NCBI GenBank assembly: GCA_963422655.1
Contig: OY730440.1
Coordinates: 2,041,442 to 2,105,441, forward strand
Length of the DNA stretch: 64,000 nt
Source of the DNA: Acidimicrobiales bacterium
GTDB lineage: Bacteria > Actinomycetota > Acidimicrobiia > Acidimicrobiales > Aldehydirespiratoraceae
Direction of reading: 5' to 3'
Translations under genes and position numbers: made by a program
Part shown: in pieces, positions 1 through 64,000 of the stretch
Position numbering within the stretch: the first letter of the stretch is position 1
How the letters are laid out: the number at the start of each line of letters is the position of its first letter
The notes under the pieces: generated by a model
Told to the model about the DNA's origin: nothing
Database searches by the model: none
Seen by the model: the letters and a program-made list of their open reading frames with translations, nothing else

Positions 1-699
1 CAAACGCTCACCGGTACCGGCCATCGGGGCAAGTACCTGTACCTGCATTTTGGTGAGGTCACCTTCGTGGTTCATCTCATGCAAGGAGGCCGGCTGCGTC
101 CCGACGGCAAGCAAGCTCCCAAACCCCGCGGCGGCATGGCCCGGTGGACGTTTGATGACGGATCGGCGTTGCTTCTCACCGAGGCCGGCACCGAGCACCG
201 GGCCGGTGTGTGGCTGGTACGGGGCGAACCCGAAGGCCAGAAGCCAGTGGCCCACCTCGGCCCCGACGCCGACCGGATAAACTTGGACGAACTGGCCTAT
301 CGCCTGGCTGGCACCGGCGAACGGATCCACACCTTTCTGCGGGATCAGGCCCACTTGGCCGGCGTCGGGCGTCTGCTGGCCAACGAGATCCTCCACGCCG
401 CCCAGATTTCGCCCTTCGCCAACACCGCCAAGCTCGACCGCGTTCAGATCGTCCGGCTCCACCGGGCCATGATCGCCACCCTTACCGACGGGCTCGCCCA
501 CGAGCGGACCCTCGACGAGCTGGGCCGTTCGGCTGATCGGCCCAGCAACGTCCATCACCGTATCGGTAAGCCCTGCGTGGCCTGTGACGACGAGGTGCGT
601 TCGGTCTCTTACCGCCGTTACGTGGTGGCCTACTGTCCTACTTGCCAGACCGGTGGGAAAGTGCTGGCCGACAACACCACCAGCAGATTCCTGAAGTGA
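1..699 (+). CDS. Fpg/Nei-family DNA glycosylase/AP lyase, C-terminal part (5' end lies outside the window)
   Basis: Frame 1 is open from nt 1 (QTLTGTGHRGKYLYLHF...). It has an H2TH-like segment FLRDQAHLAGVGRLLANEILHAAQISPF and a C-terminal zinc finger CVAC-x17-CPTC. Confidence 0.8.
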   Translation, partial: QTLTGTGHRGKYLYLHFGEVTFVVHLMQGGRLRPDGKQAPKPRGGMARWTFDDGSALLLTEAGTEHRAGVWLVRGEPEGQKPVAHLGPDADRINLDELAYRLAGTGERIHTFLRDQAHLAGVGRLLANEILHAAQISPFANTAKLDRVQIVRLHRAMIATLTDGLAHERTLDELGRSADRPSNVHHRIGKPCVACDDEVRSVSYRRYVVAYCPTCQTGGKVLADNTTSRFLK

Positions 700-780
700 T
701 ATCGGCCCGGCTGGCCTACTCCTCGTCCTCGTTCAGAAACTCGATGTTGCGTACCCCCGGGGCATCTGGTATAGTCTTGA

Positions 781-855
781 TTACCCCCTGGGGCGATAGC
801 CCCAGCCCAACGGCCCCGGCGGTCCACCCCAGCCGGGGCCGTTTCGCGTCCGGGC
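781..855. repeat. Double-hairpin repeat element, copy A
   Basis: ctgggg-N6-ccccag, then a 10-bp stem acggccccgg...ccggggccgt. A second copy sits at 1661-1730 with conserved stems and a different loop. Copy A lies between convergent genes, so it may act as a bidirectional terminator. Confidence 0.6.
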
Positions 856-896
856 GCCGTTAGCCGCGGCTGGGCAGTCCGAGGATGACCGAGGCG

Positions 897-1301
897 TCAA
901 CTCGATGCGGTCAGCGGGGTGGTACGGGAGCGAACCGTTGCCATAGCTTCTCCCAAGGTTTCGAAAGCGCTGCGGGCGGTAAGGAGCAGGTTGGCGTCGC
1001 CGTCGAGGCGTATCCGACCCTCGAGGAACAGTCGCTGGGCCGAAGCCTCCCCGAAGGCGATCCAGTTGGCCGTCTCGTGGTCGGAGGTGAACACCAGCCG
1101 ATCGGGCCCGGCCCGGCCCGGCCCTAGCGCCACCTCCGCCCGGCCCTCGGTCATGGCCAAGTGCCAGATGAAGACCGATCCGTCCGGTTCGGTGACGTTG
1201 TGTTCGATGACAATGGTCACTTCGGGATCGACCCGCCGGCCCGCCACCGTGTTCCCGAGCAGCTCGACCCACTCGTCGGTCAGGATCTCGATGGCGTCCA
1301 C
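897..1301 (-). CDS. SCP2 (sterol carrier protein 2-like) domain protein
   Basis: 134-aa ORF. The pattern DEWVELLGN...TFVIEH...WHL...G.A.V..GP...D.VFTSDHETANWIAFGE.SAQRLFLEGRIRLDGD is typical of small actinobacterial SCP2-fold proteins. Confidence 0.65.
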   Translation of the reverse strand: MDAIEILTDEWVELLGNTVAGRRVDPEVTIVIEHNVTEPDGSVFIWHLAMTEGRAEVALGPGRAGPDRLVFTSDHETANWIAFGEASAQRLFLEGRIRLDGDANLLLTARSAFETLGEAMATVRSRTTPLTASS

Positions 1302-1549
1302 CGGTCTGGAGCGCTCAGCACGGTACCTTCGGGCGTGATGACGGGGTCAGGGAGACGGTTGGCGCGGATCTTGTTGTCCGGGATCCGTAGGTGACCGTGG
1401 GCTGCTTGCTTGAGTTGCTGGCTCGGCTTGAGCAGTGATCGGCTCATGGCTTCGAGGTCAAGCCAGCGAGAGCTGTCCAGTCCAGCTTGCTTCAATCCGT
1501 AGTACAGGTTGTACCCGTCGATGTAGGTGACGACACGTTCGGCTGTCAT
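1280..1549 (-). pseudogene. Truncated NYN/PIN-like domain gene fragment
   Basis: The N-terminus VVTYIDGYNLYYGLKQ...RWLDLEAM matches the start of NYN-domain proteins. The ORF then loses similarity after about 45 aa and runs into the SCP2 gene start (22-nt overlap). Confidence 0.45.
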
Positions 1550-1610
1550 GGCAGTTCTCTGGGCTCGGCCTTCACGACCATCCCTACGATATGGTCGAAT
1601 TATCGACTTG

Positions 1611-1648
1611 CTTGTCGCTAGTGGTTGGTCTTGTCGCTAGTGGTTGGT
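1611..1648. repeat. Perfect 2 x 19-nt tandem direct repeat (cttgtcgctagtggttggt)
   Basis: Read directly. It lies about 60 nt upstream of the NYN-fragment start codon, so it is a possible operator or iteron. Confidence 0.7.
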
Positions 1649-1660
1649 ATGGTTTTCATG

Positions 1661-1730
1661 TACCCCCCTGGGGTGAGTAGCCCCAGGCCGACGGCCCCGG
1701 ATCGCGACCGGGGCCGTTTCACGTCCGGGC
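1661..1730. repeat. Double-hairpin repeat element, copy B
   Basis: Same two stems as 781-855. The loop of the second hairpin is 7 nt here versus 13 nt in copy A. Confidence 0.6.
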
Positions 1731-1847
1731 CGCCAACGGACCCTCGTTCCGAGTCGGGCTGAGACCAAGGCTCAAGGCTGCTGCGCCCCACTCATCGGTC
1801 AGGATCTTGATGGCGTCCACTTGATGGCGTCCACCGGGCTGGAGCGC

Positions 1848-2147
1848 TCAGCTCGAGAAGCAGTTGTCGAGACTGCCCAGAGCGGCTCGAAGCCCGGTCG
1901 TGTCGGTGAACCGCAAGATCTTGACCTCGGAGCTGGAAGAGTTCGTCCACGCGAACAGGAACAGTCCGGGGTTGGTGGCCAGATGCCACGCGAAGTCGAC
2001 AGCTTCGTTGCCGGTGATAGAGAGCCACTCGTAGTCGGATTCCACCCACCACTCGGTCTGAGCGGCGGCAGATCCTGCTCGGTAGGCCACCGCCACGGTG
2101 TCGTCTTGGTAATCGCCTGAAACGAAGGCATCAGTCCAAATGTTCAC
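1848..2147 (-). CDS. Hypothetical small protein (about 99 aa)
   Basis: ORF 1848..2273 trimmed to a GTG at 2147, just downstream of the stop of the SLH protease gene. No clear SD sequence and no recognised motif. Confidence 0.3.
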   Translation of the reverse strand: MNIWTDAFVSGDYQDDTVAVAYRAGSAAAQTEWWVESDYEWLSITGNEAVDFAWHLATNPGLFLFAWTNSSSSEVKILRFTDTTGLRAALGSLDNCFSS

Positions 2148-2160
2148 ACCAGGTGAGGAG

Positions 2161-4311
2161 TTATGACACGATATCCATAGACTCCCGGTCGGGTCCGAAA
2201 TAGGTGGTGGCGGGCTGTGAGTCGAGTGAGTACAACGTGATAGGCGTGTCGTCCCATTCGTTCTGGCGCTCATTTATCACCCACTCTCCGATATCCGGTT
2301 TGGTTTCAGTGTAAGGTTTGACCTCGACCGTGAAAGTGTCCCCGTTGCGGCTGATCACATCGATGGAGAATCCCGGTCCGTCTTCGTCGACGGGCCAGTA
2401 CCAGCCGTCGCCGGGTGCCATCACGTGGGCGGCTTCGTCCTCGTCGTAGCCATTGTCGGCATCGAATAGCGGTCTCGTCCTGCGATCCAGCCCGTAGCAG
2501 TAGCCGCGATCGGGTAGGTCACAGCCATCAAGGGTCTGATCGATGGAGTAGATCTCGACGCCCTCGGCGATGATGCCGCTGTCGGCCCACCAAAGGTCGC
2601 CGGTACCTCGGACCCTGGCTCCCAGGGCCAGGTAATAACTCAGGTTGTCGGCGCCGTAGGGCACTACCAGCAATTGTGTACCGGTGCTTCCGATCGGGCC
2701 CAGTTGATACCGAGCCGTGGTGCCCGGGGTGTGTATGGCGGTCTGGGTGACAGGGATCCAGCCCGCGGCGTAGCGATTGATGGCCGGGGTGCCCACCGAC
2801 GGCACCGACAGAGACTCAGCACTGGCCGAGTAGCCCATGAGGTCCATCGGGTTGTCGTATTCCCATATCTCGTCCTGGTCATCGTCGGTGACCCCGCTGA
2901 AGGAGTGGGGCCAGCACAGGGCGTGACCCATCTCGTGAGCCAGCAGCGCAGGGTCGGTAACGTTCCCGTTGACCAGTACGGCTCGACCATTGCTCGGGTA
3001 TCCGCTCTGGGTATAGAACCCACAGTTGGCTGCTCCCACGAACTGGCCTCCGCCCCGGTTGACGGGAATGTCTACGACGATTATCACCCCTTCTATGTCG
3101 GCCCGCTGGTCGGTGAACTGTTCGGCTACCTTTTCTCCGCAGCTATGGGGGTAGGACTCACTGGATCTGTCTACGTCGACCACGCCCCCGGCTCGAAATA
3201 CCGGTAAATACCGGCCTTCGGACAGCCAGTCGAACCAGTCCGTCACACGAGCCGCGAACTTGGTGGCGTAGTTGGACGGGTTGTGTCGACTATCGGGGTG
3301 CATCGAGTAGTGGCCCGACCCGTCTGGGGTGTTGCACAGCCACACCTCGTACCGGTCTCCTTCAGGGCCGGGTAGCGAGTAGGTCCGCATGAACGGAGCA
3401 TGGGCTATCAGTCGCAACGGGTCGCCGGTGTAAATCCCGTCCGGATCTGGTGGAGGTTCTTTGGGCGTGGGTGTGACCGTCTTCAGTGTGATCAGCCCGG
3501 CGGGACGCACACTGGTATGTCCGAGAGCTCGGACGATGAACGACGCCATCTGTGCTCTGGTGACCGTGCCGTCGGGATCGTAGGTGCCGTCGGACTTGCC
3601 TGAGGTGATGCCCAGTTCGTACATCGCGGCGATGGCGTGGTGCTGGTTGGCGGTAGCTCGGGTACGGGTGTCGGGGAACGAGTCGTCCACGATCAAAGGG
3701 GTGCCGCCCGGGCGGGTGAGGTCGACCTGTCCCCCATCGTCGATGGTGACGTCGATCGGGGAGTTGTGATCGGTGGTGAGTTCGAGAAGCCGGGCCAGGA
3801 AAAGGGCCATGTCGGCTCGGGTCACGTTGTCGTTGGGGGAGAACGCGGTCGGGTACGGGCTGGGCATGATCCCCAGGGCCGCGGCCGCGTAGATGGCGTC
3901 TTGTGCACTCGAGTTACGCCCGGCGATGTCGTGAAAGACCGTTGCGTCTCTGGCGGGGAGCTCGACCCCGGCCCGGGTCGCGGCTCGGGTCAGGAACAGT
4001 GCCATCTGCCAGCGGGTCACCGCCTTCTTGGGTGCATAGCGGGTGCCGTCACCCGCGCCTACCGTCACCCCGTAGTAGGCGATACAGCCGATGTTGGCGG
4101 CGTGGGTGGTATCAACGCCGATGTCGGCGAACCTTCCGGCGGCTTGCTGCGCGGCTCGGGTCCGGTCGGGGCAGGCCGGGTTGTCCCTGTGCTGCCATCC
4201 GGCTTCGGGTGCACCGGTCTCGGCCCCGGCCGCAGCCGCGCCGGTCGTGACCAGCCCGGCCAGCACAGATACACCGACCACGATCCGCAAAAGTCTCGTC
4301 ATGGTTCTCAT
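2161..4311 (-). CDS. Secreted SLH-domain-anchored zinc metalloprotease (HExxH)
   Basis: Signal peptide MRTMTRLLRIVVGVSVLAGLVTTGAAAAGA. Three SLH-like repeats (e.g. FHDIAG...AIYAAAALGIM...FSPNDNVTRADMALFLARLL). HExxH site LLAHEMGHALCWPHS. Start chosen at the internal ATG 4311; the ORF extends to 4362. Confidence 0.8.
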   Translation of the reverse strand: MRTMTRLLRIVVGVSVLAGLVTTGAAAAGAETGAPEAGWQHRDNPACPDRTRAAQQAAGRFADIGVDTTHAANIGCIAYYGVTVGAGDGTRYAPKKAVTRWQMALFLTRAATRAGVELPARDATVFHDIAGRNSSAQDAIYAAAALGIMPSPYPTAFSPNDNVTRADMALFLARLLELTTDHNSPIDVTIDDGGQVDLTRPGGTPLIVDDSFPDTRTRATANQHHAIAAMYELGITSGKSDGTYDPDGTVTRAQMASFIVRALGHTSVRPAGLITLKTVTPTPKEPPPDPDGIYTGDPLRLIAHAPFMRTYSLPGPEGDRYEVWLCNTPDGSGHYSMHPDSRHNPSNYATKFAARVTDWFDWLSEGRYLPVFRAGGVVDVDRSSESYPHSCGEKVAEQFTDQRADIEGVIIVVDIPVNRGGGQFVGAANCGFYTQSGYPSNGRAVLVNGNVTDPALLAHEMGHALCWPHSFSGVTDDDQDEIWEYDNPMDLMGYSASAESLSVPSVGTPAINRYAAGWIPVTQTAIHTPGTTARYQLGPIGSTGTQLLVVPYGADNLSYYLALGARVRGTGDLWWADSGIIAEGVEIYSIDQTLDGCDLPDRGYCYGLDRRTRPLFDADNGYDEDEAAHVMAPGDGWYWPVDEDGPGFSIDVISRNGDTFTVEVKPYTETKPDIGEWVINERQNEWDDTPITLYSLDSQPATTYFGPDRESMDIVS

Positions 4312-4421
4312 GGCTAGATTCCTTGATTCCTCGAAGGCCCGGCTCTCACTCGCACTCCCCAAAAGCTACGGTCGAACCGGCAACTCGAAGAGAAGATGGG
4401 ACAGAACCTAAACGAGAGGGT

Positions 4422-5081
4422 ATGACAGCCCGTCCCCGCAGCCGGCCCGAGGATCACCAGGATAGCCTCCAGCTCGTGGAGCTGATCGTCGTGCGCCATG
4501 CCCGTCCGGTTCGCCAAGAGGTACCTGAAGGCCAATCGGCCGACCCCGGCCTGTCCGAGCTCGGCCACCAGCAAGCGAAGGCCACGGCCGCCTACCTGGC
4601 CGACCAAGGCGTCGATCACGTTGCCTCCTCCTCCATGTTGCGAGCCACCAGTACGGCTGTCGCCTTGGCCGAGCGGCTTGGTACCGACGTCGAGACCCTC
4701 GACGACTTGCGTGAGTCCGACCACCGGTCGCACATCTACATACCGGTAGAAGAGATAGACCGCAGCGACGGGACAATGGCATCCCTTTACAGCGGCGATC
4801 TTCACGAAAAGATTTTCTCCGGGGGCTACGAAGGATTCCGCCGCCGGGTCGTGCGGGGTTTCGAGCATCTGATCCGCACCCGACCGTCTCGCACCGTGGT
4901 CGTGTACTGCCATGCCATGGTCACCGCCGTGTACCTCCAGTCGGTGCTCGAGATCGATGATCCATTCAAGCTCCTGATCGACTACTGCGGGATCAGCCGG
5001 GTGCTGGCCTCGAGTACGGGACGGCGCAGTGTCAGGTCGATCAACGAGACTGCACACGTCCGCGATCTGCTGGAGAGATGA
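4422..5081 (+). CDS. Histidine phosphatase family protein (phosphoglycerate-mutase-like)
   Basis: LIVVRHARP ... LSELGHQQA ... SSSMLRATSTA ... VVVYCHAMV, the RH..H catalytic pattern. ATG 4422 is preceded by gagaggg. Confidence 0.7.
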   Translation: MTARPRSRPEDHQDSLQLVELIVVRHARPVRQEVPEGQSADPGLSELGHQQAKATAAYLADQGVDHVASSSMLRATSTAVALAERLGTDVETLDDLRESDHRSHIYIPVEEIDRSDGTMASLYSGDLHEKIFSGGYEGFRRRVVRGFEHLIRTRPSRTVVVYCHAMVTAVYLQSVLEIDDPFKLLIDYCGISRVLASSTGRRSVRSINETAHVRDLLER

Positions 5082-5112
5082 GACCGTGTTCGAACCGGAG
5101 CGCTGAGTCTCG

Positions 5113-5949
5113 GTGTTCACTCTGGTAGTGATGGCCGCCGGAATCGGGTCCCGTTTCGGCGGGGTCAAGCAGCTCGTCGGGGTAGGCCCTGACGGTGAGA
5201 CCTTTCTCGACTTCGCCATAACCGACGCGGGTGTGGCTGGTGCCGACAGGGTGGTGATGGTGGTGCGCTCCCAGATCGAAGACGACGTCCGCCGCCATGT
5301 CGAAGCCCGCCACCCCGGCCTCGACATCACCTACGTCCGTCAGGACGACCACGGCCCGCCCCGCCCCAAACCCTGGGGGACGGCCCACGCCGTTCTGGCC
5401 ACCGCCTCTGTCGTGACCGACTCTTTCGTGGTCTGCAATGCCGACGACTACTACGGGGCCACCACTTACCCGGCGGTGGCTGACCGGCTCGGGTCACTGG
5501 CCGTCGGTCGAGCCGCCCTTTGCGGCTTCCGCCTCGATCGCACCTTGCCGGTCCTGGGTTCGGTGAGCCGGGGTATCTGCACCGTGGAAGGCGGTCGGTT
5601 GATGGGCATCGTCGAGCACCACGGCGTCGCTCGGTGTCCTGACACCGGTGAGATAACGGCGGCGACCCCAGCCGTGGCCCTACCCGGCGCCGCTTCGGCC
5701 TCCATGAACTTGTGGGCTTTTGAAACCTCGATGTTCGACTGGCTCGATGCAGGGTTCAGCCGGTTCCTCGACATCCACGGCCGTGACGAGCAGGCCGAGT
5801 ATCTCCTGCCGGTGGCGGTGGCCGAGAAGATGGCCGATGGTTCGCTCACGGTCGAGGTGGTGCCCACCGAGGAGACCTGGGTGGGGGTGACCAACCCCGC
5901 CGATCTGGACGTGGCTCGCCGGACTATTGCCGCCTTGCGCCGCCGGTGA
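5113..5949 (+). CDS. Nucleotidyltransferase family protein (sugar-phosphate NTP-transferase fold)
   Basis: N-terminal VVMAAGIGSRFGGVKQL (G-x-G-x-R signature), WGTAHAV and NADDYYG. Confidence 0.7.
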   Translation: MFTLVVMAAGIGSRFGGVKQLVGVGPDGETFLDFAITDAGVAGADRVVMVVRSQIEDDVRRHVEARHPGLDITYVRQDDHGPPRPKPWGTAHAVLATASVVTDSFVVCNADDYYGATTYPAVADRLGSLAVGRAALCGFRLDRTLPVLGSVSRGICTVEGGRLMGIVEHHGVARCPDTGEITAATPAVALPGAASASMNLWAFETSMFDWLDAGFSRFLDIHGRDEQAEYLLPVAVAEKMADGSLTVEVVPTEETWVGVTNPADLDVARRTIAALRRR

Positions 5950-6221
5950 CCGATCACTCCGGGGTGGCTGCTCGGTGCCCGGCTGCCCGGGAAAATGGCA
6001 AGTAGGGGCAGAGGGCGTGAGGTCCATGCCTCATGACCCCACGTTGGCGTCGAGCGCTGCTGCCATCCAGCGAGCGGCAACACGATCGGGTACTACTGGC
6101 GATCGAGAGCGCCACCTCGTCGACGGCGAAGTCTCGCCCCGACCACCTTCGATTCGGGCTCGACAGCACCGGCCTCACGCGCCAAGATAGTGTCCCACAG
6201 GTCAACACCGAGGGGGATCCC

Positions 6222-6731
6222 ATGAAGCTCATGTCCCTGACCGTCAATGGCACCGAGCGGAGCCTCGAAGTGGAGCCGCGTACGCTGCTGGTGCATGCGC
6301 TGCGCGATCAGCTCGGGCTCACCGGCACCAACATCGGCTGCGATTCCAGCAGTTGCGGTGCCTGCACGATCCTCGTCGACGGTCGATCCGCCAAATCCTG
6401 CACCATGCTGGCCGTTCAGGCCGACGGGGCCGACGTCACCACCATCGAGGGGCTGGCCGGCGCCGACGGCACGCTGCACCCGGTCCAACAGGCCTTTCAC
6501 GAGTGCCATGCTCTGCAGTGCGGCTACTGCACGCCGGGCATGGTGATGGCCGCCGTCTCGCTCATCGACGAGTATCCCGACCTCGACGAAGTCGGGGTGC
6601 GCTCCGGCTTGGAGGGCAACCTCTGCCGCTGCACCGGCTACCAGAACATCGTCGATGCCGTCCTGCAAGCAGTCGGCAACTCGGCGGAGGCCCGCCGAGC
6701 CGCCACCGTCACGGCTGGGAACCGATCATGA
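6222..6731 (+). CDS. (2Fe-2S)-binding small subunit of a xanthine-dehydrogenase/CO-dehydrogenase-family molybdenum hydroxylase (CoxS-like)
   Basis: Two [2Fe-2S] motifs: [16 protein letters not shown], and CGYCTPGM with CRCTGY. ATG 6222 follows gaggggg. Confidence 0.9.
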
Positions 6732-9118
6732 CCGCCACCGCCACCGCCACCGCCCACGTCGGCACCCGCCGCCTGCGCAAGGAGGACCCGGCCCTGCTCA
6801 CCGGCGAGTCCCGCTTCGTCGACGACCTCCACCTGCCCGGTGCCCTGTGGATGGGCGTGGTCCGCTCCAGCGAGGCCCACGCCGCCATAAAGAGCATCGA
6901 CTCCGACCGAGCCGAGCAGACCGAGGGCGTGGTCGAAGTGCTCACCGGCGCCGACTTGGCCCCTCTGTGGGGCGGGGCTGCCCTTCCCTGCGCTTGGCCC
7001 GTCACCGACGACATGCACAACCCCGCTCACCTGCCCGTCGCCACTGGTGAGGTCAAATACGTGGGCGATGCCGTGGCTGTGGTCCTGGCTACCTCTCGCT
7101 ACGCGGCCGCCGACGGAGCCGCCGCCGTGATCGTCGACTACGAGCCCAAGCCTGCCGTTGTCGATCTGGCTGGCGCCGTGGCCGCCGACAGCCCGCTGGT
7201 GCACGAAGAGATCGGCACCAACGCCTCCTATACCTGGGAGCTCATCCCCGACCCCGACGCGGTGGACGCAGCCTTCGCCGGGGCTGCCCACGTGGTGAAG
7301 GAGCGGTACGTCCAGCAGCGGTTGATCCCGGCCGCCATGGAGCCCCGGGGGGTGGTGGCGGTGCCCTCGGTGGCCGGCGGTGAACTCACCTTGTACTCGG
7401 CCACCCAGATCCCTCACATCCTCAAGGTGATGACCGCGGTCACCCTGGGTATCGGTGAGAACAAGCTGCGGGTGGTGGCCCCGGCGGTGGGCGGCGGCTT
7501 CGGGTCGAAGCTCAACGTCTACGCCGAGGAGATCATCTGCAGCGCCTTGGCCCTGCGCAAAGGAGTTCCGGTGCGCTGGACCGAGACCCGCAGCGAGGCG
7601 GCCCTGTCCACCATCCAAGGCCGGGGTCAGATCCAAGACATCGAGCTGGCCGCCGACTCCGACGGCAAGGTCTCAGCCGTGCGGGTGAAGCTCCTGGCCG
7701 ATATGGGGGCCTATCTCCAGCTCGTCACCCCCGGCGTCCCGTTGCTGGGGGCTTTCCTGTATCACGGCTGCTACGACATCGCCCACTACTCGTTCAGTTG
7801 CACCGGGGTGTTCACCAACAAGACGCCCACCGACGCCTACCGGGGGGCGGGCCGGCCCGAGGCCACCTACGCCATCGAACGGGCCATGGACTCCCTGGCC
7901 GCAGTCACCGGGCTGACCCCCGAGGAGATCAGAGCCCGCAACTTCATCGAGGCCGACGCATTTCCTTACCAATCCTGCGCCGGGCTGACCTTCGACAGCG
8001 GCGACTACCACGCCGTGCTCGATCGGGCTCGGACCCTGGTCGATCTCGACGTTCGGCGAGCCGATCAGGCCCGCCGCCGCCAGCAGGGGTCGGCCAAACA
8101 GCTCGGCATCGGCTTCTCCAGCTACGTGGAGATGTGTGGGCTGGCCCCGAGCCGGGTGCTGGCCTCGCTCAACTACGGGGCCGGGGGCTGGGAGGCGGCC
8201 ACAGTGAGGGTCCTGCCCACGGCCAAGGTCCAAGTGGTCAGCGGGGCCACCCCCCACGGCCAGGGCCACGAGACGGCTTGGTCGATGATCGTGGCCGACC
8301 AGCTCGGCATCGATCCCGATGACGTGGAGGTGCTCCACTCCGACACCACCGTCAGCCCCACCGGTATGGACACCTACGGGTCGAGGTCGCTGTCGGTGGG
8401 GGGCACGGCCATATACATGGCGGCCGAACGGGTGCTCGACAAGGCTCGTACCATCGCCGCCCACCAGCTCGAGGCCAGTGCCGACGACTTGGAGTACGTC
8501 GGCGGGGCTTTCCAAGTCAAGGGCACGCCCTCCAAGTCGGTGGCTTTCGCAGAGATCGCCTTCGCGGCGTTCACCGCTCACGACCTGCCCGACGGTGTCG
8601 AGCCCAACCTGGAGGCCCACGTCACCTACGACCCGCCCAATTTCACTTTCCCCAACGGCACTCACGTGGCGGTGGTGGAGGTCGATACCGACACCGGTGA
8701 GGTGGAAATGGTCGACTACGTGGCTGTGGACGACTGTGGTCATCAGGTCAACCCGTTGATAGTCGAGGGTCAGGTTCACGGTGGCATCCTCCAGGGCGCG
8801 GCCCAAGCCCTGTACGAGGACGCCGTGTACACCGGCGAGGGTCAGTTGACCACGGCGAACCTGGTCGATTACCTGGTGCCGTCGGCGGCCGAGGCGCCCC
8901 GCTTCCGGCTCGACAGCCACGTTTCGCCCAGTCCTACCAACCCGATGGGGGTGAAAGGGATCGGCGAGGCTGGCACCATTGCCGCCACCCCGGCGGTGAT
9001 CAACGCCGTCGTGGACGCGCTGCGCCCCTTGGGCGTTGCCGATCTGGCCATGCCGGCTTCGCCCCAGACCGTGTGGAGGGCTATTGAAGCGGCCCGAAGC
9101 CGAGGAGGTTCATCATGA
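6728..9118 (+). CDS. Molybdopterin-binding large subunit, form II CoxL-like
   Basis: Start ATG overlaps the coxS-like stop (ATGA). N-terminus [20 protein letters not shown]. Active-site loop reads AYRGAGR (the form II / BMS-type signature), not AYxCSFR. Confidence 0.9.
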
Positions 9119-9933
9119 TCCCTGCTGCTTGCGACTACGAGCGGGCCGATTCGGCCGACCACGCCATCGAGTTGCTGGTCCGTCACGGTGACGAGGCCAA
9201 GCTCTTGGCCGGGGGCCACAGCCTCATCCCCCTGATGAGGTACCGGCTGGCCACTCCGGCTGTGCTGGTGGATGTGGGCCGGCTCGACGACCTGCGTTAC
9301 ATCGAGAGCCGCAACGGCACCGTCGCCATCGGGGCTCTCACCCGCCACAGCGAGCTGGAGCATTCCGAGGTGCTGGCCCGTGACTGCGGGTTGCTGGCCT
9401 CGGTGGCGGCCGAGGTGGGCGACCCGGCCGTGCGTCATCGGGGCACGCTGGGGGGCACCCTGGCCCACGCCGACCCGGCTTCGGACCTGCCCGCAGCCGT
9501 GCTGGCCTTGGGGGGCACGCTGGTGGCCCGCGGCCCCGACGGTGAGCGCGAGATCGCGGCTGCGGAGTTCTTCACCGGTTACTTCGAGTCGGTGGTGGCC
9601 CCCGACGAAATGCTGGTAGAGGTACGGGTCCCGACCGGCGCTGGGGGTTGGAACTACCAGAAGTTCAACCGCCGGGCCCAGGACTGGGCCATCGTGGGGG
9701 TAGCCGTGGCTGGCGGGGGCTCGGGCGTGAGCCTGGTGAACATGGGTTCCACGCCGGTGCGGGCCAATGCGGTGGAGGAGGCCTTGGCCGACGGAGCCTC
9801 GGCCGCCGATGCCGCCAGGCTGGCCGCCGAAGGGCTCGACCCGCCCGCCGACCTCAACGCCGACGCCGATTACCGCCGCCACTTGGCCCGGGTGCTCACC
9901 GGTCGAGCCTTGGCCGCGGCCGGAGTGGCCTGA
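9115..9933 (+). CDS. FAD-binding medium subunit (CoxM-like)
   Basis: 4-nt overlap with the large subunit. LLAGGHSLIPLMRYRLATPAVLVDV and RHRGTLGGTLAHADPASD are typical FAD-binding PCMH-type motifs. Confidence 0.9.
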   Translation: MIPAACDYERADSADHAIELLVRHGDEAKLLAGGHSLIPLMRYRLATPAVLVDVGRLDDLRYIESRNGTVAIGALTRHSELEHSEVLARDCGLLASVAAEVGDPAVRHRGTLGGTLAHADPASDLPAAVLALGGTLVARGPDGEREIAAAEFFTGYFESVVAPDEMLVEVRVPTGAGGWNYQKFNRRAQDWAIVGVAVAGGGSGVSLVNMGSTPVRANAVEEALADGASAADAARLAAEGLDPPADLNADADYRRHLARVLTGRALAAAGVA

Positions 9934-9973
9934 CTCGGATTTCCGGTAGGTCTTCGGCCCTTTGATTCGGGCC

Positions 9974-11467
9974 ATGCAATCCGAGCGTATGCTGTCTCGG
10001 GTCAGCCAGTTCACCCCCCGCCTGCGGTCGGGGTGGACCGGGGCCGTGCTGATAGCGGTGGCAATGCTGGTCCTGTGGCTGCCCGACCTCGATCTCCCCC
10101 TCGGTGACAGCGACGACGGCCGTATCCTGGCCCGCTACGGCCTCCAGGCCCGTAACTACTGGGAGCTGGGACCGGCCGAATCCAACTTCGGGACCCGGGT
10201 CGATCCCTATATCCGGGGTGGCTTCGAGGTGGAACCGGGCGCCGAACCGCCTACTGCTGCCCTCACCTACGCCCATCATCCGCCTCTACAGGTTTTCGTG
10301 ACCATCATCTCCTTCGGCCTGCTCGGCGACAGCTTGGTGGCGCTGCGACTGGCCGGTTTCGTGATGGGAGCCTCCACCGTGGTGTTCATGGCCGCTCTGC
10401 TGCGGGGTCGGGGGCTGGGCTGGGGCCCGACCCTGCTGGCGGTGGGGGCAATGGCCGCCACCGGCTTCTATTACATATACGGGCGGCTCGGGGTGGGTTT
10501 CTCTCTCATCGTCGCCGTCGTTGCTCTGGTCTCCTACTTGCGCGACACGACCCGCCCGTCCCGCTGGCTTCTGGCCGCGGCCGCCACCGTGGCCGGTCTG
10601 GCCGTCATGCAGTCGTGGATTGCCATGGCTGCGGTGGGGCTGCTGGTGCTGTGGCTGTGGACGGTCCAGGGGCGCTCGGCCGCGTTGGGATGGGTACTCG
10701 CTGGCGCCCTGATAGGGGTAGCTGTCACCGTGGCGTGGATACTCAACGCCACCGGCCCGGCCGAGCTGGGCGATCAGGTGGCGACCCGCACCGACTCGTC
10801 GACGGGCTCCTTGGGGGACTTCTTGTCCCGCCAGTGGCGTTTCGCCGGTCTCCTCACCCCGGTGTGGCTGCGATGGCTCATGGTCCCGGCCTTGGTGGCC
10901 GGTCTGGCTGATCGCCGGACCCGGATGGCCACCGCCGTGACCCTGGCCGTGGCTGCGGCCTGGACCTTCGGCCTCCGCCAAGGAGCTTGGGTCCACGCGC
11001 TGTGGAACTTCCCCTGGCTGGCACCGGTGACCATCGGGTTGGCCGCTCTCGGTGACGCGACCCGCCGCTTGGTCCGGGGCCGGGTAGCCTTGGTGGCGGG
11101 AGCGGGGGCCGGGGCTGTGATCATGGTCACATTGTTCGGGTTGGTCACCGGCTCCACCCGTGAGGACTACCTGTCGGATCCGGCTGCGGCCGCCACTGCT
11201 ATCGAGCGAGCGGTCGAGCCCGCTTCGGGTCGTCTGTGGGTCACGCCTCAGATATCGTCGCCTCGATGGGTCTCCTACTACATTGACTTGCCGGTGTGGA
11301 CTCTGACCGAGCATTACCTCGACGAATTGGGCGTCGACGATCTGGTGCTCGTCCGCACCGACCGCATACCCGGCTTCCTCGCCGACCGGATTCCCGGCGA
11401 CTCCGGCCCCGATGAGATCGTCGAGGGCCGCTATCGGCTGATCCCGGCTCTGGTCCTGAACGGATGA
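9974..11467 (+). CDS. Polytopic membrane protein, putative GT-C-fold glycosyltransferase
   Basis: More than 10 hydrophobic segments. An acidic first loop (LPLGDSDDGRILARYG) resembles GT-C/ArnT/PMT-like enzymes. Translationally coupled to the downstream dual GT2 gene. Confidence 0.5.
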   Translation: MQSERMLSRVSQFTPRLRSGWTGAVLIAVAMLVLWLPDLDLPLGDSDDGRILARYGLQARNYWELGPAESNFGTRVDPYIRGGFEVEPGAEPPTAALTYAHHPPLQVFVTIISFGLLGDSLVALRLAGFVMGASTVVFMAALLRGRGLGWGPTLLAVGAMAATGFYYIYGRLGVGFSLIVAVVALVSYLRDTTRPSRWLLAAAATVAGLAVMQSWIAMAAVGLLVLWLWTVQGRSAALGWVLAGALIGVAVTVAWILNATGPAELGDQVATRTDSSTGSLGDFLSRQWRFAGLLTPVWLRWLMVPALVAGLADRRTRMATAVTLAVAAAWTFGLRQGAWVHALWNFPWLAPVTIGLAALGDATRRLVRGRVALVAGAGAGAVIMVTLFGLVTGSTREDYLSDPAAAATAIERAVEPASGRLWVTPQISSPRWVSYYIDLPVWTLTEHYLDELGVDDLVLVRTDRIPGFLADRIPGDSGPDEIVEGRYRLIPALVLNG

Positions 11468-14400
11468 CCGAGCCGGCCCCGCCCGCCGAGGTGATAGGCA
11501 ACGACTGGCCCTCCCTGGCCGTCGATCCCCTCGAAAGCTGGACGCCCCGACGCTTCGTCACTGTGGTGGTGTCGTACTACCAGGCCCCCGAGGCTCTGGC
11601 TCTGACCCTGGCCGCGCTCGAGGGCCAGACCTACCCGCCGGAGCTGTTCGAGGTGATCGTGGTCGACGACGGTTCCGATCCGCCCCTGGCTCCGATTTCC
11701 GATACACCGTTGTCGGTGCGGGTGGTGCACCAGCCCGATCTGGGCTTCGGGCTGGCCCGGGCTCGCAACACCGGGGCTCGGGCCGCTGGTGGAGAGATAC
11801 TGGTGTTTCTCGACTGCGACATGTTGCCCGAAGCGGGCTGGCTGGCCGCCCATGCTCGCTGGCACCATGCCGCCAGCGACGTGATCTCGATCGGGTTCCG
11901 GTCTCATGTGGAGGTGACCGACTTGGACCCGGTGAACATCCGGTCCCGGCCGGGTTCGCTGGCCGACCTGTTCGAGGGCCGATCCCAGAACCGGCCCGAG
12001 TGGATCGAGTTCCACATGGTCCGAACCGCCCATCTGACATCCGACGCCGATGACCTGTTCCGGGTCGTGACCGGCGGCAACTTCGGCATCTCCCGTGCAT
12101 TCTTCGAGACGGTGGGTGGTTTCGACGAGACCTTCACGCAGTGGGGCACCGAGGACATCGAGTTCGGTTTCAGAGCCTTTACTCGGGGTGGCTTGCTGGT
12201 GCCGGTGCGGGATGCGTTCTGCTGGCATCAGGGGCCGGGGGCGGCCCCTGATGCCGAGGATAGAGCGAACCTCGATTTCCAGAGGGCCAAGATCGCCCAT
12301 CTGATCGCCCACCACAGTTTCCGCCGGGATCGGGCCGGACGCAGCTTCACCGTGCCCCAGTACGTGGTGACGGTCGGGCAGGGCTCGGCCCCGGCCGAGG
12401 CGATATTCGAGACGGTCGAGGGGGTGCTGGCCAGCACTGTCCACGATCTGGTGGTCTGGGTGGAGATGCCCGCTGATGCCGTCACAGGTGCGGGAGATGG
12501 TCCCGCTGGCGCTGTCTACGGGTGGCTGCGCTATCAGTTCGAGCCCGATCCCCGGGTCTGGTTCGGTCCGATCGGCGGGGCCTTGGATTGTTTCCCCACT
12601 TCCTCCTTCCACGTCACGATCCCGGCCGGTATCACCGTCGGCCCCATTCTCGTCCGCTGCCTGCGCTGGGCCCTGAGCACCGCTGCGTCGGGTACCGCTC
12701 GCCTCGACGATGGCTCAGAGGTGAGTATCACCCGCACCTGGGCCTTACACCGGGCTCGTCGAACCGGGCTGGCCCTGGTCGAGGTCGGGGATGTGATGAG
12801 GCTGTCACCGACCGGGCTCGGGTTGGCTTTCGGCCTCCGGTCGGTGCTGGTCCGCCTCTCGACCCGTCGCTATTTTCGCTGGTTTCGCCGGTTCAAGACT
12901 TGGGCTCTGGGGGCCAAACCGGTTGCCGAGTCCAAGGGGCATCGACGCCGGCCTCGATCGAGCCGGATCTCCATTCTGTGCCGGATGCTGATTCAGATCC
13001 GTCGGCCCGCTGACCTGAGGCAGGTTCTGGGCTGGGTGGGGCGCGGGGTCCGAGACCAGATCATCCGCCGTCTCATCCGCCGTCTCATCCGCCGTCTCCC
13101 CCGCCGTCTCAACCGCCGTCTCACCCGCCGTCTAGTTCTTCCTCCCGGCTCGCCGACCGACTATCTCGACATCTCGGCTATTGGCCCTTCGGTCCCGGCT
13201 CGTCCTATTGGTTCCGCTTCGGTGCCGGAGGTACCCGTTCAGCTCTCGGTCCCGGCTCTCGACCCCACCGTTGTCAACCCCATCGGCTGGACTCCCGACT
13301 TCGACGACACCGTGGTTGCGCTGGGGCCGCCCGAGCTGCTTCCTCTCGACGTGCGGGCTCGCACTACCGCCGCCCTGCGCCCGCCGGCCGGCAGTTTGGA
13401 GGGTATGCGCCGGGCTCACCACGTGGAGGATGTCGCCGCCTACCACGATGGGGTGATCCAGCGAGCTACCACCCTGGTCGAACTGGCCGCAGCCGGGGTG
13501 GTCGTCCACTTGGCCGACACCGACACCGACACCGACACCTTCCCCGGCCTGCGTGGGTACTTGGGGGCCGAGCTCCACCGCCTGATGACTGCCAGCGACA
13601 TCGAGGGTTTCGACCGGCATCGGCGTGAGCTCGTCAGTATCTGTATGCGCCGAGCCGCCCTGCGTGATCACTGCCTACGGAGCCGGGCCGCCCAGGCTCG
13701 GGCTCTGGCCGCCGGGATCGAGACCCGCGCGTCCGACGGAGGTTCGATCACCGTGCCGGCTGGACCAGCCTGGCCCCCTGAGGTGTCGGTGCTGCTGCCC
13801 ACCCGGCGTCCGGCCTCGTTGAGCGCTGCCATAGACAACGTGGCCCGCCAGACCTACCCCCGGCTGGAGCTGGTGCTGGCCCTGCACGGCGACGGCTTCG
13901 ACACCGACGCCTTGCAATCCCTGATAGCCGGGCTCGACTTCGGGGTCCAAGTGGTACCGGTTGTCGGCACGCTGCCTCTGGGGCGGGTGCTCGACGCCGC
14001 GGTGTCGGCCTCCTCGGGAGCTCTGCTCACCAAATTCGACGACGATGACGTCTACGGCGCCGAGCACGTGTGGGACTTGGTGCTGGCCCACGAGTATTCG
14101 GGGGCAGAGCTGGTGGCCAAGGGGGCTGAGTACGTCTACCTGGCCGCTTCGGACCAGACCATCCACCGCTTCGGTGGCCGGGGAGAGCGGTTCTCCCTTC
14201 GGCCCACCGTGGCCGGGGGGGCCATGCTGATTGCGGCCCAAGATCTAGCTGCTGCCGGTGGGTGGCAACCGCGGCCCGACAGCGTCGACAAGGCTCTGGT
14301 CGACGACATCGTCCGGACTGGAGGGAGGGTCTACCGGACCCACGGGGCCGGATACGTGCTGGTCCGCCACGGGGTGGACCACACCTGGCCAGCCGAGGAT

Positions 14401-14472
14401 TCCTACTTCTTGGACCAGGCCACTCTGGTGCGGCCCGGCCGGAACCTGACCCTGGCCGGCATCGATGCCTGA
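11464..14472 (+). CDS. Large glycosyltransferase with two family-2 (GT-A) domains
   Basis: GT2 starts VTVVVSYYQAPEALALTLAALEGQTYPPELFEVIVVDDGSD and VSVLLPTRRPASLSAAIDNVARQTYPRLELVLALHGDG..FDDDDVYG. A repeat-rich basic linker sits between them. Confidence 0.85.
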   Translation: MTEPAPPAEVIGNDWPSLAVDPLESWTPRRFVTVVVSYYQAPEALALTLAALEGQTYPPELFEVIVVDDGSDPPLAPISDTPLSVRVVHQPDLGFGLARARNTGARAAGGEILVFLDCDMLPEAGWLAAHARWHHAASDVISIGFRSHVEVTDLDPVNIRSRPGSLADLFEGRSQNRPEWIEFHMVRTAHLTSDADDLFRVVTGGNFGISRAFFETVGGFDETFTQWGTEDIEFGFRAFTRGGLLVPVRDAFCWHQGPGAAPDAEDRANLDFQRAKIAHLIAHHSFRRDRAGRSFTVPQYVVTVGQGSAPAEAIFETVEGVLASTVHDLVVWVEMPADAVTGAGDGPAGAVYGWLRYQFEPDPRVWFGPIGGALDCFPTSSFHVTIPAGITVGPILVRCLRWALSTAASGTARLDDGSEVSITRTWALHRARRTGLALVEVGDVMRLSPTGLGLAFGLRSVLVRLSTRRYFRWFRRFKTWALGAKPVAESKGHRRRPRSSRISILCRMLIQIRRPADLRQVLGWVGRGVRDQIIRRLIRRLIRRLPRRLNRRLTRRLVLPPGSPTDYLDISAIGPSVPARPIGSASVPEVPVQLSVPALDPTVVNPIGWTPDFDDTVVALGPPELLPLDVRARTTAALRPPAGSLEGMRRAHHVEDVAAYHDGVIQRATTLVELAAAGVVVHLADTDTDTDTFPGLRGYLGAELHRLMTASDIEGFDRHRRELVSICMRRAALRDHCLRSRAAQARALAAGIETRASDGGSITVPAGPAWPPEVSVLLPTRRPASLSAAIDNVARQTYPRLELVLALHGDGFDTDALQSLIAGLDFGVQVVPVVGTLPLGRVLDAAVSASSGALLTKFDDDDVYGAEHVWDLVLAHEYSGAELVAKGAEYVYLAASDQTIHRFGGRGERFSLRPTVAGGAMLIAAQDLAAAGGWQPRPDSVDKALVDDIVRTGGRVYRTHGAGYVLVRHGVDHTWPAEDSYFLDQATLVRPGRNLTLAGIDA
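13062..13133 (+). repeat. 6 x 12-nt in-frame tandem repeat (catccgccgtct and variants) encoding (I/P/N/T)RRL x6
   Basis: Read directly. It lies inside the linker of the dual GT2 protein. A second microrepeat (gacacc)x4, encoding DTDTDTDT, is near 13518-13541. Confidence 0.9.
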
Positions 14473-14741
14473 TGCACGCCCGACTCACCGTTCTGGCTGC
14501 TGCCTCGGGGGTCTGGTACACTTCAGCAACGTTGCGCCGGTACATTGTTGCTGTAGTGTGACATCGTTGTTAAACTTCCGCAGACTGGTTACAGGCTTCG
14601 TCAGGGGTTGATTTGATGTGATCGAGCCGAAGGTGTGTTACATTGACTAATCGTGTTGGCCTAGGGTCAATTCAGGAAAGGAGGGGCCCCATGCCCCAGC
14701 TAGAGGGGCAAACGCCCCCGGTAGTGAAAAAGGAGGGGTTC

Positions 14742-17066
14742 ATGCCCCAACTCAAAAAGCGGCGTACCAGGAAGCTGAGTTCGCACTTGGCCTTGCTGGG
14801 TGCCGTAGCCATAGTGGCTTCTGTCCTCGCCGTTGGAACCTCACCGGTTACGGCCAAGGAGGGAACCCCCGAGGCGCAAGCCGGGTACTCGGCTTGCGTC
14901 GGTCCGGCTTCGGCTGACGCCGGTTTCGAAGACGTTACCGCCGGTAGCACTCACGACGCCGCCGTCAACTGCATCGCCTACTACGGGATCACCGTGGGTA
15001 AGACGGAAAAGACGTTTGCCCCCAGTGACAATATCACCCGCCGCCAGTTGGCGGTGATGCTGACGCGGGCGGCCGGTCCAGCCGATGTCACTTTGGGTGA
15101 TGGCGAATCCGTAGGTTTCTCCGACATCGAGGAAATACCCGAGGACGTGCAGGAGGCCATCAACCAGATGGCTGGCCTGGGCATCATGAAAGGCACAACG
15201 GGAACGACCTTCGACCCGAGCGGTATCGTGTCCCGGGCCGACATTGTCGAGGCCTTGGCCCGGTTCCTGAGCAATGCCAAGACCGGTCCCGGCGGTTCTT
15301 CCGTCAAGGTGGCTCCCAACGGCAAAGTAACTATCAAGACGGGTAGCGAAGACATAACCATCGACGAGACCTTCCGTGATCTCGGCCCGGTGACTTTTGC
15401 CGCCCATCAAGCCATCTTGGCCATGGCCGAACTGGGTGTGGCCGCGGGTAAAGGTGACGGGGTCTTCGCTCCGGCCGCGAACGTGACCCGGGCCCAAGCT
15501 GCCGCCTTCATAACCCGGACTCTTGATCATACCAACATACGTCCCGCCGGTCTCACTTTACAGGCCTCGAAATCGGCTGCAGAAGCCGGTGATGAGATCA
15601 CTCTGGCTATCTCGGTGCGGGGAGAAGATTTCGCTCCCGTCGACGAAGCTCCCATTGATGTGTTCAAGCATGCCACGGCCAGTACCGATAAGCCTTTCAA
15701 GGCTGATGGCACATGCGATACCAGCGTCGTCACCACTGAGGAATCCAATACTGCCTGCAAGATTGATGTAGACGAAGAGACCACCGAGGATGATGGCAAC
15801 CTCATGATGGACGACGTCGAAGTCAATGGTGATACTATGTTCTACGCTTGGACCGGTAAGTCGAGTTCCTCGCTGGACTGGGACAATGATGCGGTGTCCA
15901 AGGACAACACTGTTGTCTCCGACGCGGCATCGGTCAGTATCACCATCAATGCGACTCCGGACTTGGTTAAGGTTTCCGTCAGTGGCTCGGAGAATTCCGC
16001 CACCGGGGAGAAAACTTTCAAATTGGGAACAACAGATAAAACTGTTGAGTACAACCGCACTGTCAAGTACGGCACTGCGGTGAAGGTTGCGATCCAGCTC
16101 ATGGAGAAGGAGAAACAGGCCAAGATTTCTGGCTATACCTACCAGTGGCGAGTCACAGGATATCAAGCCGCCACTACCACGGTTAAATCGGCTAAGGTAC
16201 TGGTCGGAAAACTGATCGAGACCACTGCGTGGAAGACGATCACCACCGATGACGACGGTATGGCCACATTTGAGCTCCCCTCCACCCCAGATCCGGACAA
16301 GAAGGGGGACGATTTCACGACTTGGACGTACGAAATCGAAGCCACGGGTGCTACTGCCAAGAAGGGTATAACCATTTCGAACAGCACAGGAACAGTAATG
16401 TTCGATGATGACGACCCCGAATCCGAGGACGGTAAGTTGAGACTCAGTTTGAGCCAGCCTTATACCAGAGCGGGTGCCAACTCGAGCGTGAAGCTGACAG
16501 CCACGGTCACCGACCAGTACGGCGGCCCCCTGAAGGACATAGAGGTAAGGTTCTTTTCTAAAGAAGGCGAAAAGGACAAGGAATCTCTGAGCGCAAAGGT
16601 TCTTGACACCAAGTCCAACGGTACCAGGTCACTCACTGCCACCGGTCCTAAGGATGCAGGTACCACTGAATATATGGTGGACGCAGACCTGATTAAAGGC
16701 GAGGAAGCAGCATCTAGTTCGATGACTCACTACTGGGTTGAGGATCCGAAGGTTGATGCTGCTGATGGCGGTGCGGATGCACTACCTGAGGATGCACAGA
16801 AAATTTTGGTTCCGGCTTTCGCTAACAATGAGCTAGTGGTTGGAGAAGGGTCACCGATGGTTTTCAAGTACAGAATCGGTGATCAGTTCAAGTTGGACGG
16901 TAAGTCCCTGTCACTAGCTGCATTCGAAACCGAGTACGGCAAGCATGTGGAAGCTCAGAAGAAGGCGAAAAGTGATTGCCTCGGTGATGTGACGGTGACC
17001 CAGTACAACACCAAGAAGGGTCTGTCCGCCTTTGAGGTAGACACCTCTAAGTGTACTAAGACCTGA
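14742..17066 (+). CDS. S-layer-type surface protein with three N-terminal SLH domains
   Basis: Signal peptide MPQLKKRRTRKLSSHLALLGAVAIVASVLAVGTSPVTA. SLH repeats (FEDVTAGSTHDAAVNCIAYYGITVG..., FSDIEEIPEDVQEAINQMAGLGIMKG..., FRDLGPVTFAAHQAILAMAELGVAAG...). The C-terminal 550 aa are T/D/K-rich and beta-like. An alternative in-frame start at 14691 also has an aaggagg SD. Confidence 0.85.
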   Translation: MPQLKKRRTRKLSSHLALLGAVAIVASVLAVGTSPVTAKEGTPEAQAGYSACVGPASADAGFEDVTAGSTHDAAVNCIAYYGITVGKTEKTFAPSDNITRRQLAVMLTRAAGPADVTLGDGESVGFSDIEEIPEDVQEAINQMAGLGIMKGTTGTTFDPSGIVSRADIVEALARFLSNAKTGPGGSSVKVAPNGKVTIKTGSEDITIDETFRDLGPVTFAAHQAILAMAELGVAAGKGDGVFAPAANVTRAQAAAFITRTLDHTNIRPAGLTLQASKSAAEAGDEITLAISVRGEDFAPVDEAPIDVFKHATASTDKPFKADGTCDTSVVTTEESNTACKIDVDEETTEDDGNLMMDDVEVNGDTMFYAWTGKSSSSLDWDNDAVSKDNTVVSDAASVSITINATPDLVKVSVSGSENSATGEKTFKLGTTDKTVEYNRTVKYGTAVKVAIQLMEKEKQAKISGYTYQWRVTGYQAATTTVKSAKVLVGKLIETTAWKTITTDDDGMATFELPSTPDPDKKGDDFTTWTYEIEATGATAKKGITISNSTGTVMFDDDDPESEDGKLRLSLSQPYTRAGANSSVKLTATVTDQYGGPLKDIEVRFFSKEGEKDKESLSAKVLDTKSNGTRSLTATGPKDAGTTEYMVDADLIKGEEAASSSMTHYWVEDPKVDAADGGADALPEDAQKILVPAFANNELVVGEGSPMVFKYRIGDQFKLDGKSLSLAAFETEYGKHVEAQKKAKSDCLGDVTVTQYNTKKGLSAFEVDTSKCTKT

Positions 17067-17075
17067 CCTGAAAGA

Positions 17076-17099
17076 ACGCCGGTACACACTCCCCGGCGT
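17076..17099 (+). terminator. Candidate stem-loop terminator after the S-layer gene
   Basis: acgccgg-N10-ccggcgt (7-bp GC stem) 10 nt after the stop. No U-tract. A second stem cgggaag...cttcccg follows. Confidence 0.3.
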
Positions 17100-17261
17100 A
17101 ACCCAACCAACCCGGGAAGGCCTCGGCATCAGCCGGGGTCTTCCCGCGTCTGGGGCGCCTATTCGCCTCGCCTTCGCCAGCCAATGCTCTAATGCCCGAA
17201 CGAAAGGTTAGGGCGACTACCGAATGGACCGGGTCGAGTCTTCTCGGCCAGACTGTGAGCC

Positions 17262-18833
17262 ATGCCCGATCTCCCCCGGACCGTCACTCGCACTGCCGCC
17301 ACCGGAATGGTCTCCACTATCGATCACCTAGCCACCGCCGCCGGGGTGGACCTGCTGCGTAGGGGTGGGTCCGCCGCCGACGCCACCGTGGGCGCCAACG
17401 CCGTACTGGCCGTGGTCGCCCCCCACGCCTGTGGCCTCGGCGGCGACGCCTGGGCCTTGGTCCACGACGGCGCCGGACCCCCCACCGCTCTCGATGCGGC
17501 CGGTTTCGCCGGGTCCGGTGCCGACCTCGAGCGGGTCCGAGCCCAGGGCCATCGGCGGATCCCGCTGCGAGGCCACGTCGCTTCGGTCACCGTGCCCGGT
17601 GCCGTGGACGGCTGGCTGGCCCTGCACCAGCGTTACGGTCGGCTGCCCTTGGCTCAGATCTTCGCCGAGGCCGTCCGCATGGCTTCGGACGGGTTCACCG
17701 CCTCGCCCCATCTGGCCGCCCGGGCCTCAGAAGTGGCCGACGTCGAGGGCAACACCGACATACCGGCCGGATTGCGGGCCGGCCAGATTGTTCGTCGGCC
17801 CGGCACGGCTCAGGCCCTGACCGCAATCGCCGAGCAGGGCCGGGCCGGCTTCTACGAAGGTGAGTTCGGCCGGGCCTTGATCGAGCTCGGGGCCGGAGAG
17901 TTCTCGGCATCCGATCTCGCCACCCCCATCGCCCGCTGGGTCACACCGGTACGGATCGGCGCCCTCGGCCATGAGCTGTGGACCGTGCCCCCGCCCTCGC
18001 AGGGCTACCTCACCCTGGCTTGTGCCTGGATCGCCGACAGCCTTGATCTCGGCCCCGTCGCCGACGGCCGGTGGGCTCACCTGCTGGTGGAAGCAGCCTC
18101 ACAGGCCGCTTACGACCGGCTCGCAGTGTTGCACGAGAGCGCCGACGGCCAAGCCTTGGTCGACCCGGCCCGGCTCGGACCCCGCCGTGACGGCATCGAC
18201 GGTGACCGGGCTGCCAACGTCGCTGCTCCCGCCGCTCCCGGCGACACCACCTACCTTTGCGCCATCGACCGCGACCGCATGGGTGTTTCCCTCATCAACT
18301 CCAACGCCAGCGGATTCGGCGCCCATCTGGTGGCCGGTACCACCGGTATCTTCCTCCACGACCGTGGCATCGGTTTCAGCCTCGAGTCGGGCCACCCGGC
18401 CCGATACGGCCCCGGCCGCCGCCCTCCCCACACCCTGGCGCCGGCTCTGGTCACCCGGCCCGACGGCACCCTGAGACTGGTGCTGGGCACTATGGGCGGT
18501 GATTCCCAGCCTCAGATACTGCTTCAGCTCCTTGTTCGCATACTGGCGATGGGTCAGTCCCCCGGCCAGGCCGTCAGCGCCGGGCGCTGGGTCCTCGCCC
18601 CCGACGGCCCCGGCGACAGCTTCACCACCTGGCAACCCGGACAAGGCCGCAAGGTTGCCGTCGAGGACCCGGCCTCGGGCTGGCCCACCGCCCTGGCCGA
18701 ACGGGGTCACACCGTCGAAGTGAACCCCGACGCCGGCTTCGGCCACGCCCACACGATCGAGGTGACCGAGTGGGGAACGCTGGCCGGGGCCAGCGATCCT
18801 CGGGCTCTGGTCGGCGGTGCCTTCGGGCTCTGA
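17262..18833 (+). CDS. ggt: Gamma-glutamyltransferase family protein
   Basis: GMVSTIDHLATAAGVDLLRRGGSAADA, GLGGD, the autoprocessing/nucleophile region GDTTYLCAID, and GTMGGDSQPQ. Confidence 0.85.
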   Translation: MPDLPRTVTRTAATGMVSTIDHLATAAGVDLLRRGGSAADATVGANAVLAVVAPHACGLGGDAWALVHDGAGPPTALDAAGFAGSGADLERVRAQGHRRIPLRGHVASVTVPGAVDGWLALHQRYGRLPLAQIFAEAVRMASDGFTASPHLAARASEVADVEGNTDIPAGLRAGQIVRRPGTAQALTAIAEQGRAGFYEGEFGRALIELGAGEFSASDLATPIARWVTPVRIGALGHELWTVPPPSQGYLTLACAWIADSLDLGPVADGRWAHLLVEAASQAAYDRLAVLHESADGQALVDPARLGPRRDGIDGDRAANVAAPAAPGDTTYLCAIDRDRMGVSLINSNASGFGAHLVAGTTGIFLHDRGIGFSLESGHPARYGPGRRPPHTLAPALVTRPDGTLRLVLGTMGGDSQPQILLQLLVRILAMGQSPGQAVSAGRWVLAPDGPGDSFTTWQPGQGRKVAVEDPASGWPTALAERGHTVEVNPDAGFGHAHTIEVTEWGTLAGASDPRALVGGAFGL

Positions 18834-18860
18834 TCCGGACCGGCGGGCAGAGGATCGGAT

Positions 18861-20369
18861 ATGCGAGGCATCATCGCCGCCGCCGGTTACGTGCCTTACC
18901 ACCGCCTCGACCGGGCTGAGATAGCCGCCTTCTTCAGGGCAGACCGAGGCGGCGGTACCAGAGCCGTGGCTGCCCACGACGAGGACACCACAACCCTGGC
19001 CGTGGCCGCGGCCAGCGCCGCCTTGGCCTCCACTGCCGTCCGCGCCGATGCAGTCTGGTTCGCTACCTCCACCCCGGCCTACCTCGACAAGACCAACGCC
19101 ACCGCCATCCACGCCGCCCTGGGCCTCGATACTGAGGTGGATGCCCTCGACTTCGGAGGTGCCATCCGTTCCGGTCTCGGTGCTCTGCGCGCCGCGTTCG
19201 AAGGGACCGGTACCACCCTGGTGATCGGTGCCGATGTTCGAGACGGCCGGCCCGGCGGCACCGACGAGGCCCAGGCCGGAGACGGAGCCGCGGCCGTGCT
19301 GGTGGGCGACGCCGCTTCGCCGACCTCGAGCCGCGCCCCGAGTGGCGGTCCGCTGCTGGCGGAATACCTGGGCGGCGCCGTACGCACCGTCGAGGTAACC
19401 GAACGCTGGCGGCTCCCCGGTGGCCACTCTCAGAGCTGGGAGGAACGCTTCGGTGAGAGCGTCTACCCGCCGCTGATAGCCGAGACCTGGGTCGACGCTC
19501 TGGCCGCGGCCGGTGGTGTGAAGACCAGCGCCGTCGACCGGTTGATCGTCACCGGCCTGAACCGGCGAGCCGTGACCAGTTCGGTGGCCCGACTCGGTGT
19601 AGCCTCCGACCGGGTGGCCGACGACTTGGCCGCCACTGTGGGCAACACCGCTACCGCCCATCCGGCCTTGCTGCTCACCGCCGCATTGGAGCAGGCCGAA
19701 CCCGACCAGTTAATCGCAGTGGTCGGCTTGGCCGACGGGGTGGACGTGATGGTGATGTGCACCACCGGCGCCGTCACCGAGTGGTTGCCCGACCCCGCTG
19801 CCACCGTGGCCGGACAGATCTCAGCCGGTGGGCCGGTGAGCTACAGCCGGTTCCTGGCCTGGCGGAAACTGATGGCCGTCGAACCCCCCAACCGTCCGCC
19901 CCCGGCTCGCCTGTCCGCCCCGGCCGCGTACCGACGGGCGGGCTGGAAGTATGGCTTCGTCGGGTCCAGAGACCGCTCGTCGCAGATGGTGCACCTACCC
20001 CCGGCCCGGGTGGCCGAGCAGGGCGGCGCTGTCGACGACATGGAACCGGCCCCCATGGCCGCCACGGCCGGTACCGTGATCACCTTCACCATCGACCGGC
20101 TGTCCTGGTCGGCCGACCCGCCCGTGATCTTTGCCGTGGTTGATTTCGACGGCGGAGGTAGGGTGCCGGTCGAGCTCACTGACATCGACCCCGACGAGGT
20201 TCATACCGGTATGCGGGTCGAGCCCACCTTCCGCCGGTTGGCCACTGCCGATCAGGTCCACAACTACTTCTGGAAGGCTCGCCCTCTACCTATGGAACCG
20301 GCCCCACCGACGGCACCGAGCCCGATCGGCTTGGACCTCACCGATACCAACCAAGATCCGACGCCATGA
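18861..20369 (+). CDS. HMG-CoA-synthase/KAS-III-like condensing-enzyme domain fused to a DUF35-type OB-fold domain
   Basis: N-terminal: AAHDEDTTTLAVAAASAAL...FATSTPAYLDKTNA...GDGAAAVLVGD. C-terminal: GTVITFTIDRL...PVIFAVVDFDGGGRVPVELTDIDPDEVHTGMRVEPTFR (DUF35 OB-fold pattern). Confidence 0.65.
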   Translation: MRGIIAAAGYVPYHRLDRAEIAAFFRADRGGGTRAVAAHDEDTTTLAVAAASAALASTAVRADAVWFATSTPAYLDKTNATAIHAALGLDTEVDALDFGGAIRSGLGALRAAFEGTGTTLVIGADVRDGRPGGTDEAQAGDGAAAVLVGDAASPTSSRAPSGGPLLAEYLGGAVRTVEVTERWRLPGGHSQSWEERFGESVYPPLIAETWVDALAAAGGVKTSAVDRLIVTGLNRRAVTSSVARLGVASDRVADDLAATVGNTATAHPALLLTAALEQAEPDQLIAVVGLADGVDVMVMCTTGAVTEWLPDPAATVAGQISAGGPVSYSRFLAWRKLMAVEPPNRPPPARLSAPAAYRRAGWKYGFVGSRDRSSQMVHLPPARVAEQGGAVDDMEPAPMAATAGTVITFTIDRLSWSADPPVIFAVVDFDGGGRVPVELTDIDPDEVHTGMRVEPTFRRLATADQVHNYFWKARPLPMEPAPPTAPSPIGLDLTDTNQDPTP

Positions 20370-21559
20370 GTTCGCACGGGATCGCCGATCGGGTGGCTGT
20401 CATCGGGATGAGCTGCACTCCCTTTGCTGAGCATTGGGACCGCTGCATCGACGACTTGATCATCGACGCCGCTACTGCCGCCTACGCCTCGGCCGGGGTG
20501 CCCCAGTCCGGCGTCGATGCCTTCTGGTTCGGCACCGCCCAATCGGCTGCCTCCGGGCTGGGGTTGTCGGGACCGCTGAAGATCCACGGCAAGCCGGTCA
20601 CCCGGGTCGAGAACTACTGCGCCACCGGATCCGACGCCCTGCGCCAAGCCGCCTACGCGGTGGCCTCCGGCGCCTACGACGTGGCCATGGCCCTAGGAGC
20701 CGAGAAGGTCAAGGACAGCGGCTACCAAGGGCTCAACCCCTTCCCGATACCCGGCGACGGCACCGGTCGCACTGTCGGAGCGGCCGCCATGTTCAGCCTC
20801 ATCCTGCCCGCCTACGCGGCTCGCTACGGCGTGGACATCGACGAGTTGCGCTACGCAGTGGCCCGCATCGCCGAGAAGAACCACCGCAACGGGGCCCGCA
20901 ATCCCTTGGCCCAGTTTCGCCGGGAGGTCTCGGCCGAGAAGATCTGTGAGATGGCGGCTGTGGCCGGCCGGCTGTCGGTGTTCGACTGTGCCGGGGTGGC
21001 CGACGGAGCTGCCGCCGCCATCGTATGTCGGGCCGAGGACGCACTGAAATACCGGGACGATCCCCTGTACGTGAAAGCCCTGGCCTTGGTGACCGGCACC
21101 GGGGGCGGGTCACTGGATCCCGACTACGACTACACCACGCTGCCCGAGTGTCACCTGGCCGCGACCGAGGCCTACGCCCAGGCCCGCATCGACGATCCCC
21201 GTACTGCTCTGGCCTTGGCCGAAGTCCACGACTGCTTCACCCCCACCGAGCTGGTGCTCATGGAGGATCTGGGCTTCGCGGCGCCGGGCACGGCGTGGCA
21301 GGAGGTACTCGACGGCGCTTTCGACTTGGACGGAGACCTGCCCGTCAACACCGACGGTGGGTTGAAGGCGTTCGGTCATCCGGTGGGGGCCAGCGGTTTG
21401 CGGATGCTGTACGAGGTGTGGCTCCAGCTCCGGGGTGAAGCCCCGCCCGGTCGCCGCATCCCCTCCAACGGACGTACCCTGGGGCTCACCCACAACCTCG
21501 GTGGTTACCCGGGCGAGCTTGTGAGCTTTGTGGGAATCTTCGGTACCGAGCTGGGCTGA
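20366..21559 (+). CDS. Thiolase-fold protein (SCP-x / nonspecific lipid-transfer type)
   Basis: 4-nt overlap with the upstream gene. VAVIGMSCTPF, NYCATGSDALRQAAYAVASGAYDVAMALGAEK, EVHDCFT, NTDGGLKAFGHPVGASG. Confidence 0.85.
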   Translation: MSSHGIADRVAVIGMSCTPFAEHWDRCIDDLIIDAATAAYASAGVPQSGVDAFWFGTAQSAASGLGLSGPLKIHGKPVTRVENYCATGSDALRQAAYAVASGAYDVAMALGAEKVKDSGYQGLNPFPIPGDGTGRTVGAAAMFSLILPAYAARYGVDIDELRYAVARIAEKNHRNGARNPLAQFRREVSAEKICEMAAVAGRLSVFDCAGVADGAAAAIVCRAEDALKYRDDPLYVKALALVTGTGGGSLDPDYDYTTLPECHLAATEAYAQARIDDPRTALALAEVHDCFTPTELVLMEDLGFAAPGTAWQEVLDGAFDLDGDLPVNTDGGLKAFGHPVGASGLRMLYEVWLQLRGEAPPGRRIPSNGRTLGLTHNLGGYPGELVSFVGIFGTELG

Positions 21560-21603
21560 GGTTCCAGACCGGGCTGGAGCTTCGAGCTGAGAGGAATGCC
21601 ACT

Positions 21604-24048
21604 GTGCCTGCCCGACCACTCACCGGTATCCGTGTGATCGACCTCGCTGTCGATCTCGGCGAACTGTGCGGGCGTTTCCTCAGCGACTTGGGCGCAGAAG
21701 TTGTCAAGGTGGAGCCGCCGTGCGGCTCGCCCAGCCGTGACCTCCCGCCTCTCGACGGTGACCACTCGCTGTTCTTCACGATGCGCAACTGCGGTAAGCT
21801 CAGCGCGGTCGTCGATATGGCCTCCTCCGATGGGCCCGAGCAGCTCCACCAGCTTCTGGCTGCCGCCGACGTGGTGATCGACTCGGCCGAGCCGGGAACT
21901 CGGGCTGAAGCCGGTTTCGGTGACCTCGAGGCCGAGGCCTTGGCAAACCGGCATCGGAATCTGATCGTGGTTTCGATCACCGCCTACGGCCGTACCGGCC
22001 CCTACGCCGGCCGAGACGTCTGCGGCTCGGTGATCGACGCTACCTCGGGCCTGTGCTGGAAGGCCGGCGTTCCCGAACGAGAGCCCCTCATGCCCCCTGG
22101 CAACATCTCCGGCGACACCGCCTCGCTCATCGGAGCCTTCGCCAGTGTGTGCGCACTGCTTCAGCGCCACGCCACTGGCGCTGGGCAACTCATCGACGTA
22201 TCCGCCAACGAGGCCGCGGCCCAGATCACCGACTGGTCGCTGCCGAACGTGTCCCGCACGGTCGCGTCCGGGGTCTCACCGGTGGAGATCCGGGCCGGAG
22301 CCGGGGTCATCTACCCAATCCTGACCACCCGGGCCGGGTACGTGCGCTTGGTGGTGCTGAGTCCCCGTCAGTGGCACGCCATCCGGGCTTGGCTGGGCGA
22401 GCCCGACTATCTCCAAGACCCTGCCTACGACGCTTTCGTGGCCCGGTTGGCGATCGCTGACGCCGTGCTCATCCCGCTCTACGAGGAGCTGTTCTCCACG
22501 ATGACCTCCGAGGAGGTGGCCACCGAGGCCCAGCGCCGAGGCATAGTGGCCACCCCGGTGCTGGGGCCGGGCGACGTGATTGCCAACCGTCATCTCGATC
22601 AGCGAGGTACTTTCGACCGGGTCCCGCTGTCGTCGGGTGGGATCATGAGCCTACCGTCGGGATGGTTCGAGATCGACGGCGAGCGGGTCGGTCCGACCGG
22701 ACGGCCGCCTCATGTGGGCGAGCACACCGACGAGGTGTTGGCGTCGTTGCAACGGGCTGGCCCCCGGCTTTCTTCTGCTTCGTGCGCTGTACCGGACTCC
22801 GAGCCTTCTTCTGGTACCGGGTCGGTCGCGGGGCAAGATCCGGTCCCGCCTCTGGCCGGGATCCGAGTGGCCGATTTCGGTCACGGCGGTGTGGGTGTGG
22901 AAGCGGGTCGGATGCTGGCCGAGTACGGCGCCGACGTGATCAAGGTCGAAAGCCGCTCCTACCCCGACTTCATCCGGGTGATCCTGGGTGGGGAGATGTC
23001 TCCCTCCTTTGCGTCGTCGTCCCGGTCCAAGCGCAGCCTGGGCGTGAACGCCAAGACCAATGAAGGCCAGCGGCTGCTGTATGACTTGGTGGGTGAGGCC
23101 GACGTGGTCATAGAAAACGGCTCCACCGGCACAATGGACGGCCTGGGGCTCGGGTACGACCGCCTGTCGGAGGTGAACCCCGACGTGGTCATGGTGTCGA
23201 GCCAGCTCATGGGTTCACGGGGCGAGTGGTCCGGCTGGTCGGGGTACGGCCCCAACAGCCAGGGCACCGGGGGCATGACCCATCTGTGGAGCTACCAGGG
23301 TTGGGATCGACCCGTCGGAACCCAGTCGATCTTCCCCGATCACTGGGCCGGCCGGATGGCCGCGGTGGCCGCTGTAGCCGGGGTGCTGGGTCGGCGCCGG
23401 GGCGTCATGTCCGGCGGATACCACGCCGAGGTGTGCCAGTTGGAGCAGGTGGTTGGAGTACTGGGTGATCTGATAGCCAAGGAATCGCTGCAACCCGGTT
23501 CGGTGGTGGCTCGGGGCAACCGCAGCGACCGGGGCGTTCCCTGGGGGCTGTTTTCCTGCGTCGGTGCCGATCAGTGGGTGGCCATCTGTTGTCGAGATGA
23601 TCAGGAATGGTACCGACTGGCTGCCCTGATGGGTATGAACGTCAGCGGGTTGGGTTCGGTCGAGGTTCGCCGAAAGCGTGAGGGGGAGGTGGAAGCGGCG
23701 GTGTCGGCATGGACGGCGGGACAGACCAAGTACGAGGTGACCGAGGCTTGCCTGGCCGCCGGTGTAGCGGCCGGACCCATGCTCACTTCACACGAGCAGT
23801 TGTCGGACCCGCACTTGGCTGCCAGGGGCTATCTGGTGGAGCTGGATCAGGACCCGATCGGGACCATGACCTTCGAAGGGGCCGCTTTTCGTGCCACCGG
23901 CATGACAGAACCCGACATCCGCCCCGCTCCGGGCCTGGGCCGGCACACCCGTGAGATCGCGACCGAGCTCGGGATCGGCACCGACACCATCGACGATCTC
24001 ATAGCTCGGGGTGTGCTCGAAACAGATCCTCCTGTCAACCAGCGATGA
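21604..24048 (+). CDS. Tandem-duplicated family III CoA-transferase (two CaiB/BaiF domains in one 814-aa protein)
   Basis: Two N-terminal signatures: LTGIRVIDLAVDLGELCGRFLSDLGAEVVKVEPP and LAGIRVADFGHGGVGVEAGRMLAEYGADVIKVES. Confidence 0.8.
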   Translation: MPARPLTGIRVIDLAVDLGELCGRFLSDLGAEVVKVEPPCGSPSRDLPPLDGDHSLFFTMRNCGKLSAVVDMASSDGPEQLHQLLAAADVVIDSAEPGTRAEAGFGDLEAEALANRHRNLIVVSITAYGRTGPYAGRDVCGSVIDATSGLCWKAGVPEREPLMPPGNISGDTASLIGAFASVCALLQRHATGAGQLIDVSANEAAAQITDWSLPNVSRTVASGVSPVEIRAGAGVIYPILTTRAGYVRLVVLSPRQWHAIRAWLGEPDYLQDPAYDAFVARLAIADAVLIPLYEELFSTMTSEEVATEAQRRGIVATPVLGPGDVIANRHLDQRGTFDRVPLSSGGIMSLPSGWFEIDGERVGPTGRPPHVGEHTDEVLASLQRAGPRLSSASCAVPDSEPSSGTGSVAGQDPVPPLAGIRVADFGHGGVGVEAGRMLAEYGADVIKVESRSYPDFIRVILGGEMSPSFASSSRSKRSLGVNAKTNEGQRLLYDLVGEADVVIENGSTGTMDGLGLGYDRLSEVNPDVVMVSSQLMGSRGEWSGWSGYGPNSQGTGGMTHLWSYQGWDRPVGTQSIFPDHWAGRMAAVAAVAGVLGRRRGVMSGGYHAEVCQLEQVVGVLGDLIAKESLQPGSVVARGNRSDRGVPWGLFSCVGADQWVAICCRDDQEWYRLAALMGMNVSGLGSVEVRRKREGEVEAAVSAWTAGQTKYEVTEACLAAGVAAGPMLTSHEQLSDPHLAARGYLVELDQDPIGTMTFEGAAFRATGMTEPDIRPAPGLGRHTREIATELGIGTDTIDDLIARGVLETDPPVNQR

Positions 24049-24108
24049 CCAGAGAGATTCCCATGAACTCTGGTTGCTTTTCATAGAGGTGCTGTAGTCT
24101 CTTCGGGT

Positions 24109-24748
24109 ATGGAGACCGTGGTCACGATTTTCATGCCGGCCATGTTTTTGACACTGGTCGGCGGAATCTGGCAGATCCATCGCCTCATCAACACCAAGAT
24201 CGACGGTTTGCGTGACGAGTTGCGCGGTGAGATCGGTGGGTTGCGCGACGAGATCCATGGCGTGCGTGACGAGTTGCGCGGTGAGTTGCGTAGCGAGATC
24301 GGTGGATTGCGGGGTGAGTTGCGTAGCGAGATCGGTGGATTGCGGGGTGAGTTGCGTAGCGAGATCAGTGGATTGCGGGGTGAGATCGGTGGGTTGCGCG
24401 ACGAGATCCATGGCGTGCGTGACGAGTTGCGCGGTGAGATCGGTGGGTTGCGCGACGAGATCCATGGCGTGCGTGACGAGTTGCGGGGTGAGTTGCGTAG
24501 CGAGATCAGTGGGTTTGCGCGGTGAGATCAGTGGGTTGCGCGACGAGATCCATAGCGTGCGTGACGAGATCCATGGCGTGCGTGACGAGTTGCGGGGTGA
24601 GTTGCGCGGTGAGATCAGTGGGTTGCGCGGTGAGATCGGTGGGTTGCGCGAGGACGTGGCGGCTCTCCAAGTGCAGGTGGCTCGCATCGAGGGTCACCTC
24701 GGGATTGGGTTCCTCGAGCCTGTTCCCGTCGGGCAGGCATCCGGCTGA
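24109..24748 (+). pseudogene. Membrane-anchored coiled-coil repeat protein, interrupted by a +1 frameshift
   Basis: TM helix VVTIFMPAMFLTLVGGIWQI, then about 30 units of R-[DGS]-E-[IL]-x-G-[LV] / RxEL. The frame stops at 24525 after gggTTTgcg (all other units read gggttgcg). The repeat and a non-repeat tail REDVAALQVQVARIEGHLGIGF continue in the next frame to 24748. Confidence 0.6.
24196..24655 (+). repeat. Coding tandem-repeat array (21/12/33-nt units, gagatcggtgggttgcgcgac-like)
   Basis: Read directly. For example, the 33-nt unit gagttgcgtagcgagatcggtggattgcggggt is repeated back to back at 24286-24351. Confidence 0.9.
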
Positions 24749-24766
24749 ACTGCCGGTCCGGTTCTG

Positions 24767-26068
24767 TCAGCCGGCTTCGCTGTGGGTGACCGGGGCTTCG
24801 CCCATCCACACCCGCAGAGTGTTCTTCAGCTTGGTCTGCTGGATGAACAGGTCCTGCTCGGGAGCGTCGGTGCCGGCGGCTTGAGGGGCCTTCAGGTAGA
24901 AGCTCAGCCATTCCTGCACCCCCGACTGGCCGGCCCGGGCGGCCAAGTCCATGAACAGAGCCAGGTCCAACACGATTGGGGCGGCTAGGATAGAGTCCCG
25001 GCACAAGAAATCGACCTTGATCTGCATGGGGTAGCCCAACCATCCGAAGATGTCGATGTTGTCCCACCCTTCTTTGTTGTCGCCCCGGGGCGGGTAGTAG
25101 TTGATGCGCACCACGTGATCGATCTCGCCGTATAGTTCGGGGTATACGTTGGGCTGAAGGATCGTGTCCAGCACGCCCAGCTTTGATATTTCCTTGCTCC
25201 GGAAGTTCTCGGGCGCGTCCAAAACCTCGCCGTCCCGGTTGCCCAGAATGTTGGTGGAATACCAGCCCCGCAGACCCAGCATCCGAGCCTTGAAGCCGGG
25301 AGCCAGCATCGTCTTCATCAAGGTCTGACCTGTCTTGAAGTCCTTGCCGACAATGGGCACGCCCCGGGTGTGGGCCAACTCCACCATGCAGGGGGTGTCC
25401 ACAGTGAGGTTCGGCGCCCCGTTGGCGAAAGGCACGTCGCTTTGCAACGCCGCGTAGGCGTAGATCTGGCTGGGGGCGATGGCGGGGTCGTTCTCCTTGA
25501 GTCCGGCTTCGAACGCTGCCACCGACTCGTGGACATCCGACAGCTCCGAGAACGCCTCGGTCGAACCGCACCACACCATGACCAACCGGTCACAGCCGTT
25601 GCGGGTCCGGAAACCTTCGATGTCGGCCATCAGGGCCTGGGCCTGGTCCCACTTCGACGAGATGTCCTTGACCCGTACACCGTCCAGCTTCGACACCCAG
25701 GTTCGGTCGAATACGGCGTCCATAGCCACCACGTCCTCCAGCTCGGCCGAAATCGAGCCCAGATCCCTCTCGGTGAGCACGCCGCAAGTGCGGGCCGCCT
25801 CCATGGCGTTGGGCGAGATGGGGTCCCATCCGCCGAAAACGAGATCGTCGAGACCGGCCAGCGCCACGAAGTCACGGATGCGGGGATTGCGATCCTCGGA
25901 ACGAGGACCGAGCCGGATTCGGGCCATCTGGCTGACCGAGCCGATAGGTGGGGCCAGCCCTCGCCGGGCTGCTATGACACCGGCCATGAAAGTCGAAGCC
26001 ACCGCCCCCAAGCCCGGAGTGAGCACGCCCAGCTTGCCGGTGGGGCCAGGGATGGGTCGTGCCGCCAT
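24767..26068 (-). CDS. ino1: Inositol-3-phosphate synthase (myo-inositol-1-phosphate synthase)
   Basis: MAARPIPGPTGKLGVLTPGLGAVASTFMAGV..., VMVWCGSTE, VPFANGAPN, IVGKDFKTGQT, YSTNILGNRDG. Trimmed from the 603-aa ORF to ATG 26068. Confidence 0.9.
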   Translation of the reverse strand: MAARPIPGPTGKLGVLTPGLGAVASTFMAGVIAARRGLAPPIGSVSQMARIRLGPRSEDRNPRIRDFVALAGLDDLVFGGWDPISPNAMEAARTCGVLTERDLGSISAELEDVVAMDAVFDRTWVSKLDGVRVKDISSKWDQAQALMADIEGFRTRNGCDRLVMVWCGSTEAFSELSDVHESVAAFEAGLKENDPAIAPSQIYAYAALQSDVPFANGAPNLTVDTPCMVELAHTRGVPIVGKDFKTGQTLMKTMLAPGFKARMLGLRGWYSTNILGNRDGEVLDAPENFRSKEISKLGVLDTILQPNVYPELYGEIDHVVRINYYPPRGDNKEGWDNIDIFGWLGYPMQIKVDFLCRDSILAAPIVLDLALFMDLAARAGQSGVQEWLSFYLKAPQAAGTDAPEQDLFIQQTKLKNTLRVWMGEAPVTHSEAG

Positions 26069-26233
26069 GGTTGAATGATAAGCAGTGATCGGCCAACCTG
26101 TCACCGCCGTCCGTGTCGGCCCGGTCCCGGCCCCTCGTCCGCCGTGAGATGTCGAGGCCCCGAGGGTTACGGAAGGCGGCGCGTGCCCTAAGGTCAGAGA
26201 GTCGAGACGGCGAGCGTGAACGAGGGAGACGAG

Positions 26234-26710
26234 ATGAGTAAGGCAGTTGCGGCCTACGAATTGCTGCGAACCCAGCAGGGCGACAGCCTGGGCCACGGCG
26301 ACTGGCTGGAGATCAGCCAGAAGATGATCGATGCCTTTGCCGACTGCACCATCGACCATCAGTTCATCCACGTGAATCCCGAACGGGCCGCAGCCGAGAC
26401 CCCATTCGGCGGCACCATTGCCCATGGCTTTCTCACCCTGTCGATGCTCACCCACCTCACCAAGTCCATCGGTGCTGGCCCCGTCCGTCTCGACGGGATG
26501 GTGATGGGGATCAACTACGGCTTCGACCGGGTGCGGTTTCTCAACCCCGTCAACAGCGGCCAGCGGGTCCGGGCCCATGCCACGGTGAAGTCGGTGGATC
26601 TGAAGGGCGCCGCCGTCAACCGGACTCAGACCATCACCGTGGAGATCGAAGATGTCGACAAGCCAGCTCTGGTGGCCGACTGGGTGACCCGGATCGTGTT
26701 CGAGTCATGA
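26234..26710 (+). CDS. MaoC-like (R)-specific enoyl-CoA hydratase / hot-dog fold dehydratase
   Basis: DAFADCTIDHQFIHVNPERAAAETPFGGTIAHGFLTLSML. Confidence 0.8.
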   Translation: MSKAVAAYELLRTQQGDSLGHGDWLEISQKMIDAFADCTIDHQFIHVNPERAAAETPFGGTIAHGFLTLSMLTHLTKSIGAGPVRLDGMVMGINYGFDRVRFLNPVNSGQRVRAHATVKSVDLKGAAVNRTQTITVEIEDVDKPALVADWVTRIVFES

Positions 26711-27507
26711 ACACCCATCCTGTGCGGGTCGGCAGTTGCCTGTTCACCATGGTCGACCCGGTTCGGGGCTACGAGGTCGACTACAACCGCTGGTACGAGC
26801 GGGATCATTTCTACGCCGGTTGCATGATCGGCCCGGGGCTGTTCGCCGGTAAGAGGTGGGTAGCCACCCGGGACCTGAAAGACCTGCGTTTCCCGGATCC
26901 GTCGCCACTGGCCGTGCCTGTGGACGCCGGTTCGTATCTGGCTGTCTACTGGGTCCACGCCGGTCATCACGATGATCACTTCGGTTGGGCCATCGATCAG
27001 GTGGTCGAGCTGTACAAGACCGGACGCGGCTTCGAGCACCGGGTCCATGCCCATACCGCACTGCTGCACCGGCCCCGGCCGCATTATCGTGACGACGACC
27101 CTGTGCCCATAGAACTGGCCCTCGACCACCCCTATCAGGGTTTGGCTGTGGTGGTCGTCGACCCGGACGGAGGCGCCGACACCGGCACGCTTGACGCCCA
27201 TCTCCGGGCCGAGGCCCTACCCGCACTCATGGGCGGTTCGACGATCGCCGCCATGGTGGCTTGGAGCTATATCGCCCCGGCCGGTGACGCCGCTGACCGG
27301 GCCCCCATGGATCTGGGAACCCCGGCGGGGCCGGCCGAGCGCAGGGTGCAGATGTTCTTCTTGGACGGCGATCCGGCGCAGGCTTGGCCCCGTTTCCAGG
27401 ATTATGCTGCCGGGCTGGCCGCGGCCGGTTGCGGCCGGGTGGTGTTCGCTGCGCCCTTCCGGCCCACCATCGTGGGAACCGACACCTACACTGATCAGCT
27501 CTGGTGA
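26707..27507 (+). CDS. Conserved-looking hypothetical protein
   Basis: 266-aa ORF with 4-nt overlaps to both neighbours. No motif recognised. Confidence 0.5.
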   Translation: MNTHPVRVGSCLFTMVDPVRGYEVDYNRWYERDHFYAGCMIGPGLFAGKRWVATRDLKDLRFPDPSPLAVPVDAGSYLAVYWVHAGHHDDHFGWAIDQVVELYKTGRGFEHRVHAHTALLHRPRPHYRDDDPVPIELALDHPYQGLAVVVVDPDGGADTGTLDAHLRAEALPALMGGSTIAAMVAWSYIAPAGDAADRAPMDLGTPAGPAERRVQMFFLDGDPAQAWPRFQDYAAGLAAAGCGRVVFAAPFRPTIVGTDTYTDQLW

Positions 27508-29096
27508 CCCGGACCCACCCGATGTCGGCCCGGGCAGTGGCAGTGCTGGTCCCGCTGCTGGTGGCCGCACTGTCGGCTGCGGCCTGTGACGGTCGCAGCA
27601 ACGTGGAAGGTCAGGGTCCTGCGGTAACCGGCGTGGCCTCTCCGGGTACCGTAAGTCCCCCCGACAATGGTCGGGTCGACAACCCGGCCTCGACCGGTGG
27701 GGTCGGCCCGCGTCCGGCGAGGATCGACCCGGTCGACTGTCCCTTGGAGTTGGCCGCCCCGAGCCTGTCTTGTGCTCTGGCCGAAGTGCCCATCGACAGG
27801 AATGACCCCTCCTCTGGCACCACTTGGATAAGCCTCGCCGTCTTCGAGGGCGCCGACCCCGATTCCGTTGCACCCTTGGCTGTGCTCCAAGGCGGACCGG
27901 GGGGTGCCAGTACCGATCTCGTCTTTCTCTACCCCCGCCAGCCGTACCCACAGATCCTCATCGACCAGCGAGGCACCGGGTTCGGTTCCACCGACCTCGA
28001 CTGTCCCGAGTTCGAAGAGGTGCTGCCCGAGGTTCTGGCCGCCACCAGCGCGGATGCTGTGGCCTTGGAGCAGGCCGCCTCCCAGGCTTGCGGGAACCGG
28101 CTGGAAGGCGACTCGGTGGCGACGCACACCAACTCCCGGGCCCACGCCGCCGACGCGGCCGAGGTCATGGCCGGACTGGGATATGACCGCTGGTTCGCTT
28201 ACGGAGTCAGCTACGGAACTACCATCGCCTTGGAGTTGGCGCGCGACCGGCCTCAAGGCTTGGTCGGGGTCGTGCTCGACGGTGTCTATCCGCCCGACCT
28301 CGACATTGACACGGCCCTGGCTACCTCGGCCGCCTCTTCGTTGGAGAGGCTTGATGCCGCTTGCGCCGCTGATCGATCTTGCCGGGCCATTCTGGCCGAC
28401 GTTGACGAAACTCTGACCGATTTGATGGCCCGGCTCGATGATCAGCCCTTGGTCGTGAGCGTCGATGCCGCCCCGGTCGGGCTGGGATCCGATGTCGACG
28501 TGCTGATCGATGGCTACACAGTGGCCCATCTGGTGTTCCTGCTCTCCTACGACAGCTTCACGATCGGTATGATCCCCGGTGTTCTCGAGGGCCTCGATCG
28601 AGGCGACAACGTGGCCCCATGGTTGGGAGCGGCCTTGGTCAACCTGTCGGTTTTCAATACCCGCTCCAATGCCGAGGGGACCTACCTGGCCGTGCAGTGC
28701 GCCGAGCGTTTGCCTCTGGCTTCAGGCGTGCCCGGCGGTATCGGCGACTACGAGGCGGCCATTGCCGGGTCGGGCCTGGCCGGTCTGTGTGACGATTGGG
28801 ACTGGATCCCTCCCACCGAAGCGGCGGGCCCTGTCGTCAGCGACCTGCCCGTGTTGTTGCTGTCCGGCCGCTTCGATCCCATCACCCCGTCCCTGTATGC
28901 CGAGCGGGCCGCTGCCACCCTGGCCAACTCCACCGTTGTGGTCCGCGACGGTAAAGGCCACGGGGTATGGGGTCATGACTCCTGCATCGGCGGCATCGTC
29001 GACGACTTTCTGACCGACCCGAGTGCCGAGATCGATGTCTCCTGCGCTCTGGAACCAGTCCCGATGAACTGGGCGGAGAGAGGCAGCTTCGATTAG
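27504..29096 (+). CDS. Secreted lipoprotein, alpha/beta hydrolase (tripeptidyl-aminopeptidase / S33-like)
   Basis: Lipobox LSAAAC. LQGGPGGAS, QRGTGFGS, and the nucleophile elbow YGVSYGT. Confidence 0.75.
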   Translation: MTRTHPMSARAVAVLVPLLVAALSAAACDGRSNVEGQGPAVTGVASPGTVSPPDNGRVDNPASTGGVGPRPARIDPVDCPLELAAPSLSCALAEVPIDRNDPSSGTTWISLAVFEGADPDSVAPLAVLQGGPGGASTDLVFLYPRQPYPQILIDQRGTGFGSTDLDCPEFEEVLPEVLAATSADAVALEQAASQACGNRLEGDSVATHTNSRAHAADAAEVMAGLGYDRWFAYGVSYGTTIALELARDRPQGLVGVVLDGVYPPDLDIDTALATSAASSLERLDAACAADRSCRAILADVDETLTDLMARLDDQPLVVSVDAAPVGLGSDVDVLIDGYTVAHLVFLLSYDSFTIGMIPGVLEGLDRGDNVAPWLGAALVNLSVFNTRSNAEGTYLAVQCAERLPLASGVPGGIGDYEAAIAGSGLAGLCDDWDWIPPTEAAGPVVSDLPVLLLSGRFDPITPSLYAERAAATLANSTVVVRDGKGHGVWGHDSCIGGIVDDFLTDPSAEIDVSCALEPVPMNWAERGSFD

Positions 29097-29211
29097 TGAT
29101 GTTCGTGGAATCGGCGATGTTTGTGCCCGGCCATGCCAGCCGGGCGAGAGCGATGTAGCTTCGATTGGTGATGACCGTGGAATCAGCGACGCAGCCGGGG
29201 AGCAACGAACC

Positions 29212-30003
29212 GTGATCTTGGCCGGCCGGACAGTTCTGATCGTGGGTACGGGGCCGGGTCTGGGCCGCAGTTGCGCCCGGCTCGCCCATCGCGACGGCGC
29301 CAATGTCGTAGTGATGGCCCGCAACACCGAGCGCTTGGCTGAGCTGGCCGCGGAGCTCGATCCTACCGGGGAGCGGGTGTCGGCCCAATCCGGTGACATC
29401 TGCGACCAAGCCGGCTGCGAAACGGCGGCGACCCACGCCGTGGAGCGGTTCGGCGCCCTTCACGCCGTGATCAACGTTGCCGCCCTCGACAGCCGGTTCG
29501 GACCCTTCGAACAGCTCGACGACGACGACTGGAAGGCCAACCTCGAGGTCAACGTCATCGGGGTGCTGCACGTAGTCCGGGCGGCGGCACCGCACCTGAG
29601 AACCGCCGGTGGCGGGTCGATCGTTCTCATCGGGTCTCAAGCGTCGCTGCGCCCGGTGTCGGTACTGCCCCAGAGCGCCTACGGGGCAGCCAAGGCGGCG
29701 ATGCTGTCGGCGGCTCGGGACTTGGCCACCGAGCTGGGGCCTTCGGGGATCCGGGTCAACACCGTCGTTCCCTCTTGGATGTGGGGGCCCAACGTGGAGT
29801 TATATTGCCAGTGGCAGGCCGGCGAGCGGGGGATCACCCCCGATGAGGTCAAGGGCGAGATCGAGGAGAACATGGCCCTGCGGGAGATGCCCACCGACGC
29901 CGACGTGGCCGAGGCTGCCATCTTTTTGGCCTCGGAGCGAGCCCGCATGATCACGGGCCAGACCTTGGTCGTCAACGCGGGCGAGTTCTACCCCGTCGCC
30001 TGA
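29212..30003 (+). CDS. SDR family oxidoreductase
   Basis: LIVGTGPGLGRSCARL (Rossmann), YGAAKAA (YxxxK). Confidence 0.8.
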   Translation: MILAGRTVLIVGTGPGLGRSCARLAHRDGANVVVMARNTERLAELAAELDPTGERVSAQSGDICDQAGCETAATHAVERFGALHAVINVAALDSRFGPFEQLDDDDWKANLEVNVIGVLHVVRAAAPHLRTAGGGSIVLIGSQASLRPVSVLPQSAYGAAKAAMLSAARDLATELGPSGIRVNTVVPSWMWGPNVELYCQWQAGERGITPDEVKGEIEENMALREMPTDADVAEAAIFLASERARMITGQTLVVNAGEFYPVA

Positions 30004-30028
30004 GCCACCGGGTTGCAGGCCGAGATCG

Positions 30029-30805
30029 ATGACGGTGACCACCCCCCGGGAAGAGCTCGGTGCTCTGCTCAGCGCCGACAACCCGGCGCCGGGACTGTGG
30101 GCGGCCGTCGACAGCGGTCTGATGGCCGAGCTGGTGCCCGAGATGCTGGCTCTGGCCATGGAGCAGGACCCCATCCATCGCCACAAGGACGTGCTCGCCC
30201 ATACCATCGCAGTGGTGGCAAAGTCCCCCAACGATCTGGTCGTTCGTCTGGCCGCGCTGTTCCACGACATCGGCAAGCCCCGAACCCGCAGCTACGATCA
30301 CGGCGGTGTGACCTTCCGCCACCATGAGGCGGTGGGGGCCCGTATGACCCGCAAGCGACTGCAGTCCCTGGATTTCGACGACCGTACCGTTGACGATGTC
30401 AGCGAGCTGGTCCGGTTGTCGGGCCGGTTCAAGGGTTACGCCGAAGGCTGGAGCGACTCGGCCGTTCGCCGCTACGCTCGAGCCGCCGGCCCCCTGCTCG
30501 GTCGCCTCAACCAACTCGTGCGGTCGGACTGCACCACCCGTCACCGGCACAAAGAGGCCGATCTCCACCGTCAGATCGATGATCTAGAACACCGCATCGC
30601 TGTTCTGGCCGCGGCCGAGCGCGAGGCTTCGCAACGGCCCCAGATCGACGGCGATGCCGTCATGGCCCATCTGGGGATCGGACCGGGCCCTCGGGTGGGG
30701 GCGGCCCTGGTCTGGCTGCTCGAGCTGAAGCGAGCCGAGGGCCCGGTTCCCGAAAGCGAACTCTACGCCCGGTTGGACCAGTGGTGGGCTGAAAACTCTG
30801 TTTGA
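30029..30805 (+). CDS. HD-domain protein resembling the C-terminal half of actinobacterial CCA-adding enzyme / poly(A) polymerase
   Basis: HRHKDVLAHT...LAALFHDIGKP...FRHHEAVGARM. No nucleotidyltransferase head domain is encoded upstream. Confidence 0.6.
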   Translation: MTVTTPREELGALLSADNPAPGLWAAVDSGLMAELVPEMLALAMEQDPIHRHKDVLAHTIAVVAKSPNDLVVRLAALFHDIGKPRTRSYDHGGVTFRHHEAVGARMTRKRLQSLDFDDRTVDDVSELVRLSGRFKGYAEGWSDSAVRRYARAAGPLLGRLNQLVRSDCTTRHRHKEADLHRQIDDLEHRIAVLAAAEREASQRPQIDGDAVMAHLGIGPGPRVGAALVWLLELKRAEGPVPESELYARLDQWWAENSV

Positions 30806-30947
30806 GCCATCGGACACTGCCCGCCGATAAGCCGACCGAGCTGGACCAGTGGTGGGTCGAAATCTGCTCTTAACCCTGTATGGCAGCAGCCGGATCCGTC
30901 GGTAGGCTCCGCCGGAATCCGAACTATTCGAAACCAATGGAGGCGCT

Positions 30948-31961
30948 ATGACCTATCGAGCCGAGTACCTCTGGATCGACGGCACTGAACCGACCCGAGA
31001 GGTTCGGTCCAAAACCCGAGTCCTGCAAGACGGCCAGAAACCTGTCACTTGGGGGTTCGACGGCTCCAGTACCAATCAGGCCACCGGCGGCGACTCCGAT
31101 GTGGTACTGGAACCGGTCTTCGAGTGCCCGGACCCGATTCGGGGCGGCGACAACATTTTGGTTCTGTGCGAGACTCAGATGCCGTCCGACTTAACGGCCC
31201 ACCCGACCAACACCCGGGCCGCAGCCACGGCCGTATTGGACAAGTATCGTGACCAAGAGCCGCTGTTCGGCCTCGAGCAGGAGTACACGCTGCTCGACCC
31301 GGCCACGGGCTGGCCGGCCGGTTTTCCCCAGGGTGGCTACCCGGCTCCCCAGGGGCCCTATTATTGCGGGGTGGGGGCGGTGAAGATCCATGGTCGCAGC
31401 CTCATCGAGGACCACACCACCGCCTGCATCGAGGCCGGGTTGGCGATATCGGGTACCAATGCCGAGGTCATGCCCGGCCAGTGGGAGTTCCAGATCGGCC
31501 CACTTGACACGGTGGCGGTTGCCGACCATCTCTGGGTGGCCCGTTACATCCTCTTCCGGCTGGCCGAGGAACACTGTGTGGAAGTGAGCGTCGAAGCCAA
31601 GCCGATGCGAGGCGATTGGAACGGCGCCGGTATGCACACCAACTTCTCGACCAAGGCCATGCGGGAGAACTACGACTCCATTATCGCGGCTTGCGAGGCG
31701 CTGGGACGGCCCGACCGTTTGGACGCTCATCTGGCCGGCTACGGCGCCGGCATCGAGACGCGACTGACCGGTGAGCACGAGACCCAGCGCTATGACCAGT
31801 ACACCTACGCAGTGTCGGATCGGGGTGCCTCGGTGAGAATCCCCTGGCAAGTGGCCAAGGACGGTAAGGGTTACATCGAGGATCGTCGCCCCAACGCCAA
31901 TGCCGACCCCTACGTGGTGACTCAGCTCATGACCAGCACCATCTGCGAGGCGCTGGTCTGA
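30948..31961 (+). CDS. glnII: Glutamine synthetase type II
   Basis: MTYRAEYLWIDGTEPTREVRSKTRV..., 337 aa. EVMPGQWEFQIGP, NGAGMHTNFS, ASVRIP. Confidence 0.9.
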   Translation: MTYRAEYLWIDGTEPTREVRSKTRVLQDGQKPVTWGFDGSSTNQATGGDSDVVLEPVFECPDPIRGGDNILVLCETQMPSDLTAHPTNTRAAATAVLDKYRDQEPLFGLEQEYTLLDPATGWPAGFPQGGYPAPQGPYYCGVGAVKIHGRSLIEDHTTACIEAGLAISGTNAEVMPGQWEFQIGPLDTVAVADHLWVARYILFRLAEEHCVEVSVEAKPMRGDWNGAGMHTNFSTKAMRENYDSIIAACEALGRPDRLDAHLAGYGAGIETRLTGEHETQRYDQYTYAVSDRGASVRIPWQVAKDGKGYIEDRRPNANADPYVVTQLMTSTICEALV

Positions 31962-32003
31962 CACCGAGGGGGCGCCGCTGGCTGTCAATCGCAGGTTCCG
32001 GCC

Positions 32004-33767
32004 ATGGCCGGTGATGCGACGGCCGCTCTGAGGGTGGCGATCTGTCAGGTCAACCCGACCGTTGGTGACTTGGTTGGCAACGTGGCGTTGGCCCGCCGGG
32101 CTGTGGCCGCAGCAACCGCAGCCACAGCCGACGTAGCCGTTCTGCCCGAGTTGGCCATAACCGGCTACCCGCCTGAGGATCTGCTGCTCAAGCCCGGGTT
32201 CGTGGCCGAAGCTGGCACCGCGCTCGAAGACTTTGCCGCCTCCACCGGTCCGGTAGCGGTGGTGATCGGCTTCGTCGACGGCCCCGACCGCTCTGATGAC
32301 GGCCGGACCCGCGCCCTGGCTGTCACCGGCTCCGACGCCAGTCCGGGTGTCTTCAACGCGGCGGCTGTGTGCGCCGACGGCAAAGTGCTCGGCATCTACC
32401 GCAAGCGTCACCTTCCCAACTACGACGTGTTCGACGAGCACCGCCACTTCCGACCCGGCTCCGGACCGTTGGAGCTGTTCGAGATCGCCGGCATTCCTGT
32501 CGGCGTCACCATTTGCGAAGACGCCTGGATCCCCGACGGCCCGGTGACCGAGCTGGCCCGGGGCGGAGCCGCCATCGTGCTCGACATCAACGGCTCCCCT
32601 TTCCGTGAGGCCAAGCAAGCTCGGCGCGAGCAGATGATCGCCCGCCAAGCCGAGCAAGCCGGAGTGCCCATCGTATATGTGAACCTCGTCGGAGGTCAGG
32701 ACGAGCTGGTCTTCGACGGAGGCTCCTTCGTCGTGGGGTCCACCGGTGAGACCCTGGTGCGATGCGCGTCGTTCAGGGAGTCGGTGGACGTGTTCGACGT
32801 GGAGATCGGAAACCCGAGGTCGGGAAATGGCCGGCTCCCGATCACGCCGGTCACCTCTCCGGCTACTCCGGCCCGCAACTTCGTACCGGGCCCGCTCCGG
32901 GAACCACTGGCTCCTAATGCCGAGCGGTGGAATGCCCTGGTTCTGGCCACCCGCGACTATGTGCGCAAGTGCGGGTTCACCGACGTGGGTCTGGGCCTGT
33001 CGGGCGGTGTCGACTCCTCGGTGACTGCCGCCGTCGCTGTCGATGCCCTGGGTCCCGATCGGGTTCACGGCGTGCTCATGCCGTCGCGCTACTCGAGCGA
33101 GCACTCTGTGACCGACGCCGAGAAGGTGGCGGCCAACCTCGGCATCGAGACCCGCACCGTTCCCATCGAACCGGCCCATCGAGCTTTGCTCGGCATGTTC
33201 GGTGGGGCTGTCAGCCCGGGTGAGCTCACCGACCAAAACCTTCAGTCCCGCATACGGGGGGCGGTGCTGATGGCTCTGGCCAACGAGCACGGGTGGTTGG
33301 TGTTGACCACCGGCAACAAGAGCGAAGCCGCTGTCGGCTATTCCACCCTGTACGGGGACACCGCCGGGGCCTTCGCCGTGATCAAGGACGTCTTCAAGAC
33401 CACCGTCTACGAGTTGGGCTGGTGGCGCAACCGGCAGGCGGGCCAGGAGCTCATCCCCGAGACCGTCCTCACCAAAGCTCCTTCGGCCGAGCTCCGCCCC
33501 GACCAGCGTGACGACCAGTCCCTACCCCCCTATGACGTGCTCGACCCCATCTTGGCCCTGTATGTGGATGGCGATCTCACCGGGGCCGAGATCCGGGCCC
33601 GCGCCATCGTCTCCGACCATGTGGCCGAGAAGGTGTGTGGTCTTGTCGATCGGGCCGAATACAAGCGGCGTCAGAGTCCGGTCGGCCCCTGCCTGACCGG
33701 CAAGGCGTTCGGACGCGACCGGCGCATGCCTATCGTGAACCGGTACCACGCCGCCACCGCGCCGTAA
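32004..33767 (+). CDS. nadE: Glutamine-dependent NAD+ synthetase
   Basis: N-terminal CN-hydrolase domain (LPELAITGYPPEDL, ICEDAW). C-terminal PP-loop GLSGGVDSS and LLTTGNKSE. Confidence 0.9.
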   Translation: MAGDATAALRVAICQVNPTVGDLVGNVALARRAVAAATAATADVAVLPELAITGYPPEDLLLKPGFVAEAGTALEDFAASTGPVAVVIGFVDGPDRSDDGRTRALAVTGSDASPGVFNAAAVCADGKVLGIYRKRHLPNYDVFDEHRHFRPGSGPLELFEIAGIPVGVTICEDAWIPDGPVTELARGGAAIVLDINGSPFREAKQARREQMIARQAEQAGVPIVYVNLVGGQDELVFDGGSFVVGSTGETLVRCASFRESVDVFDVEIGNPRSGNGRLPITPVTSPATPARNFVPGPLREPLAPNAERWNALVLATRDYVRKCGFTDVGLGLSGGVDSSVTAAVAVDALGPDRVHGVLMPSRYSSEHSVTDAEKVAANLGIETRTVPIEPAHRALLGMFGGAVSPGELTDQNLQSRIRGAVLMALANEHGWLVLTTGNKSEAAVGYSTLYGDTAGAFAVIKDVFKTTVYELGWWRNRQAGQELIPETVLTKAPSAELRPDQRDDQSLPPYDVLDPILALYVDGDLTGAEIRARAIVSDHVAEKVCGLVDRAEYKRRQSPVGPCLTGKAFGRDRRMPIVNRYHAATAP

Positions 33768-33793
33768 CCCGGGCATCCGGATATCCCGTTCCG

Positions 33794-34369
33794 ATGAACC
33801 AGGGTCTGACCACGATCCAAGCGGCTGAGGTAGTGGGCCGGTTGCGATGGATGGTCGATCGTCTGGCCGAGATCCTCGGGTCATGGGCCGGCGAAGCCGA
33901 TGCCACCGCGGCGGTGTCGCTGGCCACCGTGGCCCGTCACTTGGACTGGCACACCAACGGCCTCGATGGGCTGCAGCCCGATTACGAGGCGGTAAACGCC
34001 GGTTCCCACACCGGCCCGGCCCGGCCCGAGATGGAGGTGGCCCTGGCAGCCATCGGTACCATGACCGGATCGCTTGAACGCCTGGCTGTGACGCACCGGG
34101 TGTTGCTGGAATGGCTATCGACTCAGAGCACCCTTGTCGACGCCGAAACAGCCGATCACTGTGACGCCGCCTTGATCCGAGCTCTGGGGTTTCTGGAAGT
34201 CGACCTTCGGCGTGACCGTCGTGGCGGTGAAGCGCTGCTGCAACGCCTGCTCACCGATGAGGCGGCCACGACCCGGGTCGGTAACGCGGTCACGGCAGCC
34301 CAACGCCATATCGCCGCCGCCGGTGGGGTCTTCCCCGTTGCCTCAGATTCGGGTCGGAGTCGTCGGTGA
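33794..34369 (+). CDS. Hypothetical protein
   Basis: ORF trimmed to ATG 33794, after the nadE stop. No motif recognised. Confidence 0.4.
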   Translation: MNQGLTTIQAAEVVGRLRWMVDRLAEILGSWAGEADATAAVSLATVARHLDWHTNGLDGLQPDYEAVNAGSHTGPARPEMEVALAAIGTMTGSLERLAVTHRVLLEWLSTQSTLVDAETADHCDAALIRALGFLEVDLRRDRRGGEALLQRLLTDEAATTRVGNAVTAAQRHIAAAGGVFPVASDSGRSRR

Positions 34370-34573
34370 GCCCACCATGTCCAACTGCCGGTGGGTCCTC
34401 TGGTGAGGCGGTCGTGGGATGTTCGCGAGCCATTGCATGGCGACAAGATGCTCTGGCTGGTTGTAGCGCATCAATCCGTTGCTATCGTTCTTGGATCACG
34501 GCATGTGGAGGAGGGGAGAATTCCTCTGCAGTCGCACCGGCGCCGGTGACCTGATTATTAGAGTGGGGGGTCT

Positions 34574-35515
34574 GTGGCCAAGGAGCGTATAGAGAGGGAT
34601 GATGAGGACCTTGTCCGGCTCTACCTGACCGATATCGGCCGGTACCCGCTGCTCACCAAGGACGATGAGGTCCGCTTGGCCCAAAAGATCGAAGCCGGTG
34701 TGGCTGCCCGTAACGAGATGGAGAATTCCAGCAATGGATCGCTGACACCGGCTCGCAAGCGTTCGCTGCGCAAAGCTCTTCGCCAAGGCGATGTGTCAGA
34801 ACGCACTTTCGTGCAGTCCAACCTCCGCCTCGTTGTCTCCATTGCCAAGAAGTACCAGGCTTCGGGCCTTCCCCTGCTCGATCTCGTCCAGGAAGGCAAC
34901 CTCGGGCTGATGCACGCCGTCGAGAAGTTCGACTGGCGCAAGGGATTCAAGTTCTCGACCTATGCAACTTGGTGGATACGCCAGGCCATCACCCGCGGTA
35001 TAGCCAACACTGGTCGGACCATCCGGCTACCGGTGCATGCCGGCGACACGCTGGTCCGCCTTCAGAAGGCCCGATCCCGGCTCGAGCTGAAGAACGGACG
35101 GCCCGTCACCTTGGCCGAGCTAGCCGAAGATGCGGACATGTCCGAGGCCAAGGTCGTCGAAGCGCTCCGTTTCGCGTCCGAGCCCATGTCATTGTCGGAA
35201 CCGTTGCGCGATGACGGTGATACCGAGCTGGGTGACGTGGTGGAGGACCGTTCGGCCGAGTCACCCTTCGATGTAGCGGCCACTGCCCTGCTACCTGAGG
35301 AGATTTCTCGACTGCTGTCGCCGCTGGACAAGCGCGAGCGGGATATACTCAAACTTCGTTTCGGTCTCGACCGGGGCGAGCCCCGCACCCTCGAGGAGGT
35401 CGGGGAGTACTTTGATCTGACCCGGGAGCGGATCCGTCAAATCGAAGCCCGGGCCATGTCCAAGCTGCGCCATCCCTCCAGCGATACCGGGGCCCGCGAC
35501 TTGCTCAGCGTGTAG
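34574..35515 (+). CDS. RNA polymerase sigma factor, sigma-70 family group 1/2 (SigA/SigB-like)
   Basis: Region 1.2 YLTDIGRYPLLTKDDE, region 2 NLRLVVSIAKKY...DLVQEGNLGLMHAVEKFD...FSTYATWWIRQAITR, region 4.2 TLEEVGEYFDLTRERIRQIEARAMSKLRHP. Confidence 0.9.
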   Translation: MAKERIERDDEDLVRLYLTDIGRYPLLTKDDEVRLAQKIEAGVAARNEMENSSNGSLTPARKRSLRKALRQGDVSERTFVQSNLRLVVSIAKKYQASGLPLLDLVQEGNLGLMHAVEKFDWRKGFKFSTYATWWIRQAITRGIANTGRTIRLPVHAGDTLVRLQKARSRLELKNGRPVTLAELAEDADMSEAKVVEALRFASEPMSLSEPLRDDGDTELGDVVEDRSAESPFDVAATALLPEEISRLLSPLDKRERDILKLRFGLDRGEPRTLEEVGEYFDLTRERIRQIEARAMSKLRHPSSDTGARDLLSV

Positions 35516-35573
35516 CCCTGCGCCCGGCCGTTCGTCGGGCCGTCGAGCTTCCCTGGTTTGGACTGGGTAATAG

Positions 35574-35666
35574 CGGAGGTGGACGGGAATCGAACCCGCC
35601 GGACGGGGATCACCCGCCCCACCCGCTTTGAAGGCGGGGGAGCCCACCAGGCGCTCGGACACCTCC
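35574..35666 (-). tRNA. selC: tRNA with anticodon UCA and a long variable arm (selenocysteine tRNA candidate)
   Basis: Reverse complement: GGAGGTGTCCGAGCGCCTGGTGGGCTCCCCCGCCTTCAAAGCGGGTGGGGCGGGTGATCCCCGTCCGGCGGGTTCGATTCCCGTCCACCTCCG. 7-bp acceptor stem. Anticodon stem CCCGC/GCGGG with loop CTTCAAA. 6-bp variable-arm stem. GGTTCGATTCC T-loop, where the T stem can be drawn with 6 bp (7+6 = 13). Confidence 0.75.
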
Positions 35667-35821
35667 GATTGTGAGGGTAGCCACCGGGCGGGGCACATTT
35701 GCCTTTTCTTCTGGTTACGCTACCGGTCATGAAGCGACTATTCCTGCTAGCGGTGATCGTGGCGATCGCGGTAGTGCTGGCCCGCAAGATCAAAGAGACC
35801 TGACACTCCCCCCAACCGGTC

Positions 35822-36562
35822 ATGACCGCGGCCGTCACCGGTGTCGAGGGGTTCGCGACTGCCTTGGCGCCGGGGTCTCGGTCGCTTGTTGCCCTTGTGG
35901 GCGGCGGCGGCAAGACCACCCTGCTGTTCGCGCTGGGCCACGGGCTCAGGGGTCGTAGGCTGCTTACGACGACCACCCGCATGGGTCATGACCGCACCGG
36001 CGGATTCCCGACGCTGCTCGACCCGACCATGGCTGAGTTGGTCGCCGGCTTCGACGCCGGTGATGCCGTTGTCGTGTGGAAGTCGCTGGATGGGCACAAG
36101 GCGCTCGGTTTCGATCCGGCTGTGGTGGACCGGTGGTTCGAGGCCGGCGTTGCCGACCATGTAGCAGTGGAAGCCGACGGTGCTCGCCGCCGACCTTTCA
36201 CCGCACCGGCGCCGTGGGAGCCGCCCATCCCGGGCGCGGCCACTTGTGTGGTTGCCTGCATAGGGGCCGACGCGCTCGGGTACGTGATCGCCGACCGGCT
36301 CCACCGGCCTCTGCGGGTGGCGGCCGGGGCGGGCTGTTCGCCCTACGAACGATTTACTCCGGGCCGGGCCGCGGCCGCCCTCACCAGCACTCACGGCATG
36401 AGAAAGAACGTTCCTTGCGGGGCTCGGTTCGTGGTGGCCGTCACCAAGGTCGATCCCGGTGACGATCAGTCCCTTGCCCTGGCCGATGAGCTCGATCGGC
36501 GGGGGGTGGATTCGATCTTGGTCTCCAGGGCCGAAGAGCGGGCCGACTCGACTCTTCGGTAG
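35822..36562 (+). CDS. yqeC: YqeC-like selenium-dependent molybdenum hydroxylase accessory protein
   Basis: SLVALVGGGGKTTLLFALGHGLRGRRLLTTTTRMG matches the YqeC family pattern (GxGGKTT ... TTTT). Confidence 0.65.
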   Translation: MTAAVTGVEGFATALAPGSRSLVALVGGGGKTTLLFALGHGLRGRRLLTTTTRMGHDRTGGFPTLLDPTMAELVAGFDAGDAVVVWKSLDGHKALGFDPAVVDRWFEAGVADHVAVEADGARRRPFTAPAPWEPPIPGAATCVVACIGADALGYVIADRLHRPLRVAAGAGCSPYERFTPGRAAAALTSTHGMRKNVPCGARFVVAVTKVDPGDDQSLALADELDRRGVDSILVSRAEERADSTLR

Positions 36563-36581
36563 CTCTGGTCGCCCCGACCTT

Positions 36582-37148
36582 TCAGTCGCCCCAGCGGTCG
36601 AGGTCGTCCAAGGCGATGTCGAGGTGTTCGAGGGATCGGTGAACCGAATGGGTGACCAGATCGTCGATCGACACCGGACGGGTATAGAAGGCCGGCACCG
36701 GTGGGTAGACGACGGCGCCGATCTCGGCTGCTTGGGTCATGAGTCGGAGGTGGCCCAAGTGCAGGGGCGTCTCGCGCACCATCAGTACCAGTGGGCGGCG
36801 CTCTTTCAGGGTTACGTCGGCGGCCCGGGCCATGAGGTCGGCACCATAGGAGTGGGCCACCGACGAGAGCATCTTGATCGAGCAGGGGGCGATGATCATC
36901 CCCGCGGTGGTGAACGATCCCGACGAGATGGGAGCGGCGATGTCACGACTGGAGTGGACGGCGTCGGCCAAGGCTTCCAGGTCGGCGACTGTTCGGTTGG
37001 TTTCGTAGGCCAGGGTCTGCTTGCCCGGGCCGCTGATGACGAGATGGGTCTCGATGTCGTCGAGGGATCGGAGAGCCTCCAGCGTGCGGATGCCGTAGAT
37101 CACTCCGGTGGCTCCGCTGATGCCCACCACTATGCGCCGCCCCGTCAC
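36582..37148 (-). CDS. ubiX: Flavin prenyltransferase UbiX
   Basis: RIVVGISGATGVIYGIRTLEAL...APISSGSF...MIIAPCSIKMLS...RPLVLMVRETPL. Confidence 0.9.
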   Translation of the reverse strand: MTGRRIVVGISGATGVIYGIRTLEALRSLDDIETHLVISGPGKQTLAYETNRTVADLEALADAVHSSRDIAAPISSGSFTTAGMIIAPCSIKMLSSVAHSYGADLMARAADVTLKERRPLVLMVRETPLHLGHLRLMTQAAEIGAVVYPPVPAFYTRPVSIDDLVTHSVHRSLEHLDIALDDLDRWGD

Positions 37149-37211
37149 CCCCCAACCTTAATAGCTAGTCGAAGAGGTCCATGAAGTTGTCAGCGGAGCG
37201 TGCGAGTATGA

Positions 37212-37412
37212 GTGCTGTCGCAAGGAGTGCCAATGACGTCTGAGGTGGTGATCCTCAATCGCGGCGCGGTGGCCATTGCGGCCGACAGCGCTGTCACGCT
37301 TGGCGGGCCAAGTCCCAAGATCTACAACACCGCCAACAAGCTGTTCGCTCTTTCAACGATCGAGCCTGTAGCAGTAATGGTCTACGGGTCGGGTATTTTG
37401 CGCCGGGGTTGA
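37212..37412 (+). pseudogene. Short gene remnant resembling the N-terminus of an Ntn/proteasome-beta-like hydrolase
   Basis: VVILNRGAVAIAADSAVTLGG...KIYNTANKLFALS...VAVMVYGSG, then a stop inside the hairpin ccgggg-ttgaa-ccccgg. The assignment is weak. Confidence 0.25.
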
Positions 37413-37473
37413 ACCCCCGGTACTTCAGCCGAGACCAGAATCTCCGCAACACTGCCACAATCGGAGGTACGCC

Positions 37474-37665
37474 ATGACTCGAACTGACGAAGAGACACTT
37501 CTCCGGGAACTCCAAGGTCTTGTGGAGGAGCACGAGATCACGCCGCACAGCAACCCGGCGGCGTTCGGTCGCATCGCCGCTTACAAGACCTATGAAAAGT
37601 TTCTGAAAGCATTGGGCGAGCGGGCATCGGGCGAGCAGACGCCAAGCGAAAGCAACGCCGACTGA
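37474..37665 (+). CDS. Hypothetical small protein (63 aa)
   Basis: ATG preceded by a ggagg SD 7 nt upstream. No motif recognised. Locally lower GC. Confidence 0.3.
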   Translation: MTRTDEETLLRELQGLVEEHEITPHSNPAAFGRIAAYKTYEKFLKALGERASGEQTPSESNAD

Positions 37666-37707
37666 CCCTGACCCGACGGGTTCGCTGAGGCTTGATAGGG
37701 TCCGGCG

Positions 37708-38487
37708 ATGAGGCGGTTCGAGGAGCAGGTGGTGGTCGTCACCGGCTCCGCTACCGGGATCGGGGCGGCTACCGCCCACCGGTTCGCGTCCGAGGGGGCC
37801 AGAGTGGCCTGCCTCGACGTAAACGAGGCCGACAATGCGGCCACGGCCCGGGCCATCCGGGCCGAAGGGACTGAAGCCTTGGCACTGACCTGCGACGTGC
37901 GCTCCCGCTCCGACCAGCAGGCCGCCTTCGACGAGGTCATGGGGGCCTGGAGCCGGATCGATGTGCTGGTGGCCGGGGCCGGGATCTACGTCGGGGGGCC
38001 GCTGCCGGAGATCCCCCCGGACCGCTGGGACGACATCGTGGCCGTCAACCTCACCGGGGTGCTGGTCTCCAACGGCTTGGTCGCACCGGTCATGATTGCT
38101 CAGGGCCGAGGCTCCATAATCAACATCTCGTCCATGGCCGCCAAGACGAGCTGGCCCTATTCAGCGGAGTACTCGGCCACCAAGAGCGGGGTGATCGGCA
38201 TAACCCGCTCGGCTGCCATGGAGCTGGGGCCCCACGGCATCACCGTCAATGCGGTGTGTGCCGGTAACACTCTCACGGCCATGGTCCGTAAGGTGGCCGG
38301 CGAGATCGGGGCCACGGTCGGTATGACGGCCGAGGAGTGGCTGGGCATGCGGGCTGACGACACTGCGGTAAAACGGCTGGCCCGACCGGAGGAGATCGCC
38401 GGGGTGGTGGCCTTCTTGGCCAGCGACGACGCCCGCTACTTGACCGGGCAGGCCATCGAGGTCGACGGCGGTCTGGTATTGAGCTGA
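37708..38487 (+). CDS. SDR family oxidoreductase (FabG-like)
   Basis: VVVTGSATGIGAATAHRF, NISSMAA, YSATKSG (YxxxK). Confidence 0.85.
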   Translation: MRRFEEQVVVVTGSATGIGAATAHRFASEGARVACLDVNEADNAATARAIRAEGTEALALTCDVRSRSDQQAAFDEVMGAWSRIDVLVAGAGIYVGGPLPEIPPDRWDDIVAVNLTGVLVSNGLVAPVMIAQGRGSIINISSMAAKTSWPYSAEYSATKSGVIGITRSAAMELGPHGITVNAVCAGNTLTAMVRKVAGEIGATVGMTAEEWLGMRADDTAVKRLARPEEIAGVVAFLASDDARYLTGQAIEVDGGLVLS

Positions 38488-38505
38488 CCGACCGGCAGCC
38501 GATCT

Positions 38506-39513
38506 TCAGGCGATCCGGTTGACCATGTCGGGCTCGATCTCGTTGATCGCGGGCTGGCCGGCCAGATAGCGGCGAACCTCCTCCACGGCCAGCTCGCCCA
38601 TGCGGTGGCAGTTCTCGATACAGCCGGCGATGTGGGGGGTGACCACCACGTTGTCGAGGTGCCGGAGCGGGCTGTCGAGAGCTGGCGGCTCGGGGTCGGT
38701 CACGTCGAGGAAGGCGAAGATCCGTCCGGTGCTCAGCTCGTCGATGAGGGCCGGCTCGTCGATGATGCTGCCCCGGGCGGTGTTGATGAGCACGGCGCCA
38801 TCACGGAGGCGGCCCAGCAGATCGGCGCCGATCATGTGCCGGGTCTGCTCATTGGCAGGGCAGTGGATCGATACCACGTCGCTACGGTCCATGAGTTCGC
38901 TTGGCTCCACTTTTTCCACACCGAGCCGGCCGGCCTCTTCGGCGGTCAGGTAGGGATCGGCAACCAGGATAATCGTCTCGAAACCGGCGAGCAGTTCGAT
39001 TACGTGCCGACCGACGTTGCCAGCACCGATCAGGCCCACCGTGGAGCGGTTCAGCTCCCGAGCATCCCATCGGTCCCACGTCGGGCTGTCACGCCAGCCA
39101 CCGTCGCGCACGTGACGGCCGAGAGGCCAGATCCGCTTGCGGCCCACGATCATCAGCCCGAGGGTGGTCTCGGCCACGGCCCGGGCCAGAGTGACCGATG
39201 CGCTGGTGACCCGGATCCCCCGCTGCCACACCGCGCCGGATATGAAGCGCTTCACGCTGCCACCCATGTGGGCCAGATGTCCGAGGCGGCCGGCGGCCGC
39301 CACCACTTCGGCGTCGATCCGAGCCACGCCCCAGCTCGTGATGCAGGCGTCGGCTTCGGCCAGCAATTCCAGCAGGGCCAGCTTGGAGGCCGGTTCGTCA
39401 CCACCGTGGTGCACGACCTCGGCCACCGCGGCCAAGTCGGCCAGAGCGGCGGCGCTGAACATCCGCCGGTAATGGGATCGTCCGATGGTGATGGCGACGA
39501 TGGGTCTGGTCAC
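38506..39513 (-). CDS. D-isomer-specific 2-hydroxyacid dehydrogenase family, NAD-binding
   Basis: VGLIGAGNVGRHV, LINTARGSIIDEPAL, VVVTPHIAG. The GTG start at 39513 follows gaggag and overlaps the upstream stop (GTGA). The 466-aa ORF extension is discarded. Confidence 0.8.
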   Translation of the reverse strand: MTRPIVAITIGRSHYRRMFSAAALADLAAVAEVVHHGGDEPASKLALLELLAEADACITSWGVARIDAEVVAAAGRLGHLAHMGGSVKRFISGAVWQRGIRVTSASVTLARAVAETTLGLMIVGRKRIWPLGRHVRDGGWRDSPTWDRWDARELNRSTVGLIGAGNVGRHVIELLAGFETIILVADPYLTAEEAGRLGVEKVEPSELMDRSDVVSIHCPANEQTRHMIGADLLGRLRDGAVLINTARGSIIDEPALIDELSTGRIFAFLDVTDPEPPALDSPLRHLDNVVVTPHIAGCIENCHRMGELAVEEVRRYLAGQPAINEIEPDMVNRIA

Positions 39514-40751
39514 GCTGATTCTCCTCGAAGCGGCCACCCCGAGGCGGACCCGGCCAGCATGGCCGCCCCCAAGGCGGCCGAGCTGACTTCGGATCGCGCT
39601 CGCACCGGCCGGTCGATGGCGGTGGCGATGATATCGATCAGCTCCGGGAACCGGCTCCCGCCTCCGACCAGGATCAGCTCGCTGCCGCCGGCTGCCAGTT
39701 CGCCCGCTCCTTCGAGGGCTTGACGCACCCGGTGGGCGCAGGTCTCGAAGGAGGCCCGGTCCGGTCGGCTCCCGGCGATCATCACGCCGAGCCCGCCCAG
39801 GTTCTGAGAAGCGGTCCAGCGTCCGGCCACCACGTGGGGGCTGAGGTTCAGCACGGGAGGCAGAGCATCGACATCGGCCCGGTCGGTGACCACGGTCAGC
39901 ACCCATGCCGTACCGGCTGACAGGAACATAGCGCCGGGGTCGACGGCTCCGAGGCCCAGCGCGGCGCAGGCTTGGTCATGGCCGCCCATTACCACCGGGG
40001 TACCGGCCGGGAGGGCCACCGTAGTGGCGGCATCGCTTGTCAACCCACCCACAGCCGTGCCCGACTCACCGATCTCTGAGAGCATGGAGAGATTTACACC
40101 GGCGATCCGGCCCAGTTCCTCGCTCCATTTCCGGGTCGAGACCTCCATGAGTCCCATACCGGAGGCGTTGGACGGGTTGGTGGCCCAGCGCTTGGTCAAG
40201 CGGAACATCAGGTAGTCGTCCACCGAAGCCCACCGGGTCACGAGATTCGCCGGGTCGGGGGCCGGGCCGCCTACCGGGCCGAGGGTTGGCTCCGATGAGG
40301 CCAAGAGTCCGGCAATGGTCGACAGTCCGGTGCCGGGTGCCGGCGTCCAGCCGCTGAGAGCCCGGATGCGATCGGTGACCAGCGGCGGCCAGCTCTCGAC
40401 CACGGCTCTGAACCGGGTGTCCATCCAGGTGACAGCCCGCTCGGCCCGACCCGTAGCCAAAATCGGGATCACCGACCCGCTCTGGGCCGCCACGGCCAGC
40501 GCCTCGACCTGGACTCGGGCCGGGAGCCCTTCCACCACCCGCCGGCCCGCCGTGACCAAGGCCTGCCATATCTCCTCAGGGGTCTGTTCGCTGGTCCCGT
40601 CGGGGGCGCAGCGGGTTGCGATGGGATCGGACGCGGCGCTGGCCCGGATCTCCCCGGTCTGGTCGAGGGCCACGGCCTTGGCCGAGGTGGTGCCGACGTC
40701 GAGGCCCAAGATCACCTCGACTGCGCCCTCGGGGCCACTGCCGAAAGCCAT
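39510..40751 (-). CDS. FGGY-family carbohydrate kinase
   Basis: [17 protein letters not shown], and C-terminal [14 protein letters not shown]. Confidence 0.8.
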
Positions 40752-40760
40752 TGCTTCGAG

Positions 40761-41540
40761 TCAGCCTCCGAGGACGGCCTGGGCTTCGTGGAAGCTGGCG
40801 CCGCCGTGCACCAGCGCCACCACGGCTCTGGTCATGGCGGTGGGGTCGGCGCTCTGGAAGACGTTGCGGCCCATGGCCACCCCGGCGGCACCGGCGTCGA
40901 GAGCCTTGCAGATAGTGCCCAAAGTGTCGGCCTCGGAGCCCTTGGATCCGCCCAGGATCACCACCGGGGCGAAAGTCGATGCCGTGACCCGGGCGTAGGC
41001 CGAGCAGTAGGGGGCCTTGATCAGGTCGGCCCCGAGCTCGGCTCCGAGTCGGGCGGCCATGGCCACGGCGTCGGGTCCTCGCTGCTCGGGTGGCGCGTCG
41101 AAGCCTCCCGGTACCATTTCGGCCATGACCGGCAGCCCCCACCGGTGAGCGTCGGCGACGGTTCGGGCCAGGGTTTCGAGTGTGGCCGCCTCGGAGGCCG
41201 ACCCTGGTAGGGCGGTAACGGCCAAGGCGTCGGCCCCCACCCGCAGTGCTTCCTGTGGTCCGAAGAACTGCCCGATCGAACCGGTGCTGGGCGACCCCAA
41301 GTTGCTCACCGACCCGTCGCTGCGCAAGATGAGACCGACCGAGCTCAGTTCGGCGGCGAAAGCTTGCGCGATCCCGTAGGAGGTCAGCACGGCGTCGGGC
41401 CGGCCCGCCACCACGGCGGCGATGGTGTCGGCCGGGCGTTCGAAACCCGCACAGGGGCCGTCGATCAGGCCGTGGTCCAAAGCGATTATCACTGTTCGCC
41501 CGTCGGGGGCGAGGATGCGGTTGAGACGTCGGTTGGTCAT
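40761..41540 (-). CDS. Class I aldolase of the DhnA/FbaB/LsrF family
   Basis: [11 protein letters not shown], and DLIKAPY (Schiff-base Lys region). It lies in an operon with the FGGY kinase, an arrangement like LsrK/LsrF. Confidence 0.7.
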
Positions 41541-41601
41541 GGGTACAGGGTTCCCGGTGGTGGTGACGGACCTCGAAGGCTACGGGATTTAGGGGCGACG
41601 G

Positions 41602-42576
41602 CTAGGGCCGGGCCCCGTGGATGATGGGTAGGGAACCGGCCAGAACGGCCAGGTTTTCTGCGACGTCGGATGACAATGCGTCGATCAGGACACCGGTCAG
41701 GCTGTGTTCGTCGGCCAGTCGTTCCACCTCGGTACGGCACTCATCGGGGGTGCCCGCCACCTGGTAGCGGTGGAGCAGTTCGTCAGTGACCAGCCCGTCC
41801 ACGAGATGAGGCTGGTTGGTGTCGGCGGCTTCTTCGATGACGGCAATCCGGTCGGGATCCAGGCCCAGCGACTCCAGTACCCGCCGGGGTGAGTCCATGA
41901 GCACGAATGACAGAGTGCGCCGCTGGCCCTCGAGCAGCTCGGGCGTGTAACAGATCCGCCCCAGGTAAAGGCGGCGGGGTCCGGGCTGATCAGCCGCCGC
42001 CGCGGCCGAGTCGATGAGGTCCAAGGCGGCTCCCATGTCCGGCTTCACGGTGAGTACCACACCGTCGGCTTCTCGGCCGGCCAAGTCGAGTAGGCGCGGC
42101 CCCCGGCCGGCTATCCAGATCGGGATCGATTGAGGTCCCAGGCCGAGCCGAGCCCGGTCGAGGGAACAGGTCTGTCCCCGCCAGCTCACCTCCTCCCCCG
42201 ACCACAGACGTCTCAGGGCCGCCACGGTGTCGGCCACCACCCGATAGGGGCGGACTCGTTCGATGCCCATCGGGCTCAGAACCATCGACCCTCCGGCCAG
42301 CAGGGTGACCACGAGCCGACCTCCCGACAGTTCGTTCACGGTGGCGGCCGCAGCGGCGGTCACTGCCGGATGGCGGGTGTAGCCGTTGGTCATGACGCCG
42401 AGAGTGATCCGTTCGGTTGCACCGGCGATAGCGCCCAGACAGGCATAGACGTCGGGATGGAATCCCTCGTCGGCCACCAAGCAGTAGTCGTACCCGAGTC
42501 GCTCTGCCTCCACGGCCACGGTGATGACGTCGCCGGCCGACATCAGCGGCACGATGTGGACCCCGGCCGCGACCAT
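41602..42576 (-). CDS. LLM-class (luciferase-like) flavin/F420-dependent oxidoreductase
   Basis: AVEAERLGYDYCLVADEGF..., LGVMTNGYTRHPAVTAAAAATVNELSGGR. Start trimmed to ATG 42576, 8 nt after the upstream stop. Confidence 0.75.
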   Translation of the reverse strand: MVAAGVHIVPLMSAGDVITVAVEAERLGYDYCLVADEGFHPDVYACLGAIAGATERITLGVMTNGYTRHPAVTAAAAATVNELSGGRLVVTLLAGGSMVLSPMGIERVRPYRVVADTVAALRRLWSGEEVSWRGQTCSLDRARLGLGPQSIPIWIAGRGPRLLDLAGREADGVVLTVKPDMGAALDLIDSAAAAADQPGPRRLYLGRICYTPELLEGQRRTLSFVLMDSPRRVLESLGLDPDRIAVIEEAADTNQPHLVDGLVTDELLHRYQVAGTPDECRTEVERLADEHSLTGVLIDALSSDVAENLAVLAGSLPIIHGARP

Positions 42577-42583
42577 GACCGGT

Positions 42584-43336
42584 TCAGCCGTGAGAGTCCC
42601 GGCGATGCCCGTAGCGCTGGCCGCCGTCCACAGTGAGGACCTCACCGGTGATGTAGTCGGACTCGATGAGGAACTTCACGGCCCGGCCCATCTCCTCGGG
42701 GGTACCCCACCGTCCGACCAGCGTTTCGTCGGCCACCCGCTGGTAGGTGTCGTCGTCGTAGTCGGTAGGCCGCAGGGCCGGGCCGGGGATCACGGCATTG
42801 GCTCTGACGGTGGGGGCCAGCTCCAAGGCCAGTTGGCGGGTCAGGGAGATGATCGCTCCCTTGCCGACGGCATGGCCGGCGAATCCGGGCCAGGGCTCCA
42901 GAGCGCTCAGATCGGCGATGCCGATGATCACGCCCCCACCACCGGCCAGCATGATCGGGGCCACCCGATTGGCGCAATAGAAGGGACCGTGCACCAAGGT
43001 ATCGATCGATCGGCGCCACACGCTCAAGTCATCGGTGGGGAAGGCGTCGAACAGGAAGGTGGAGGCGTTGTTGACGAGCACGTCTACGCCGCCGAAGCGA
43101 TCCACTGCGGCAGTAACCATGACCCCGGCCTGGTCGTAGTCGGTCACGTCGGCCGCCACCGGCAGGGCTTGCACGCCCAGCGCTTCGGCGTCGGCAGCGG
43201 TGCGGTGGGCTTCGTCCGCCGAAGATTTGTAGTTGATCACCACGTTGGCGCCGGCTCGGGCCAGGTTCAAAGTGATGCCTCGCCCCACCCGCTTGGCACC
43301 CCCGGTGATCAGCGCTGTCTTGCCTACAAGATCCAT
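42584..43336 (-). CDS. SDR family oxidoreductase
   Basis: MDLVGKTALITGGAKRVGRGITLNLA. Paralogous to 45743-46498. Trimmed from the 458-aa ORF. Confidence 0.8.
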   Translation of the reverse strand: MDLVGKTALITGGAKRVGRGITLNLARAGANVVINYKSSADEAHRTAADAEALGVQALPVAADVTDYDQAGVMVTAAVDRFGGVDVLVNNASTFLFDAFPTDDLSVWRRSIDTLVHGPFYCANRVAPIMLAGGGGVIIGIADLSALEPWPGFAGHAVGKGAIISLTRQLALELAPTVRANAVIPGPALRPTDYDDDTYQRVADETLVGRWGTPEEMGRAVKFLIESDYITGEVLTVDGGQRYGHRRDSHG

Positions 43337-43429
43337 GGCCGAAAAGTAGCAGTCATTCGATCGAAGCCACCTGAGCCATTGGCTGGTCGAGATCTTCAGG
43401 GTCTGGCCCCGGTGGCTTAGAGTGGCACG

Positions 43430-44587
43430 ATGCGCACTGGGATCTTCCTGTTCGGCGGGGTCGAGATGGACGACGCTGGTGCCGGTTCCCCGGCTCCCAC
43501 CGACCGGCGTTACGGCCCCGAGGAGATCTGGCAGGCCACCGAGCGGATCATCGACATGGGGGTGGTGTCGGATCGGCTCGGCTTCGATTCGTTCTGGCTG
43601 ACCGAGCATCACTTCCAGTTCGAGGGCTACGAAGTGATCCCCAACGGGATCCTGGTGGGCACCATCCTGGCCGAGCGCACCGACAACATCCGGATCGGGA
43701 TGGCGTTCAACGTCGTTCCCCAGTGGCACCCGCTCCGGTTGGCCGAAGATTTCGCCACCCTGCACAACATCTCGGGGGGCCGGGGCATCCTCGGTGTGGG
43801 CCGGGGCACGGTGCCCCGAGAGGCCGAGACGCTCGGGACCAGGATCGGTAGCTTCGATAATCCCGGGCGAGCCGCCGCCGACGACTTGAACCGCAAGCAG
43901 TTCGACGAAGCCATGCAAGTGATCCGACTGGCTCTGGAAACCGAGAGGTTCTCGTTCCACGGCGAGGTGTACGACATCCCTCCACCCGGCATCCCCGACC
44001 GGGGCGGGTTCGTCGAGGAGCTCTCACTGCTGCCCCGCCCTCTGTACCCCTACGAGATCTGGCAAGCCGTCACCTCGCCTCCCACCCTGGAGCAGGTCCC
44101 CCGGTGGGGATGGGGAGGGGTGTTCTGGAACAACCATCACTCCTTCGTCAAGGCCCGCTGGGAACGCTTCGCCGAGGTCTACGCCACCGCCCACGGCCGG
44201 GAGCCGCAACGGGGCCAGCACCGCCTGCTGGTGCTCAACGTTCGGATCGACGACAGCTACGAGGCCGCTATGGCGTCGGTGCGCGACGGCCACGACGAGT
44301 TCTGGAAGTTCCTCGGCCCCTACGGCTGGAGCAAGGGGTACATGGGGCCCGACGGCAAGCCGGCCCGGCCCGGGCTGATCCCCACCCTGGAGCAATCCCT
44401 GGAGCAGAAGACCTTGCTGGTGGGGCGAGCCACCGACGTGGCCGAGACCATCGCATGGTACGACGAGCAGATAGGGCTGGAGAACCTGGTGCTGTTCCCG
44501 GCCATGCCCGGCGACCGTTACGGTGACATCGAAGAGCACCTGCATCGCATCGCCACCGAGCTGATGCCGCTGCTACCCGGTTCCTGA
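43430..44587 (+). CDS. LLM-class flavin-dependent oxidoreductase
   Basis: FDSFWLTEHHF, IRIGMAFNVVPQWHPLRLAEDFATLHNISGGRGILGVGRG. Confidence 0.8.
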   Translation: MRTGIFLFGGVEMDDAGAGSPAPTDRRYGPEEIWQATERIIDMGVVSDRLGFDSFWLTEHHFQFEGYEVIPNGILVGTILAERTDNIRIGMAFNVVPQWHPLRLAEDFATLHNISGGRGILGVGRGTVPREAETLGTRIGSFDNPGRAAADDLNRKQFDEAMQVIRLALETERFSFHGEVYDIPPPGIPDRGGFVEELSLLPRPLYPYEIWQAVTSPPTLEQVPRWGWGGVFWNNHHSFVKARWERFAEVYATAHGREPQRGQHRLLVLNVRIDDSYEAAMASVRDGHDEFWKFLGPYGWSKGYMGPDGKPARPGLIPTLEQSLEQKTLLVGRATDVAETIAWYDEQIGLENLVLFPAMPGDRYGDIEEHLHRIATELMPLLPGS

Positions 44588-44590
44588 TCG

Positions 44591-45259
44591 ATGTCGGCCG
44601 TGCGTGGTGACTGTTATGACTTGGTGACGCCCATGACGGCGACGGTGCTGCATTGCCATCCTCGCGACACCAGCTACAGCGCTGCGCTGTGCCAGACGGT
44701 GTGTGACGTGTTGGAATCCCATGGGGTGGACTACACCCTGGTCGGACTGGACCGGGGTGAAACTGCCGACCGGGCCCGGCTGGCCCGAACCGACCGCCTC
44801 ATCGTTGTCTACCCCACTTGGTGGGGAGGCCTACCGGCCCGGCTCCTCGACTGGGTCCAGCAGACGCTCGGCCCTGCCATCGACGGCCCGGGCGTTGGGG
44901 CCGAACCGGATGCTCCCTCGTCGGTGCTGGCCCGAGTGCTCGATCTGACCGTCGTGGCCAGCCACGGGTCTTCGTGGCTCAAGAACACGGTTCAGGGCGA
45001 GCCGGGCCGCAAGCTGTGGGAGCGGTCGATCGTGCCGTTGTGTGCGCCGGGGGCCACCTTTCGGTGGGTGGCGCTCTATGACCTCGACCGTCTCGACCGG
45101 GCCGGGCTGGAACGCTTCATAGAGAAGGTCCGCACCACCGTGACCGGTGCCGTCGCCACCCGGGGCCTCACCAGTTCCGCAGAGCCCGCTGGATTCGGGC
45201 CGTTCCGGCGCTGGCTTCGGCGCTACCGGCGGTCCCGGCCGGCAGCGACACGAACGTGA
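44591..45259 (+). CDS. Flavodoxin-like-fold NAD(P)H oxidoreductase
   Basis: VLHCHPRDTSYS..., LIVVYPTWWGGLPARLLDWV. The start may be ATG 44633. The 3' end overlaps the convergent paralog by 92 nt. Confidence 0.6.
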   Translation: MSAVRGDCYDLVTPMTATVLHCHPRDTSYSAALCQTVCDVLESHGVDYTLVGLDRGETADRARLARTDRLIVVYPTWWGGLPARLLDWVQQTLGPAIDGPGVGAEPDAPSSVLARVLDLTVVASHGSSWLKNTVQGEPGRKLWERSIVPLCAPGATFRWVALYDLDRLDRAGLERFIEKVRTTVTGAVATRGLTSSAEPAGFGPFRRWLRRYRRSRPAATRT

Positions 45260-45743
45260 CCCGGCACCGGGTATGGCAACTGAGGCGCATGGTTCGTACC
45301 GTGGTCCGTTTTCCCCCGTCGCGGGCCCGCATCCGGGCCATCCGGCCGTGGGGGCTGGTGGTCACGGCGCCGATGCGGCGAATGTTGGTCATGCCCCGTT
45401 TCACTCGGTGATTGCGGTCGAACACGAAACCCACTCCGGGCACCATCACCCGTTCCAGCCAACCCTTCAGGCGAGCCGGAACCGTGAAGGTGATGGTGGG
45501 ATAACAGAACAGCAGCCCGTTCGCTTGGCGGAGGCGGGCTACCGAGGCTCGGACGTCTTCGGAGATGATGGGCTCGTCGGAGTGGTAGGCGGCGTGCTCG
45601 GCCGGCGACATGTACGGGTTGAATTCGGCCAGGCTCAGTACGTCCACCTCGTGACCCCGGTAACTCAGAGCCTCGACCGCGGCGGCGGCAACCGCGCTGT
45701 CGGGGTCGGCCCGATCGTAGGCGTCGAGCAGGAGTATCCGCAT
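45168..45743 (-). CDS. Flavodoxin-like-fold NAD(P)H oxidoreductase
   Basis: MRILLLDAYDRADPDS..., LLFCYPTITFTVPARLKGWLERV. The ATG overlaps the upstream stop (ATGA). Confidence 0.65.
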   Translation of the reverse strand: MRILLLDAYDRADPDSAVAAAAVEALSYRGHEVDVLSLAEFNPYMSPAEHAAYHSDEPIISEDVRASVARLRQANGLLFCYPTITFTVPARLKGWLERVMVPGVGFVFDRNHRVKRGMTNIRRIGAVTTSPHGRMARMRARDGGKRTTVRTMRLSCHTRCRVTFVSLPAGTAGSAEASAGTARIQRALRNW

Positions 45744-46498
45744 CAGTCCTCGAACCTCTGGCGAACGTGGCCCCACCGTTCGCCGCCGTCGATGGTGATG
45801 CACTCGCCCGTCACGAAGTCGGAGGTGGCCAGGAAACTCACTGCGGCCGCGACCTGATCAGGGTCACCCCACCGACCCAGGAGATTCCGGCGGGCCAACC
45901 GGTCGATCTGGGACCTGTCGAAGGATTCGGCCGGGATGATCGGGCCCGGCGCCACCGCATTGACGGTGATGGTCGGCGCCAACTCCACGGCCAGTTGCCG
46001 GGTCAGGGCCAGCAACGCCGACTTGGCCACAGAATGGGCGCCCCGGTCGGGCCAGGGATGCCAGGCCGACAGGTCGACCAGGTTGACGATGCGACCTCGG
46101 CCTCGCTCCTGCATCCCCGGCGCCACCTGGTTGACCAGCCGGTAGGGGCCGTGGACGACGACGTCGAAGGTGCGGTACCAACCGTCATGGTCGTCGGTGG
46201 GAAAGGGAGTGGGTTCGAAGAACGAGGCGCTGTTGACCAGTATGTCGATGGCCCCCACGGCCCCGGTGGCTTCAGCGAGAGCGTCAGGGATGCGATCGGG
46301 AGCAGTCAGATCGAGTTGCACAGCGACAGCCCTCACTCCGAGGGCCCGCAGGTCGTCGGCCGTTCGTCGGGCGGCATCCGAGGAGGAGCGGTAGGTGAGG
46401 GCAACGTCGACCCCGGTCGCAGCCAGGTGAAGAGCGATGGCCCGCCCGATCCGGACGGCCCCTCCGGTCACGAGCGCGCTCTTCCCGATCAGGTCCAT
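45743..46498 (-). CDS. SDR family oxidoreductase
   Basis: MDLIGKSALVTGGAVRIGRAIALHLA, HSVAKSA. Confidence 0.8.
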   Translation of the reverse strand: MDLIGKSALVTGGAVRIGRAIALHLAATGVDVALTYRSSSDAARRTADDLRALGVRAVAVQLDLTAPDRIPDALAEATGAVGAIDILVNSASFFEPTPFPTDDHDGWYRTFDVVVHGPYRLVNQVAPGMQERGRGRIVNLVDLSAWHPWPDRGAHSVAKSALLALTRQLAVELAPTITVNAVAPGPIIPAESFDRSQIDRLARRNLLGRWGDPDQVAAAVSFLATSDFVTGECITIDGGERWGHVRQRFED

Positions 46499-46552
46499 CG
46501 GGCCGGATGGTAGCGGTCGCGACTCTTCAGCGGCGTCGAGGGTCCGACCGGT

Positions 46553-46591
46553 CTGTCGTGTTCGGGCTCCGAACGGCCTGTCGTGTTCGGG
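46553..46591. promoter_or_regulatory. Two 14-nt direct repeats (ctgtcgtgttcggg, 25-nt period) in a divergent intergenic region; candidate operator
   Basis: Read directly. Embedded in a series of GTTCGG/CCGAAC half-sites (46559-46645) between the SDR gene (-) and the ABC transporter operon (+). Confidence 0.35.
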
Positions 46592-46664
46592 TGTAGTGGT
46601 ATGGATCCGAACCGATGGTTAGAGTTGACCGACAGTCCGTTCGGAGCATCTGAAGGGAAGGGTC

Positions 46665-47414
46665 TTGACGATCACCATCACTACGTCTGCGCTGTCCTTC
46701 GACGGTATAGGAATGATCTTCCCCGACGGCACCGAGGCGTTGCGCAACGTCAGCTTCGCCGTCGACAAGGGCGAGTTCGTCACCGTGGTCGGTCCTTCGG
46801 GGTGCGGTAAGTCTACTTTGTTGCGCATTGCCTCGGGTCTGCTGGAACCCACCGCGGGCACCGTCACCGTCGACCGGGATCGTCTCGGTTACGTGTTTCA
46901 AGACGCCACGCTGCTGCCGTGGCGAACCGTTCGCAAGAACGTGGAGTTGCTGGCCGAGCTCCACAACGTCAGCGGGGACGAGCGGCGCCGCTTGGCCACC
47001 GAAGCCATCGAGCTGGTCGGTTTGGCCGGTTTCGAGGACCACTACCCGAAGTCCCTGTCGGGCGGCATGAAGATGAGGGCTTCGCTGGCCCGCACTCTCA
47101 CCCTCAAGCCTCCGGTGTTCCTGTTCGACGAGCCCTTCGGAGCCGTCGACCAGATCACCCGCGAGCATCTCAATGAGGAGACCCAGCAGCTTTTCCGGTC
47201 CGAGGGTTTTGCCGGTCTGTTCATCACTCATTCCATCGCCGAAGCGGTGTTCATGAGCACCAGGGTGCTGGTGATGTCGGATCGGCCGGGCCGGATCGTG
47301 GACTCCTTCGACGTACCGTTCGGTTACCCGCGCCAACCCGATCTGAGATTCGACCCGGAGTTCGCCCTGCTCAGCGGTGAGGTTTCCCACGCCCTACGAG
47401 GTTCTTTCGCATGA
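46665..47414 (+). CDS. ABC transporter ATP-binding protein (NitT/TauT family)
   Basis: Walker A GPSGCGKST, signature LSGGMKMR, Walker B LFDEPF. Confidence 0.9.
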   Translation: MTITITTSALSFDGIGMIFPDGTEALRNVSFAVDKGEFVTVVGPSGCGKSTLLRIASGLLEPTAGTVTVDRDRLGYVFQDATLLPWRTVRKNVELLAELHNVSGDERRRLATEAIELVGLAGFEDHYPKSLSGGMKMRASLARTLTLKPPVFLFDEPFGAVDQITREHLNEETQQLFRSEGFAGLFITHSIAEAVFMSTRVLVMSDRPGRIVDSFDVPFGYPRQPDLRFDPEFALLSGEVSHALRGSFA

Positions 47415-48337
47415 CCACCATCCCCGCAGTCACCGATAAGAGGCCTGAAGTACTCGAGGAATCGCCTGGCGAAGCTACCCGGGCCGAACCCTCCTCTGAA
47501 GGGGAGGGCCAGGGAACCACTACCCTCGCGGTCGGATCTCGCCGATTGATGGCACTGGTCAGGTTGGCTCTTCCGCCCATCGTGCTCGGTGCGGTCTTCA
47601 TCGGGTTCTGGTACATGATCTCTTACCTGGTTCTCGACCAGGGTCGCCGATTCCTGCTCCGGCCCCCTCATGAGGTGCTACAAGTGGGTTTCCTCGACTG
47701 GGACAATTTCAAAGAGATTCTCCTGGCGCTTTGGAGAAGCACCGAGGTGGCTTTGACCGGCCTGGGCATCGCCATTTGTATCGGGTTCTTCCTGGCTACC
47801 ATTATGAGCCAGGCCAAGATGGCAGAACGAGCTGTTTTCCCCTTCGCCGTCATCTTGCAGGCCATTCCCATCCTGGCCATAGTGCCCCTGATCGGGTTCT
47901 GGTGGGGATACGGTCAGATTTCTCGGGTCGTCGTGTGCATCATCATTTCGCTATTTCCCATCATCATGAACACCCTGTTCGGCCTGCAGTCGGCTGAGCA
48001 GGGCATGCACGACCTGTTGACCCTCCACCACGCCAATCGCTTCACTCGGCTCCGCAAGCTCATGTTCCCGGCCGCCTCACCGGCTATATTCGCCGGTCTG
48101 CGCATCTCGGCTGGTTTGTCGGTGATCGGCGCCATCGTCGGTGACTTCTTCTTCGCCAAAGGCGATGCCGGCATCGGTCAAAGCTTGCGCCGATATGCGA
48201 GTCAGCTCGATGGTGAGTTACTACTGGCTTCAGTGATCATGTCCTCGGCTTTGGGCATTGTCGTCTTCTGGACGTTCGGATGGCTTCAGAAGCTTGTCAT
48301 CGGCAAGTGGCACGATGCCGGTAACTTCGGCGGCTGA
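47411..48337 (+). CDS. ABC transporter permease (NitT/TauT family)
   Basis: 4-nt overlap with the ATPase gene. Six hydrophobic segments. EAA-like loop LTLHHANRFTRLRKLMFPAASPAIFAGLR. Confidence 0.85.
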   Translation: MTTIPAVTDKRPEVLEESPGEATRAEPSSEGEGQGTTTLAVGSRRLMALVRLALPPIVLGAVFIGFWYMISYLVLDQGRRFLLRPPHEVLQVGFLDWDNFKEILLALWRSTEVALTGLGIAICIGFFLATIMSQAKMAERAVFPFAVILQAIPILAIVPLIGFWWGYGQISRVVVCIIISLFPIIMNTLFGLQSAEQGMHDLLTLHHANRFTRLRKLMFPAASPAIFAGLRISAGLSVIGAIVGDFFFAKGDAGIGQSLRRYASQLDGELLLASVIMSSALGIVVFWTFGWLQKLVIGKWHDAGNFGG

Positions 48338-48466
48338 GGGTGGTGCTGCTGAGGGCAAAGGCGATCGCACCGGTTTGTTTCTGTGCCGGGCTGCGTAAAT
48401 TCTAGTAAATTCTACCAGTGCCGATATCGGCCCAAATTTATCCATCTCTTGGAGGAGGGACATTAC

Positions 48467-49726
48467 ATGCAAGGAAGAACCTGGTTGCGATGCAGCGCCG
48501 TTGTGCTGGCTTTCGGTCTGCTGGCCGCGGCTTGCGGTGACGACGACGACGAAGCCGCTCCGGCTACGACCGAGGCTCCGGCTACGACCGAGGCTCCGGC
48601 TACGACCGAGGCTCCGGCTACAACGGAGGCTCCGGCTACGACCGAGGCTCCGGCTACAACGGAGGCTCCGGCTACGACCGAAGCCCCGGCCTCCGACCCG
48701 ATGGATCTGTCCGATGTTTGCCCCAGCCCGCTGGTGATCCAGACCGACTGGTTCCCCGAATCCGAGCACGGCGCCATGTATGAGCTGCTCGGTGATGATT
48801 ACGTAGTCGACACCGACGAGAAGATCGTGCGGGGTTCAATGGTGCTCGATGGTCAGGATCTGGGCATCGAGTGGGAGGTGCGCACCGGAGGTCCGGCCAT
48901 CGGGTATTCTGCTGTCAGCCAACACATGGCCGTCGATGAATCGATCCATCTCGGGTACGCGTCCACCGACCAGCAGATCAACCATTGGGATGCCGTACCG
49001 TTGGTGTCGGTGGTGGCGCCGCTGGAGAAGAATCCGCAGATGGTCATGTGGGATCCCGAGACGTACCCCGATATCGAGACCATCGCCGACCTCGGCGAAG
49101 CTGGGATCACCATCAACGTCTTCGGCGGAGGAACCTTCCCTGAGGTGTTCGTAGCCCAGGGCATCTGGTCGAAGGATCAGGTGGATCCGTCCTACGACGG
49201 CGGCCCGGCCCGGTTCGTGTCCGAGGGAGGCAAAATCGCCCAGCAAGGCTTCGCTTCGGCCGAGGTGTACACCTACGAGAACGTCTTCGAGGAGTGGGGT
49301 AAGCCGGTAGCCTTCCAGCTATTGCATGATTCCGGGTTCGAGATCTATTCCCAGACCGTTGGCGTGAGTAAAAAGAACCTCGAAGAAGCGCGCCCTTGCC
49401 TGGAGAAGCTGGTTCCCATCATCCAGCAGGCCACGGTGAACTTCGACGCTGCCCCCGAGCGGGCCAACGCCATCATCGTCGATGCCGTCGAGCAGTTCCA
49501 GGATTTCTGGGTCTACCAGCCCGAACTGGCCGAATTCTCGGTGCAGGCCCAGCGTGAATACGGCCTGATCGGCAACGGTCCTGACGACATCGTGGGAAAC
49601 ATGGAAGAGGCCCGGATCAGCAAGGTGCTCGACGATATGCGAGCCGCAGGTATGGACATCGCCCCCGACCTGACCGCTGATCAGCTCTTCACCAACGAGT
49701 TCATCGACGAGTCGATCGGCTTCTGA
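48467..49726 (+). CDS. ABC transporter substrate-binding lipoprotein (NMT1/THI5-like)
   Basis: ggaggagg SD. Lipobox LLAAAC. (APATTE)x7 linker. VIQTDWFPESEHGAMYEL. Confidence 0.8.
   Translation: MQGRTWLRCSAVVLAFGLLAAACGDDDDEAAPATTEAPATTEAPATTEAPATTEAPATTEAPATTEAPATTEAPASDPMDLSDVCPSPLVIQTDWFPESEHGAMYELLGDDYVVDTDEKIVRGSMVLDGQDLGIEWEVRTGGPAIGYSAVSQHMAVDESIHLGYASTDQQINHWDAVPLVSVVAPLEKNPQMVMWDPETYPDIETIADLGEAGITINVFGGGTFPEVFVAQGIWSKDQVDPSYDGGPARFVSEGGKIAQQGFASAEVYTYENVFEEWGKPVAFQLLHDSGFEIYSQTVGVSKKNLEEARPCLEKLVPIIQQATVNFDAAPERANAIIVDAVEQFQDFWVYQPELAEFSVQAQREYGLIGNGPDDIVGNMEEARISKVLDDMRAAGMDIAPDLTADQLFTNEFIDESIGF
48557..48682 (+). repeat. 7 x 18-nt in-frame tandem repeat (gctccggctacgaccgag) encoding APATTE
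   Basis: Read directly. It forms a post-lipobox linker. Confidence 0.95.
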
Positions 49727-49790
49727 CCGAACTTTCTCAGAGAGAAACCGATTCCGGGGGCCGGTGCGTCAGCGCCGGCCCCCGGGCCGT

Positions 49791-50750
49791 TCAGGCGCTG
49801 GAGAGGTCGCTCCGAGCAGGAGCAGCGCCGGTCGGGCCCTCTTGGGGGCATACGTAAGGCTCGTAGGAGCCGTCGATTCTGGCCGTCAGGAAGTCTCCGG
49901 CCGTGACCGGCTCGTAACGGCAGGGCCGGGCGGCGGTGACGCAACTCGGGATGGGATCGACCACGGTGCCCGGATCGGGGTTGACGAAGAATGGGACCGA
50001 GAACCGGTCTCGATCTGGTGCTCCCACCACCCGATGCGGGGTTGATCGGTACCGGTCGTTGGTCCAGCGGGCCAACATGTCGCCCAAGTTCACTACCAGG
50101 CTCCCGAGCGGTGCCGAGACCGGCGTCCAGTCGCCGCCCAGGGGCTTTACCTCGAGGCCCGGTACCCCGTCGGTGGCCAGCAGGGTGATGGCGCCGTAGT
50201 CGGTGTGGGGGGTGGACAGAACCGGCAACGATCCGTCGTCGTCCATCGGCGTGACTGGGTAGTGCACGAGCCGGAGCCGGCATTGGGGGTCGGTCATGCG
50301 GGCCGCGAAGAAGCTCGGATCGGCGTCGAGGGCTATGGCCAGAGCCCGCAGGATCGTTGCCGCGGTGGCGAGGGCAGCCCGCTGATAGGCGCGCACCGCT
50401 GGAGCGAACCCGGAGATGTCCGGCCAGGTGATCTCGTCGGCCAGCCCGATGTCGATGTGTTCGAAAATGTTGCTGGCTCGCTCGGGATCCAGTGTTTGCC
50501 CGGTAAGCGGCACGAACCCGTACCGGTTGACCCGGGGTACTTGTTCTTTGCGGTCCTGGGGTAGGGCGAAGAAGGTCCGTGACGCTTCGAACACGGCATC
50601 GAGCCGGTCACCGAGACCGTGTCCGGTGACGCCGAAGAAGCCCGTATCCGTGCAGGCGTCATCGATGCCTTCGATGATCATCGAGGCTTCGGGCCCGGTC
50701 GGTTCGTTGCGCAGTGCGGTGATATCGATGATGGGCAGGGTGATAGTCAC
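49791..50750 (-). CDS. 2-oxoglutarate/Fe(II)-dependent oxygenase (isopenicillin-N-synthase-like)
   Basis: PHTDYGAITLLATD, GLEV, VVNLGDMLARWTNDRYRSTPHRV. Confidence 0.8.
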   Translation of the reverse strand: MTITLPIIDITALRNEPTGPEASMIIEGIDDACTDTGFFGVTGHGLGDRLDAVFEASRTFFALPQDRKEQVPRVNRYGFVPLTGQTLDPERASNIFEHIDIGLADEITWPDISGFAPAVRAYQRAALATAATILRALAIALDADPSFFAARMTDPQCRLRLVHYPVTPMDDDGSLPVLSTPHTDYGAITLLATDGVPGLEVKPLGGDWTPVSAPLGSLVVNLGDMLARWTNDRYRSTPHRVVGAPDRDRFSVPFFVNPDPGTVVDPIPSCVTAARPCRYEPVTAGDFLTARIDGSYEPYVCPQEGPTGAAPARSDLSSA

Positions 50751-52039
50751 GCGCCGGCCTCCGCAATTGCATCGTCATACCCGGTACCGATCCGAGACCG
50801 ACACCTCTCGACCGGTTCTATCCCCACGGTGGTGTGCTGGTTGGTGGAGGCGACGAGTCGGCCTTGGTGGTAGGTGCGGCGGGACATTGCGGCGTCGGCG
50901 ACGGCGGCTCGGACCGATGTGGCGTCGATGGCGGTGAGCTCGGCGGGGTCGCCGGGTTCGAAGTTGACCGGGGCCAGGCCCATGGCTCGGCGGGCGTTGT
51001 TGGAGACCATGTCGTAGGCGGTTTCGGGGGTTTGGTGGGCGGCCATGACCAGCAGGGCGGCGGTTTCCAGCGGGTCGCTGCGACCTACCGGATTGTAGGG
51101 GTCTTGCACGTTGTCGGCTCCGGCTGCTACCAGGGTGCCGGCGTGGCGCAGGGTGTCGATGGCGGTGAGGCCGCGGGGGGTGGCGGTGGGGTGGTGGCGT
51201 CCTTGGAGGTAGAGGTTGGTTTGGGGCAAGGTGATCACTGCGATCTCGGCTTCGGCTACTTCGGCTGCCACGGCGGCTTGGACGTCGGGTGGTTGCATGC
51301 CCAAGCTCACGCAGTGGCTGGCCGCGACCGGGTGAGCGAAACCGGTTTCGTGTACTTGGCGGGCCAGGCTGCGTAACGTCAACACGCCGGGGTCGAGCAT
51401 CTCATCGACATGAAGATCGATGCCCAAACCAGCGTCGGCGGCCGCATCCAAGGCATAGGCGATGAGGCCGGGGCCGTCAGGATCGAGATGAGGGCAGCCG
51501 CCCACCAAATCCACCCCCGCCTCCAGAGCCGCGGCCAGGGCCCGGCGGTTGGCAATGCTGTCAGAGCCGGTCAAGGGAAAGCCGCTCAAAGCCACGATCT
51601 GGACATCCATCAGCCCGGCGAAACGGTCGGCGGCCTCCCGCACTGCGGCTACCGCCACGGTTGTCGGATCTCCCAGGGCGTTGACGTGAGATCTCACCGC
51701 CGTCACCCCGTGCACCAGCAGCAGTTCCAAGGCCTGGCTTGCTCGGTTCACGATGTTCTCGTAGGTGAAGAGACCGGCCGATGCCGCTGCTGACCAGGCT
51801 TCGATGGCGCCGAGCAGGTCGCCGGTGGGGTTACCGACATCGGTGGCGGTGAGTGCCTTGTCGAGATGGGAGTGAGGCTCGGCCAAGGCGGGGAGAAGTA
51901 ACCAGCCCGCCAAGTCGTCGATCTCGGCCCCTTCGGGGGCGGGCGACCCGGCGGCGGCCACTGCGGTGATCAGGCCGTCGTCGGTGTGGACATCAACGGC
52001 TCGGCCGTCGGCCAGCCGGGCGTTGCGTAGCACTCTCAC
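50747..52039 (-). CDS. Amidohydrolase, cytosine-deaminase-like (paralog 1)
   Basis: LPALAEPHSHLDKA (HxH metal site). 430 aa. The stop overlaps the start of the oxygenase gene. Confidence 0.8.
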   Translation of the reverse strand: MRVLRNARLADGRAVDVHTDDGLITAVAAAGSPAPEGAEIDDLAGWLLLPALAEPHSHLDKALTATDVGNPTGDLLGAIEAWSAAASAGLFTYENIVNRASQALELLLVHGVTAVRSHVNALGDPTTVAVAAVREAADRFAGLMDVQIVALSGFPLTGSDSIANRRALAAALEAGVDLVGGCPHLDPDGPGLIAYALDAAADAGLGIDLHVDEMLDPGVLTLRSLARQVHETGFAHPVAASHCVSLGMQPPDVQAAVAAEVAEAEIAVITLPQTNLYLQGRHHPTATPRGLTAIDTLRHAGTLVAAGADNVQDPYNPVGRSDPLETAALLVMAAHQTPETAYDMVSNNARRAMGLAPVNFEPGDPAELTAIDATSVRAAVADAAMSRRTYHQGRLVASTNQHTTVGIEPVERCRSRIGTGYDDAIAEAGA

Positions 52040-52058
52040 GGGTATCGCTCCTCGATGA

Positions 52059-53288
52059 TCAACCGAGTATCCGGGTGTGCTGGTTGGTGGAGGCGACGAG
52101 TCGGCCTTGGTGGTAGGTGCGGCGGGACATTGCGGCGTCGGCGACGGCGGCTCGGACCGATGTGGCGTCGATGGCGGTGAGCTCGGCGGGGTCGCCGGGT
52201 TCGAAGTTGACCGGGGCCAGGCCCATGGCTCGGCGGGCGTTGTTGGAGACCATGTCGTAGGCGGTTTCGGGGGTTTGGTGGGCGGCCATGACCAGCAGGG
52301 CGGCGGTTTCCAGCGGGTCGCTGCGACCTACCGGATTGTAGGGGTCTTGCACGTTGTCGGCTCCGGCTGCTACCAGGGTGCCGGCGTGGCGCAGGGTGTC
52401 GATGGCGGTGAGGCCGCGGGGGGTGGCGGTGGGGTGGTGGCGTCCTTGGAGGTAGAGGTTGGTTTGGGGCAAGGTGATCACTGCGATCTCGGCTTCGGCT
52501 ACTTCGGCTGCCACGGCGGCTTGGACGTCGGGTGGTTGCATGCCCAAGCTCACGCAGTGGCTGGCCGCGACCGGGTGAGCGAAACCGGTTTCGTGTACTT
52601 GGCGGGCCAGGCTGCGTAACGTCAACACGCCGGGGTCGAGCATCTCATCGACATGAAGATCGATGCCCAAACCAGCGTCGGCGGCCGCATCCAAGGCGAC
52701 GCCGAGGGCGGCGGCGGGATCCGGGTCGAGTTGGGGGCAGCCGCCCACCAAGTCCACCCCCGCCTCCAGAGCCGCGGCCAGAACGGACCGGCTCTCGGCC
52801 CCCTTCGGGCCGCTGATCGATCCCCCGGTCAGGGCCACGATCTGGAGATCGACCAGACCGGCAAACCGGCGGCGCACCTCATGCAAGACCCGTATACCGA
52901 TGACACCGGTCTCGGGCACCGTGTTCACATGGGAGCGGATAGCCGTGGCTCCGTGTCCGACCAGTAACCTCACTGCCGCCGACGCTCTCTCGGCCAGGTT
53001 TTCCTCGCTGAATCGGCCCGCGGTCACCGCTGCTGACCAGGCTTCGATGGCGCCGAGCAGGTCGCCGGTGGGGTTACCGACATCGGTGGCGGTGAGGGCT
53101 TTGTCGAGATGGGCGTGAGGCTCGGCCAAGGCGGGGAGAAGCAACCAGCCCGCTAAGTCGTCGATCTCGGCCCCTTCGGGGGCCGGCGACCCGGCGGCGG
53201 CCACTGCGGTGATCAGGCCGTCGTCGATGTGAACATCAACGGCTCGGCCGTCGGCTAGCCGGGCGTTACCCAGAACTCGCATCGTCAC
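52059..53288 (-). CDS. Amidohydrolase, cytosine-deaminase-like (paralog 2)
   Basis: LPALAEPHAHLDKA. The 3' 624 nt are identical to paralog 1. Confidence 0.8.
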   Translation of the reverse strand: MTMRVLGNARLADGRAVDVHIDDGLITAVAAAGSPAPEGAEIDDLAGWLLLPALAEPHAHLDKALTATDVGNPTGDLLGAIEAWSAAVTAGRFSEENLAERASAAVRLLVGHGATAIRSHVNTVPETGVIGIRVLHEVRRRFAGLVDLQIVALTGGSISGPKGAESRSVLAAALEAGVDLVGGCPQLDPDPAAALGVALDAAADAGLGIDLHVDEMLDPGVLTLRSLARQVHETGFAHPVAASHCVSLGMQPPDVQAAVAAEVAEAEIAVITLPQTNLYLQGRHHPTATPRGLTAIDTLRHAGTLVAAGADNVQDPYNPVGRSDPLETAALLVMAAHQTPETAYDMVSNNARRAMGLAPVNFEPGDPAELTAIDATSVRAAVADAAMSRRTYHQGRLVASTNQHTRILG

Positions 53289-53362
53289 AGGCTAGACCCC
53301 ACCGCCAAACCCCTAGTGGCGTGTCGTGTCACCCTGGCCCCGGCGTCGTGGCTGGACCGGAT

Positions 53363-53459
53363 CAAGGGCTGGTTCTCGATGCTTGATTCAGATGGCGACC
53401 GGTTCGGGTAAGACTTTCACAGCCACCAACGTCTCGTACCGGCTCCTTCGCCACGTCGG
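53363..53459 (+). pseudogene. 97-nt relic of a type I restriction hsdR gene (helicase motif I region)
   Basis: Encodes LIQMATGSGKTFTATNVSYRLLRHVGARRILF. It matches 60386-60482 of the intact hsdR with 7 mismatches in 97 nt (my count). No homology on either side. Confidence 0.75.
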
Positions 53460-53901
53460 TGCACGCAGGATTCTGTTTCGTCTATTACGGTCTTTTGAGT
53501 TGCTTCTCCCCCGGGCAACCCGCACCCCGCTCGGAGTGCGGGACCAGGTTGTGGCGGGCCATAGCAAAGATTGTCGCGGCGTGCCAGCAAAACAGATCCG
53601 CAGGGTCCCGCGGGTTGAAGAGCAAGTCCCGGGCCAGCGCCGCTCGGGCATCGCCGGTGAGGCGATCGACTGTCCAACCAGCGACCGGAACCAGTTGCCT
53701 TCCACCGAGGACACCGCCTCCACCGGCCCGGCGACTGCTTCGCCGCCGGACGCGATTACTGGTTGCGCGCGACATCCGGGCGGGGCGTGCAACCAGGCCG
53801 TGCGGCGCCAGTTGTCCGCAGCTTCGCCAAGTCGAGGGTGGTGGATCAGACCGTGTGTTTCCATCAACGGACCGTGTGCTCCCATCAAATCGTTCGGGTG
53901 G

Positions 53902-53929
53902 TTGATTCTCGCCGGCAGGTTGCTATATT
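53902..53929 (+). promoter_or_regulatory. Candidate sigma-70-type promoter of the island operon
   Basis: TTGATT-N16-TATATT, about 60 nt upstream of ATG 53990, at the point where the sequence becomes AT-rich. Confidence 0.35.
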
Positions 53930-53989
53930 TCCCCGTATGATTATCTGACGGGAATTGGCGACAAGTGATAGATATTCGAGCGGAGTTGG

Positions 53990-54256
53990 ATGATGCAGGT
54001 CAGAGAAGCGGTGGAATCAGCAGCAGCAGCGGTTCTGTGCGTCAGTGTGGAGGACCTTCGACTCAACGATGCAAAGGGTGGGTTACGGTTCGATTCGCCC
54101 CAGGCCGAAGCAATCGTGGCCCGCGTCGAGGGGTTGCTCGGCACGGGTCCCCTGGCTGAGGTCAAAGATCTGCAAACCAGTGAGCCAGCGACGCTTGAGA
54201 CGTTGACGGAACTGCTCGAAACCAAGCGCACTGGTAGCGAGGCGATGACGACATGA
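53990..54256 (+). CDS. Acyl/peptidyl carrier protein-like small protein
   Basis: 88 aa. The layout parallels ACP: VREAVESAAAAVLCVSVEDLRLNDAKGGLRFDSPQAEAIVARVEGLLG. The DS motif at the start of helix 2 would be the phosphopantetheine serine. Confidence 0.55.
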   Translation: MMQVREAVESAAAAVLCVSVEDLRLNDAKGGLRFDSPQAEAIVARVEGLLGTGPLAEVKDLQTSEPATLETLTELLETKRTGSEAMTT

Positions 54257-55038
54257 TGTCGATCGTTGCGGATAGCGCCCTAGAGGCGTGGGCGGCCGCC
54301 GTTTGGGAGATCTCCCGAAAATCTGACCGAGAGGTTGTTCATTCGATTGTTTCGTTCCCCTGCGATACGACTCTTGGCCCCGAACACGAGCAGGTGAGCC
54401 AGATGTTGACGGATGCTGGTGCGTGGGATGTCAAACAGGTTGCGGACACGATCTTTCCGCAGTCTCTGTATCGCCCCGAGGCCGAGGAACCAGCTAAGGC
54501 ACTTTTCGAGAACTGGAACTATGCGCGGCAAGTCAACAGACGCCGCAAAGGCCAGTCCATCACCTACTTCGACAGGCTGACTCACTACCCGAATAGCACT
54601 GGCGATTTCAACCAGCTCCAATGCCAGTTGGAGAAGCTTCGTTCAGAGCTTGCGGCAAGAGGCCCTTATCGAGCGATCTACGAGTTGGGGCTGACCGGTG
54701 AGGCTGAACTGCGTCTCATGATCCCAGGAGTGGACCGACCTCGACGCAGTTTCCCGTGTCTGAGCCACGTGAGCCTGACATTACGTAAGAAAACACTTCA
54801 TCTGATGGCCCAGTACCGATATCAGTACATGATACGCAAGGCGCTGGGTAACTATCTTGGCCTCAGTCGACTGCTCGCGTTCTTTGTGAATGAGCTCGGA
54901 TTGACCGCGGGCAGGGTCAGCGTCACTGCTGCGTATGCACGAATCGACGCGAAAAAGTTGGGTGGCATCAAGAGATGGAGAACGTTCGCTGAAAGTCTGA
55001 AGACTATGGAGCCAACAGCCTTGGAGCAACAGAAATGA
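54253..55038 (+). CDS. Thymidylate synthase / pyrimidine hydroxymethylase-fold protein (divergent)
   Basis: [66 protein letters not shown] parallels ThyA [80 protein letters not shown] parallels DRTGTGTLSIFG. 4-nt overlaps with both neighbours. Confidence 0.45.
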   Translation: [261 protein letters not shown]

Positions 55039-55484
55039 ACAGACCTGAGCATCTTGAGCGATGGCTGGGGTCTGCATTGCAAGCCCTTACCACCGATTTC
55101 GATGACGTGATCCCTGGAATCGATGTGGTCAGTGTCCCGGACTTCGAGCATCTGATCAGAATTGGAGGTCAGCAATTCCTGACGCGCCAGTTCACCAGTG
55201 CCGAGCTGTCCGAATGTGGTAGCAACGGTGAGCGCCTAGCCGCTCGTTTCGCAGCGAAGGAAGCCACGGTGAAGGTGCTGAGGACCGGATTTCGCAGAGG
55301 TATTGCAGCTCGCCATATCGAAATCAAAACGAACAAATCCGGAATGCCGCACGTGATGCTGCACGGACCCGCGGCTGAAAGAGCCGAACAGATGTCGCTG
55401 AGGTTAGTAAATGTGACACTGACTCACGATGCAGATCTGGCTGCAGCAGCGGCGATTGGACGGCGCGAAAATGAGACCGTGTGA
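55035..55484 (+). CDS. AcpS-type 4'-phosphopantetheinyl transferase
   Basis: GIDVVSVPDFEHL, FTSAELSEC, ERLAARFAAKEATVKVL, IEIKTNKSGMPHV, VTLTHDADLAAAAAI. All AcpS motifs appear in the expected order. Confidence 0.8.
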   Translation: MNRPEHLERWLGSALQALTTDFDDVIPGIDVVSVPDFEHLIRIGGQQFLTRQFTSAELSECGSNGERLAARFAAKEATVKVLRTGFRRGIAARHIEIKTNKSGMPHVMLHGPAAERAEQMSLRLVNVTLTHDADLAAAAAIGRRENETV

Positions 55485-55505
55485 TAGCAGGAAGGACACA
55501 AGGAG

Positions 55506-55880
55506 ATGACCGAGAAGACCATGCCAGAAGTCGGCACAGAACAAGCCGCGATTGGTGAGCGGTTAAAGGAAGCGCGCACCTATCTCGGATTGACCCAGGA
55601 ACTAGTGGCCGAGGAGTTGTCGATTCCCCGGCCAGCGGTATCCCAGATCGAGCGTGGAGGAAGACGCGTGTCAGGCATAGAACTCAAGAAGCTGGCAACT
55701 CTCTATGGTCGGCCCGTGGGTTGGTTCTTCGGTGATATAGAGGGGACGGTTGGGGATACCGGAGAGCAGACCGACGCGCTGTTCCGCGCTATGAACGATC
55801 TTGATGAATCTGATGTGGAAGAGGTTGTGCGGTTCGCCGAGTTCCTGCGTAGTCGCGCCGAGACGTCACCATGGCAGTGA
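55506..55880 (+). CDS. XRE-family helix-turn-helix transcriptional regulator
   Basis: IGERLKEARTYLGLTQELVAEELSIPRPAVSQIERGGRRVSGIELKKLATLYG. aaggag SD. Confidence 0.85.
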   Translation: MTEKTMPEVGTEQAAIGERLKEARTYLGLTQELVAEELSIPRPAVSQIERGGRRVSGIELKKLATLYGRPVGWFFGDIEGTVGDTGEQTDALFRAMNDLDESDVEEVVRFAEFLRSRAETSPWQ

Positions 55881-57007
55881 GCCAGAATCGGCGCCACCTT
55901 GCCGAGGCTAATCGTCAAGGTCGTCTCGAGGCTGAGCGTCTCCGCAACCGGTTGGGGCTCAACACCCAGACCTGGATCGATGTTTTTGAAATCATCGAAT
56001 CGCAGCCCAATCTGGAATTACTCTTTCGCCCTCTCAAAAAACTGTACGGCTTTTACTTGCAACGCCAAGGGTCGTCGGGGATTGTGATCAATGCTGATCA
56101 CCCATCAGCCTTGAGGAGGTTTACCGCGGCGCACGAACTCGGTCACCACGTTCTGAGCCATGGAGAATCAGTCGATCTGAGCCATGGAGAATCAGTCGAT
56201 CTGAGCCATGGAGAATCAGTCGATGAGAATGGACACATAAATACCCCTCTCGGGATCGATGACGAGGGGGTCGACGGCATAGTCAGTGCTCGTTCAATCC
56301 AGAACGCAGGAAACCTCGTCAAAGAAGCCGCTGCCCAGGGGTTCGCTGGCTCGTTCTTGATGCCGTTGGCGCCGGTGAACCGGTATCTACGCGATCACAC
56401 CGGATCCACACGAGGAGGCATACTCCCCGCCGATCAGGTCTATAAGTTGGCTGTGGAGTTCGGGGCGAGCTTTGGCGCGACATGCACACAACTGGCTGCG
56501 CTGAATAAGATCGACTGGGAATACCGCGCCCAGTTACTTCAAGCCGGTGCTCTCAAAGTTGCAACTGATATCGGTTACGGAACTTCGCCCCGCCACCGCC
56601 GAGCTGATGTGGTGGTGGGTGATCACTTGCACGGCGCTCAAGTGATGGAACATGACGCAGAATTGGTCGTAGAGATTGTCGAAACACCAACGACGGGGTG
56701 TGTTTGGACGCTCGACGAAATTCCGAGGCAGCTTGAAGTCATCGCCGACAGCGTAGTCGCGGATGAACATGACGGGGAGCGGCTGGGTGGGAGCCAGACC
56801 CGCCATATACGTTTTGGCGTTGTCAAGCCTGGCGATGCAGTGGTGCGATTCGGATTGAGGGCGGCGTGGCAACCGGAATCCGAACCTCTGCAATCGCGCG
56901 TCGTGGAGGTCTCGGTACGTGAGCCTGTGTTCAATTCTGGCTGTTCATTGAGTCGTAGGACGCTTCGCCGGAGAGTGGCGATGGTCCATGCGATGTCGGT
57001 GATGTGA
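55871..57007 (+). CDS. ImmA/IrrE-family zinc metallopeptidase fused to a C-terminal chagasin-like (I42) cysteine-peptidase inhibitor domain
   Basis: HExxH site FTAAHELGHHVL. The C-terminal 110 aa parallel chagasin: ETPTTGCVW (NPTTGFAW), RLGGSQTRHIRFGVVKPGDAVVRFGLRAAW (LLGAGGTEHFHVTVKAAGTHAVNLTYMRPW). 10-nt overlap with the XRE gene. Confidence 0.7.
   Translation: MAVSQNRRHLAEANRQGRLEAERLRNRLGLNTQTWIDVFEIIESQPNLELLFRPLKKLYGFYLQRQGSSGIVINADHPSALRRFTAAHELGHHVLSHGESVDLSHGESVDLSHGESVDENGHINTPLGIDDEGVDGIVSARSIQNAGNLVKEAAAQGFAGSFLMPLAPVNRYLRDHTGSTRGGILPADQVYKLAVEFGASFGATCTQLAALNKIDWEYRAQLLQAGALKVATDIGYGTSPRHRRADVVVGDHLHGAQVMEHDAELVVEIVETPTTGCVWTLDEIPRQLEVIADSVVADEHDGERLGGSQTRHIRFGVVKPGDAVVRFGLRAAWQPESEPLQSRVVEVSVREPVFNSGCSLSRRTLRRRVAMVHAMSVM
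56153..56224 (+). repeat. Perfect 3 x 24-nt in-frame tandem repeat (ctgagccatggagaatcagtcgat) encoding LSHGESVD x3
   Basis: Read directly. It starts 2 codons after the HELGH motif. Confidence 0.95.
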
Positions 57008-57681
57008 CCGAACGAGTGTTGAATTTAGCACGGTCACTGCCGCCGGTACGTTCGCAGGGCCAGCGTGGTACATGCGTGGCGTTTGTTCTCACGTGTGGAC
57101 ATGAACGGGCGCTTTACCAGGGACCGAACGGCGAGCCTCTCAGCGAACAAGCACTGCATTGGGCCACGAAACAAATCGACCAACAGCCAGGTGACGCAAC
57201 AACTCTCTCTTGCGGAGCCCAGGCCTTGGCTTCGTCTGGACAACCACTCTCGTCGGTTTGGCCCTACGAGCCCAGCATTGATCCGGGACCTCCTCCTCCA
57301 GACTGTTTCGACACCGTCTGGTCCGCGGAAGCTGAGCCTGTCGGCGAGACTGGAGTGGCAGCACTTCGCGATATGTTGAGCAACTCACTTATCGTCTGCA
57401 CCGGGATCCCACTTTGGCCGGAGTTCACGGCAGCGACAGGTACTGCTTCAGCGATCATCCCCGTCACTCCTTTCGCTCAGACACAGAAGCCATCTCATGC
57501 GATAGCGCTTGTGGGTCACGATCCGATGCGAGGGGCCGTACTGGTTCGCAATTCGTGGGGTGAGAGTTGGGGCACTAACGGCTATTGTTGGGTAGAGGAC
57601 CAGCTCGTTGCCTGCTGCACATTGATGTGGGCGGTGATACAGGTCGTTCAAAGCCATGAGAAGCGATATGGATCTGAGTGA
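57004..57681 (+). CDS. Papain-family (C1) cysteine peptidase, no signal peptide
   Basis: VRSQGQRGTCVAFV (Gln/Cys), PSHAIALVGHD (His), VLVRNSWGESWGTNGYCWV (Asn/Trp). The GTG start overlaps the upstream stop (GTGA). Confidence 0.8.
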   Translation: MTERVLNLARSLPPVRSQGQRGTCVAFVLTCGHERALYQGPNGEPLSEQALHWATKQIDQQPGDATTLSCGAQALASSGQPLSSVWPYEPSIDPGPPPPDCFDTVWSAEAEPVGETGVAALRDMLSNSLIVCTGIPLWPEFTAATGTASAIIPVTPFAQTQKPSHAIALVGHDPMRGAVLVRNSWGESWGTNGYCWVEDQLVACCTLMWAVIQVVQSHEKRYGSE

Positions 57682-58618
57682 ATATCAACTGAAAGCGCAA
57701 GCCACCGACCAGCGGCTCCCCATGCCTGATGGTAATGAAGAGCCTCTTGATGACGACCACATTGTAGTTCCGTTGCTCGGACTGGTGGGTGAGGTGGGTG
57801 CGCTGCATACCGAGTACAAGAAGCTGCTGCGTGACGGAAGTGCCTACAGCGGCTTCGAACGCCACCTCGACGAAGAACTCGGTGATATCTTGTGGTATGT
57901 CGCTAACCTGGCATCAAAGTTCGGCCGCGATCTAAATGCCATCGCTAAAGAGAATCTTGCCAAAGTTCGCGATCGATTCCCCTCTGAAGATGCAGTTGAT
58001 AACTTTCAGTTTCCTGATCAAGACTTTCCACGCGAGCAGCAACTTCCACGTGAATTTGAGGTGTTCTTTCACACCGAAAGGCCATCAATTGATGGGCAGC
58101 CTCCGAAGGTTCAGTGTTACTGGAACGATGCCAAGTTCGGGAACGAGCTCGACGATAACGCCGTTGATGATAACGGGTACCGTTATCATGACGCATTCCA
58201 TCTCGCCTACGTTGTCTATCTCGGATGGTCACCAGTACTGCGGAAGTGGTTCGCCAGAAAACGCGACGAAACAACTCACCGTATTAGAGATGGTGGCCGG
58301 GCCAAGGTATACGAAGAAGCCATCGCAGTGCTTGTCTACAGCCACGCGTCCGAAGTGGGGTGGTTTGCTAAACCAAACCAGGAAGTTGACTTCTCCGTCC
58401 TGAAACTCATAAAGCAACTGACAGATGGTCTCGAGGAACTCAGGAATGTGACGTTGCACCGTTGGGCGGAGGCGATCAAAGCCGGATTTGCAGTCTGGAA
58501 TCAGCTCCGTGCGAATACCGGTGGTGTAGTGGTTGGAGATGCCACAGTGCCGAAGCTTGAGTATCGGCCATTGCCGTCTGACTGGCATCCGCCCTTGAAT
58601 GCCCATTTCGAGCCGTAG
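57656..58618 (+). CDS. MazG-like all-alpha NTP pyrophosphohydrolase with a 200-aa C-terminal extension of unknown function
   Basis: LLGLVGEVGALHTEYKKLLRDG ... DEELGDILWYVANLASKFGRDLNAIAKENLAKVRDRF (EExxE/D metal motifs). Overlaps the peptidase gene. An alternative start is ATG 57668. Confidence 0.65.
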   Translation: MRSDMDLSEYQLKAQATDQRLPMPDGNEEPLDDDHIVVPLLGLVGEVGALHTEYKKLLRDGSAYSGFERHLDEELGDILWYVANLASKFGRDLNAIAKENLAKVRDRFPSEDAVDNFQFPDQDFPREQQLPREFEVFFHTERPSIDGQPPKVQCYWNDAKFGNELDDNAVDDNGYRYHDAFHLAYVVYLGWSPVLRKWFARKRDETTHRIRDGGRAKVYEEAIAVLVYSHASEVGWFAKPNQEVDFSVLKLIKQLTDGLEELRNVTLHRWAEAIKAGFAVWNQLRANTGGVVVGDATVPKLEYRPLPSDWHPPLNAHFEP

Positions 58619-59690
58619 AGGGCAGAGGATCGACGGTCCACAACCTGAGGGTATCCGACTGACACACCGTGGGTTCGTTCGCAGTCATTGGTAGATTCCA
58701 TTTGGGTGGGTAGCCCAACACGAGAGGCTCAGACTTTGGTACGAAGGATTGCTTGATACGGCGTGGACCGCCAGTGTCAATTTCGGGATGTGCAACTCGC
58801 GCGTATTTGTCCACCTCACAGAACAGGTTCTGGATATCGATCAGGTGCAGTTGCCGGCCCCACAGGTCCTTGAAGTTTTTATCAGCTAGATACGGGGATG
58901 CCTCGTCTGCCATCGCAGCGATGAGATCGTGGGGATCAAGGCTACCGGTATCAGTGAAGCATTTCTGGATACCGCGTAGCGCACCTGGGCCAGCAACGAC
59001 GAAGTCCATTTCGTCGAAATCGAAGTGGGGGCTGTAGTTGAGATCGATAGCATATTGAAACGCCAGAAACGGACCGAAGGATGGAATGCAGGTCAGTTGC
59101 TCGTAGAGATCTTTGAGGGTCCTGGCCTGCGTTAGTTGCCGTAGAGTGCCTTCTCGTACGAGATGTGCGAGAAGCGCAAGATGGTTCCGGTGCTTTCGGT
59201 TCTCGCCCATGGTCGGCGAAGGCATGATGTATGCGGCTGAGTAAATACGATTGCCAGCCTTGAGGCGCCGGTCGAGGGCTCTGCTGTACCATCCTGGATC
59301 AAAAGTTGCGAGAGTCGGCTGGCCGACCGTTTCAACCAGGTAGTTCCAAGTTTCGATACGGTTGAATATCTTGAACAACAGAACTCGAAAGACCGTGTCG
59401 TCAGCGTCACGCTCATCGTCGTAGATGACGTGTTGCAGGAGGTATTGACTCACTCGATCAGAAGCACGGTACGCGTTCGTAAACCGATAGTTCGCAAGTA
59501 CGGGGTCGTTGGTCCATGGCCTTGGAAGGCCAGACACACGCCGGTTGAACATTGCTTGGCGTTCGGCAGCCAGATACCAGTAGCTCCAGAACACCTCGGT
59601 TACGGCCACCTGACGGTCCCGCAGACGGATCCGTGGAGGACGGTCCGATTGGCTCAGACGAGGCATGGCACCGGGATGATCTTGGCACAA
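58476..59690 (-). CDS. Protein resembling the phage thymidine-hypermodification family (5-hmdU DNA kinase helical / aGPT-pyrophosphorylase-like, often annotated as nucleotide kinase domain-containing protein)
   Basis: N-terminal pattern FWSYWYLAAERQAMFNRRVSGLPRPWTNDPVLANYRFTNAYRASDRVSQYLL, recalled from that family. Not verified by search. The 3' 143 nt overlap the convergent MazG-like gene. Confidence 0.45.
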   Translation of the reverse strand: MCQDHPGAMPRLSQSDRPPRIRLRDRQVAVTEVFWSYWYLAAERQAMFNRRVSGLPRPWTNDPVLANYRFTNAYRASDRVSQYLLQHVIYDDERDADDTVFRVLLFKIFNRIETWNYLVETVGQPTLATFDPGWYSRALDRRLKAGNRIYSAAYIMPSPTMGENRKHRNHLALLAHLVREGTLRQLTQARTLKDLYEQLTCIPSFGPFLAFQYAIDLNYSPHFDFDEMDFVVAGPGALRGIQKCFTDTGSLDPHDLIAAMADEASPYLADKNFKDLWGRQLHLIDIQNLFCEVDKYARVAHPEIDTGGPRRIKQSFVPKSEPLVLGYPPKWNLPMTANEPTVCQSDTLRLWTVDPLPSTARNGHSRADASQTAMADTQASALWHLQPLHHRYSHGADSRLQIRL

Positions 59691-59785
59691 GAACAGACGC
59701 GATGCAGAACCGGGCCACTAGTTCAGCCGTAAGCGCCGGTACGGGCCGCTGCCAGGAGCCGATCAGACCAACGAGTGCCAGACTA

Positions 59786-62665
59786 ATGGCCATGGCTGAT
59801 GAGCCTTCGGACTATCTCGCTCCCGAGCAGCATGCGCGCATGAAGATCGACGCCCAACTCAAGGCGTGCGGATGGGTGGTGCAGGACTACCGGCATGGCG
59901 CTGTGAGTGCCGCGCCCGGTGTCGCCGTGCGTGAGGTGCCCACTGGGGCTGGCCCCGCCGATTACGTGCTGTTCGTGGACGCCCAGGCGGTGGGGGTGAT
60001 CGAAGCCAAGAAGCGGGGCACGACGCTCACCGGCGTGGAACGCCAGACGCACAGATACCGGGCAGCCTTTCCCGATGAGCTGCCAGCTTTTTTCGTTGAG
60101 GGGGCTCTGCCCTTCGGCTACGAATCAACCGGCACCGAGACCCGGTTCACCTGCGGGCTCGATCCGGAGCCGACGTCACGGCGAGTGTTCACGTTTCATC
60201 GACCCAAAACGCTCGCCCGCTGGCACGATGATCACATCCGTCTAGGCGGCCACGCCACCTCCAGGACCAGCTTCCGGGCCGGGCTGGGTCTTCTGCCCGA
60301 TCTGGATCCGGCTGGGCTCTGGGCAGCCCAAGCCGAAGCCATCCGGAATCTCGAGCGGTCGTTGAAAGCGAACCGGGCCCGGGCTTTGATCCAAATGGCG
60401 ACCGGCTCGGGTAAGACTTTCACAGTCGCCAACATCTCGTACCGGCTCCTTCGCCACGCCGGTGCACGCAGGATTCTGTTTCTGGTGGACCGGGCCAACC
60501 TGGCCACACAAACGATCCGTGAGCTCGAGGGTTTCGCCACCCCCGACGACGGCCGTAAGTTCACCGAGCTCTACAACGCCCGCCAGCTCACCTCCTCGGG
60601 GCTCGACATGGTTGACGAGGCAGCCACCAAAGTGCATGTGGCGACCATTCAGCGGATCTACTCGATCTTGCGGGGCGAGGACCTTAGCGACGATCTCGAC
60701 GAACGGTCGGCTTTCGACATGGCCCCCGAACGCCCCGTGGAAGTGCTCTACAACCCGGCTGTACCCATCGAGAGCTACGACGTGATCATCATCGACGAAT
60801 GCCACCGGTCGATCTATGGGGTATGGCGCCAGGTGCTGGAGTATTTTGACGCCTTCCTCATCGGGCTTACGGCCACGCCGGGCAAGCAGACATTCGGTTT
60901 CTTCGACCAGAACCTGGTGATGGAGTACGGCCACGAACAGGCCGTTGCCGACCGGGTGAACGTCGACTTCGATGTGTTTCGCATTCGTACCGAGATCTCC
61001 GAGTCCGGCAGCACCGTTGATGCCGGGTTGGTCACCGAGTTCCGTGACCGGGAGACCCGCAAGCAGCGCTTCGAACGTATCGACACCGACTTGGACTACG
61101 AGGCCTCCGACCTCGACCGTAAGGTGGTGGCTCCCGATCAGATCCGCACAATCGTTAGCGCTTTGCGCGACTCGCTGCCGAAAATGTTTCCGGATCGCAT
61201 CGTGGGAGACAACGGGCGGCTCGAACACATACCCAAGACGTTGATATACGCCAAAGACGACAGCCATGCCGACGACATCGTGCAGATCGTCCGTGAAGAG
61301 TTCGGCCTGTCGAGTTTGGGTGCGGTGAAGATCACCTACAAGACGTTCGAGTCCGGTCACAAACCCGAGGAGCTGCTTCAACAGTTCCGAACCGGCTACG
61401 AGACTCGGGTCGCGGTCACGGTTGACATGATCGCCACCGGCACCGATGTGCGGCCCATTGAGTGTGTCGTGTTCATGCGGATGGTGCGCAGCCGCACCTT
61501 CTTTGAGCAGATGAAGGGTCGTGGAGTGCGAGTGATGAGCTCCGAAGACCTGCGCGGTGTCACTCCTGACGCCACCGCCAAAGACCATTTCGTGATCGTT
61601 GATGCGGTCGGCGTTACCGAAACCATGCTGGCCGACACAGTTCCGCTGGAGCGCTGCCATAGCGTCGGGTTCGACCGGCTTCTCAACCAGATCGGCCTCG
61701 GCAGTACCGACGAAGATGTCGTCTCATCGGTGGCGTCCCGGCTGGCCCGACTCGACAAGCGCATCACCGGACCGGACCGAGCCGAGCTCGAAGAAGTGGC
61801 AGGCATCAGTCTCGGTGAGCTGTCTCACCAACTCGTCGATGCCCTTGACCCTGATCGGCATCACGCCGAGGCTATAAAGGTCTGTGGCACTGATATGCCT
61901 ACTGGCGCCGAAGTCGCGGCGGCCCGTAAACGACTAGTGAAAGCAGCGCTGGCGCCCATCGCGGGTAACTCTGCGTGTCGTGAGAAGCTGGTCGAGATTC
62001 GTCGTAGCTACGAACAGGTCATCGACGCCGCCTCCAAGGACCGGGTCATATCAGGCCGATTCTCCAGGGACGCCACCGACCGGGCCCGCGGCATCGTCGA
62101 TTCCTTCCGCCAGTACATAGAAGACAACAAGGACGAGATCACCGCTCTTCAGGTTCTCTACAGCCAGCCCTATAGCGGTGGGCTCAGCTTCGCTGACATC
62201 CGGGAGTTGGCGAACTCGATCAAACGGTCACCTCGCAACTGGACCACCGAGGACCTCTGGGAGGCTTACGAGACTCTTGACGCCAGCAAGGTTCGGGGGT
62301 CGGGTCATCGAGTCAACACCGATCTCGTCAGCCTGGTTCGTTACGCGTTGGGCAGCGCTGATGAGCTTGTCTCTTACCCTGATCTCGTAGACGAGCGCTT
62401 TGACGCGTGGCTGTTGCAGCAGACCCAATCCCCCCCCCCCCCCCCCCCCCCCGGAAGCGAAAGACTCGGGGGAGGGCTTTCCAGTGAACAGATTGACTAT
62501 CTCCGCCTAGTCAAGGATCACATCGCCGCAAGTCTCGGGATCGAGGCTCGCGATTTACAGAACCTGCCGTTCAGTCAGCACGGTGGACTAGGCCGAGCCC
62601 GCCAGCTCTTCGGCCGCGGTCTTGAACAATTACTAGACGAGCTCACTCAGGCGCTGGCCGCATGA
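59786..62665 (+). CDS. hsdR: Type I restriction enzyme R subunit
   Basis: N-terminal PD-(D/E)xK nuclease ADYVLF...VIEAKK. Helicase motifs IQMATGSGKT, IIIDECHRS, LTATP, TVDMIATGTDV. C-terminal EcoEI_R_C-like domain after the poly-Pro. Start taken at ATG 59786; the ORF is open from 59552. Confidence 0.9.
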   Translation: MAMADEPSDYLAPEQHARMKIDAQLKACGWVVQDYRHGAVSAAPGVAVREVPTGAGPADYVLFVDAQAVGVIEAKKRGTTLTGVERQTHRYRAAFPDELPAFFVEGALPFGYESTGTETRFTCGLDPEPTSRRVFTFHRPKTLARWHDDHIRLGGHATSRTSFRAGLGLLPDLDPAGLWAAQAEAIRNLERSLKANRARALIQMATGSGKTFTVANISYRLLRHAGARRILFLVDRANLATQTIRELEGFATPDDGRKFTELYNARQLTSSGLDMVDEAATKVHVATIQRIYSILRGEDLSDDLDERSAFDMAPERPVEVLYNPAVPIESYDVIIIDECHRSIYGVWRQVLEYFDAFLIGLTATPGKQTFGFFDQNLVMEYGHEQAVADRVNVDFDVFRIRTEISESGSTVDAGLVTEFRDRETRKQRFERIDTDLDYEASDLDRKVVAPDQIRTIVSALRDSLPKMFPDRIVGDNGRLEHIPKTLIYAKDDSHADDIVQIVREEFGLSSLGAVKITYKTFESGHKPEELLQQFRTGYETRVAVTVDMIATGTDVRPIECVVFMRMVRSRTFFEQMKGRGVRVMSSEDLRGVTPDATAKDHFVIVDAVGVTETMLADTVPLERCHSVGFDRLLNQIGLGSTDEDVVSSVASRLARLDKRITGPDRAELEEVAGISLGELSHQLVDALDPDRHHAEAIKVCGTDMPTGAEVAAARKRLVKAALAPIAGNSACREKLVEIRRSYEQVIDAASKDRVISGRFSRDATDRARGIVDSFRQYIEDNKDEITALQVLYSQPYSGGLSFADIRELANSIKRSPRNWTTEDLWEAYETLDASKVRGSGHRVNTDLVSLVRYALGSADELVSYPDLVDERFDAWLLQQTQSPPPPPPPGSERLGGGLSSEQIDYLRLVKDHIAASLGIEARDLQNLPFSQHGGLGRARQLFGRGLEQLLDELTQALAA
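62430..62452 (+). repeat. 23-nt poly-C homopolymer inside hsdR (encodes S-P7)
   Basis: Counted directly: c at 62430 plus cccccccccc cccccccccc cc. Confidence 0.95.
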
Positions 62666-63972
62666 GTGAAGATCTTCCACCAGGCTGGGCGTGGGCCGAA
62701 TTGGGTTGCATAGCCGACACGCAGCTTGGAAAGACATTGAATCGTTCCAAACAGACGGGTGAAGCGACTACCCCTTACCTACGGAACCTCAACATCAGAT
62801 GGGGGAGCTTTGATCTCAATGCTGTCAACAGGATGGATATCTTTCCTGAGGAATCTGAACAATTTACAGTTCAAAATGGTGATCTGCTTCTGACTGAGGG
62901 TGGTGAACCAGGCCGGTGTGCAGTGTGGCGGCTCGAGGAGAGATTCGGGTTTCAGAATGCCCTACACCGAATTCGTCCCGCTGGTCGTATTCGCCCTGAA
63001 TTTCTCCAATGTCAGTTTGAATGGCTGACCAAGACAGGACAATTAGCTCACCTCTTTTCAGGTGTCACGATCAAGCATTTTTCTCAGTCAAAACTGCGAT
63101 CAGTCAAGATCCGACTTCCGCCGCTTGCGGAGCAGGGGCGGATTGTTCCTGCTATCGAAGAGCACTTCTCACGGCTCGACGCCGCAGAAACGGCTGCTCA
63201 GACCGCTCTCACCAAGCTGGACATGCTCCGGCGAGCGGTGCTAGCCGCCGCCTTCTCCGGCCGCCACACCGACGACTGGAAGTGGGCCGAATTGGGTGAG
63301 ATTTGCACGGAGATTAAGGGACAGATCTCCCCCAAATCCGGATCCATCTACGATCTATATAGCGTCCCAGCATTCCCAACCGGGCTTCCCGAACGAATTG
63401 ATGGTGACGAGATCAAGAGTGGAAAGCGTGAAATCCAGCCGGGCAATCTTCTGATCTGTAAGATTAACCCTCGCATCAACCGTGTTTGGATAGTCGGTGA
63501 CTCCGAAGGACTACCTCAGATTGCTTCAACGGAGTATCTAGTTATCCGCCCGCATGAACCCAATGTAGGTGCCTTCATTCGATGGTATCTATCGTCTCCA
63601 TCGTTCAGGAAATGGATCGTACTATCGGTGGAGGGTGTCACTGGCTCTCACACACGAGCCAAATCTAGGCTCATCCTTAAGCAGCCAATTCCCCTTCCGC
63701 CGCTTGCGGAGCAACAGCGGATTGTTGCTGCTATCGAAGAGCACTTTTCCCGAATAGATGCCGCCGAGTCAGCCTTGCAGAAGCTGCTCGAAAAGGTAGC
63801 GGATTTGCGTCGGTCGATACTCGCTGCTGCGTTCTCGGGCCAGCTCGTTCCCCAAGATCCCGACGACGAGCCAGCGTCGGTCCTACTCGAACGAATCGTT
63901 GCTGAGCGGCCGAAGCGTCGCACCCGGCGAGCCGCACCCGCCGCCTCATTCGGCGCAAGGAAGCAGTCATGA
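62662..63972 (+). CDS. hsdS: Type I restriction-modification specificity subunit
   Basis: Two target-recognition domains separated by, and followed by, conserved helices LPPLAEQGRIVPAIEEHFSRLDAAE... and LPPLAEQQRIVAAIEEHFSRIDAAE.... ATGA overlap with hsdR. Confidence 0.9.
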   Translation: MSEDLPPGWAWAELGCIADTQLGKTLNRSKQTGEATTPYLRNLNIRWGSFDLNAVNRMDIFPEESEQFTVQNGDLLLTEGGEPGRCAVWRLEERFGFQNALHRIRPAGRIRPEFLQCQFEWLTKTGQLAHLFSGVTIKHFSQSKLRSVKIRLPPLAEQGRIVPAIEEHFSRLDAAETAAQTALTKLDMLRRAVLAAAFSGRHTDDWKWAELGEICTEIKGQISPKSGSIYDLYSVPAFPTGLPERIDGDEIKSGKREIQPGNLLICKINPRINRVWIVGDSEGLPQIASTEYLVIRPHEPNVGAFIRWYLSSPSFRKWIVLSVEGVTGSHTRAKSRLILKQPIPLPPLAEQQRIVAAIEEHFSRIDAAESALQKLLEKVADLRRSILAAAFSGQLVPQDPDDEPASVLLERIVAERPKRRTRRAAPAASFGARKQS

Positions 63973-64000
63973 GTTCAGATCCGAAGGCTCTCGTCCAGAA
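63969..64000 (+). CDS. Start of a further gene (possibly hsdM by operon logic), truncated by the window end
   Basis: The ATG overlaps the hsdS stop (ATGA). Only MSSDPKALVQ is visible, so the function cannot be read. Confidence 0.3.
   Translation, partial: MSSDPKALVQ

Follow-up and report, generated by a model that had tools for sequence, protein, structure and literature searches.

Layout of the locus

The window analysed here is a 64,000-nucleotide stretch of an Acidimicrobiales genome (contig OY730440.1), and all positions are counted from its first letter. It holds an island of ~56% GC within a 65–70% GC genome, adjoining the type I restriction–modification (R-M) genes hsdR and hsdS. Eight genes form a cassette in this island, encoding a carrier protein, a thymidylate-synthase-fold (TS-fold) protein, an AcpS-type transferase, an XRE repressor, an M78 protease fused to a chagasin-type inhibitor, a papain-like protease, a MazG–MazG_C protein, and an HMUDK_hel protein, which we call HEL. 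All eight reading frames are full length, with completely covered domains and unbroken catalytic motifs. Upstream lies a putative operon control region (53849–53929, + strand), defined by consensus matches only, in which a 21-nt direct repeat at 53849–53888 (TRF) is followed by a sigma-70-like promoter match at 53902–53929 (promoter scan). In a related MAG locus, L008, the control region is ~98% identical, and hsdR together with the hsdR-proximal part of HEL is 94–96% identical to the window.

HEL and hsdR diverge from an intergenic region (59691–59785) that the initial annotation described as a shared 95-nt spacer; this length holds if HEL starts at TTG 59690 and hsdR at ATG 59786, and becomes 119 nt with the HEL ATG at 59666. 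A search of this region for an inverted repeat found none. The adjacency to hsdR is not conserved, and HEL has different neighbours in other loci.

HEL and its MazG partner

HEL (404 aa; 58476–59690, – strand) matches the Pfam family PF18723 (HMUDK_hel, formerly "aGPT-Pplase clade 1") with E = 3.1e-102. The protein had initially been linked to 5-hmdU-kinase and aGPT-Pplase chemistry, and the link was correct: in addition to the profile match, homologues occur in phage cassettes for thymidine hypermodification (PMC9476957), and the AF2 model (pLDDT 94.5) resembles the SP10 5-hmdU DNA kinase. In Foldseek, the model aligns with the helical domain of that kinase at a TM of 0.81, with amino-acid:DNA transferases at a TM of ~0.5, and weakly with PUGT 8Z2N in the PDB (probability 0.97, TM ~0.4). 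The sequence motifs first quoted for HEL, ERQAMFNRRVSG and PWTNDPVLANYRFTNAYRASDRVSQYL, are present, but the element given as W..ERQ actually reads W-YLAA-ERQ. Alignments place the conserved core at residues ~21–345 (nt 58656–59630), which is 60–68% identical to many homologues and free of frameshifts, while residues ~345–404 form a non-conserved tail. Two motifs, CExDK and RFxNxxRxxD, are invariant in bacterial, DS-4, and phage homologues.

No Walker A motif or P-loop was found in the HEL sequence, and HEL is therefore not a kinase. In thymidine-hypermodifying phages, HEL is the helical, glycosylase-like module that either neighbours the P-loop 5-hmdU DNA kinase or forms one protein with it; here, the kinase position is occupied by MazG–MazG_C, which is itself fused to HEL in one locus. 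The gene had been taken for a phage-type modifier, but the only such part that its product contains is the helical, glycosylase-like domain. Neither a P-loop kinase nor a clade-2 transferase was detected anywhere in the locus by Pfam and the Walker A check, so the full phage pathway is absent. The phage homologue of HEL, the M6 gp55-type protein, proved dispensable for in vitro hypermodification (PMC8989533), a fact that counts against the function we favour below.

MazG–MazG_C (320 aa; 57656–58618, + strand) is the final plus-strand gene of the operon. Its MazG core, an NTP pyrophosphohydrolase-like domain at residues ~1–110, is real (PF03819, 24.6 bits with the cut-off at 22, E = 3e-5), and the motifs reported for it are in place, with EVGALHTEYKK starting at residue 46 and EELGDILWYVANLA at residue 73. 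What had been described as a 200-aa unknown C-terminal region is the curated Pfam domain MazG_C (PF18722, E = 6.8e-52, residues 120–305). The family profile matches the MazG-like structures 2Q5Z/2Q73 and DCTPP1, and at this level the N-terminal ~110 residues resemble the house-cleaning NTP pyrophosphatases (DCTPP1/RS21-C6, Bacillus YpjD-like proteins, E. coli MazG), with E values of 8e-7 to 1e-3 and an intact EExxD motif. Unlike these enzymes, the window protein has no second Glu in its first metal-binding motif, carries a ~190-aa MazG_C domain, and is genomically tied to HEL, not to housekeeping genes. E46, E73, E74, and D77 are conserved, and the second Glu of ExxE is Ala49 (S/Q/G in the family); with one of the four canonical acidic ligands missing, hydrolytic activity is uncertain. 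This gap in the metal site weighs against our preferred explanation, as does the result for MazG_C, for which the family profile search found no solved structural homologue.

The convergent overlap

The MazG and HEL reading frames overlap tail-to-tail by 143 nt (58476–58618), as originally noted. A mis-called C-terminus had been suspected, and aligning homologues does not bear this out: they terminate at MazG query residues ~295–309, where the window protein also ends, so that its C-terminus is native, and the last ~60 residues of HEL are a tail unrelated to any homologue. Overlapping packing is the family norm. Among convergent HEL/MazG pairs in other loci, 24 of 31 overlap, by 4–89 nt; a further locus, L093, shows a 106-nt overlap in JGI's own gene calls, and the median distance from the HEL core to the MazG stop is only 64 nt. 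We conclude that overlapping tail-to-tail is usual for this gene family and does not reflect an annotation error. Its length in the window arises only because HEL has a non-conserved read-through tail, which makes the 143 nt a by-product of tight convergent packing and of a GC-rich frame whose stop codon comes late.

It is highly improbable that the pair is a non-functional remnant, with a mis-called C-terminus or a HEL pseudogene that lost its stop codon. The unusual length of the tail (73 aa beyond the PPKW motif, against a family median of 31), its lack of any relative, and a heavily deleted copy in a close relative would fit such decay, but variable C-terminal tails are usual in the HEL family, the MazG end matches those of its homologues, and neither the HEL core nor the other frames are damaged.

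A regulatory role for the overlap, in which convergent transcription across the shared 3′ ends would let constitutive HEL transcription dampen leaky expression of MazG, the protease, and the other operon genes, or the reverse, is unlikely, although the frequency and closeness of convergent packing, the long overlap in L093, and the absence of a terminator-like hairpin between the two genes all speak for it. Against it, about half of the MazG-containing loci are co-directional or fused, which makes antisense control impossible there; overlaps are anything between 4 and 143 nt long, the HEL tails lack conservation, and stop codons are naturally few in GC-rich antisense frames. The RNA folds of the overlap were also not unusually stable (z = –1.2 and –1.9). 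Such regulation is compatible with every functional model discussed here.

The TS-like, carrier, and transferase genes

The TS-like protein (261 aa; 54253–55038, + strand) had been called a TS-fold gene, an assignment that stands at the profile level only, with TIGR03283 at E = 4.5e-9 (below cut-off) and an hhalign match of its family alignment to real thymidylate synthases at 94.5% probability and E = 8e-8. In that match Cys169, within a GFPCL motif, aligns with the catalytic Cys, and 28 homologues share C169, R108, and N200 without exception. The protein is too divergent for detection by Pfam or a PDB profile search, which tells against the explanation we favour below.

The upstream gene (53990–54256, + strand) encodes a divergent ACP/PCP-like carrier protein of 88 aa. 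Ser36, the presumed phosphopantetheine attachment site, is the sole invariant column among 14 homologues and aligns with the DSL serine of the carrier proteins that dominate the PDB profile matches (6cxt, E = 0.0018; 2lki; 4h2s; ACPs). The AcpS-type 4′-phosphopantetheinyl transferase (149 aa; 55035–55484, + strand) is well defined (PF01648, E = 2.3e-12; TIGR00556, 75 bits with the cut-off at 45), with conserved GxD and AAKEAxxK motifs. A carrier homologue is found in 15/15 transferase-bearing class A/C loci, and in three loci the carrier is fused to the HEL C-terminus; the same three also contain TS + transferase fusions.

The repressor and protease genes

The XRE-family HTH repressor (124 aa; 55506–55880, + strand) matches PF01381 (E = 3.4e-13) and the PADLOC model capH (E = 5.2e-10). 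It directly precedes an M78 (ImmA/IrrE) metalloprotease gene (378 aa; 55871–57007, + strand), whose product matches PF06114 (E = 1.3e-11) and capP (E = 2.2e-15), has HELGH at residues 88–92, and ends in a chagasin-type (I42) cysteine-protease inhibitor domain (PF09394, E = 5.1e-11). The gene order is that of the CapH/CapP pairs of CBASS and other defence operons, from which the window pair differs in the added inhibitor domain and in its position in mid-operon instead of at the operon head. The M78 gene also holds a perfect 24-nt × 3 tandem repeat at 56152–56224 (TRF).

Next comes a papain-like (C1) protease (225 aa; 57004–57681, + strand; PF00112, E = 1.5e-8), with Gln18, Cys24, His165, and Asn183-Ser-Trp intact and its catalytic motifs conserved in 21 homologues. 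The M78-fused inhibitor domain is present only where a papain-like protease gene follows: both occur in 17 loci and neither in 20 (Fisher p = 5e-8).

Conservation and variants of the cassette

Across 88 HEL loci, many on contigs under 5 kb, HEL is accompanied by MazG–MazG_C in 58, the TS-like protein in 47, M78 in 45, the HTH repressor in 43, the transferase in 26, and C1 in 22, and the small carrier protein is a frequent companion as well. The genes recur jointly in several orders: five loci, L093 among them, share the window's architecture, another holds a complete co-directional operon, and L050 encodes HEL and MazG–MazG_C as a single reading frame. The MazG and HEL genes are the core pair of a widespread, conserved eight-gene bacterial cassette. 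A triad of TS-fold, MazG, and HEL genes had been proposed at the outset; their functional link is upheld by conserved synteny and one gene fusion, but the three are really a subset of the eight-gene system. In variant loci, MazG is swapped for DCD, for thymidylate kinase with a classical TS, or for radical SAM enzymes, all of them nucleotide or hypermodification enzymes.

A different division of labour within the core pair is conceivable but unlikely: HEL would recognise 5-hydroxymethyl-pyrimidines in phage DNA, and MazG–MazG_C would be the effector, either draining (d)NTPs, as in dCTP-deaminase and dGTPase defences, or (pyro)phosphorylating or nucleotidylating a flipped base and so marking the DNA for destruction. 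MazG would then be no pool cleaner feeding biosynthesis. HEL and MazG–MazG_C lie side by side in almost all of the 58 loci, some loci have this pair alone, and some variants have DCD-family enzymes in place of MazG; dCTP deaminases are reportedly nucleotide-depletion defence effectors. The fusion in L050, moreover, mirrors that of HEL with the P-loop kinase in the validated SP10 5-hmdU DNA kinase (PMC8989533). Such a scheme, however, gives no role to the TS-fold enzyme, a core component with an intact catalytic Cys; the thymidylate kinase, classical TS, or radical SAM enzymes of other variants imply synthesis and not depletion; and the MazG metal site is incomplete.

Relation to known systems

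The nearest validated relative of the cassette is E. coli DS-4 ("NTTI"; DeWeirdt, Mahoney, Laub, Science 2026), whose anti-phage activity has been confirmed by experiment and which comprises a thymidylate synthase, an adenylate-kinase-like dNMP kinase, an HMUDK_hel protein, TIR, and Nmad2 (PMC13092281). Both systems combine a TS-fold enzyme with HMUDK_hel in a bacterial defence setting. The DS-4 protein WP_087900470.1 is 25% identical to the window HEL and has every family invariant in common with it, CExDK included. The window differs from DS-4 in lacking the dNMP kinase, TIR, and Nmad2 and in its extra MazG–MazG_C, XRE/M78 switch, papain/chagasin pair, and carrier with transferase, and its TS-fold protein has diverged much further than the PF00303-class TS of DS-4. 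One assay row in the supplement gives a modest effect for DS-4 (~0.9 log on lambda, flagged as reduced plaque size), which counts against our preferred explanation (PMC13092281).

In the same source, DefensePredictor Fig. 6F and S12 present predicted, unvalidated defence systems with MazG, MazG-C, aGPT-Pplase, and dUTPase, and an earlier computational prediction of MazG-C/aGPT-Pplase systems is credited to Burroughs et al. 2015 NAR (PMC13092281). Like the window, these combine MazG, MazG_C, an aGPT-Pplase-type domain, and HTH in defence islands; the accessible text makes no mention of a carrier protein, transferase, papain-like protease, or chagasin-type inhibitor fusion, nor of a convergent overlapping layout.

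The third point of comparison is phage thymidine hypermodification, found in M6, ViI, PaMx11, SP10, and PhiW-14, in which a dUMP hydroxymethylase, a P-loop 5-hmdU DNA kinase, aGPT-Pplase2/amino-acid:DNA transferase (PUGT, PDB 8Z2M), and tailoring enzymes act in turn (PMC5889632, PMC8989533, PMC11472151). The phage "aGPT-Pplase1" gene adjoining the kinase belongs to the HEL family (PMC9476957), as does the SP10 kinase helical domain by Foldseek; a TS-fold enzyme and an NTP pyrophosphatase are common to both, and radical SAM enzymes and kinases turn up as additions in variant HEL loci just as in phages. In contrast, the window lacks the P-loop kinase and clade-2 transferase, is chromosomal and set in a defence island with a repressor/protease switch, and has carrier-protein and protease/inhibitor modules that are absent from the cited phage papers (PMC5889632, PMC8989533, PMC11472151).

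Defence context and proposed function

In other genomes, the cassette neighbours TIR, SLOG, reverse transcriptase, type I R-M, and STAND ATPase genes; TIR and SLOG genes flank HEL in three loci, and R-M genes flank three loci besides the window's. In a 94–99% identical relative, the cassette copy has decayed while the R-M genes are intact.

These data bear on the thymine-replacement idea of the initial annotation, whereby the cassette would constitutively or conditionally hypermodify pyrimidines of host or island DNA, with the adjacent type I R-M in the same epigenetic scheme. All of the enzymatic components correspond to members of phage thymidine-hypermodification cassettes (PMC8989533, PMC9476957), HEL and hsdR diverge across 95 nt, and R-M genes recur beside HEL elsewhere. 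We nevertheless regard this as improbable: the locus has no P-loop 5-hmdU kinase, clade-2 transferase, dNMP kinase, or dedicated polymerase; its repressor/protease switch is typical of inducible defence operons; the cassette is patchy and of foreign GC content; its loss beside an intact R-M system would be hazardous if R-M depended on it; and its adjacency to hsdR is not conserved.

The explanation we favour, with modest confidence, is that this eight-gene cassette, which is conserved, moves horizontally, and sits in a low-GC defence island, is most likely an inducible anti-phage system using an inferred phage-type C5-pyrimidine chemistry. The unbroken catalytic residues of the TS-like protein, C1 protease, AcpS, and most of MazG count for it; on the other side, L093 has no obvious defence neighbours in its annotated context, and no PADLOC model matches MazG, HEL, TS-like, C1, AcpS, or the carrier protein.

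Under this anti-phage model, the XRE/M78 pair would keep the operon silent until infection or DNA damage is signalled, and the chagasin-type domain would restrain the papain-like protease. After expression, MazG, replaced in variant loci by dCTP-deaminase-like enzymes, would turn pyrimidine (d)NTPs into monophosphates, and the TS-fold enzyme would modify C5. The target of HEL and MazG_C would be the 5-substituted pyrimidine in DNA, whether formed in this way or incoming; HEL would act through its invariant Cys-Glu-x-Asp-Lys motif, and the holo-carrier protein may serve as a co-substrate. The net outcome would be to render replicating phage DNA unusable, and the genomic context points to such inducible defence over constitutive replacement of thymine in host DNA.

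The HMUDK_hel protein

The 404-aa protein encoded at 58476-59690 on the minus strand, which we call HEL, had been linked in the initial annotation to the HMUDK and aGPT-Pplase families, and a profile search bears this out. HEL matches PF18723 (HMUDK_hel) over residues 31-305 with E=3.1e-102 and 342.2 bits against a gathering cut-off of 25, covering profile positions 1-280 of 281, and this is its sole Pfam match. PF18723 is the former aGPT-Pplase clade 1, a name kept in JGI and BFVD entries and given to the gene adjoining the kinase in M6-like phages in a phage genome note (PMC9476957). The family comprises more than 8000 protein clusters at 90% identity, and homologues occur in 503 phage records. 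In Yuavirus phage BILI, the homologue lies directly after a small P-loop kinase inside a hypermodification cassette; that of Brevibacterium phage LuckyBarnes comes after a thymidylate synthase (TS) gene and two glycosyltransferase genes.

Alignments of 19 and then 61 homologues, which are 55-69% identical to the window HEL and mostly 332-367 aa long, delimit a conserved core that starts near residue 21 and ends near residue 345 (...LGYPPKWNLPMTANEP). No aligned homologue has a counterpart of the final ~60 residues, which take in the whole overlap with the adjoining gene. In a family alignment that includes the BILI and LuckyBarnes homologues and the HEL of DS-4, an anti-phage system of E. coli, the motifs RFxNxxRxxD, GPG, and C-E-x-D-K...R are invariant and common to bacterial, DS-4, and phage members. 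The Cys and Glu of the last motif, C291 and E292 in full-length numbering, recall the essential Cys with a neighbouring Glu of clade-2 enzymes (PMC8989533), a resemblance in which homology of the motifs is not demonstrable.

The AF2 model of HEL built from the 61-sequence alignment is all-alpha (pLDDT 94.5), and Foldseek identifies its fold as the helical, DNA-glycosylase-like domain of phage 5-hmdU DNA kinases. Among BFVD entries, the model matches the 637-aa SP10 5-hmdU DNA kinase F8WQ30 (TMq 0.81, E=3e-15), PhiW-14 C9DG43 (E=3e-9), PhiW-14 and phiRSL1 'helical domain' proteins, and 'Pplase1' entries, whereas matches to amino-acid:DNA transferases are weaker (TM ~0.5, E~1e-3), so that the likeness to the clade-2 transferase family is one of fold only. 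The best PDB match is PUGT (PaMx11 gp46; probability 0.97, TM 0.38-0.45), followed by OGG/AlkA glycosylases, all of them weak (TM 0.3-0.45). A PDB sequence-profile search with HEL returned nothing meaningful, and NCBIfam gave no match for HEL or for its MazG neighbour. Unlike the 5-hmdU DNA kinases (5-HMUDK), HEL has no P-loop domain, which rules it out as a kinase; a motif search across the eight cassette proteins found no Walker A motif in any of them.

The MazG-MazG_C protein

The convergent 320-aa gene (57656-58618, plus strand) had been described as a MazG core followed by a 200-aa unknown region. The core stands: PF03819 matches marginally (24.6 bits against a cut-off of 22), and the family profile matches 2Q5Z/2Q73 and DCTPP1 with E-values of 8e-7 to 7e-6. 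The remainder, however, is the curated MazG_C domain, PF18722, at residues 120-305 (E=6.8e-52; 176.2 bits against a cut-off of 29.7; profile positions 6-188 of 190), termed a 'predicted nucleotide kinase' in the DefensePredictor study (PMC13092281). The motifs quoted for this protein and for HEL are present, but with one slip in spacing.

Of the four acidic metal ligands typical of MazG enzymes (ExxE ... ExxD), the MazG domain conserves E46, E73, E74, and D77; at the second Glu of ExxE the window protein has Ala49, and the family has S, Q, or G there. MazG_C is strongly conserved at D121, D167, Y175-R-x-H-D...H182, GWSP (190-193), D212-G-x-R, E221, and E261. The family profile found no solved homologue of MazG_C in the PDB, and a single-sequence AF2 model of the whole protein was unusable (pLDDT 36). 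Among phage genomes, tblastn returned no MazG_C match, and the only trace was a remote PHROG match, phrog_229. In a rival model, HEL would be a sensor and MazG an effector that depletes nucleotides or marks DNA; we think this improbable, while granting it some weight.

The remaining cassette proteins

The protein encoded at 54253-55038 (TS-like) aligns with real thymidylate synthases at 94.5% probability in hhalign, pairing Cys169 with their catalytic Cys and Asn200 with the TS Asn. It is a candidate counterpart of the dUMP hydroxymethylase that supplies 5-hmdUMP in the phage pathway: this alignment supports a TS fold and a catalytic Cys, but the protein has no PF00303 match in Pfam, and its family found no TS in a PDB profile search.

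The 88-aa ORF probably encodes a divergent carrier protein. Ser36 is the sole invariant column in an alignment of 14 homologues and falls on the attachment serine of the carrier proteins matched, marginally (E 0.002-0.07), in a PDB profile search. Two of these 14 proteins are recognised by Pfam PP-binding (best E=0.063); the window protein is not. The carrier protein accompanies the AcpS-type transferase in 15/15 loci of classes A and C.

The adjacent XRE HTH (PF01381) and M78 (PF06114) genes match the capH and capP models and thus form a CapH/CapP-type pair; they are the only cassette genes matched by PADLOC. The M78 protein carries HELGH at residues 88-92 and ends in a chagasin-type inhibitor domain (I42; PF09394, E=5e-11). 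This domain co-varies with the gene for the papain-like C1 protease, whose catalytic Gln18, Cys24, His165, and Asn183-Ser-Trp are intact: both are present in 17 loci, both absent from 20, and the inhibitor stands alone in four (Fisher p=5e-8, for loci that are not independent). In two loci the protease seems to occur alone, but these cases trace to a second, unrelated M78 gene at another position in the locus. The M78 gene also contains a perfect 24-nt tandem repeat in three copies (56152-56224), encoding SHGESVDL three times directly after the HELGH active-site motif. A close relative, locus L008 on OY730477.1 from an Acidimicrobiales metagenome-assembled genome, apparently has one copy (a 16-aa gap in the tblastn alignment), and the repeat looks like copy-number variation beside the catalytic site.

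A diversified cassette family

We annotated 88 loci with HEL relatives using HMMs built from the window proteins. Many of these contigs are shorter than 5 kb, and the partner counts are therefore lower bounds: MazG-MazG_C accompanies HEL in at least 58 of the 88, the TS-like protein in at least 47, M78 in at least 45, the XRE HTH in at least 43, the AcpS-type transferase in at least 26, and the C1 protease in at least 22. The proposed linkage of TS-fold, MazG, and HEL genes thus recurs well beyond this genome. Cassettes of this family join a TS-fold enzyme and HEL to a nucleotide-processing partner, in most cases MazG-MazG_C, and to an XRE/M78 switch.

Four gene orders recur. Order A is that of the window, with the carrier, TS-like, AcpS, HTH, M78, C1, and MazG genes convergent on HEL, and is identical in L014, L036, L048, L070, and L093. 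In order B, the HTH, M78, TS-like, HEL, and MazG genes are co-directional and the transferase lies on the opposite strand; in order C, HEL comes first and the rest follow, L091 being a complete co-directional eight-gene operon; and order D is MazG and HEL alone. In class B loci (L046, L047, L050, L051, L053, L054, L071, L075, L083, and L086), the AcpS-like gene stands alone on the opposite strand after MazG, and no carrier-protein ORF was found near it.

Fusions and substitutions add to this diversity. In L050 (5576-7600), a single 674-aa ORF, by the assembly as given, joins HEL (residues 47-374) to MazG-MazG_C (residues 381-673), while L003, L005, and L009 fuse HEL to a carrier domain and the TS-like protein to the transferase. 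Loci devoid of MazG instead carry dCTP-deaminase-like (DCD) genes, thymidylate kinase with a classical TS, or radical SAM enzymes. In the three loci with the carrier fusion, a conserved 197-aa ORF follows the I42-bearing M78 gene in the place of C1 (L003 14243-14836, L005 14259-14852, L009 13225-13818). It has no Pfam match and, when checked, was not a C1 protease; its segment '...RDERLADIAVFGVKLA' appears MazG-like by eye, and in L003 a DCD gene comes after it.

The convergent overlap

The HEL and MazG genes overlap tail-to-tail by 143 nt, and both the ORF positions and the overlap are exactly as first reported. A mis-called C-terminus, suggested at that stage, is ruled out for MazG: its homologues (363 clusters at E<=1e-30) align as far as query residues ~295-309 of 320 and end at the same place, so its C-terminus is native, and no frameshift was found in either gene. 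Nor is convergence peculiar to this genome, since the layout is common in other loci. Overlaps of 4-89 nt, several lengths recurring, are seen in 24 of 31 convergent HEL/MazG pairs, and L093 has one of 106 nt in the JGI gene calls. The PPKW motif of HEL lies 79 nt from the MazG stop in the window, near the family median of 64 nt, so the geometry is typical; the HEL tail past this motif is 73 aa, with a family median of 31 aa. The long window overlap is due to a later HEL stop codon in a GC-rich antisense frame.

The two transcripts probably cross, and a regulatory overlap would be compatible with every functional model. We nonetheless find such a role doubtful: co-directional and fused architectures exist, so antisense control is not essential to the system. 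Scans of the overlap and its surroundings detected neither a terminator-like hairpin nor an RNA fold of unusual stability, and no operator palindrome, terminator, or stable RNA structure was found in the overlap or either promoter region.

The island and a decayed relative

The cassette lies in an island of ~56% GC in a genome of 65-70% GC, with hsdR and then hsdS directly after it. The left edge of the island is a 97-nt hsdR remnant (53383-53479) from the motif-I region, 93% identical to 60386-60482 of the intact hsdR 7 kb downstream; L008 retains ~690 nt of the same remnant (12494-13180). That the cassette has a broken hsdR on one side and an intact one on the other suggests that an older type I restriction-modification (R-M) locus underwent insertion or internal recombination. 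Within 59786-63972, hsdS follows hsdR with a 4-nt overlap and no hsdM between them, so hsdM must lie past the window's end or be absent. The hsdS gene has an internal 74-nt repeat (63115-63188 and 63694-63767), as is usual in hsdS.

L008 is 94-99% identical across the region, and its cassette (10001-12023) has decayed. One deletion joins TS-like residues 1-94 to AcpS residues 101-149, and a second joins M78 residues 1-178 to HEL residues 1-151. L008 has thereby lost the genes for C1 and MazG but keeps hsdR and hsdS whole. A sister locus of this kind raises the question of whether the window cassette is itself a non-functional remnant. We regard this as very improbable: within a large, diversified cassette family found mostly in defence islands, the window cassette is an intact representative.

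A 21-nt direct repeat (53849-53888, 1.9 copies, GACCGTGTGYTYCCATCAAMG), kept in L008, could be a regulator-binding site; closely downstream of it is the only sigma-70-like promoter match before the operon (53902-53929). Just outside the island, amidohydrolase-like tandem paralogues (50747-52039, 430 aa; 52059-53288, 409 aa) share a 300-nt block at 100% and a 284-nt block at 91% identity, spaced 1243 nt apart, which indicates that the pair duplicated in tandem, or underwent gene conversion, recently. The window also has a second patch of low GC (~55%, 15001-17000) and a tRNA-SeC gene (35573-35666, minus strand), neither of them related to the cassette.

Elsewhere, the neighbours in annotated loci include TIR, SLOG (LD_cluster2), Nmad2, reverse transcriptase, type I R-M, SNF2/NOV_C, and STAND ATPase genes, while L093 has no obvious defence genes in its neighbourhood. 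Three genomes, those of L001 (9016-9870), L002 (7497-9565), and L092 (8105-9909), have a TIR_2 and/or LD_cluster2 (SLOG) gene directly before HEL on its upstream side.

Relation to known systems and a proposed mechanism

Phage DNA-hypermodification enzymes are normally seen as counter-defence tools; here, the toolkit is built into bacterial cassettes under defence-type control. The closest precedent is E. coli DS-4, whose anti-phage activity was validated by experiment in the DefensePredictor study and which consists of a TS, an adenylate-kinase-like dNMP kinase, HMUDK_hel, TIR, and Nmad2 (PMC13092281). Only the TS-fold and HMUDK_hel components are common to DS-4 and the window; its kinase, TIR, and Nmad2 are absent from 53.9-59.7 kb, and its TIR component is echoed by the TIR/SLOG genes of L001, L002, and L092 but by none in the window. 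The same study credits an earlier prediction to Burroughs et al. 2015. This kind of cassette is thus computationally predicted and experimentally validated once, in a distant form. Our literature search, which did not extend to the earlier computational-prediction papers, found no description of the carrier, transferase, papain, and chagasin parts.

The locus had also been read as the complete gene triad with which phages replace thymine. That reading is not supported, as the locus has no P-loop kinase and no clade-2 transferase: in contrast to the phage pathway, none of the eight proteins, nor hsdR, has a Pfam match to a clade-2 aGPT-Pplase or amino-acid:DNA transferase. Modification of the host's own DNA would keep something of the idea, and we give it little credence.

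Our general model, which we favour by a modest margin over its negation while holding any single step to be much less certain, is an inducible anti-phage system acting through C5-pyrimidine chemistry. MazG or DCD would supply pyrimidine monophosphates, or drain triphosphates; the TS-like protein would modify C5; and HEL, with MazG_C in the place that the kinase has in phages, would act on the base so modified in DNA. The holo-carrier protein may serve as a co-substrate and the inhibitor/protease pair as a second switch. Predicted partners are HEL with MazG-MazG_C, the I42 domain with the C1 protease, and AcpS with the carrier protein.

A more specific version makes the phosphopantetheine thiol of the carrier a reactant in nucleic-acid chemistry that traps replicating phage DNA covalently. 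It is a long shot, which we entertain because fusions of HEL with the carrier and of TS with the transferase exist and the locus encodes no enzyme to load the carrier. Like clade-2 aGPT-Pplases and thymidylate synthases, HEL, the TS-fold enzyme, or both would give a pyrimidine an exocyclic methylene at C5. Activation of the hydroxymethyl group would fall to MazG-MazG_C, which L050 encodes as a fusion with HEL, instead of to the P-loop kinase of phages. The holo-carrier thiol would add to the methylene to form a protein-nucleotide or protein-DNA thioether adduct, and the papain-like protease and fused inhibitor would control release or activation. We count in its favour that beta-mercaptoethanol, a thiol, adds to the aGPT-Pplase2 intermediate (PMC8989533). 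If this is true, both the immune mechanism and the use made of a phosphopantetheinyl carrier would be new.

In a class whose experimental support comes from one distant relative, DS-4, this locus is an intact example with a carrier, a transferase, a protease/inhibitor pair, and MazG-MazG_C in the DNA kinase's place. Through the cassette, a new immune mechanism that modifies nucleotides or DNA could come to light, and the 'aGPT-Pplase1' gene of hypermodifying phages could be given a function.

Follow-up and report, generated by a model that had tools for sequence, protein, structure and literature searches.

Results

The hsdR-hsdS-hsdM operon

Within the window (the whole 64,000-nt stretch of DNA that was analysed), we identified a type I restriction-modification operon with the gene order hsdR-hsdS-hsdM, in which successive genes overlap by ATGA. 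The restriction subunit gene, hsdR (59786..62665, + strand), codes for 959 aa, and exactly this protein is on public record with its start at 59786, inside a longer ORF (59552-62665). Its assignment was based on Pfam, NCBIfam and Foldseek. An HSDR_N nuclease region (27.5 bits, cut-off 25.1), the ResIII (124.7) and Helicase_C (27.4) parts of an SF2 helicase motor and a C-terminal EcoEI_R_C domain (124.1) were present in a single polypeptide, which is an EcoAI/EcoEI-like architecture. The best Foldseek matches of the HsdR model were HsdR structures (3H1T, E 4e-13, and 7BST_B), with EcoR124I HsdR among them; this whole-model search recovered the HsdR motor only, and a sequence search for a solved structure of the EcoEI_R_C domain found none. 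Scores fell short of the NCBIfam equivalog cut-offs (PRK11448, 329 vs 729; restrict_EcoAI, 155 vs 550), and by sequence comparison the protein is best placed in a distant subfamily with EcoEI/EcoAI architecture, not as an EcoEI or EcoAI orthologue.

The specificity gene, hsdS (62662..63972, + strand, 436 aa), contains two Methylase_S target-recognition domains, and its ATG overlaps the hsdR stop codon. It is followed by the methylase gene, hsdM (63969..64000 in the window, 2105410-2106861 in the genome, + strand, 483 aa), with N6_Mtase (1e-64) and HsdM_N domains. The sequence AAGGAAG was found upstream of the hsdM start, and no obvious Shine-Dalgarno sequence precedes that of hsdS. Given this and the overlap with the hsdR stop, premature termination within hsdR might reduce HsdS levels; it is thus uncertain that truncation of hsdR would leave modification intact, as the first-pass annotation had supposed, and a polar effect on hsdS via lost translational coupling is possible. 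None of the G/C runs of at least 9 nt in the genome-wide list falls in hsdM (2105410-2106861), and hsdS has no long run. Since the tract described below is in hsdR, the system is not a phasevarion, a term that refers to repeats in a methylase or specificity gene. The restriction-modification locus is part of an island of lower GC content (0.55-0.62, vs 0.66-0.68 in upstream DNA).

A 23-nt cytosine run in the 3′ part of hsdR

A homopolymer of exactly 23 C residues occupies positions 62430..62452 (+ strand), between a T and the sequence GGAAGC, at 92% of the length of hsdR. Together with the preceding T it codes for Ser882-Pro883..889 (TCC and seven CCC codons). The window sequence and the ORF frame agree in confirming that the run is real and in frame, as first annotated, and its length, which had been called typical of slippage contingency loci, well exceeds the criterion for hypermutable runs of at least 9 mononucleotide repeats (PMC7383803). 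The recorded length may be wrong by +/-1-2, given a 23-nt run in a long-read metagenome assembly, and the ON state is to that extent not certain. All seven prolines of the tract use CCC, vs 18 of the 35 prolines elsewhere in hsdR, and the C run codes for proline in every reading frame.

Fifteen nt downstream of the tract is an interrupted G run, GGGGGAGGG (G5AG3; 62468..62476, + strand), at which the nearest relative, G041, has an expanded G11. A hairpin between the C run and the G run was considered as a functional structure and rejected, being no more stable than shuffled sequence (z -0.26, -0.58).

The first-pass annotation had placed the tract at the junction to an EcoEI_R_C-like domain made up of the last ~70 aa. 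However, the Pfam match to EcoEI_R_C is one stretch, which spans residues 848-1035 in the long ORF and covers positions 3-162 of the 163-position profile; the tract lies inside it, and the last ~70 aa are only the final ~40% of the domain. In the alignment with orthologues, the tract is part of a 36-nt insertion (62432..62467, + strand; 12 aa, PPPPPPPGSERL), predicted to form a disordered loop between two helices, with AF2 pLDDT below 50 at residues 884-895. Of 35 homologues, which represent several phyla, 32 have a fixed 16-residue loop without prolines at this site; the loop is 28 aa long here. The comparison that had been proposed with orthologous hsdR genes therefore found no conserved poly-Pro linker encoded by mixed codons, and the fixed loop, taken with the all-CCC codons, implied that the tract does not represent a feature at the level of the protein.

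Conserved C-terminal helices (residues 898-959; 62477..62662, + strand) follow, with motifs conserved across homologues of several phyla and a confidently predicted fold (AF2 pLDDT 81-90); they are lost when the gene is out of frame. In silico, a gain of one C (C24) or a loss of two (C21) brings a TGA stop at 62485..62487 (+ strand) into frame, with products of 900 or 899 aa, respectively, and a loss of one (C22) or a gain of two (C25) leads to a TAG stop at 62508..62510 (+ strand), with products of 907 or 908 aa. Any +/-1 change would thus remove the last 60-70 residues, in agreement with the truncation or replacement of the HsdR C-terminus that had been anticipated.

Comparison with the nearest relative

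The nearest relative, G041, is about 94% identical, and the flanks of the tract site are 94-95% identical. At the same site, C23 and G5AG3 are replaced by C6-N10-G11 and a 21-nt duplication, and poly-Pro is absent. Repeat number thus differs between close relatives while flanks are conserved, a comparison that involves a single relative. As recorded, the G041 gene is out of frame by one base and codes for 888 aa; one slip restores the frame, and versions with G10 or G13 would code for 954 or 955 aa, respectively. Both hsdS and hsdM are intact in G041 and in this genome. Judged from its sequence, the G041 copy looks switched off, not decayed. Codon differences between the two genes amounted to 3 synonymous and 2 non-synonymous in 58 post-tract codons and 58 and 45, respectively, in 876 pre-tract codons, and the five differing codons after the tract are too few to inform on selection. 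The 90% protein cluster of HsdR has two members, the window's protein and P0003. Public metagenomes gave no match either to a 28-mer taken unchanged from the right flank or to a degenerate pattern for the left flank.

G/C runs in the genome and in the family

Across the genome there are 46 runs of G or C, 9-36 nt long, and A/T runs do not exceed 8. Counts of C runs fall with length (540, 84, 8 and 1 for lengths 6, 7, 8 and 9), beyond which 45 G/C runs, 10-36 nt in length, form a population of their own; C23 is therefore far beyond chance. About one third of the runs are in defence genes, at least nine of which carry them, and about one third in genes whose products are secreted or are giant surface proteins. 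The defence genes include two Type ISP enzymes (five runs), a Type IIG enzyme, two HmaB, HmaC (two runs), and SspC/BrxC-like, AbiJ-like and 6A-MBL-like genes. The Type IIG run sits at the stop codon between tandem C-terminal cassettes. In a sialidase/BNR family, the run is located just after the signal peptide, with three paralogues in frame and five out of frame. Several tract-bearing genes are split at the run (HmaB at C26, AbiJ-like at C18, a giant gene at C36). At a G10 run near genome position 2935837, the open frame had no NCBIfam match, and an hsdR relic there was thus not confirmed. We inspected the sequences flanking the 46 runs for a shared inserted element and dropped the idea, as they have no motif in common.

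Sixteen tract loci were compared with G041, and only about five have counterparts there because the defence islands differ. Among these, the orthologous SspC-like gene has C17 in this genome and C11 in G041, the Type ISP and Type IIG runs differ as well, and at the HmaC site the relative has the complementary base (G18 vs C15).

NucS is present in the genome, and neither MutS (MutS_V) nor MutL was found in this single-contig, 96%-complete genome. In vivo, indels escape repair by NucS (PMC7015689).

Discussion

Slipped-strand contingency loci are already known as a type, including one with poly-C in hsdR (H. pylori HP0464). We consider that the C23 tract is most likely, with a probability of about 0.6, a hypermutable locus of this kind, which would act as an on/off switch in the 3′ part of hsdR. 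By slipped-strand mispairing at replication, the C run would gain or lose bases, and the slips would persist because NucS does not repair indels and MutS/MutL were not detected. Lengths of 23 +/- 3n would give full-length HsdR with a tolerated Pro-rich loop within EcoEI_R_C. At all other lengths, translation would end 11-19 codons on. Judging from the C-termini of other HsdR proteins, the conserved residues that would be lost are probably required for HsdR to function together with the M2S methylase. Restricting and non-restricting cells would then coexist within a clonal population. Actual switching, its rate, the loss of restriction on truncation and a benefit to the cell are what we infer from these features. 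As for the first-pass proposal of phase-variable restriction, it is favoured by tract length, the predicted truncation, absence from orthologues, the labile site and the genome-wide runs, whereas its supposition of intact modification is uncertain and its placing of the tract at a domain junction had to be given up.

Several observations count against a switch. Classic switches are usually near the 5′ end of a gene, whereas this tract is 92% into hsdR, and truncated HsdR might keep some activity. Only one other genome has this hsdR allele. At some sites, such as HmaC, the base is swapped for its complement, for which plain slippage gives no explanation. In a REBASE survey (Atack et al. 2020), 4.3% of hsdR genes had repeats able to phase-vary, with Helicobacter poly-C prominent, but most hsdR repeats were short and invariant and switching R alone offered no obvious regulatory benefit (PMC7383803); this doubt applies here too. 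Compared with the repeats in that survey, the C23 run stands out by its great length, by its difference from the run in the single known relative and by being one of a genome-wide set.

The tract may instead be real and unstable and yet non-adaptive, a by-product of a lineage tendency to make or expand G/C runs that are tolerated mainly in dispensable, horizontally acquired genes, with hsdR drifting to a pseudogene. We regard this as unlikely, although several observations fit it: the relative's out-of-frame hsdR with its extra duplication, the lower-GC island, the split HmaB, AbiJ-like and giant genes, and the rapid turnover of defence genes, most tract loci of this genome having no counterpart in G041. 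The exchange of C and G runs at the same site between relatives further suggests a mutational hotspot. On the other hand, hsdS and hsdM are intact in both genomes, decay is no faster after the tract than before it (small numbers), and runs have been kept at the same sites in both species, with the G041 frame one slip from being mended. In addition, the runs are placed as is typical of switches, directly behind signal peptides and, in the Type IIG gene, at the stop codon that separates the cassettes.

Long homopolymers cause transcriptional slippage, and ribosomes stall strongly, in an EF-P-dependent manner, on seven prolines in a row. With a run this long, slippage of RNA polymerase could blur ON and OFF states; taken further, slippage and ribosome stalling on Pro7 might give a low-level mix of full-length and truncated HsdR at every DNA length, so that the tract would dim expression instead of switching it heritably. 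The length of the run, well in excess of the 9-bp RNA-DNA hybrid, and its coding for proline in every frame would both suit such a role. However, slippage is best documented for A/T runs, and this explanation, which we find improbable, leaves unaccounted for the DNA-length differences between relatives and the paralogue families of mixed frame.

That the run, or most of its length, is absent from the cells and arose in sequencing or assembly is very improbable. Long homopolymers are the main residual error class in long-read consensus, and the genome is a single-contig metagenome-assembled one; yet an independent assembly shows runs at the same site, the runs cluster in defence and surface-protein genes, with equivalent positions in eight paralogues, and runs of at least 14 nt occur in 14 of 24 genomes of the same family, fragmented assemblies included, which leaves only the exact length (+/-1-2) in doubt. 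Selection at the protein level for poly-proline as a rigid spacer within the C-terminal domain would fit an in-frame insertion in a surface loop between helices, but is hardly credible given the fixed proline-free loop of homologues, the relative without poly-Pro and the uniform CCC codons.

Phase-variable restriction is textbook matter for a few host-adapted pathogens, and to our knowledge there are hardly any accounts of it from uncultured environmental or symbiotic Actinomycetota. Were the switch proposed for hsdR to work, members of a single clone would not all cut incoming DNA, and phage defence would thereby be traded off against DNA uptake and self-damage. The genome-wide pattern suggests bet-hedging on a scale comparable to that of Campylobacter and Neisseria, in a lineage without canonical mismatch repair. 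Intact and pseudogene calls at such runs are unreliable in these genomes and should not be taken as fixed states.

We also put forward, tentatively and as a possibility that we would not favour at present, a lineage-wide system in which family members keep dozens of G/C runs of 10-36 nt that independently switch much of the anti-phage arsenal as well as secreted and giant surface proteins. The switched defence genes would comprise type I, Type ISP, Type IIG with tandem C-terminal cassettes, Hma and SspC/BrxC-like systems. Runs would be renewed at the same protein loops over evolution, with a C run sometimes replaced by a G run. Such renewal would imply that tracts are generated by an active or biased process, for instance by template switching between a C run and an adjacent G run, or that mutability itself is strongly selected.

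Poly-G/C contingency loci such as the cj0031 Type IIG gene and NgoAV hsdS are examples of the switches of Campylobacter and Neisseria, which likewise have many runs per genome, in restriction-modification and surface genes, and paralogues in mixed ON/OFF states. Their tracts are usually 8-13 nt long and located at the 5′ end or between target-recognition domains, and their hosts are host-adapted Gram-negative pathogens. A parallel in both gene and base is H. pylori HP0464, where a poly-C run inside hsdR likewise shifts the frame, ON and OFF states are about equal in 31 genomes and the system becomes active once the frame is restored (PMC4209511). In Helicobacter the tract measures about 9-15 nt, compared to 23 nt in the present gene, where it lies far downstream and inside EcoEI_R_C; HP0464 belongs to an epsilonproteobacterial pathogen, whereas the present putative switch is in an uncultured marine member of Acidimicrobiia without MutS/MutL. 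In the Mycobacterium tuberculosis complex, likewise actinobacterial and reliant on NucS without indel repair, reversible frameshifts in G/C homopolymers are adaptive switches (PMC10334774). The mycobacterial tracts are about 7-10 nt and mostly in metabolic and cell-envelope genes, whereas the dozens of runs in this genome measure 10-36 nt and many are in genes for defence and secreted proteins.

The tract within HsdR

The tract comprises 23 consecutive C at window positions 62430-62452, flanked by T on the 5' side and by GGAAGC on the 3' side. Translation of the plus-strand open frame 59552-62665 bore out the first-pass annotation that it is in frame and encodes Ser-Pro7 (TCC and seven CCC codons). 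The public call for this hsdR starts at 59786 (MAMADEPSDY...) and gives a protein of 959 aa. Pfam domains in the product are HSDR_N, ResIII/SWI2_SNF2/DEAD, Helicase_C and EcoEI_R_C, and the best structural matches of its AlphaFold model are solved HsdR proteins (3H1T and EcoR124I 7BST_B). NCBIfam equivalog scores against the E. coli EcoEI and EcoAI enzymes were far under the cut-off, placing this hsdR in a distant subfamily with the same architecture.

The tract had been thought to lie where the helicase/motor body meets the C-terminal domain. However, the Pfam match to EcoEI_R_C is a single stretch (residues 848-1035 of the long open frame), which the tract interrupts. Among 35 aligned homologues, from several phyla according to their record titles, the segment from a conserved Trp to a conserved Gln comprises 16 residues in 32 sequences, typically QQxxxGRxFTxxQ, whereas it has 28 residues in the window protein, the extra 12 being PPPPPPPGSERL. 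This insertion is modeled by AlphaFold as a low-confidence loop (residues 884-895, pLDDT <50) between a helix (864-881) and confident helices (900-958, pLDDT 81-90). Past the tract, all these homologues share a conserved sequence, EQxxYLxxIKDHIAASL...PF...GGLGRA..LFG...LL.EL..ALAA. Extra sequence or stops were also present at or near this inter-helix loop in two distant hsdR genes, from Nitrospira (L063:4001-7483) and Desulfovibrionales (L070:70-3015), which suggests that the loop tolerates insertions.

In silico, the 959-aa type of product was obtained only with 23 ± 3n C. With C24 or C21, translation stops at TGA 62485-62487 (900 or 899 aa), and with C22 or C25 at TAG 62508-62510 (907 or 908 aa). 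A change of ±1 had been expected to truncate or replace the C-terminus, and the 900- and 907-aa products are truncations. No long alternative reading frame was found past the tract; thus, out-of-frame variants just lose the conserved last 60-70 residues. Given that the C-terminal region of EcoR124I HsdR has been implicated in binding of the HsdS-HsdM complex (PMC2878639), we infer by analogy that truncation of HsdR would abolish restriction. A search for a solved structure of the EcoEI_R_C domain found none.

Turnover of the run in a close relative

Runs were absent at this site in all orthologues of ~70-77% identity. The only close relative (G041, locus L001, OY730477.1), with 94-95% nucleotide identity over hsdR and hsdM, has ACC-CCCC-GGAGGCAAAC-G11-CTTTCCAGTGAACAG at this position, followed by a 21-nt duplication. 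The occurrence of a different run despite such flank identity implies that the site is far more changeable than its flanks. The hsdR of G041 is called as 888 aa, ending just past the G-run; G10 or G13 would restore 954 or 955 aa with the conserved C-terminus intact in silico, and the gene is thus one slip from an open frame. Both hsdS (444 aa) and hsdM (483 aa) of G041 are intact. Between the two hsdR genes, 58 synonymous and 45 non-synonymous codon differences were observed in 876 codons before the tract, and 3 and 2, respectively, in 58 codons after it, small counts that suggest no obvious extra decay past the tract. The 90%-identity protein cluster of HsdR contains only the window protein and the truncated protein of the relative, and two flank-pattern scans of public metagenome contigs gave no matches.

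In addition, an internal segment of hsdR recurs as a second, incomplete copy upstream of the G041 gene (L001:1005-1632, 93% identical to positions 2101296-2101923 of the window genome, G000), and the upstream region shows rearrangement compared with the window.

Long G/C runs across the genome

C23 did not arise by chance: in G000 (3,008,857 bases, 64.3% GC), the number of C-runs falls steeply (540, 84, 8 and 1 at lengths of 6, 7, 8 and 9), after which G/C runs of 10-36 nt form a distinct population of 45. No run of A or T exceeds 8. The genome has a total of 46 G/C homopolymers of 9-36 nt, with 62430-62452 the only one in the window. Of 24 genomes in the same family, fragmented assemblies included, 14 contain runs of at least 14 nt, compared with only 2 of 16 genomes belonging to the order's other families. 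The 46 runs are not scattered at random. When run-bearing open frames were classified by Pfam, PADLOC and NCBIfam searches, approximately one third of the runs fell in defence genes and one third in genes for secreted or giant surface proteins.

Among defence genes, two Type ISP restriction-modification enzymes have 2 and 3 runs, four of these five in the 3' part. The C-terminal region of a Type IIG enzyme consists of tandem ~765-nt cassettes (G000:C1:65477-67466; G041:C1:2219186-2222288, L122-L128), two in G000 and three or four in G041. In G000, a C13 run follows the TGA closing one cassette and precedes the second, and each junction reads '...WAAK TGA + C9-C13 + GCTGATGGCGAAGTCTGGCC'; a slip here would fuse or swap C-terminal (perhaps specificity) modules. 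Runs were also detected in two HmaB (DUF1156) methylases, one split at C26, in HmaC (DUF499; two runs), in an AbiJ-like gene split at C18, in a 6A-MBL-like gene and in an SspC/BrxC-like ATPase, with C17 ~35 codons from the open-frame start. The run of the SspC-like gene is C17 in G000 and C11 in G041, and orthologous Type ISP and Type IIG runs also differ between these genomes. At one HmaC site, G18 (G000:C1:38041-38058) corresponds to C15 on the same strand a few codons apart (G041:C1:2100840-2100854, L125), resulting in poly-Pro versus poly-Gly in the protein. Plain slippage cannot give this complementary-base swap.

Giant LRR/FN3/cadherin proteins carry runs as well, one being split at C36. 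A 22,359-codon open frame with LRR, FN3, cadherin and PKD repeats (G000:C1:826607-893683, minus strand) has, at the 5' end, a duplicated segment in which C10 and C18 are separated by ~180 nt, and a run is present in a sulfatase gene. Eight sialidase/BNR/LamG paralogues (G000:C1: 957515, 1847872, 2027293, 2577118, 2580870, 2584981, 2736390 and 2956168) carry a G-run immediately downstream of the signal-peptide coding sequence, some of them two. In this assembly, signal peptide and mature protein share one reading frame in three of the eight but not in the other five, mixed states that have the look of contingency gene families.

C-runs facing a G-run were observed in apparently non-coding DNA (G000:C1:52743-52802, C17-GGGCGATG-C9-AAGCTAAT-G18).

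Hypermutability and possible function

G000 encodes NucS, and neither MutS_V nor MutL domains were matched in its single contig, rated 96% complete; since NucS of a related member of the phylum cannot repair indels in vivo (PMC7015689), slippage errors in long homopolymers would, by analogy, go uncorrected after replication. A poly-C run within hsdR is shared with Helicobacter pylori HP0464, for which 31 genomes split about evenly between ON and OFF and frame restoration changes phenotype (PMC4209511), and phase-variable homopolymers are an established feature of the Mycobacterium tuberculosis complex (PMC10334774). Thus, the window case is of a known type. In a REBASE survey, 4.3% of hsdR genes had repeats capable of phase variation, whose function was questioned on the grounds that most are short and do not vary (PMC7383803). 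Two features are out of the ordinary here: how many and how long the runs of this lineage are, and that runs turn over at fixed sites.

That the tract is a hypermutable site is well supported, and it is plausibly a candidate functional restriction switch. A serious alternative is that the tract is a neutral, hypermutable scar in an hsdR that was acquired horizontally and is decaying; the out-of-frame hsdR of G041, the splitting of several run-bearing defence genes and the complementary base at the HmaC site are all consistent with this. Based on general knowledge, transcriptional slippage together with ribosome stalling on Pro7 could make a switch leaky. A wholesale sequencing or assembly artefact is contradicted by runs at the same site in the independent assembly of the relative and by the concentration of runs in particular gene classes and at equivalent positions, uncertainty being confined to the exact tract length. 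Selection for a poly-Pro linker at the protein level is likewise contradicted: orthologues have a proline-free loop of fixed length with no conserved mixed-codon poly-Pro, the linker is missing in G041, and all 7 Pro codons of the tract are CCC, compared to 18 of 35 elsewhere in hsdR.

A hairpin of the C-run with a downstream G-run was also considered and rejected, its stability being no better than that of shuffled sequence.

The hsdR locus

Downstream of hsdR are hsdS, with two Methylase_S domains, and hsdM (N6_Mtase and HsdM_N, 483 aa), each sharing an ATGA overlap with the preceding gene. The locus lies in a lower-GC stretch, near an HTH/IrrE-like gene pair. Directly upstream of hsdR (window 57656-59690) are, on the plus strand, a MazG/MazG_C gene and, on the minus strand, a 5-hmdU DNA kinase-like gene (helical domain, E 3e-102), both parts of thymidine-hypermodification pathways, here beside the type I system.
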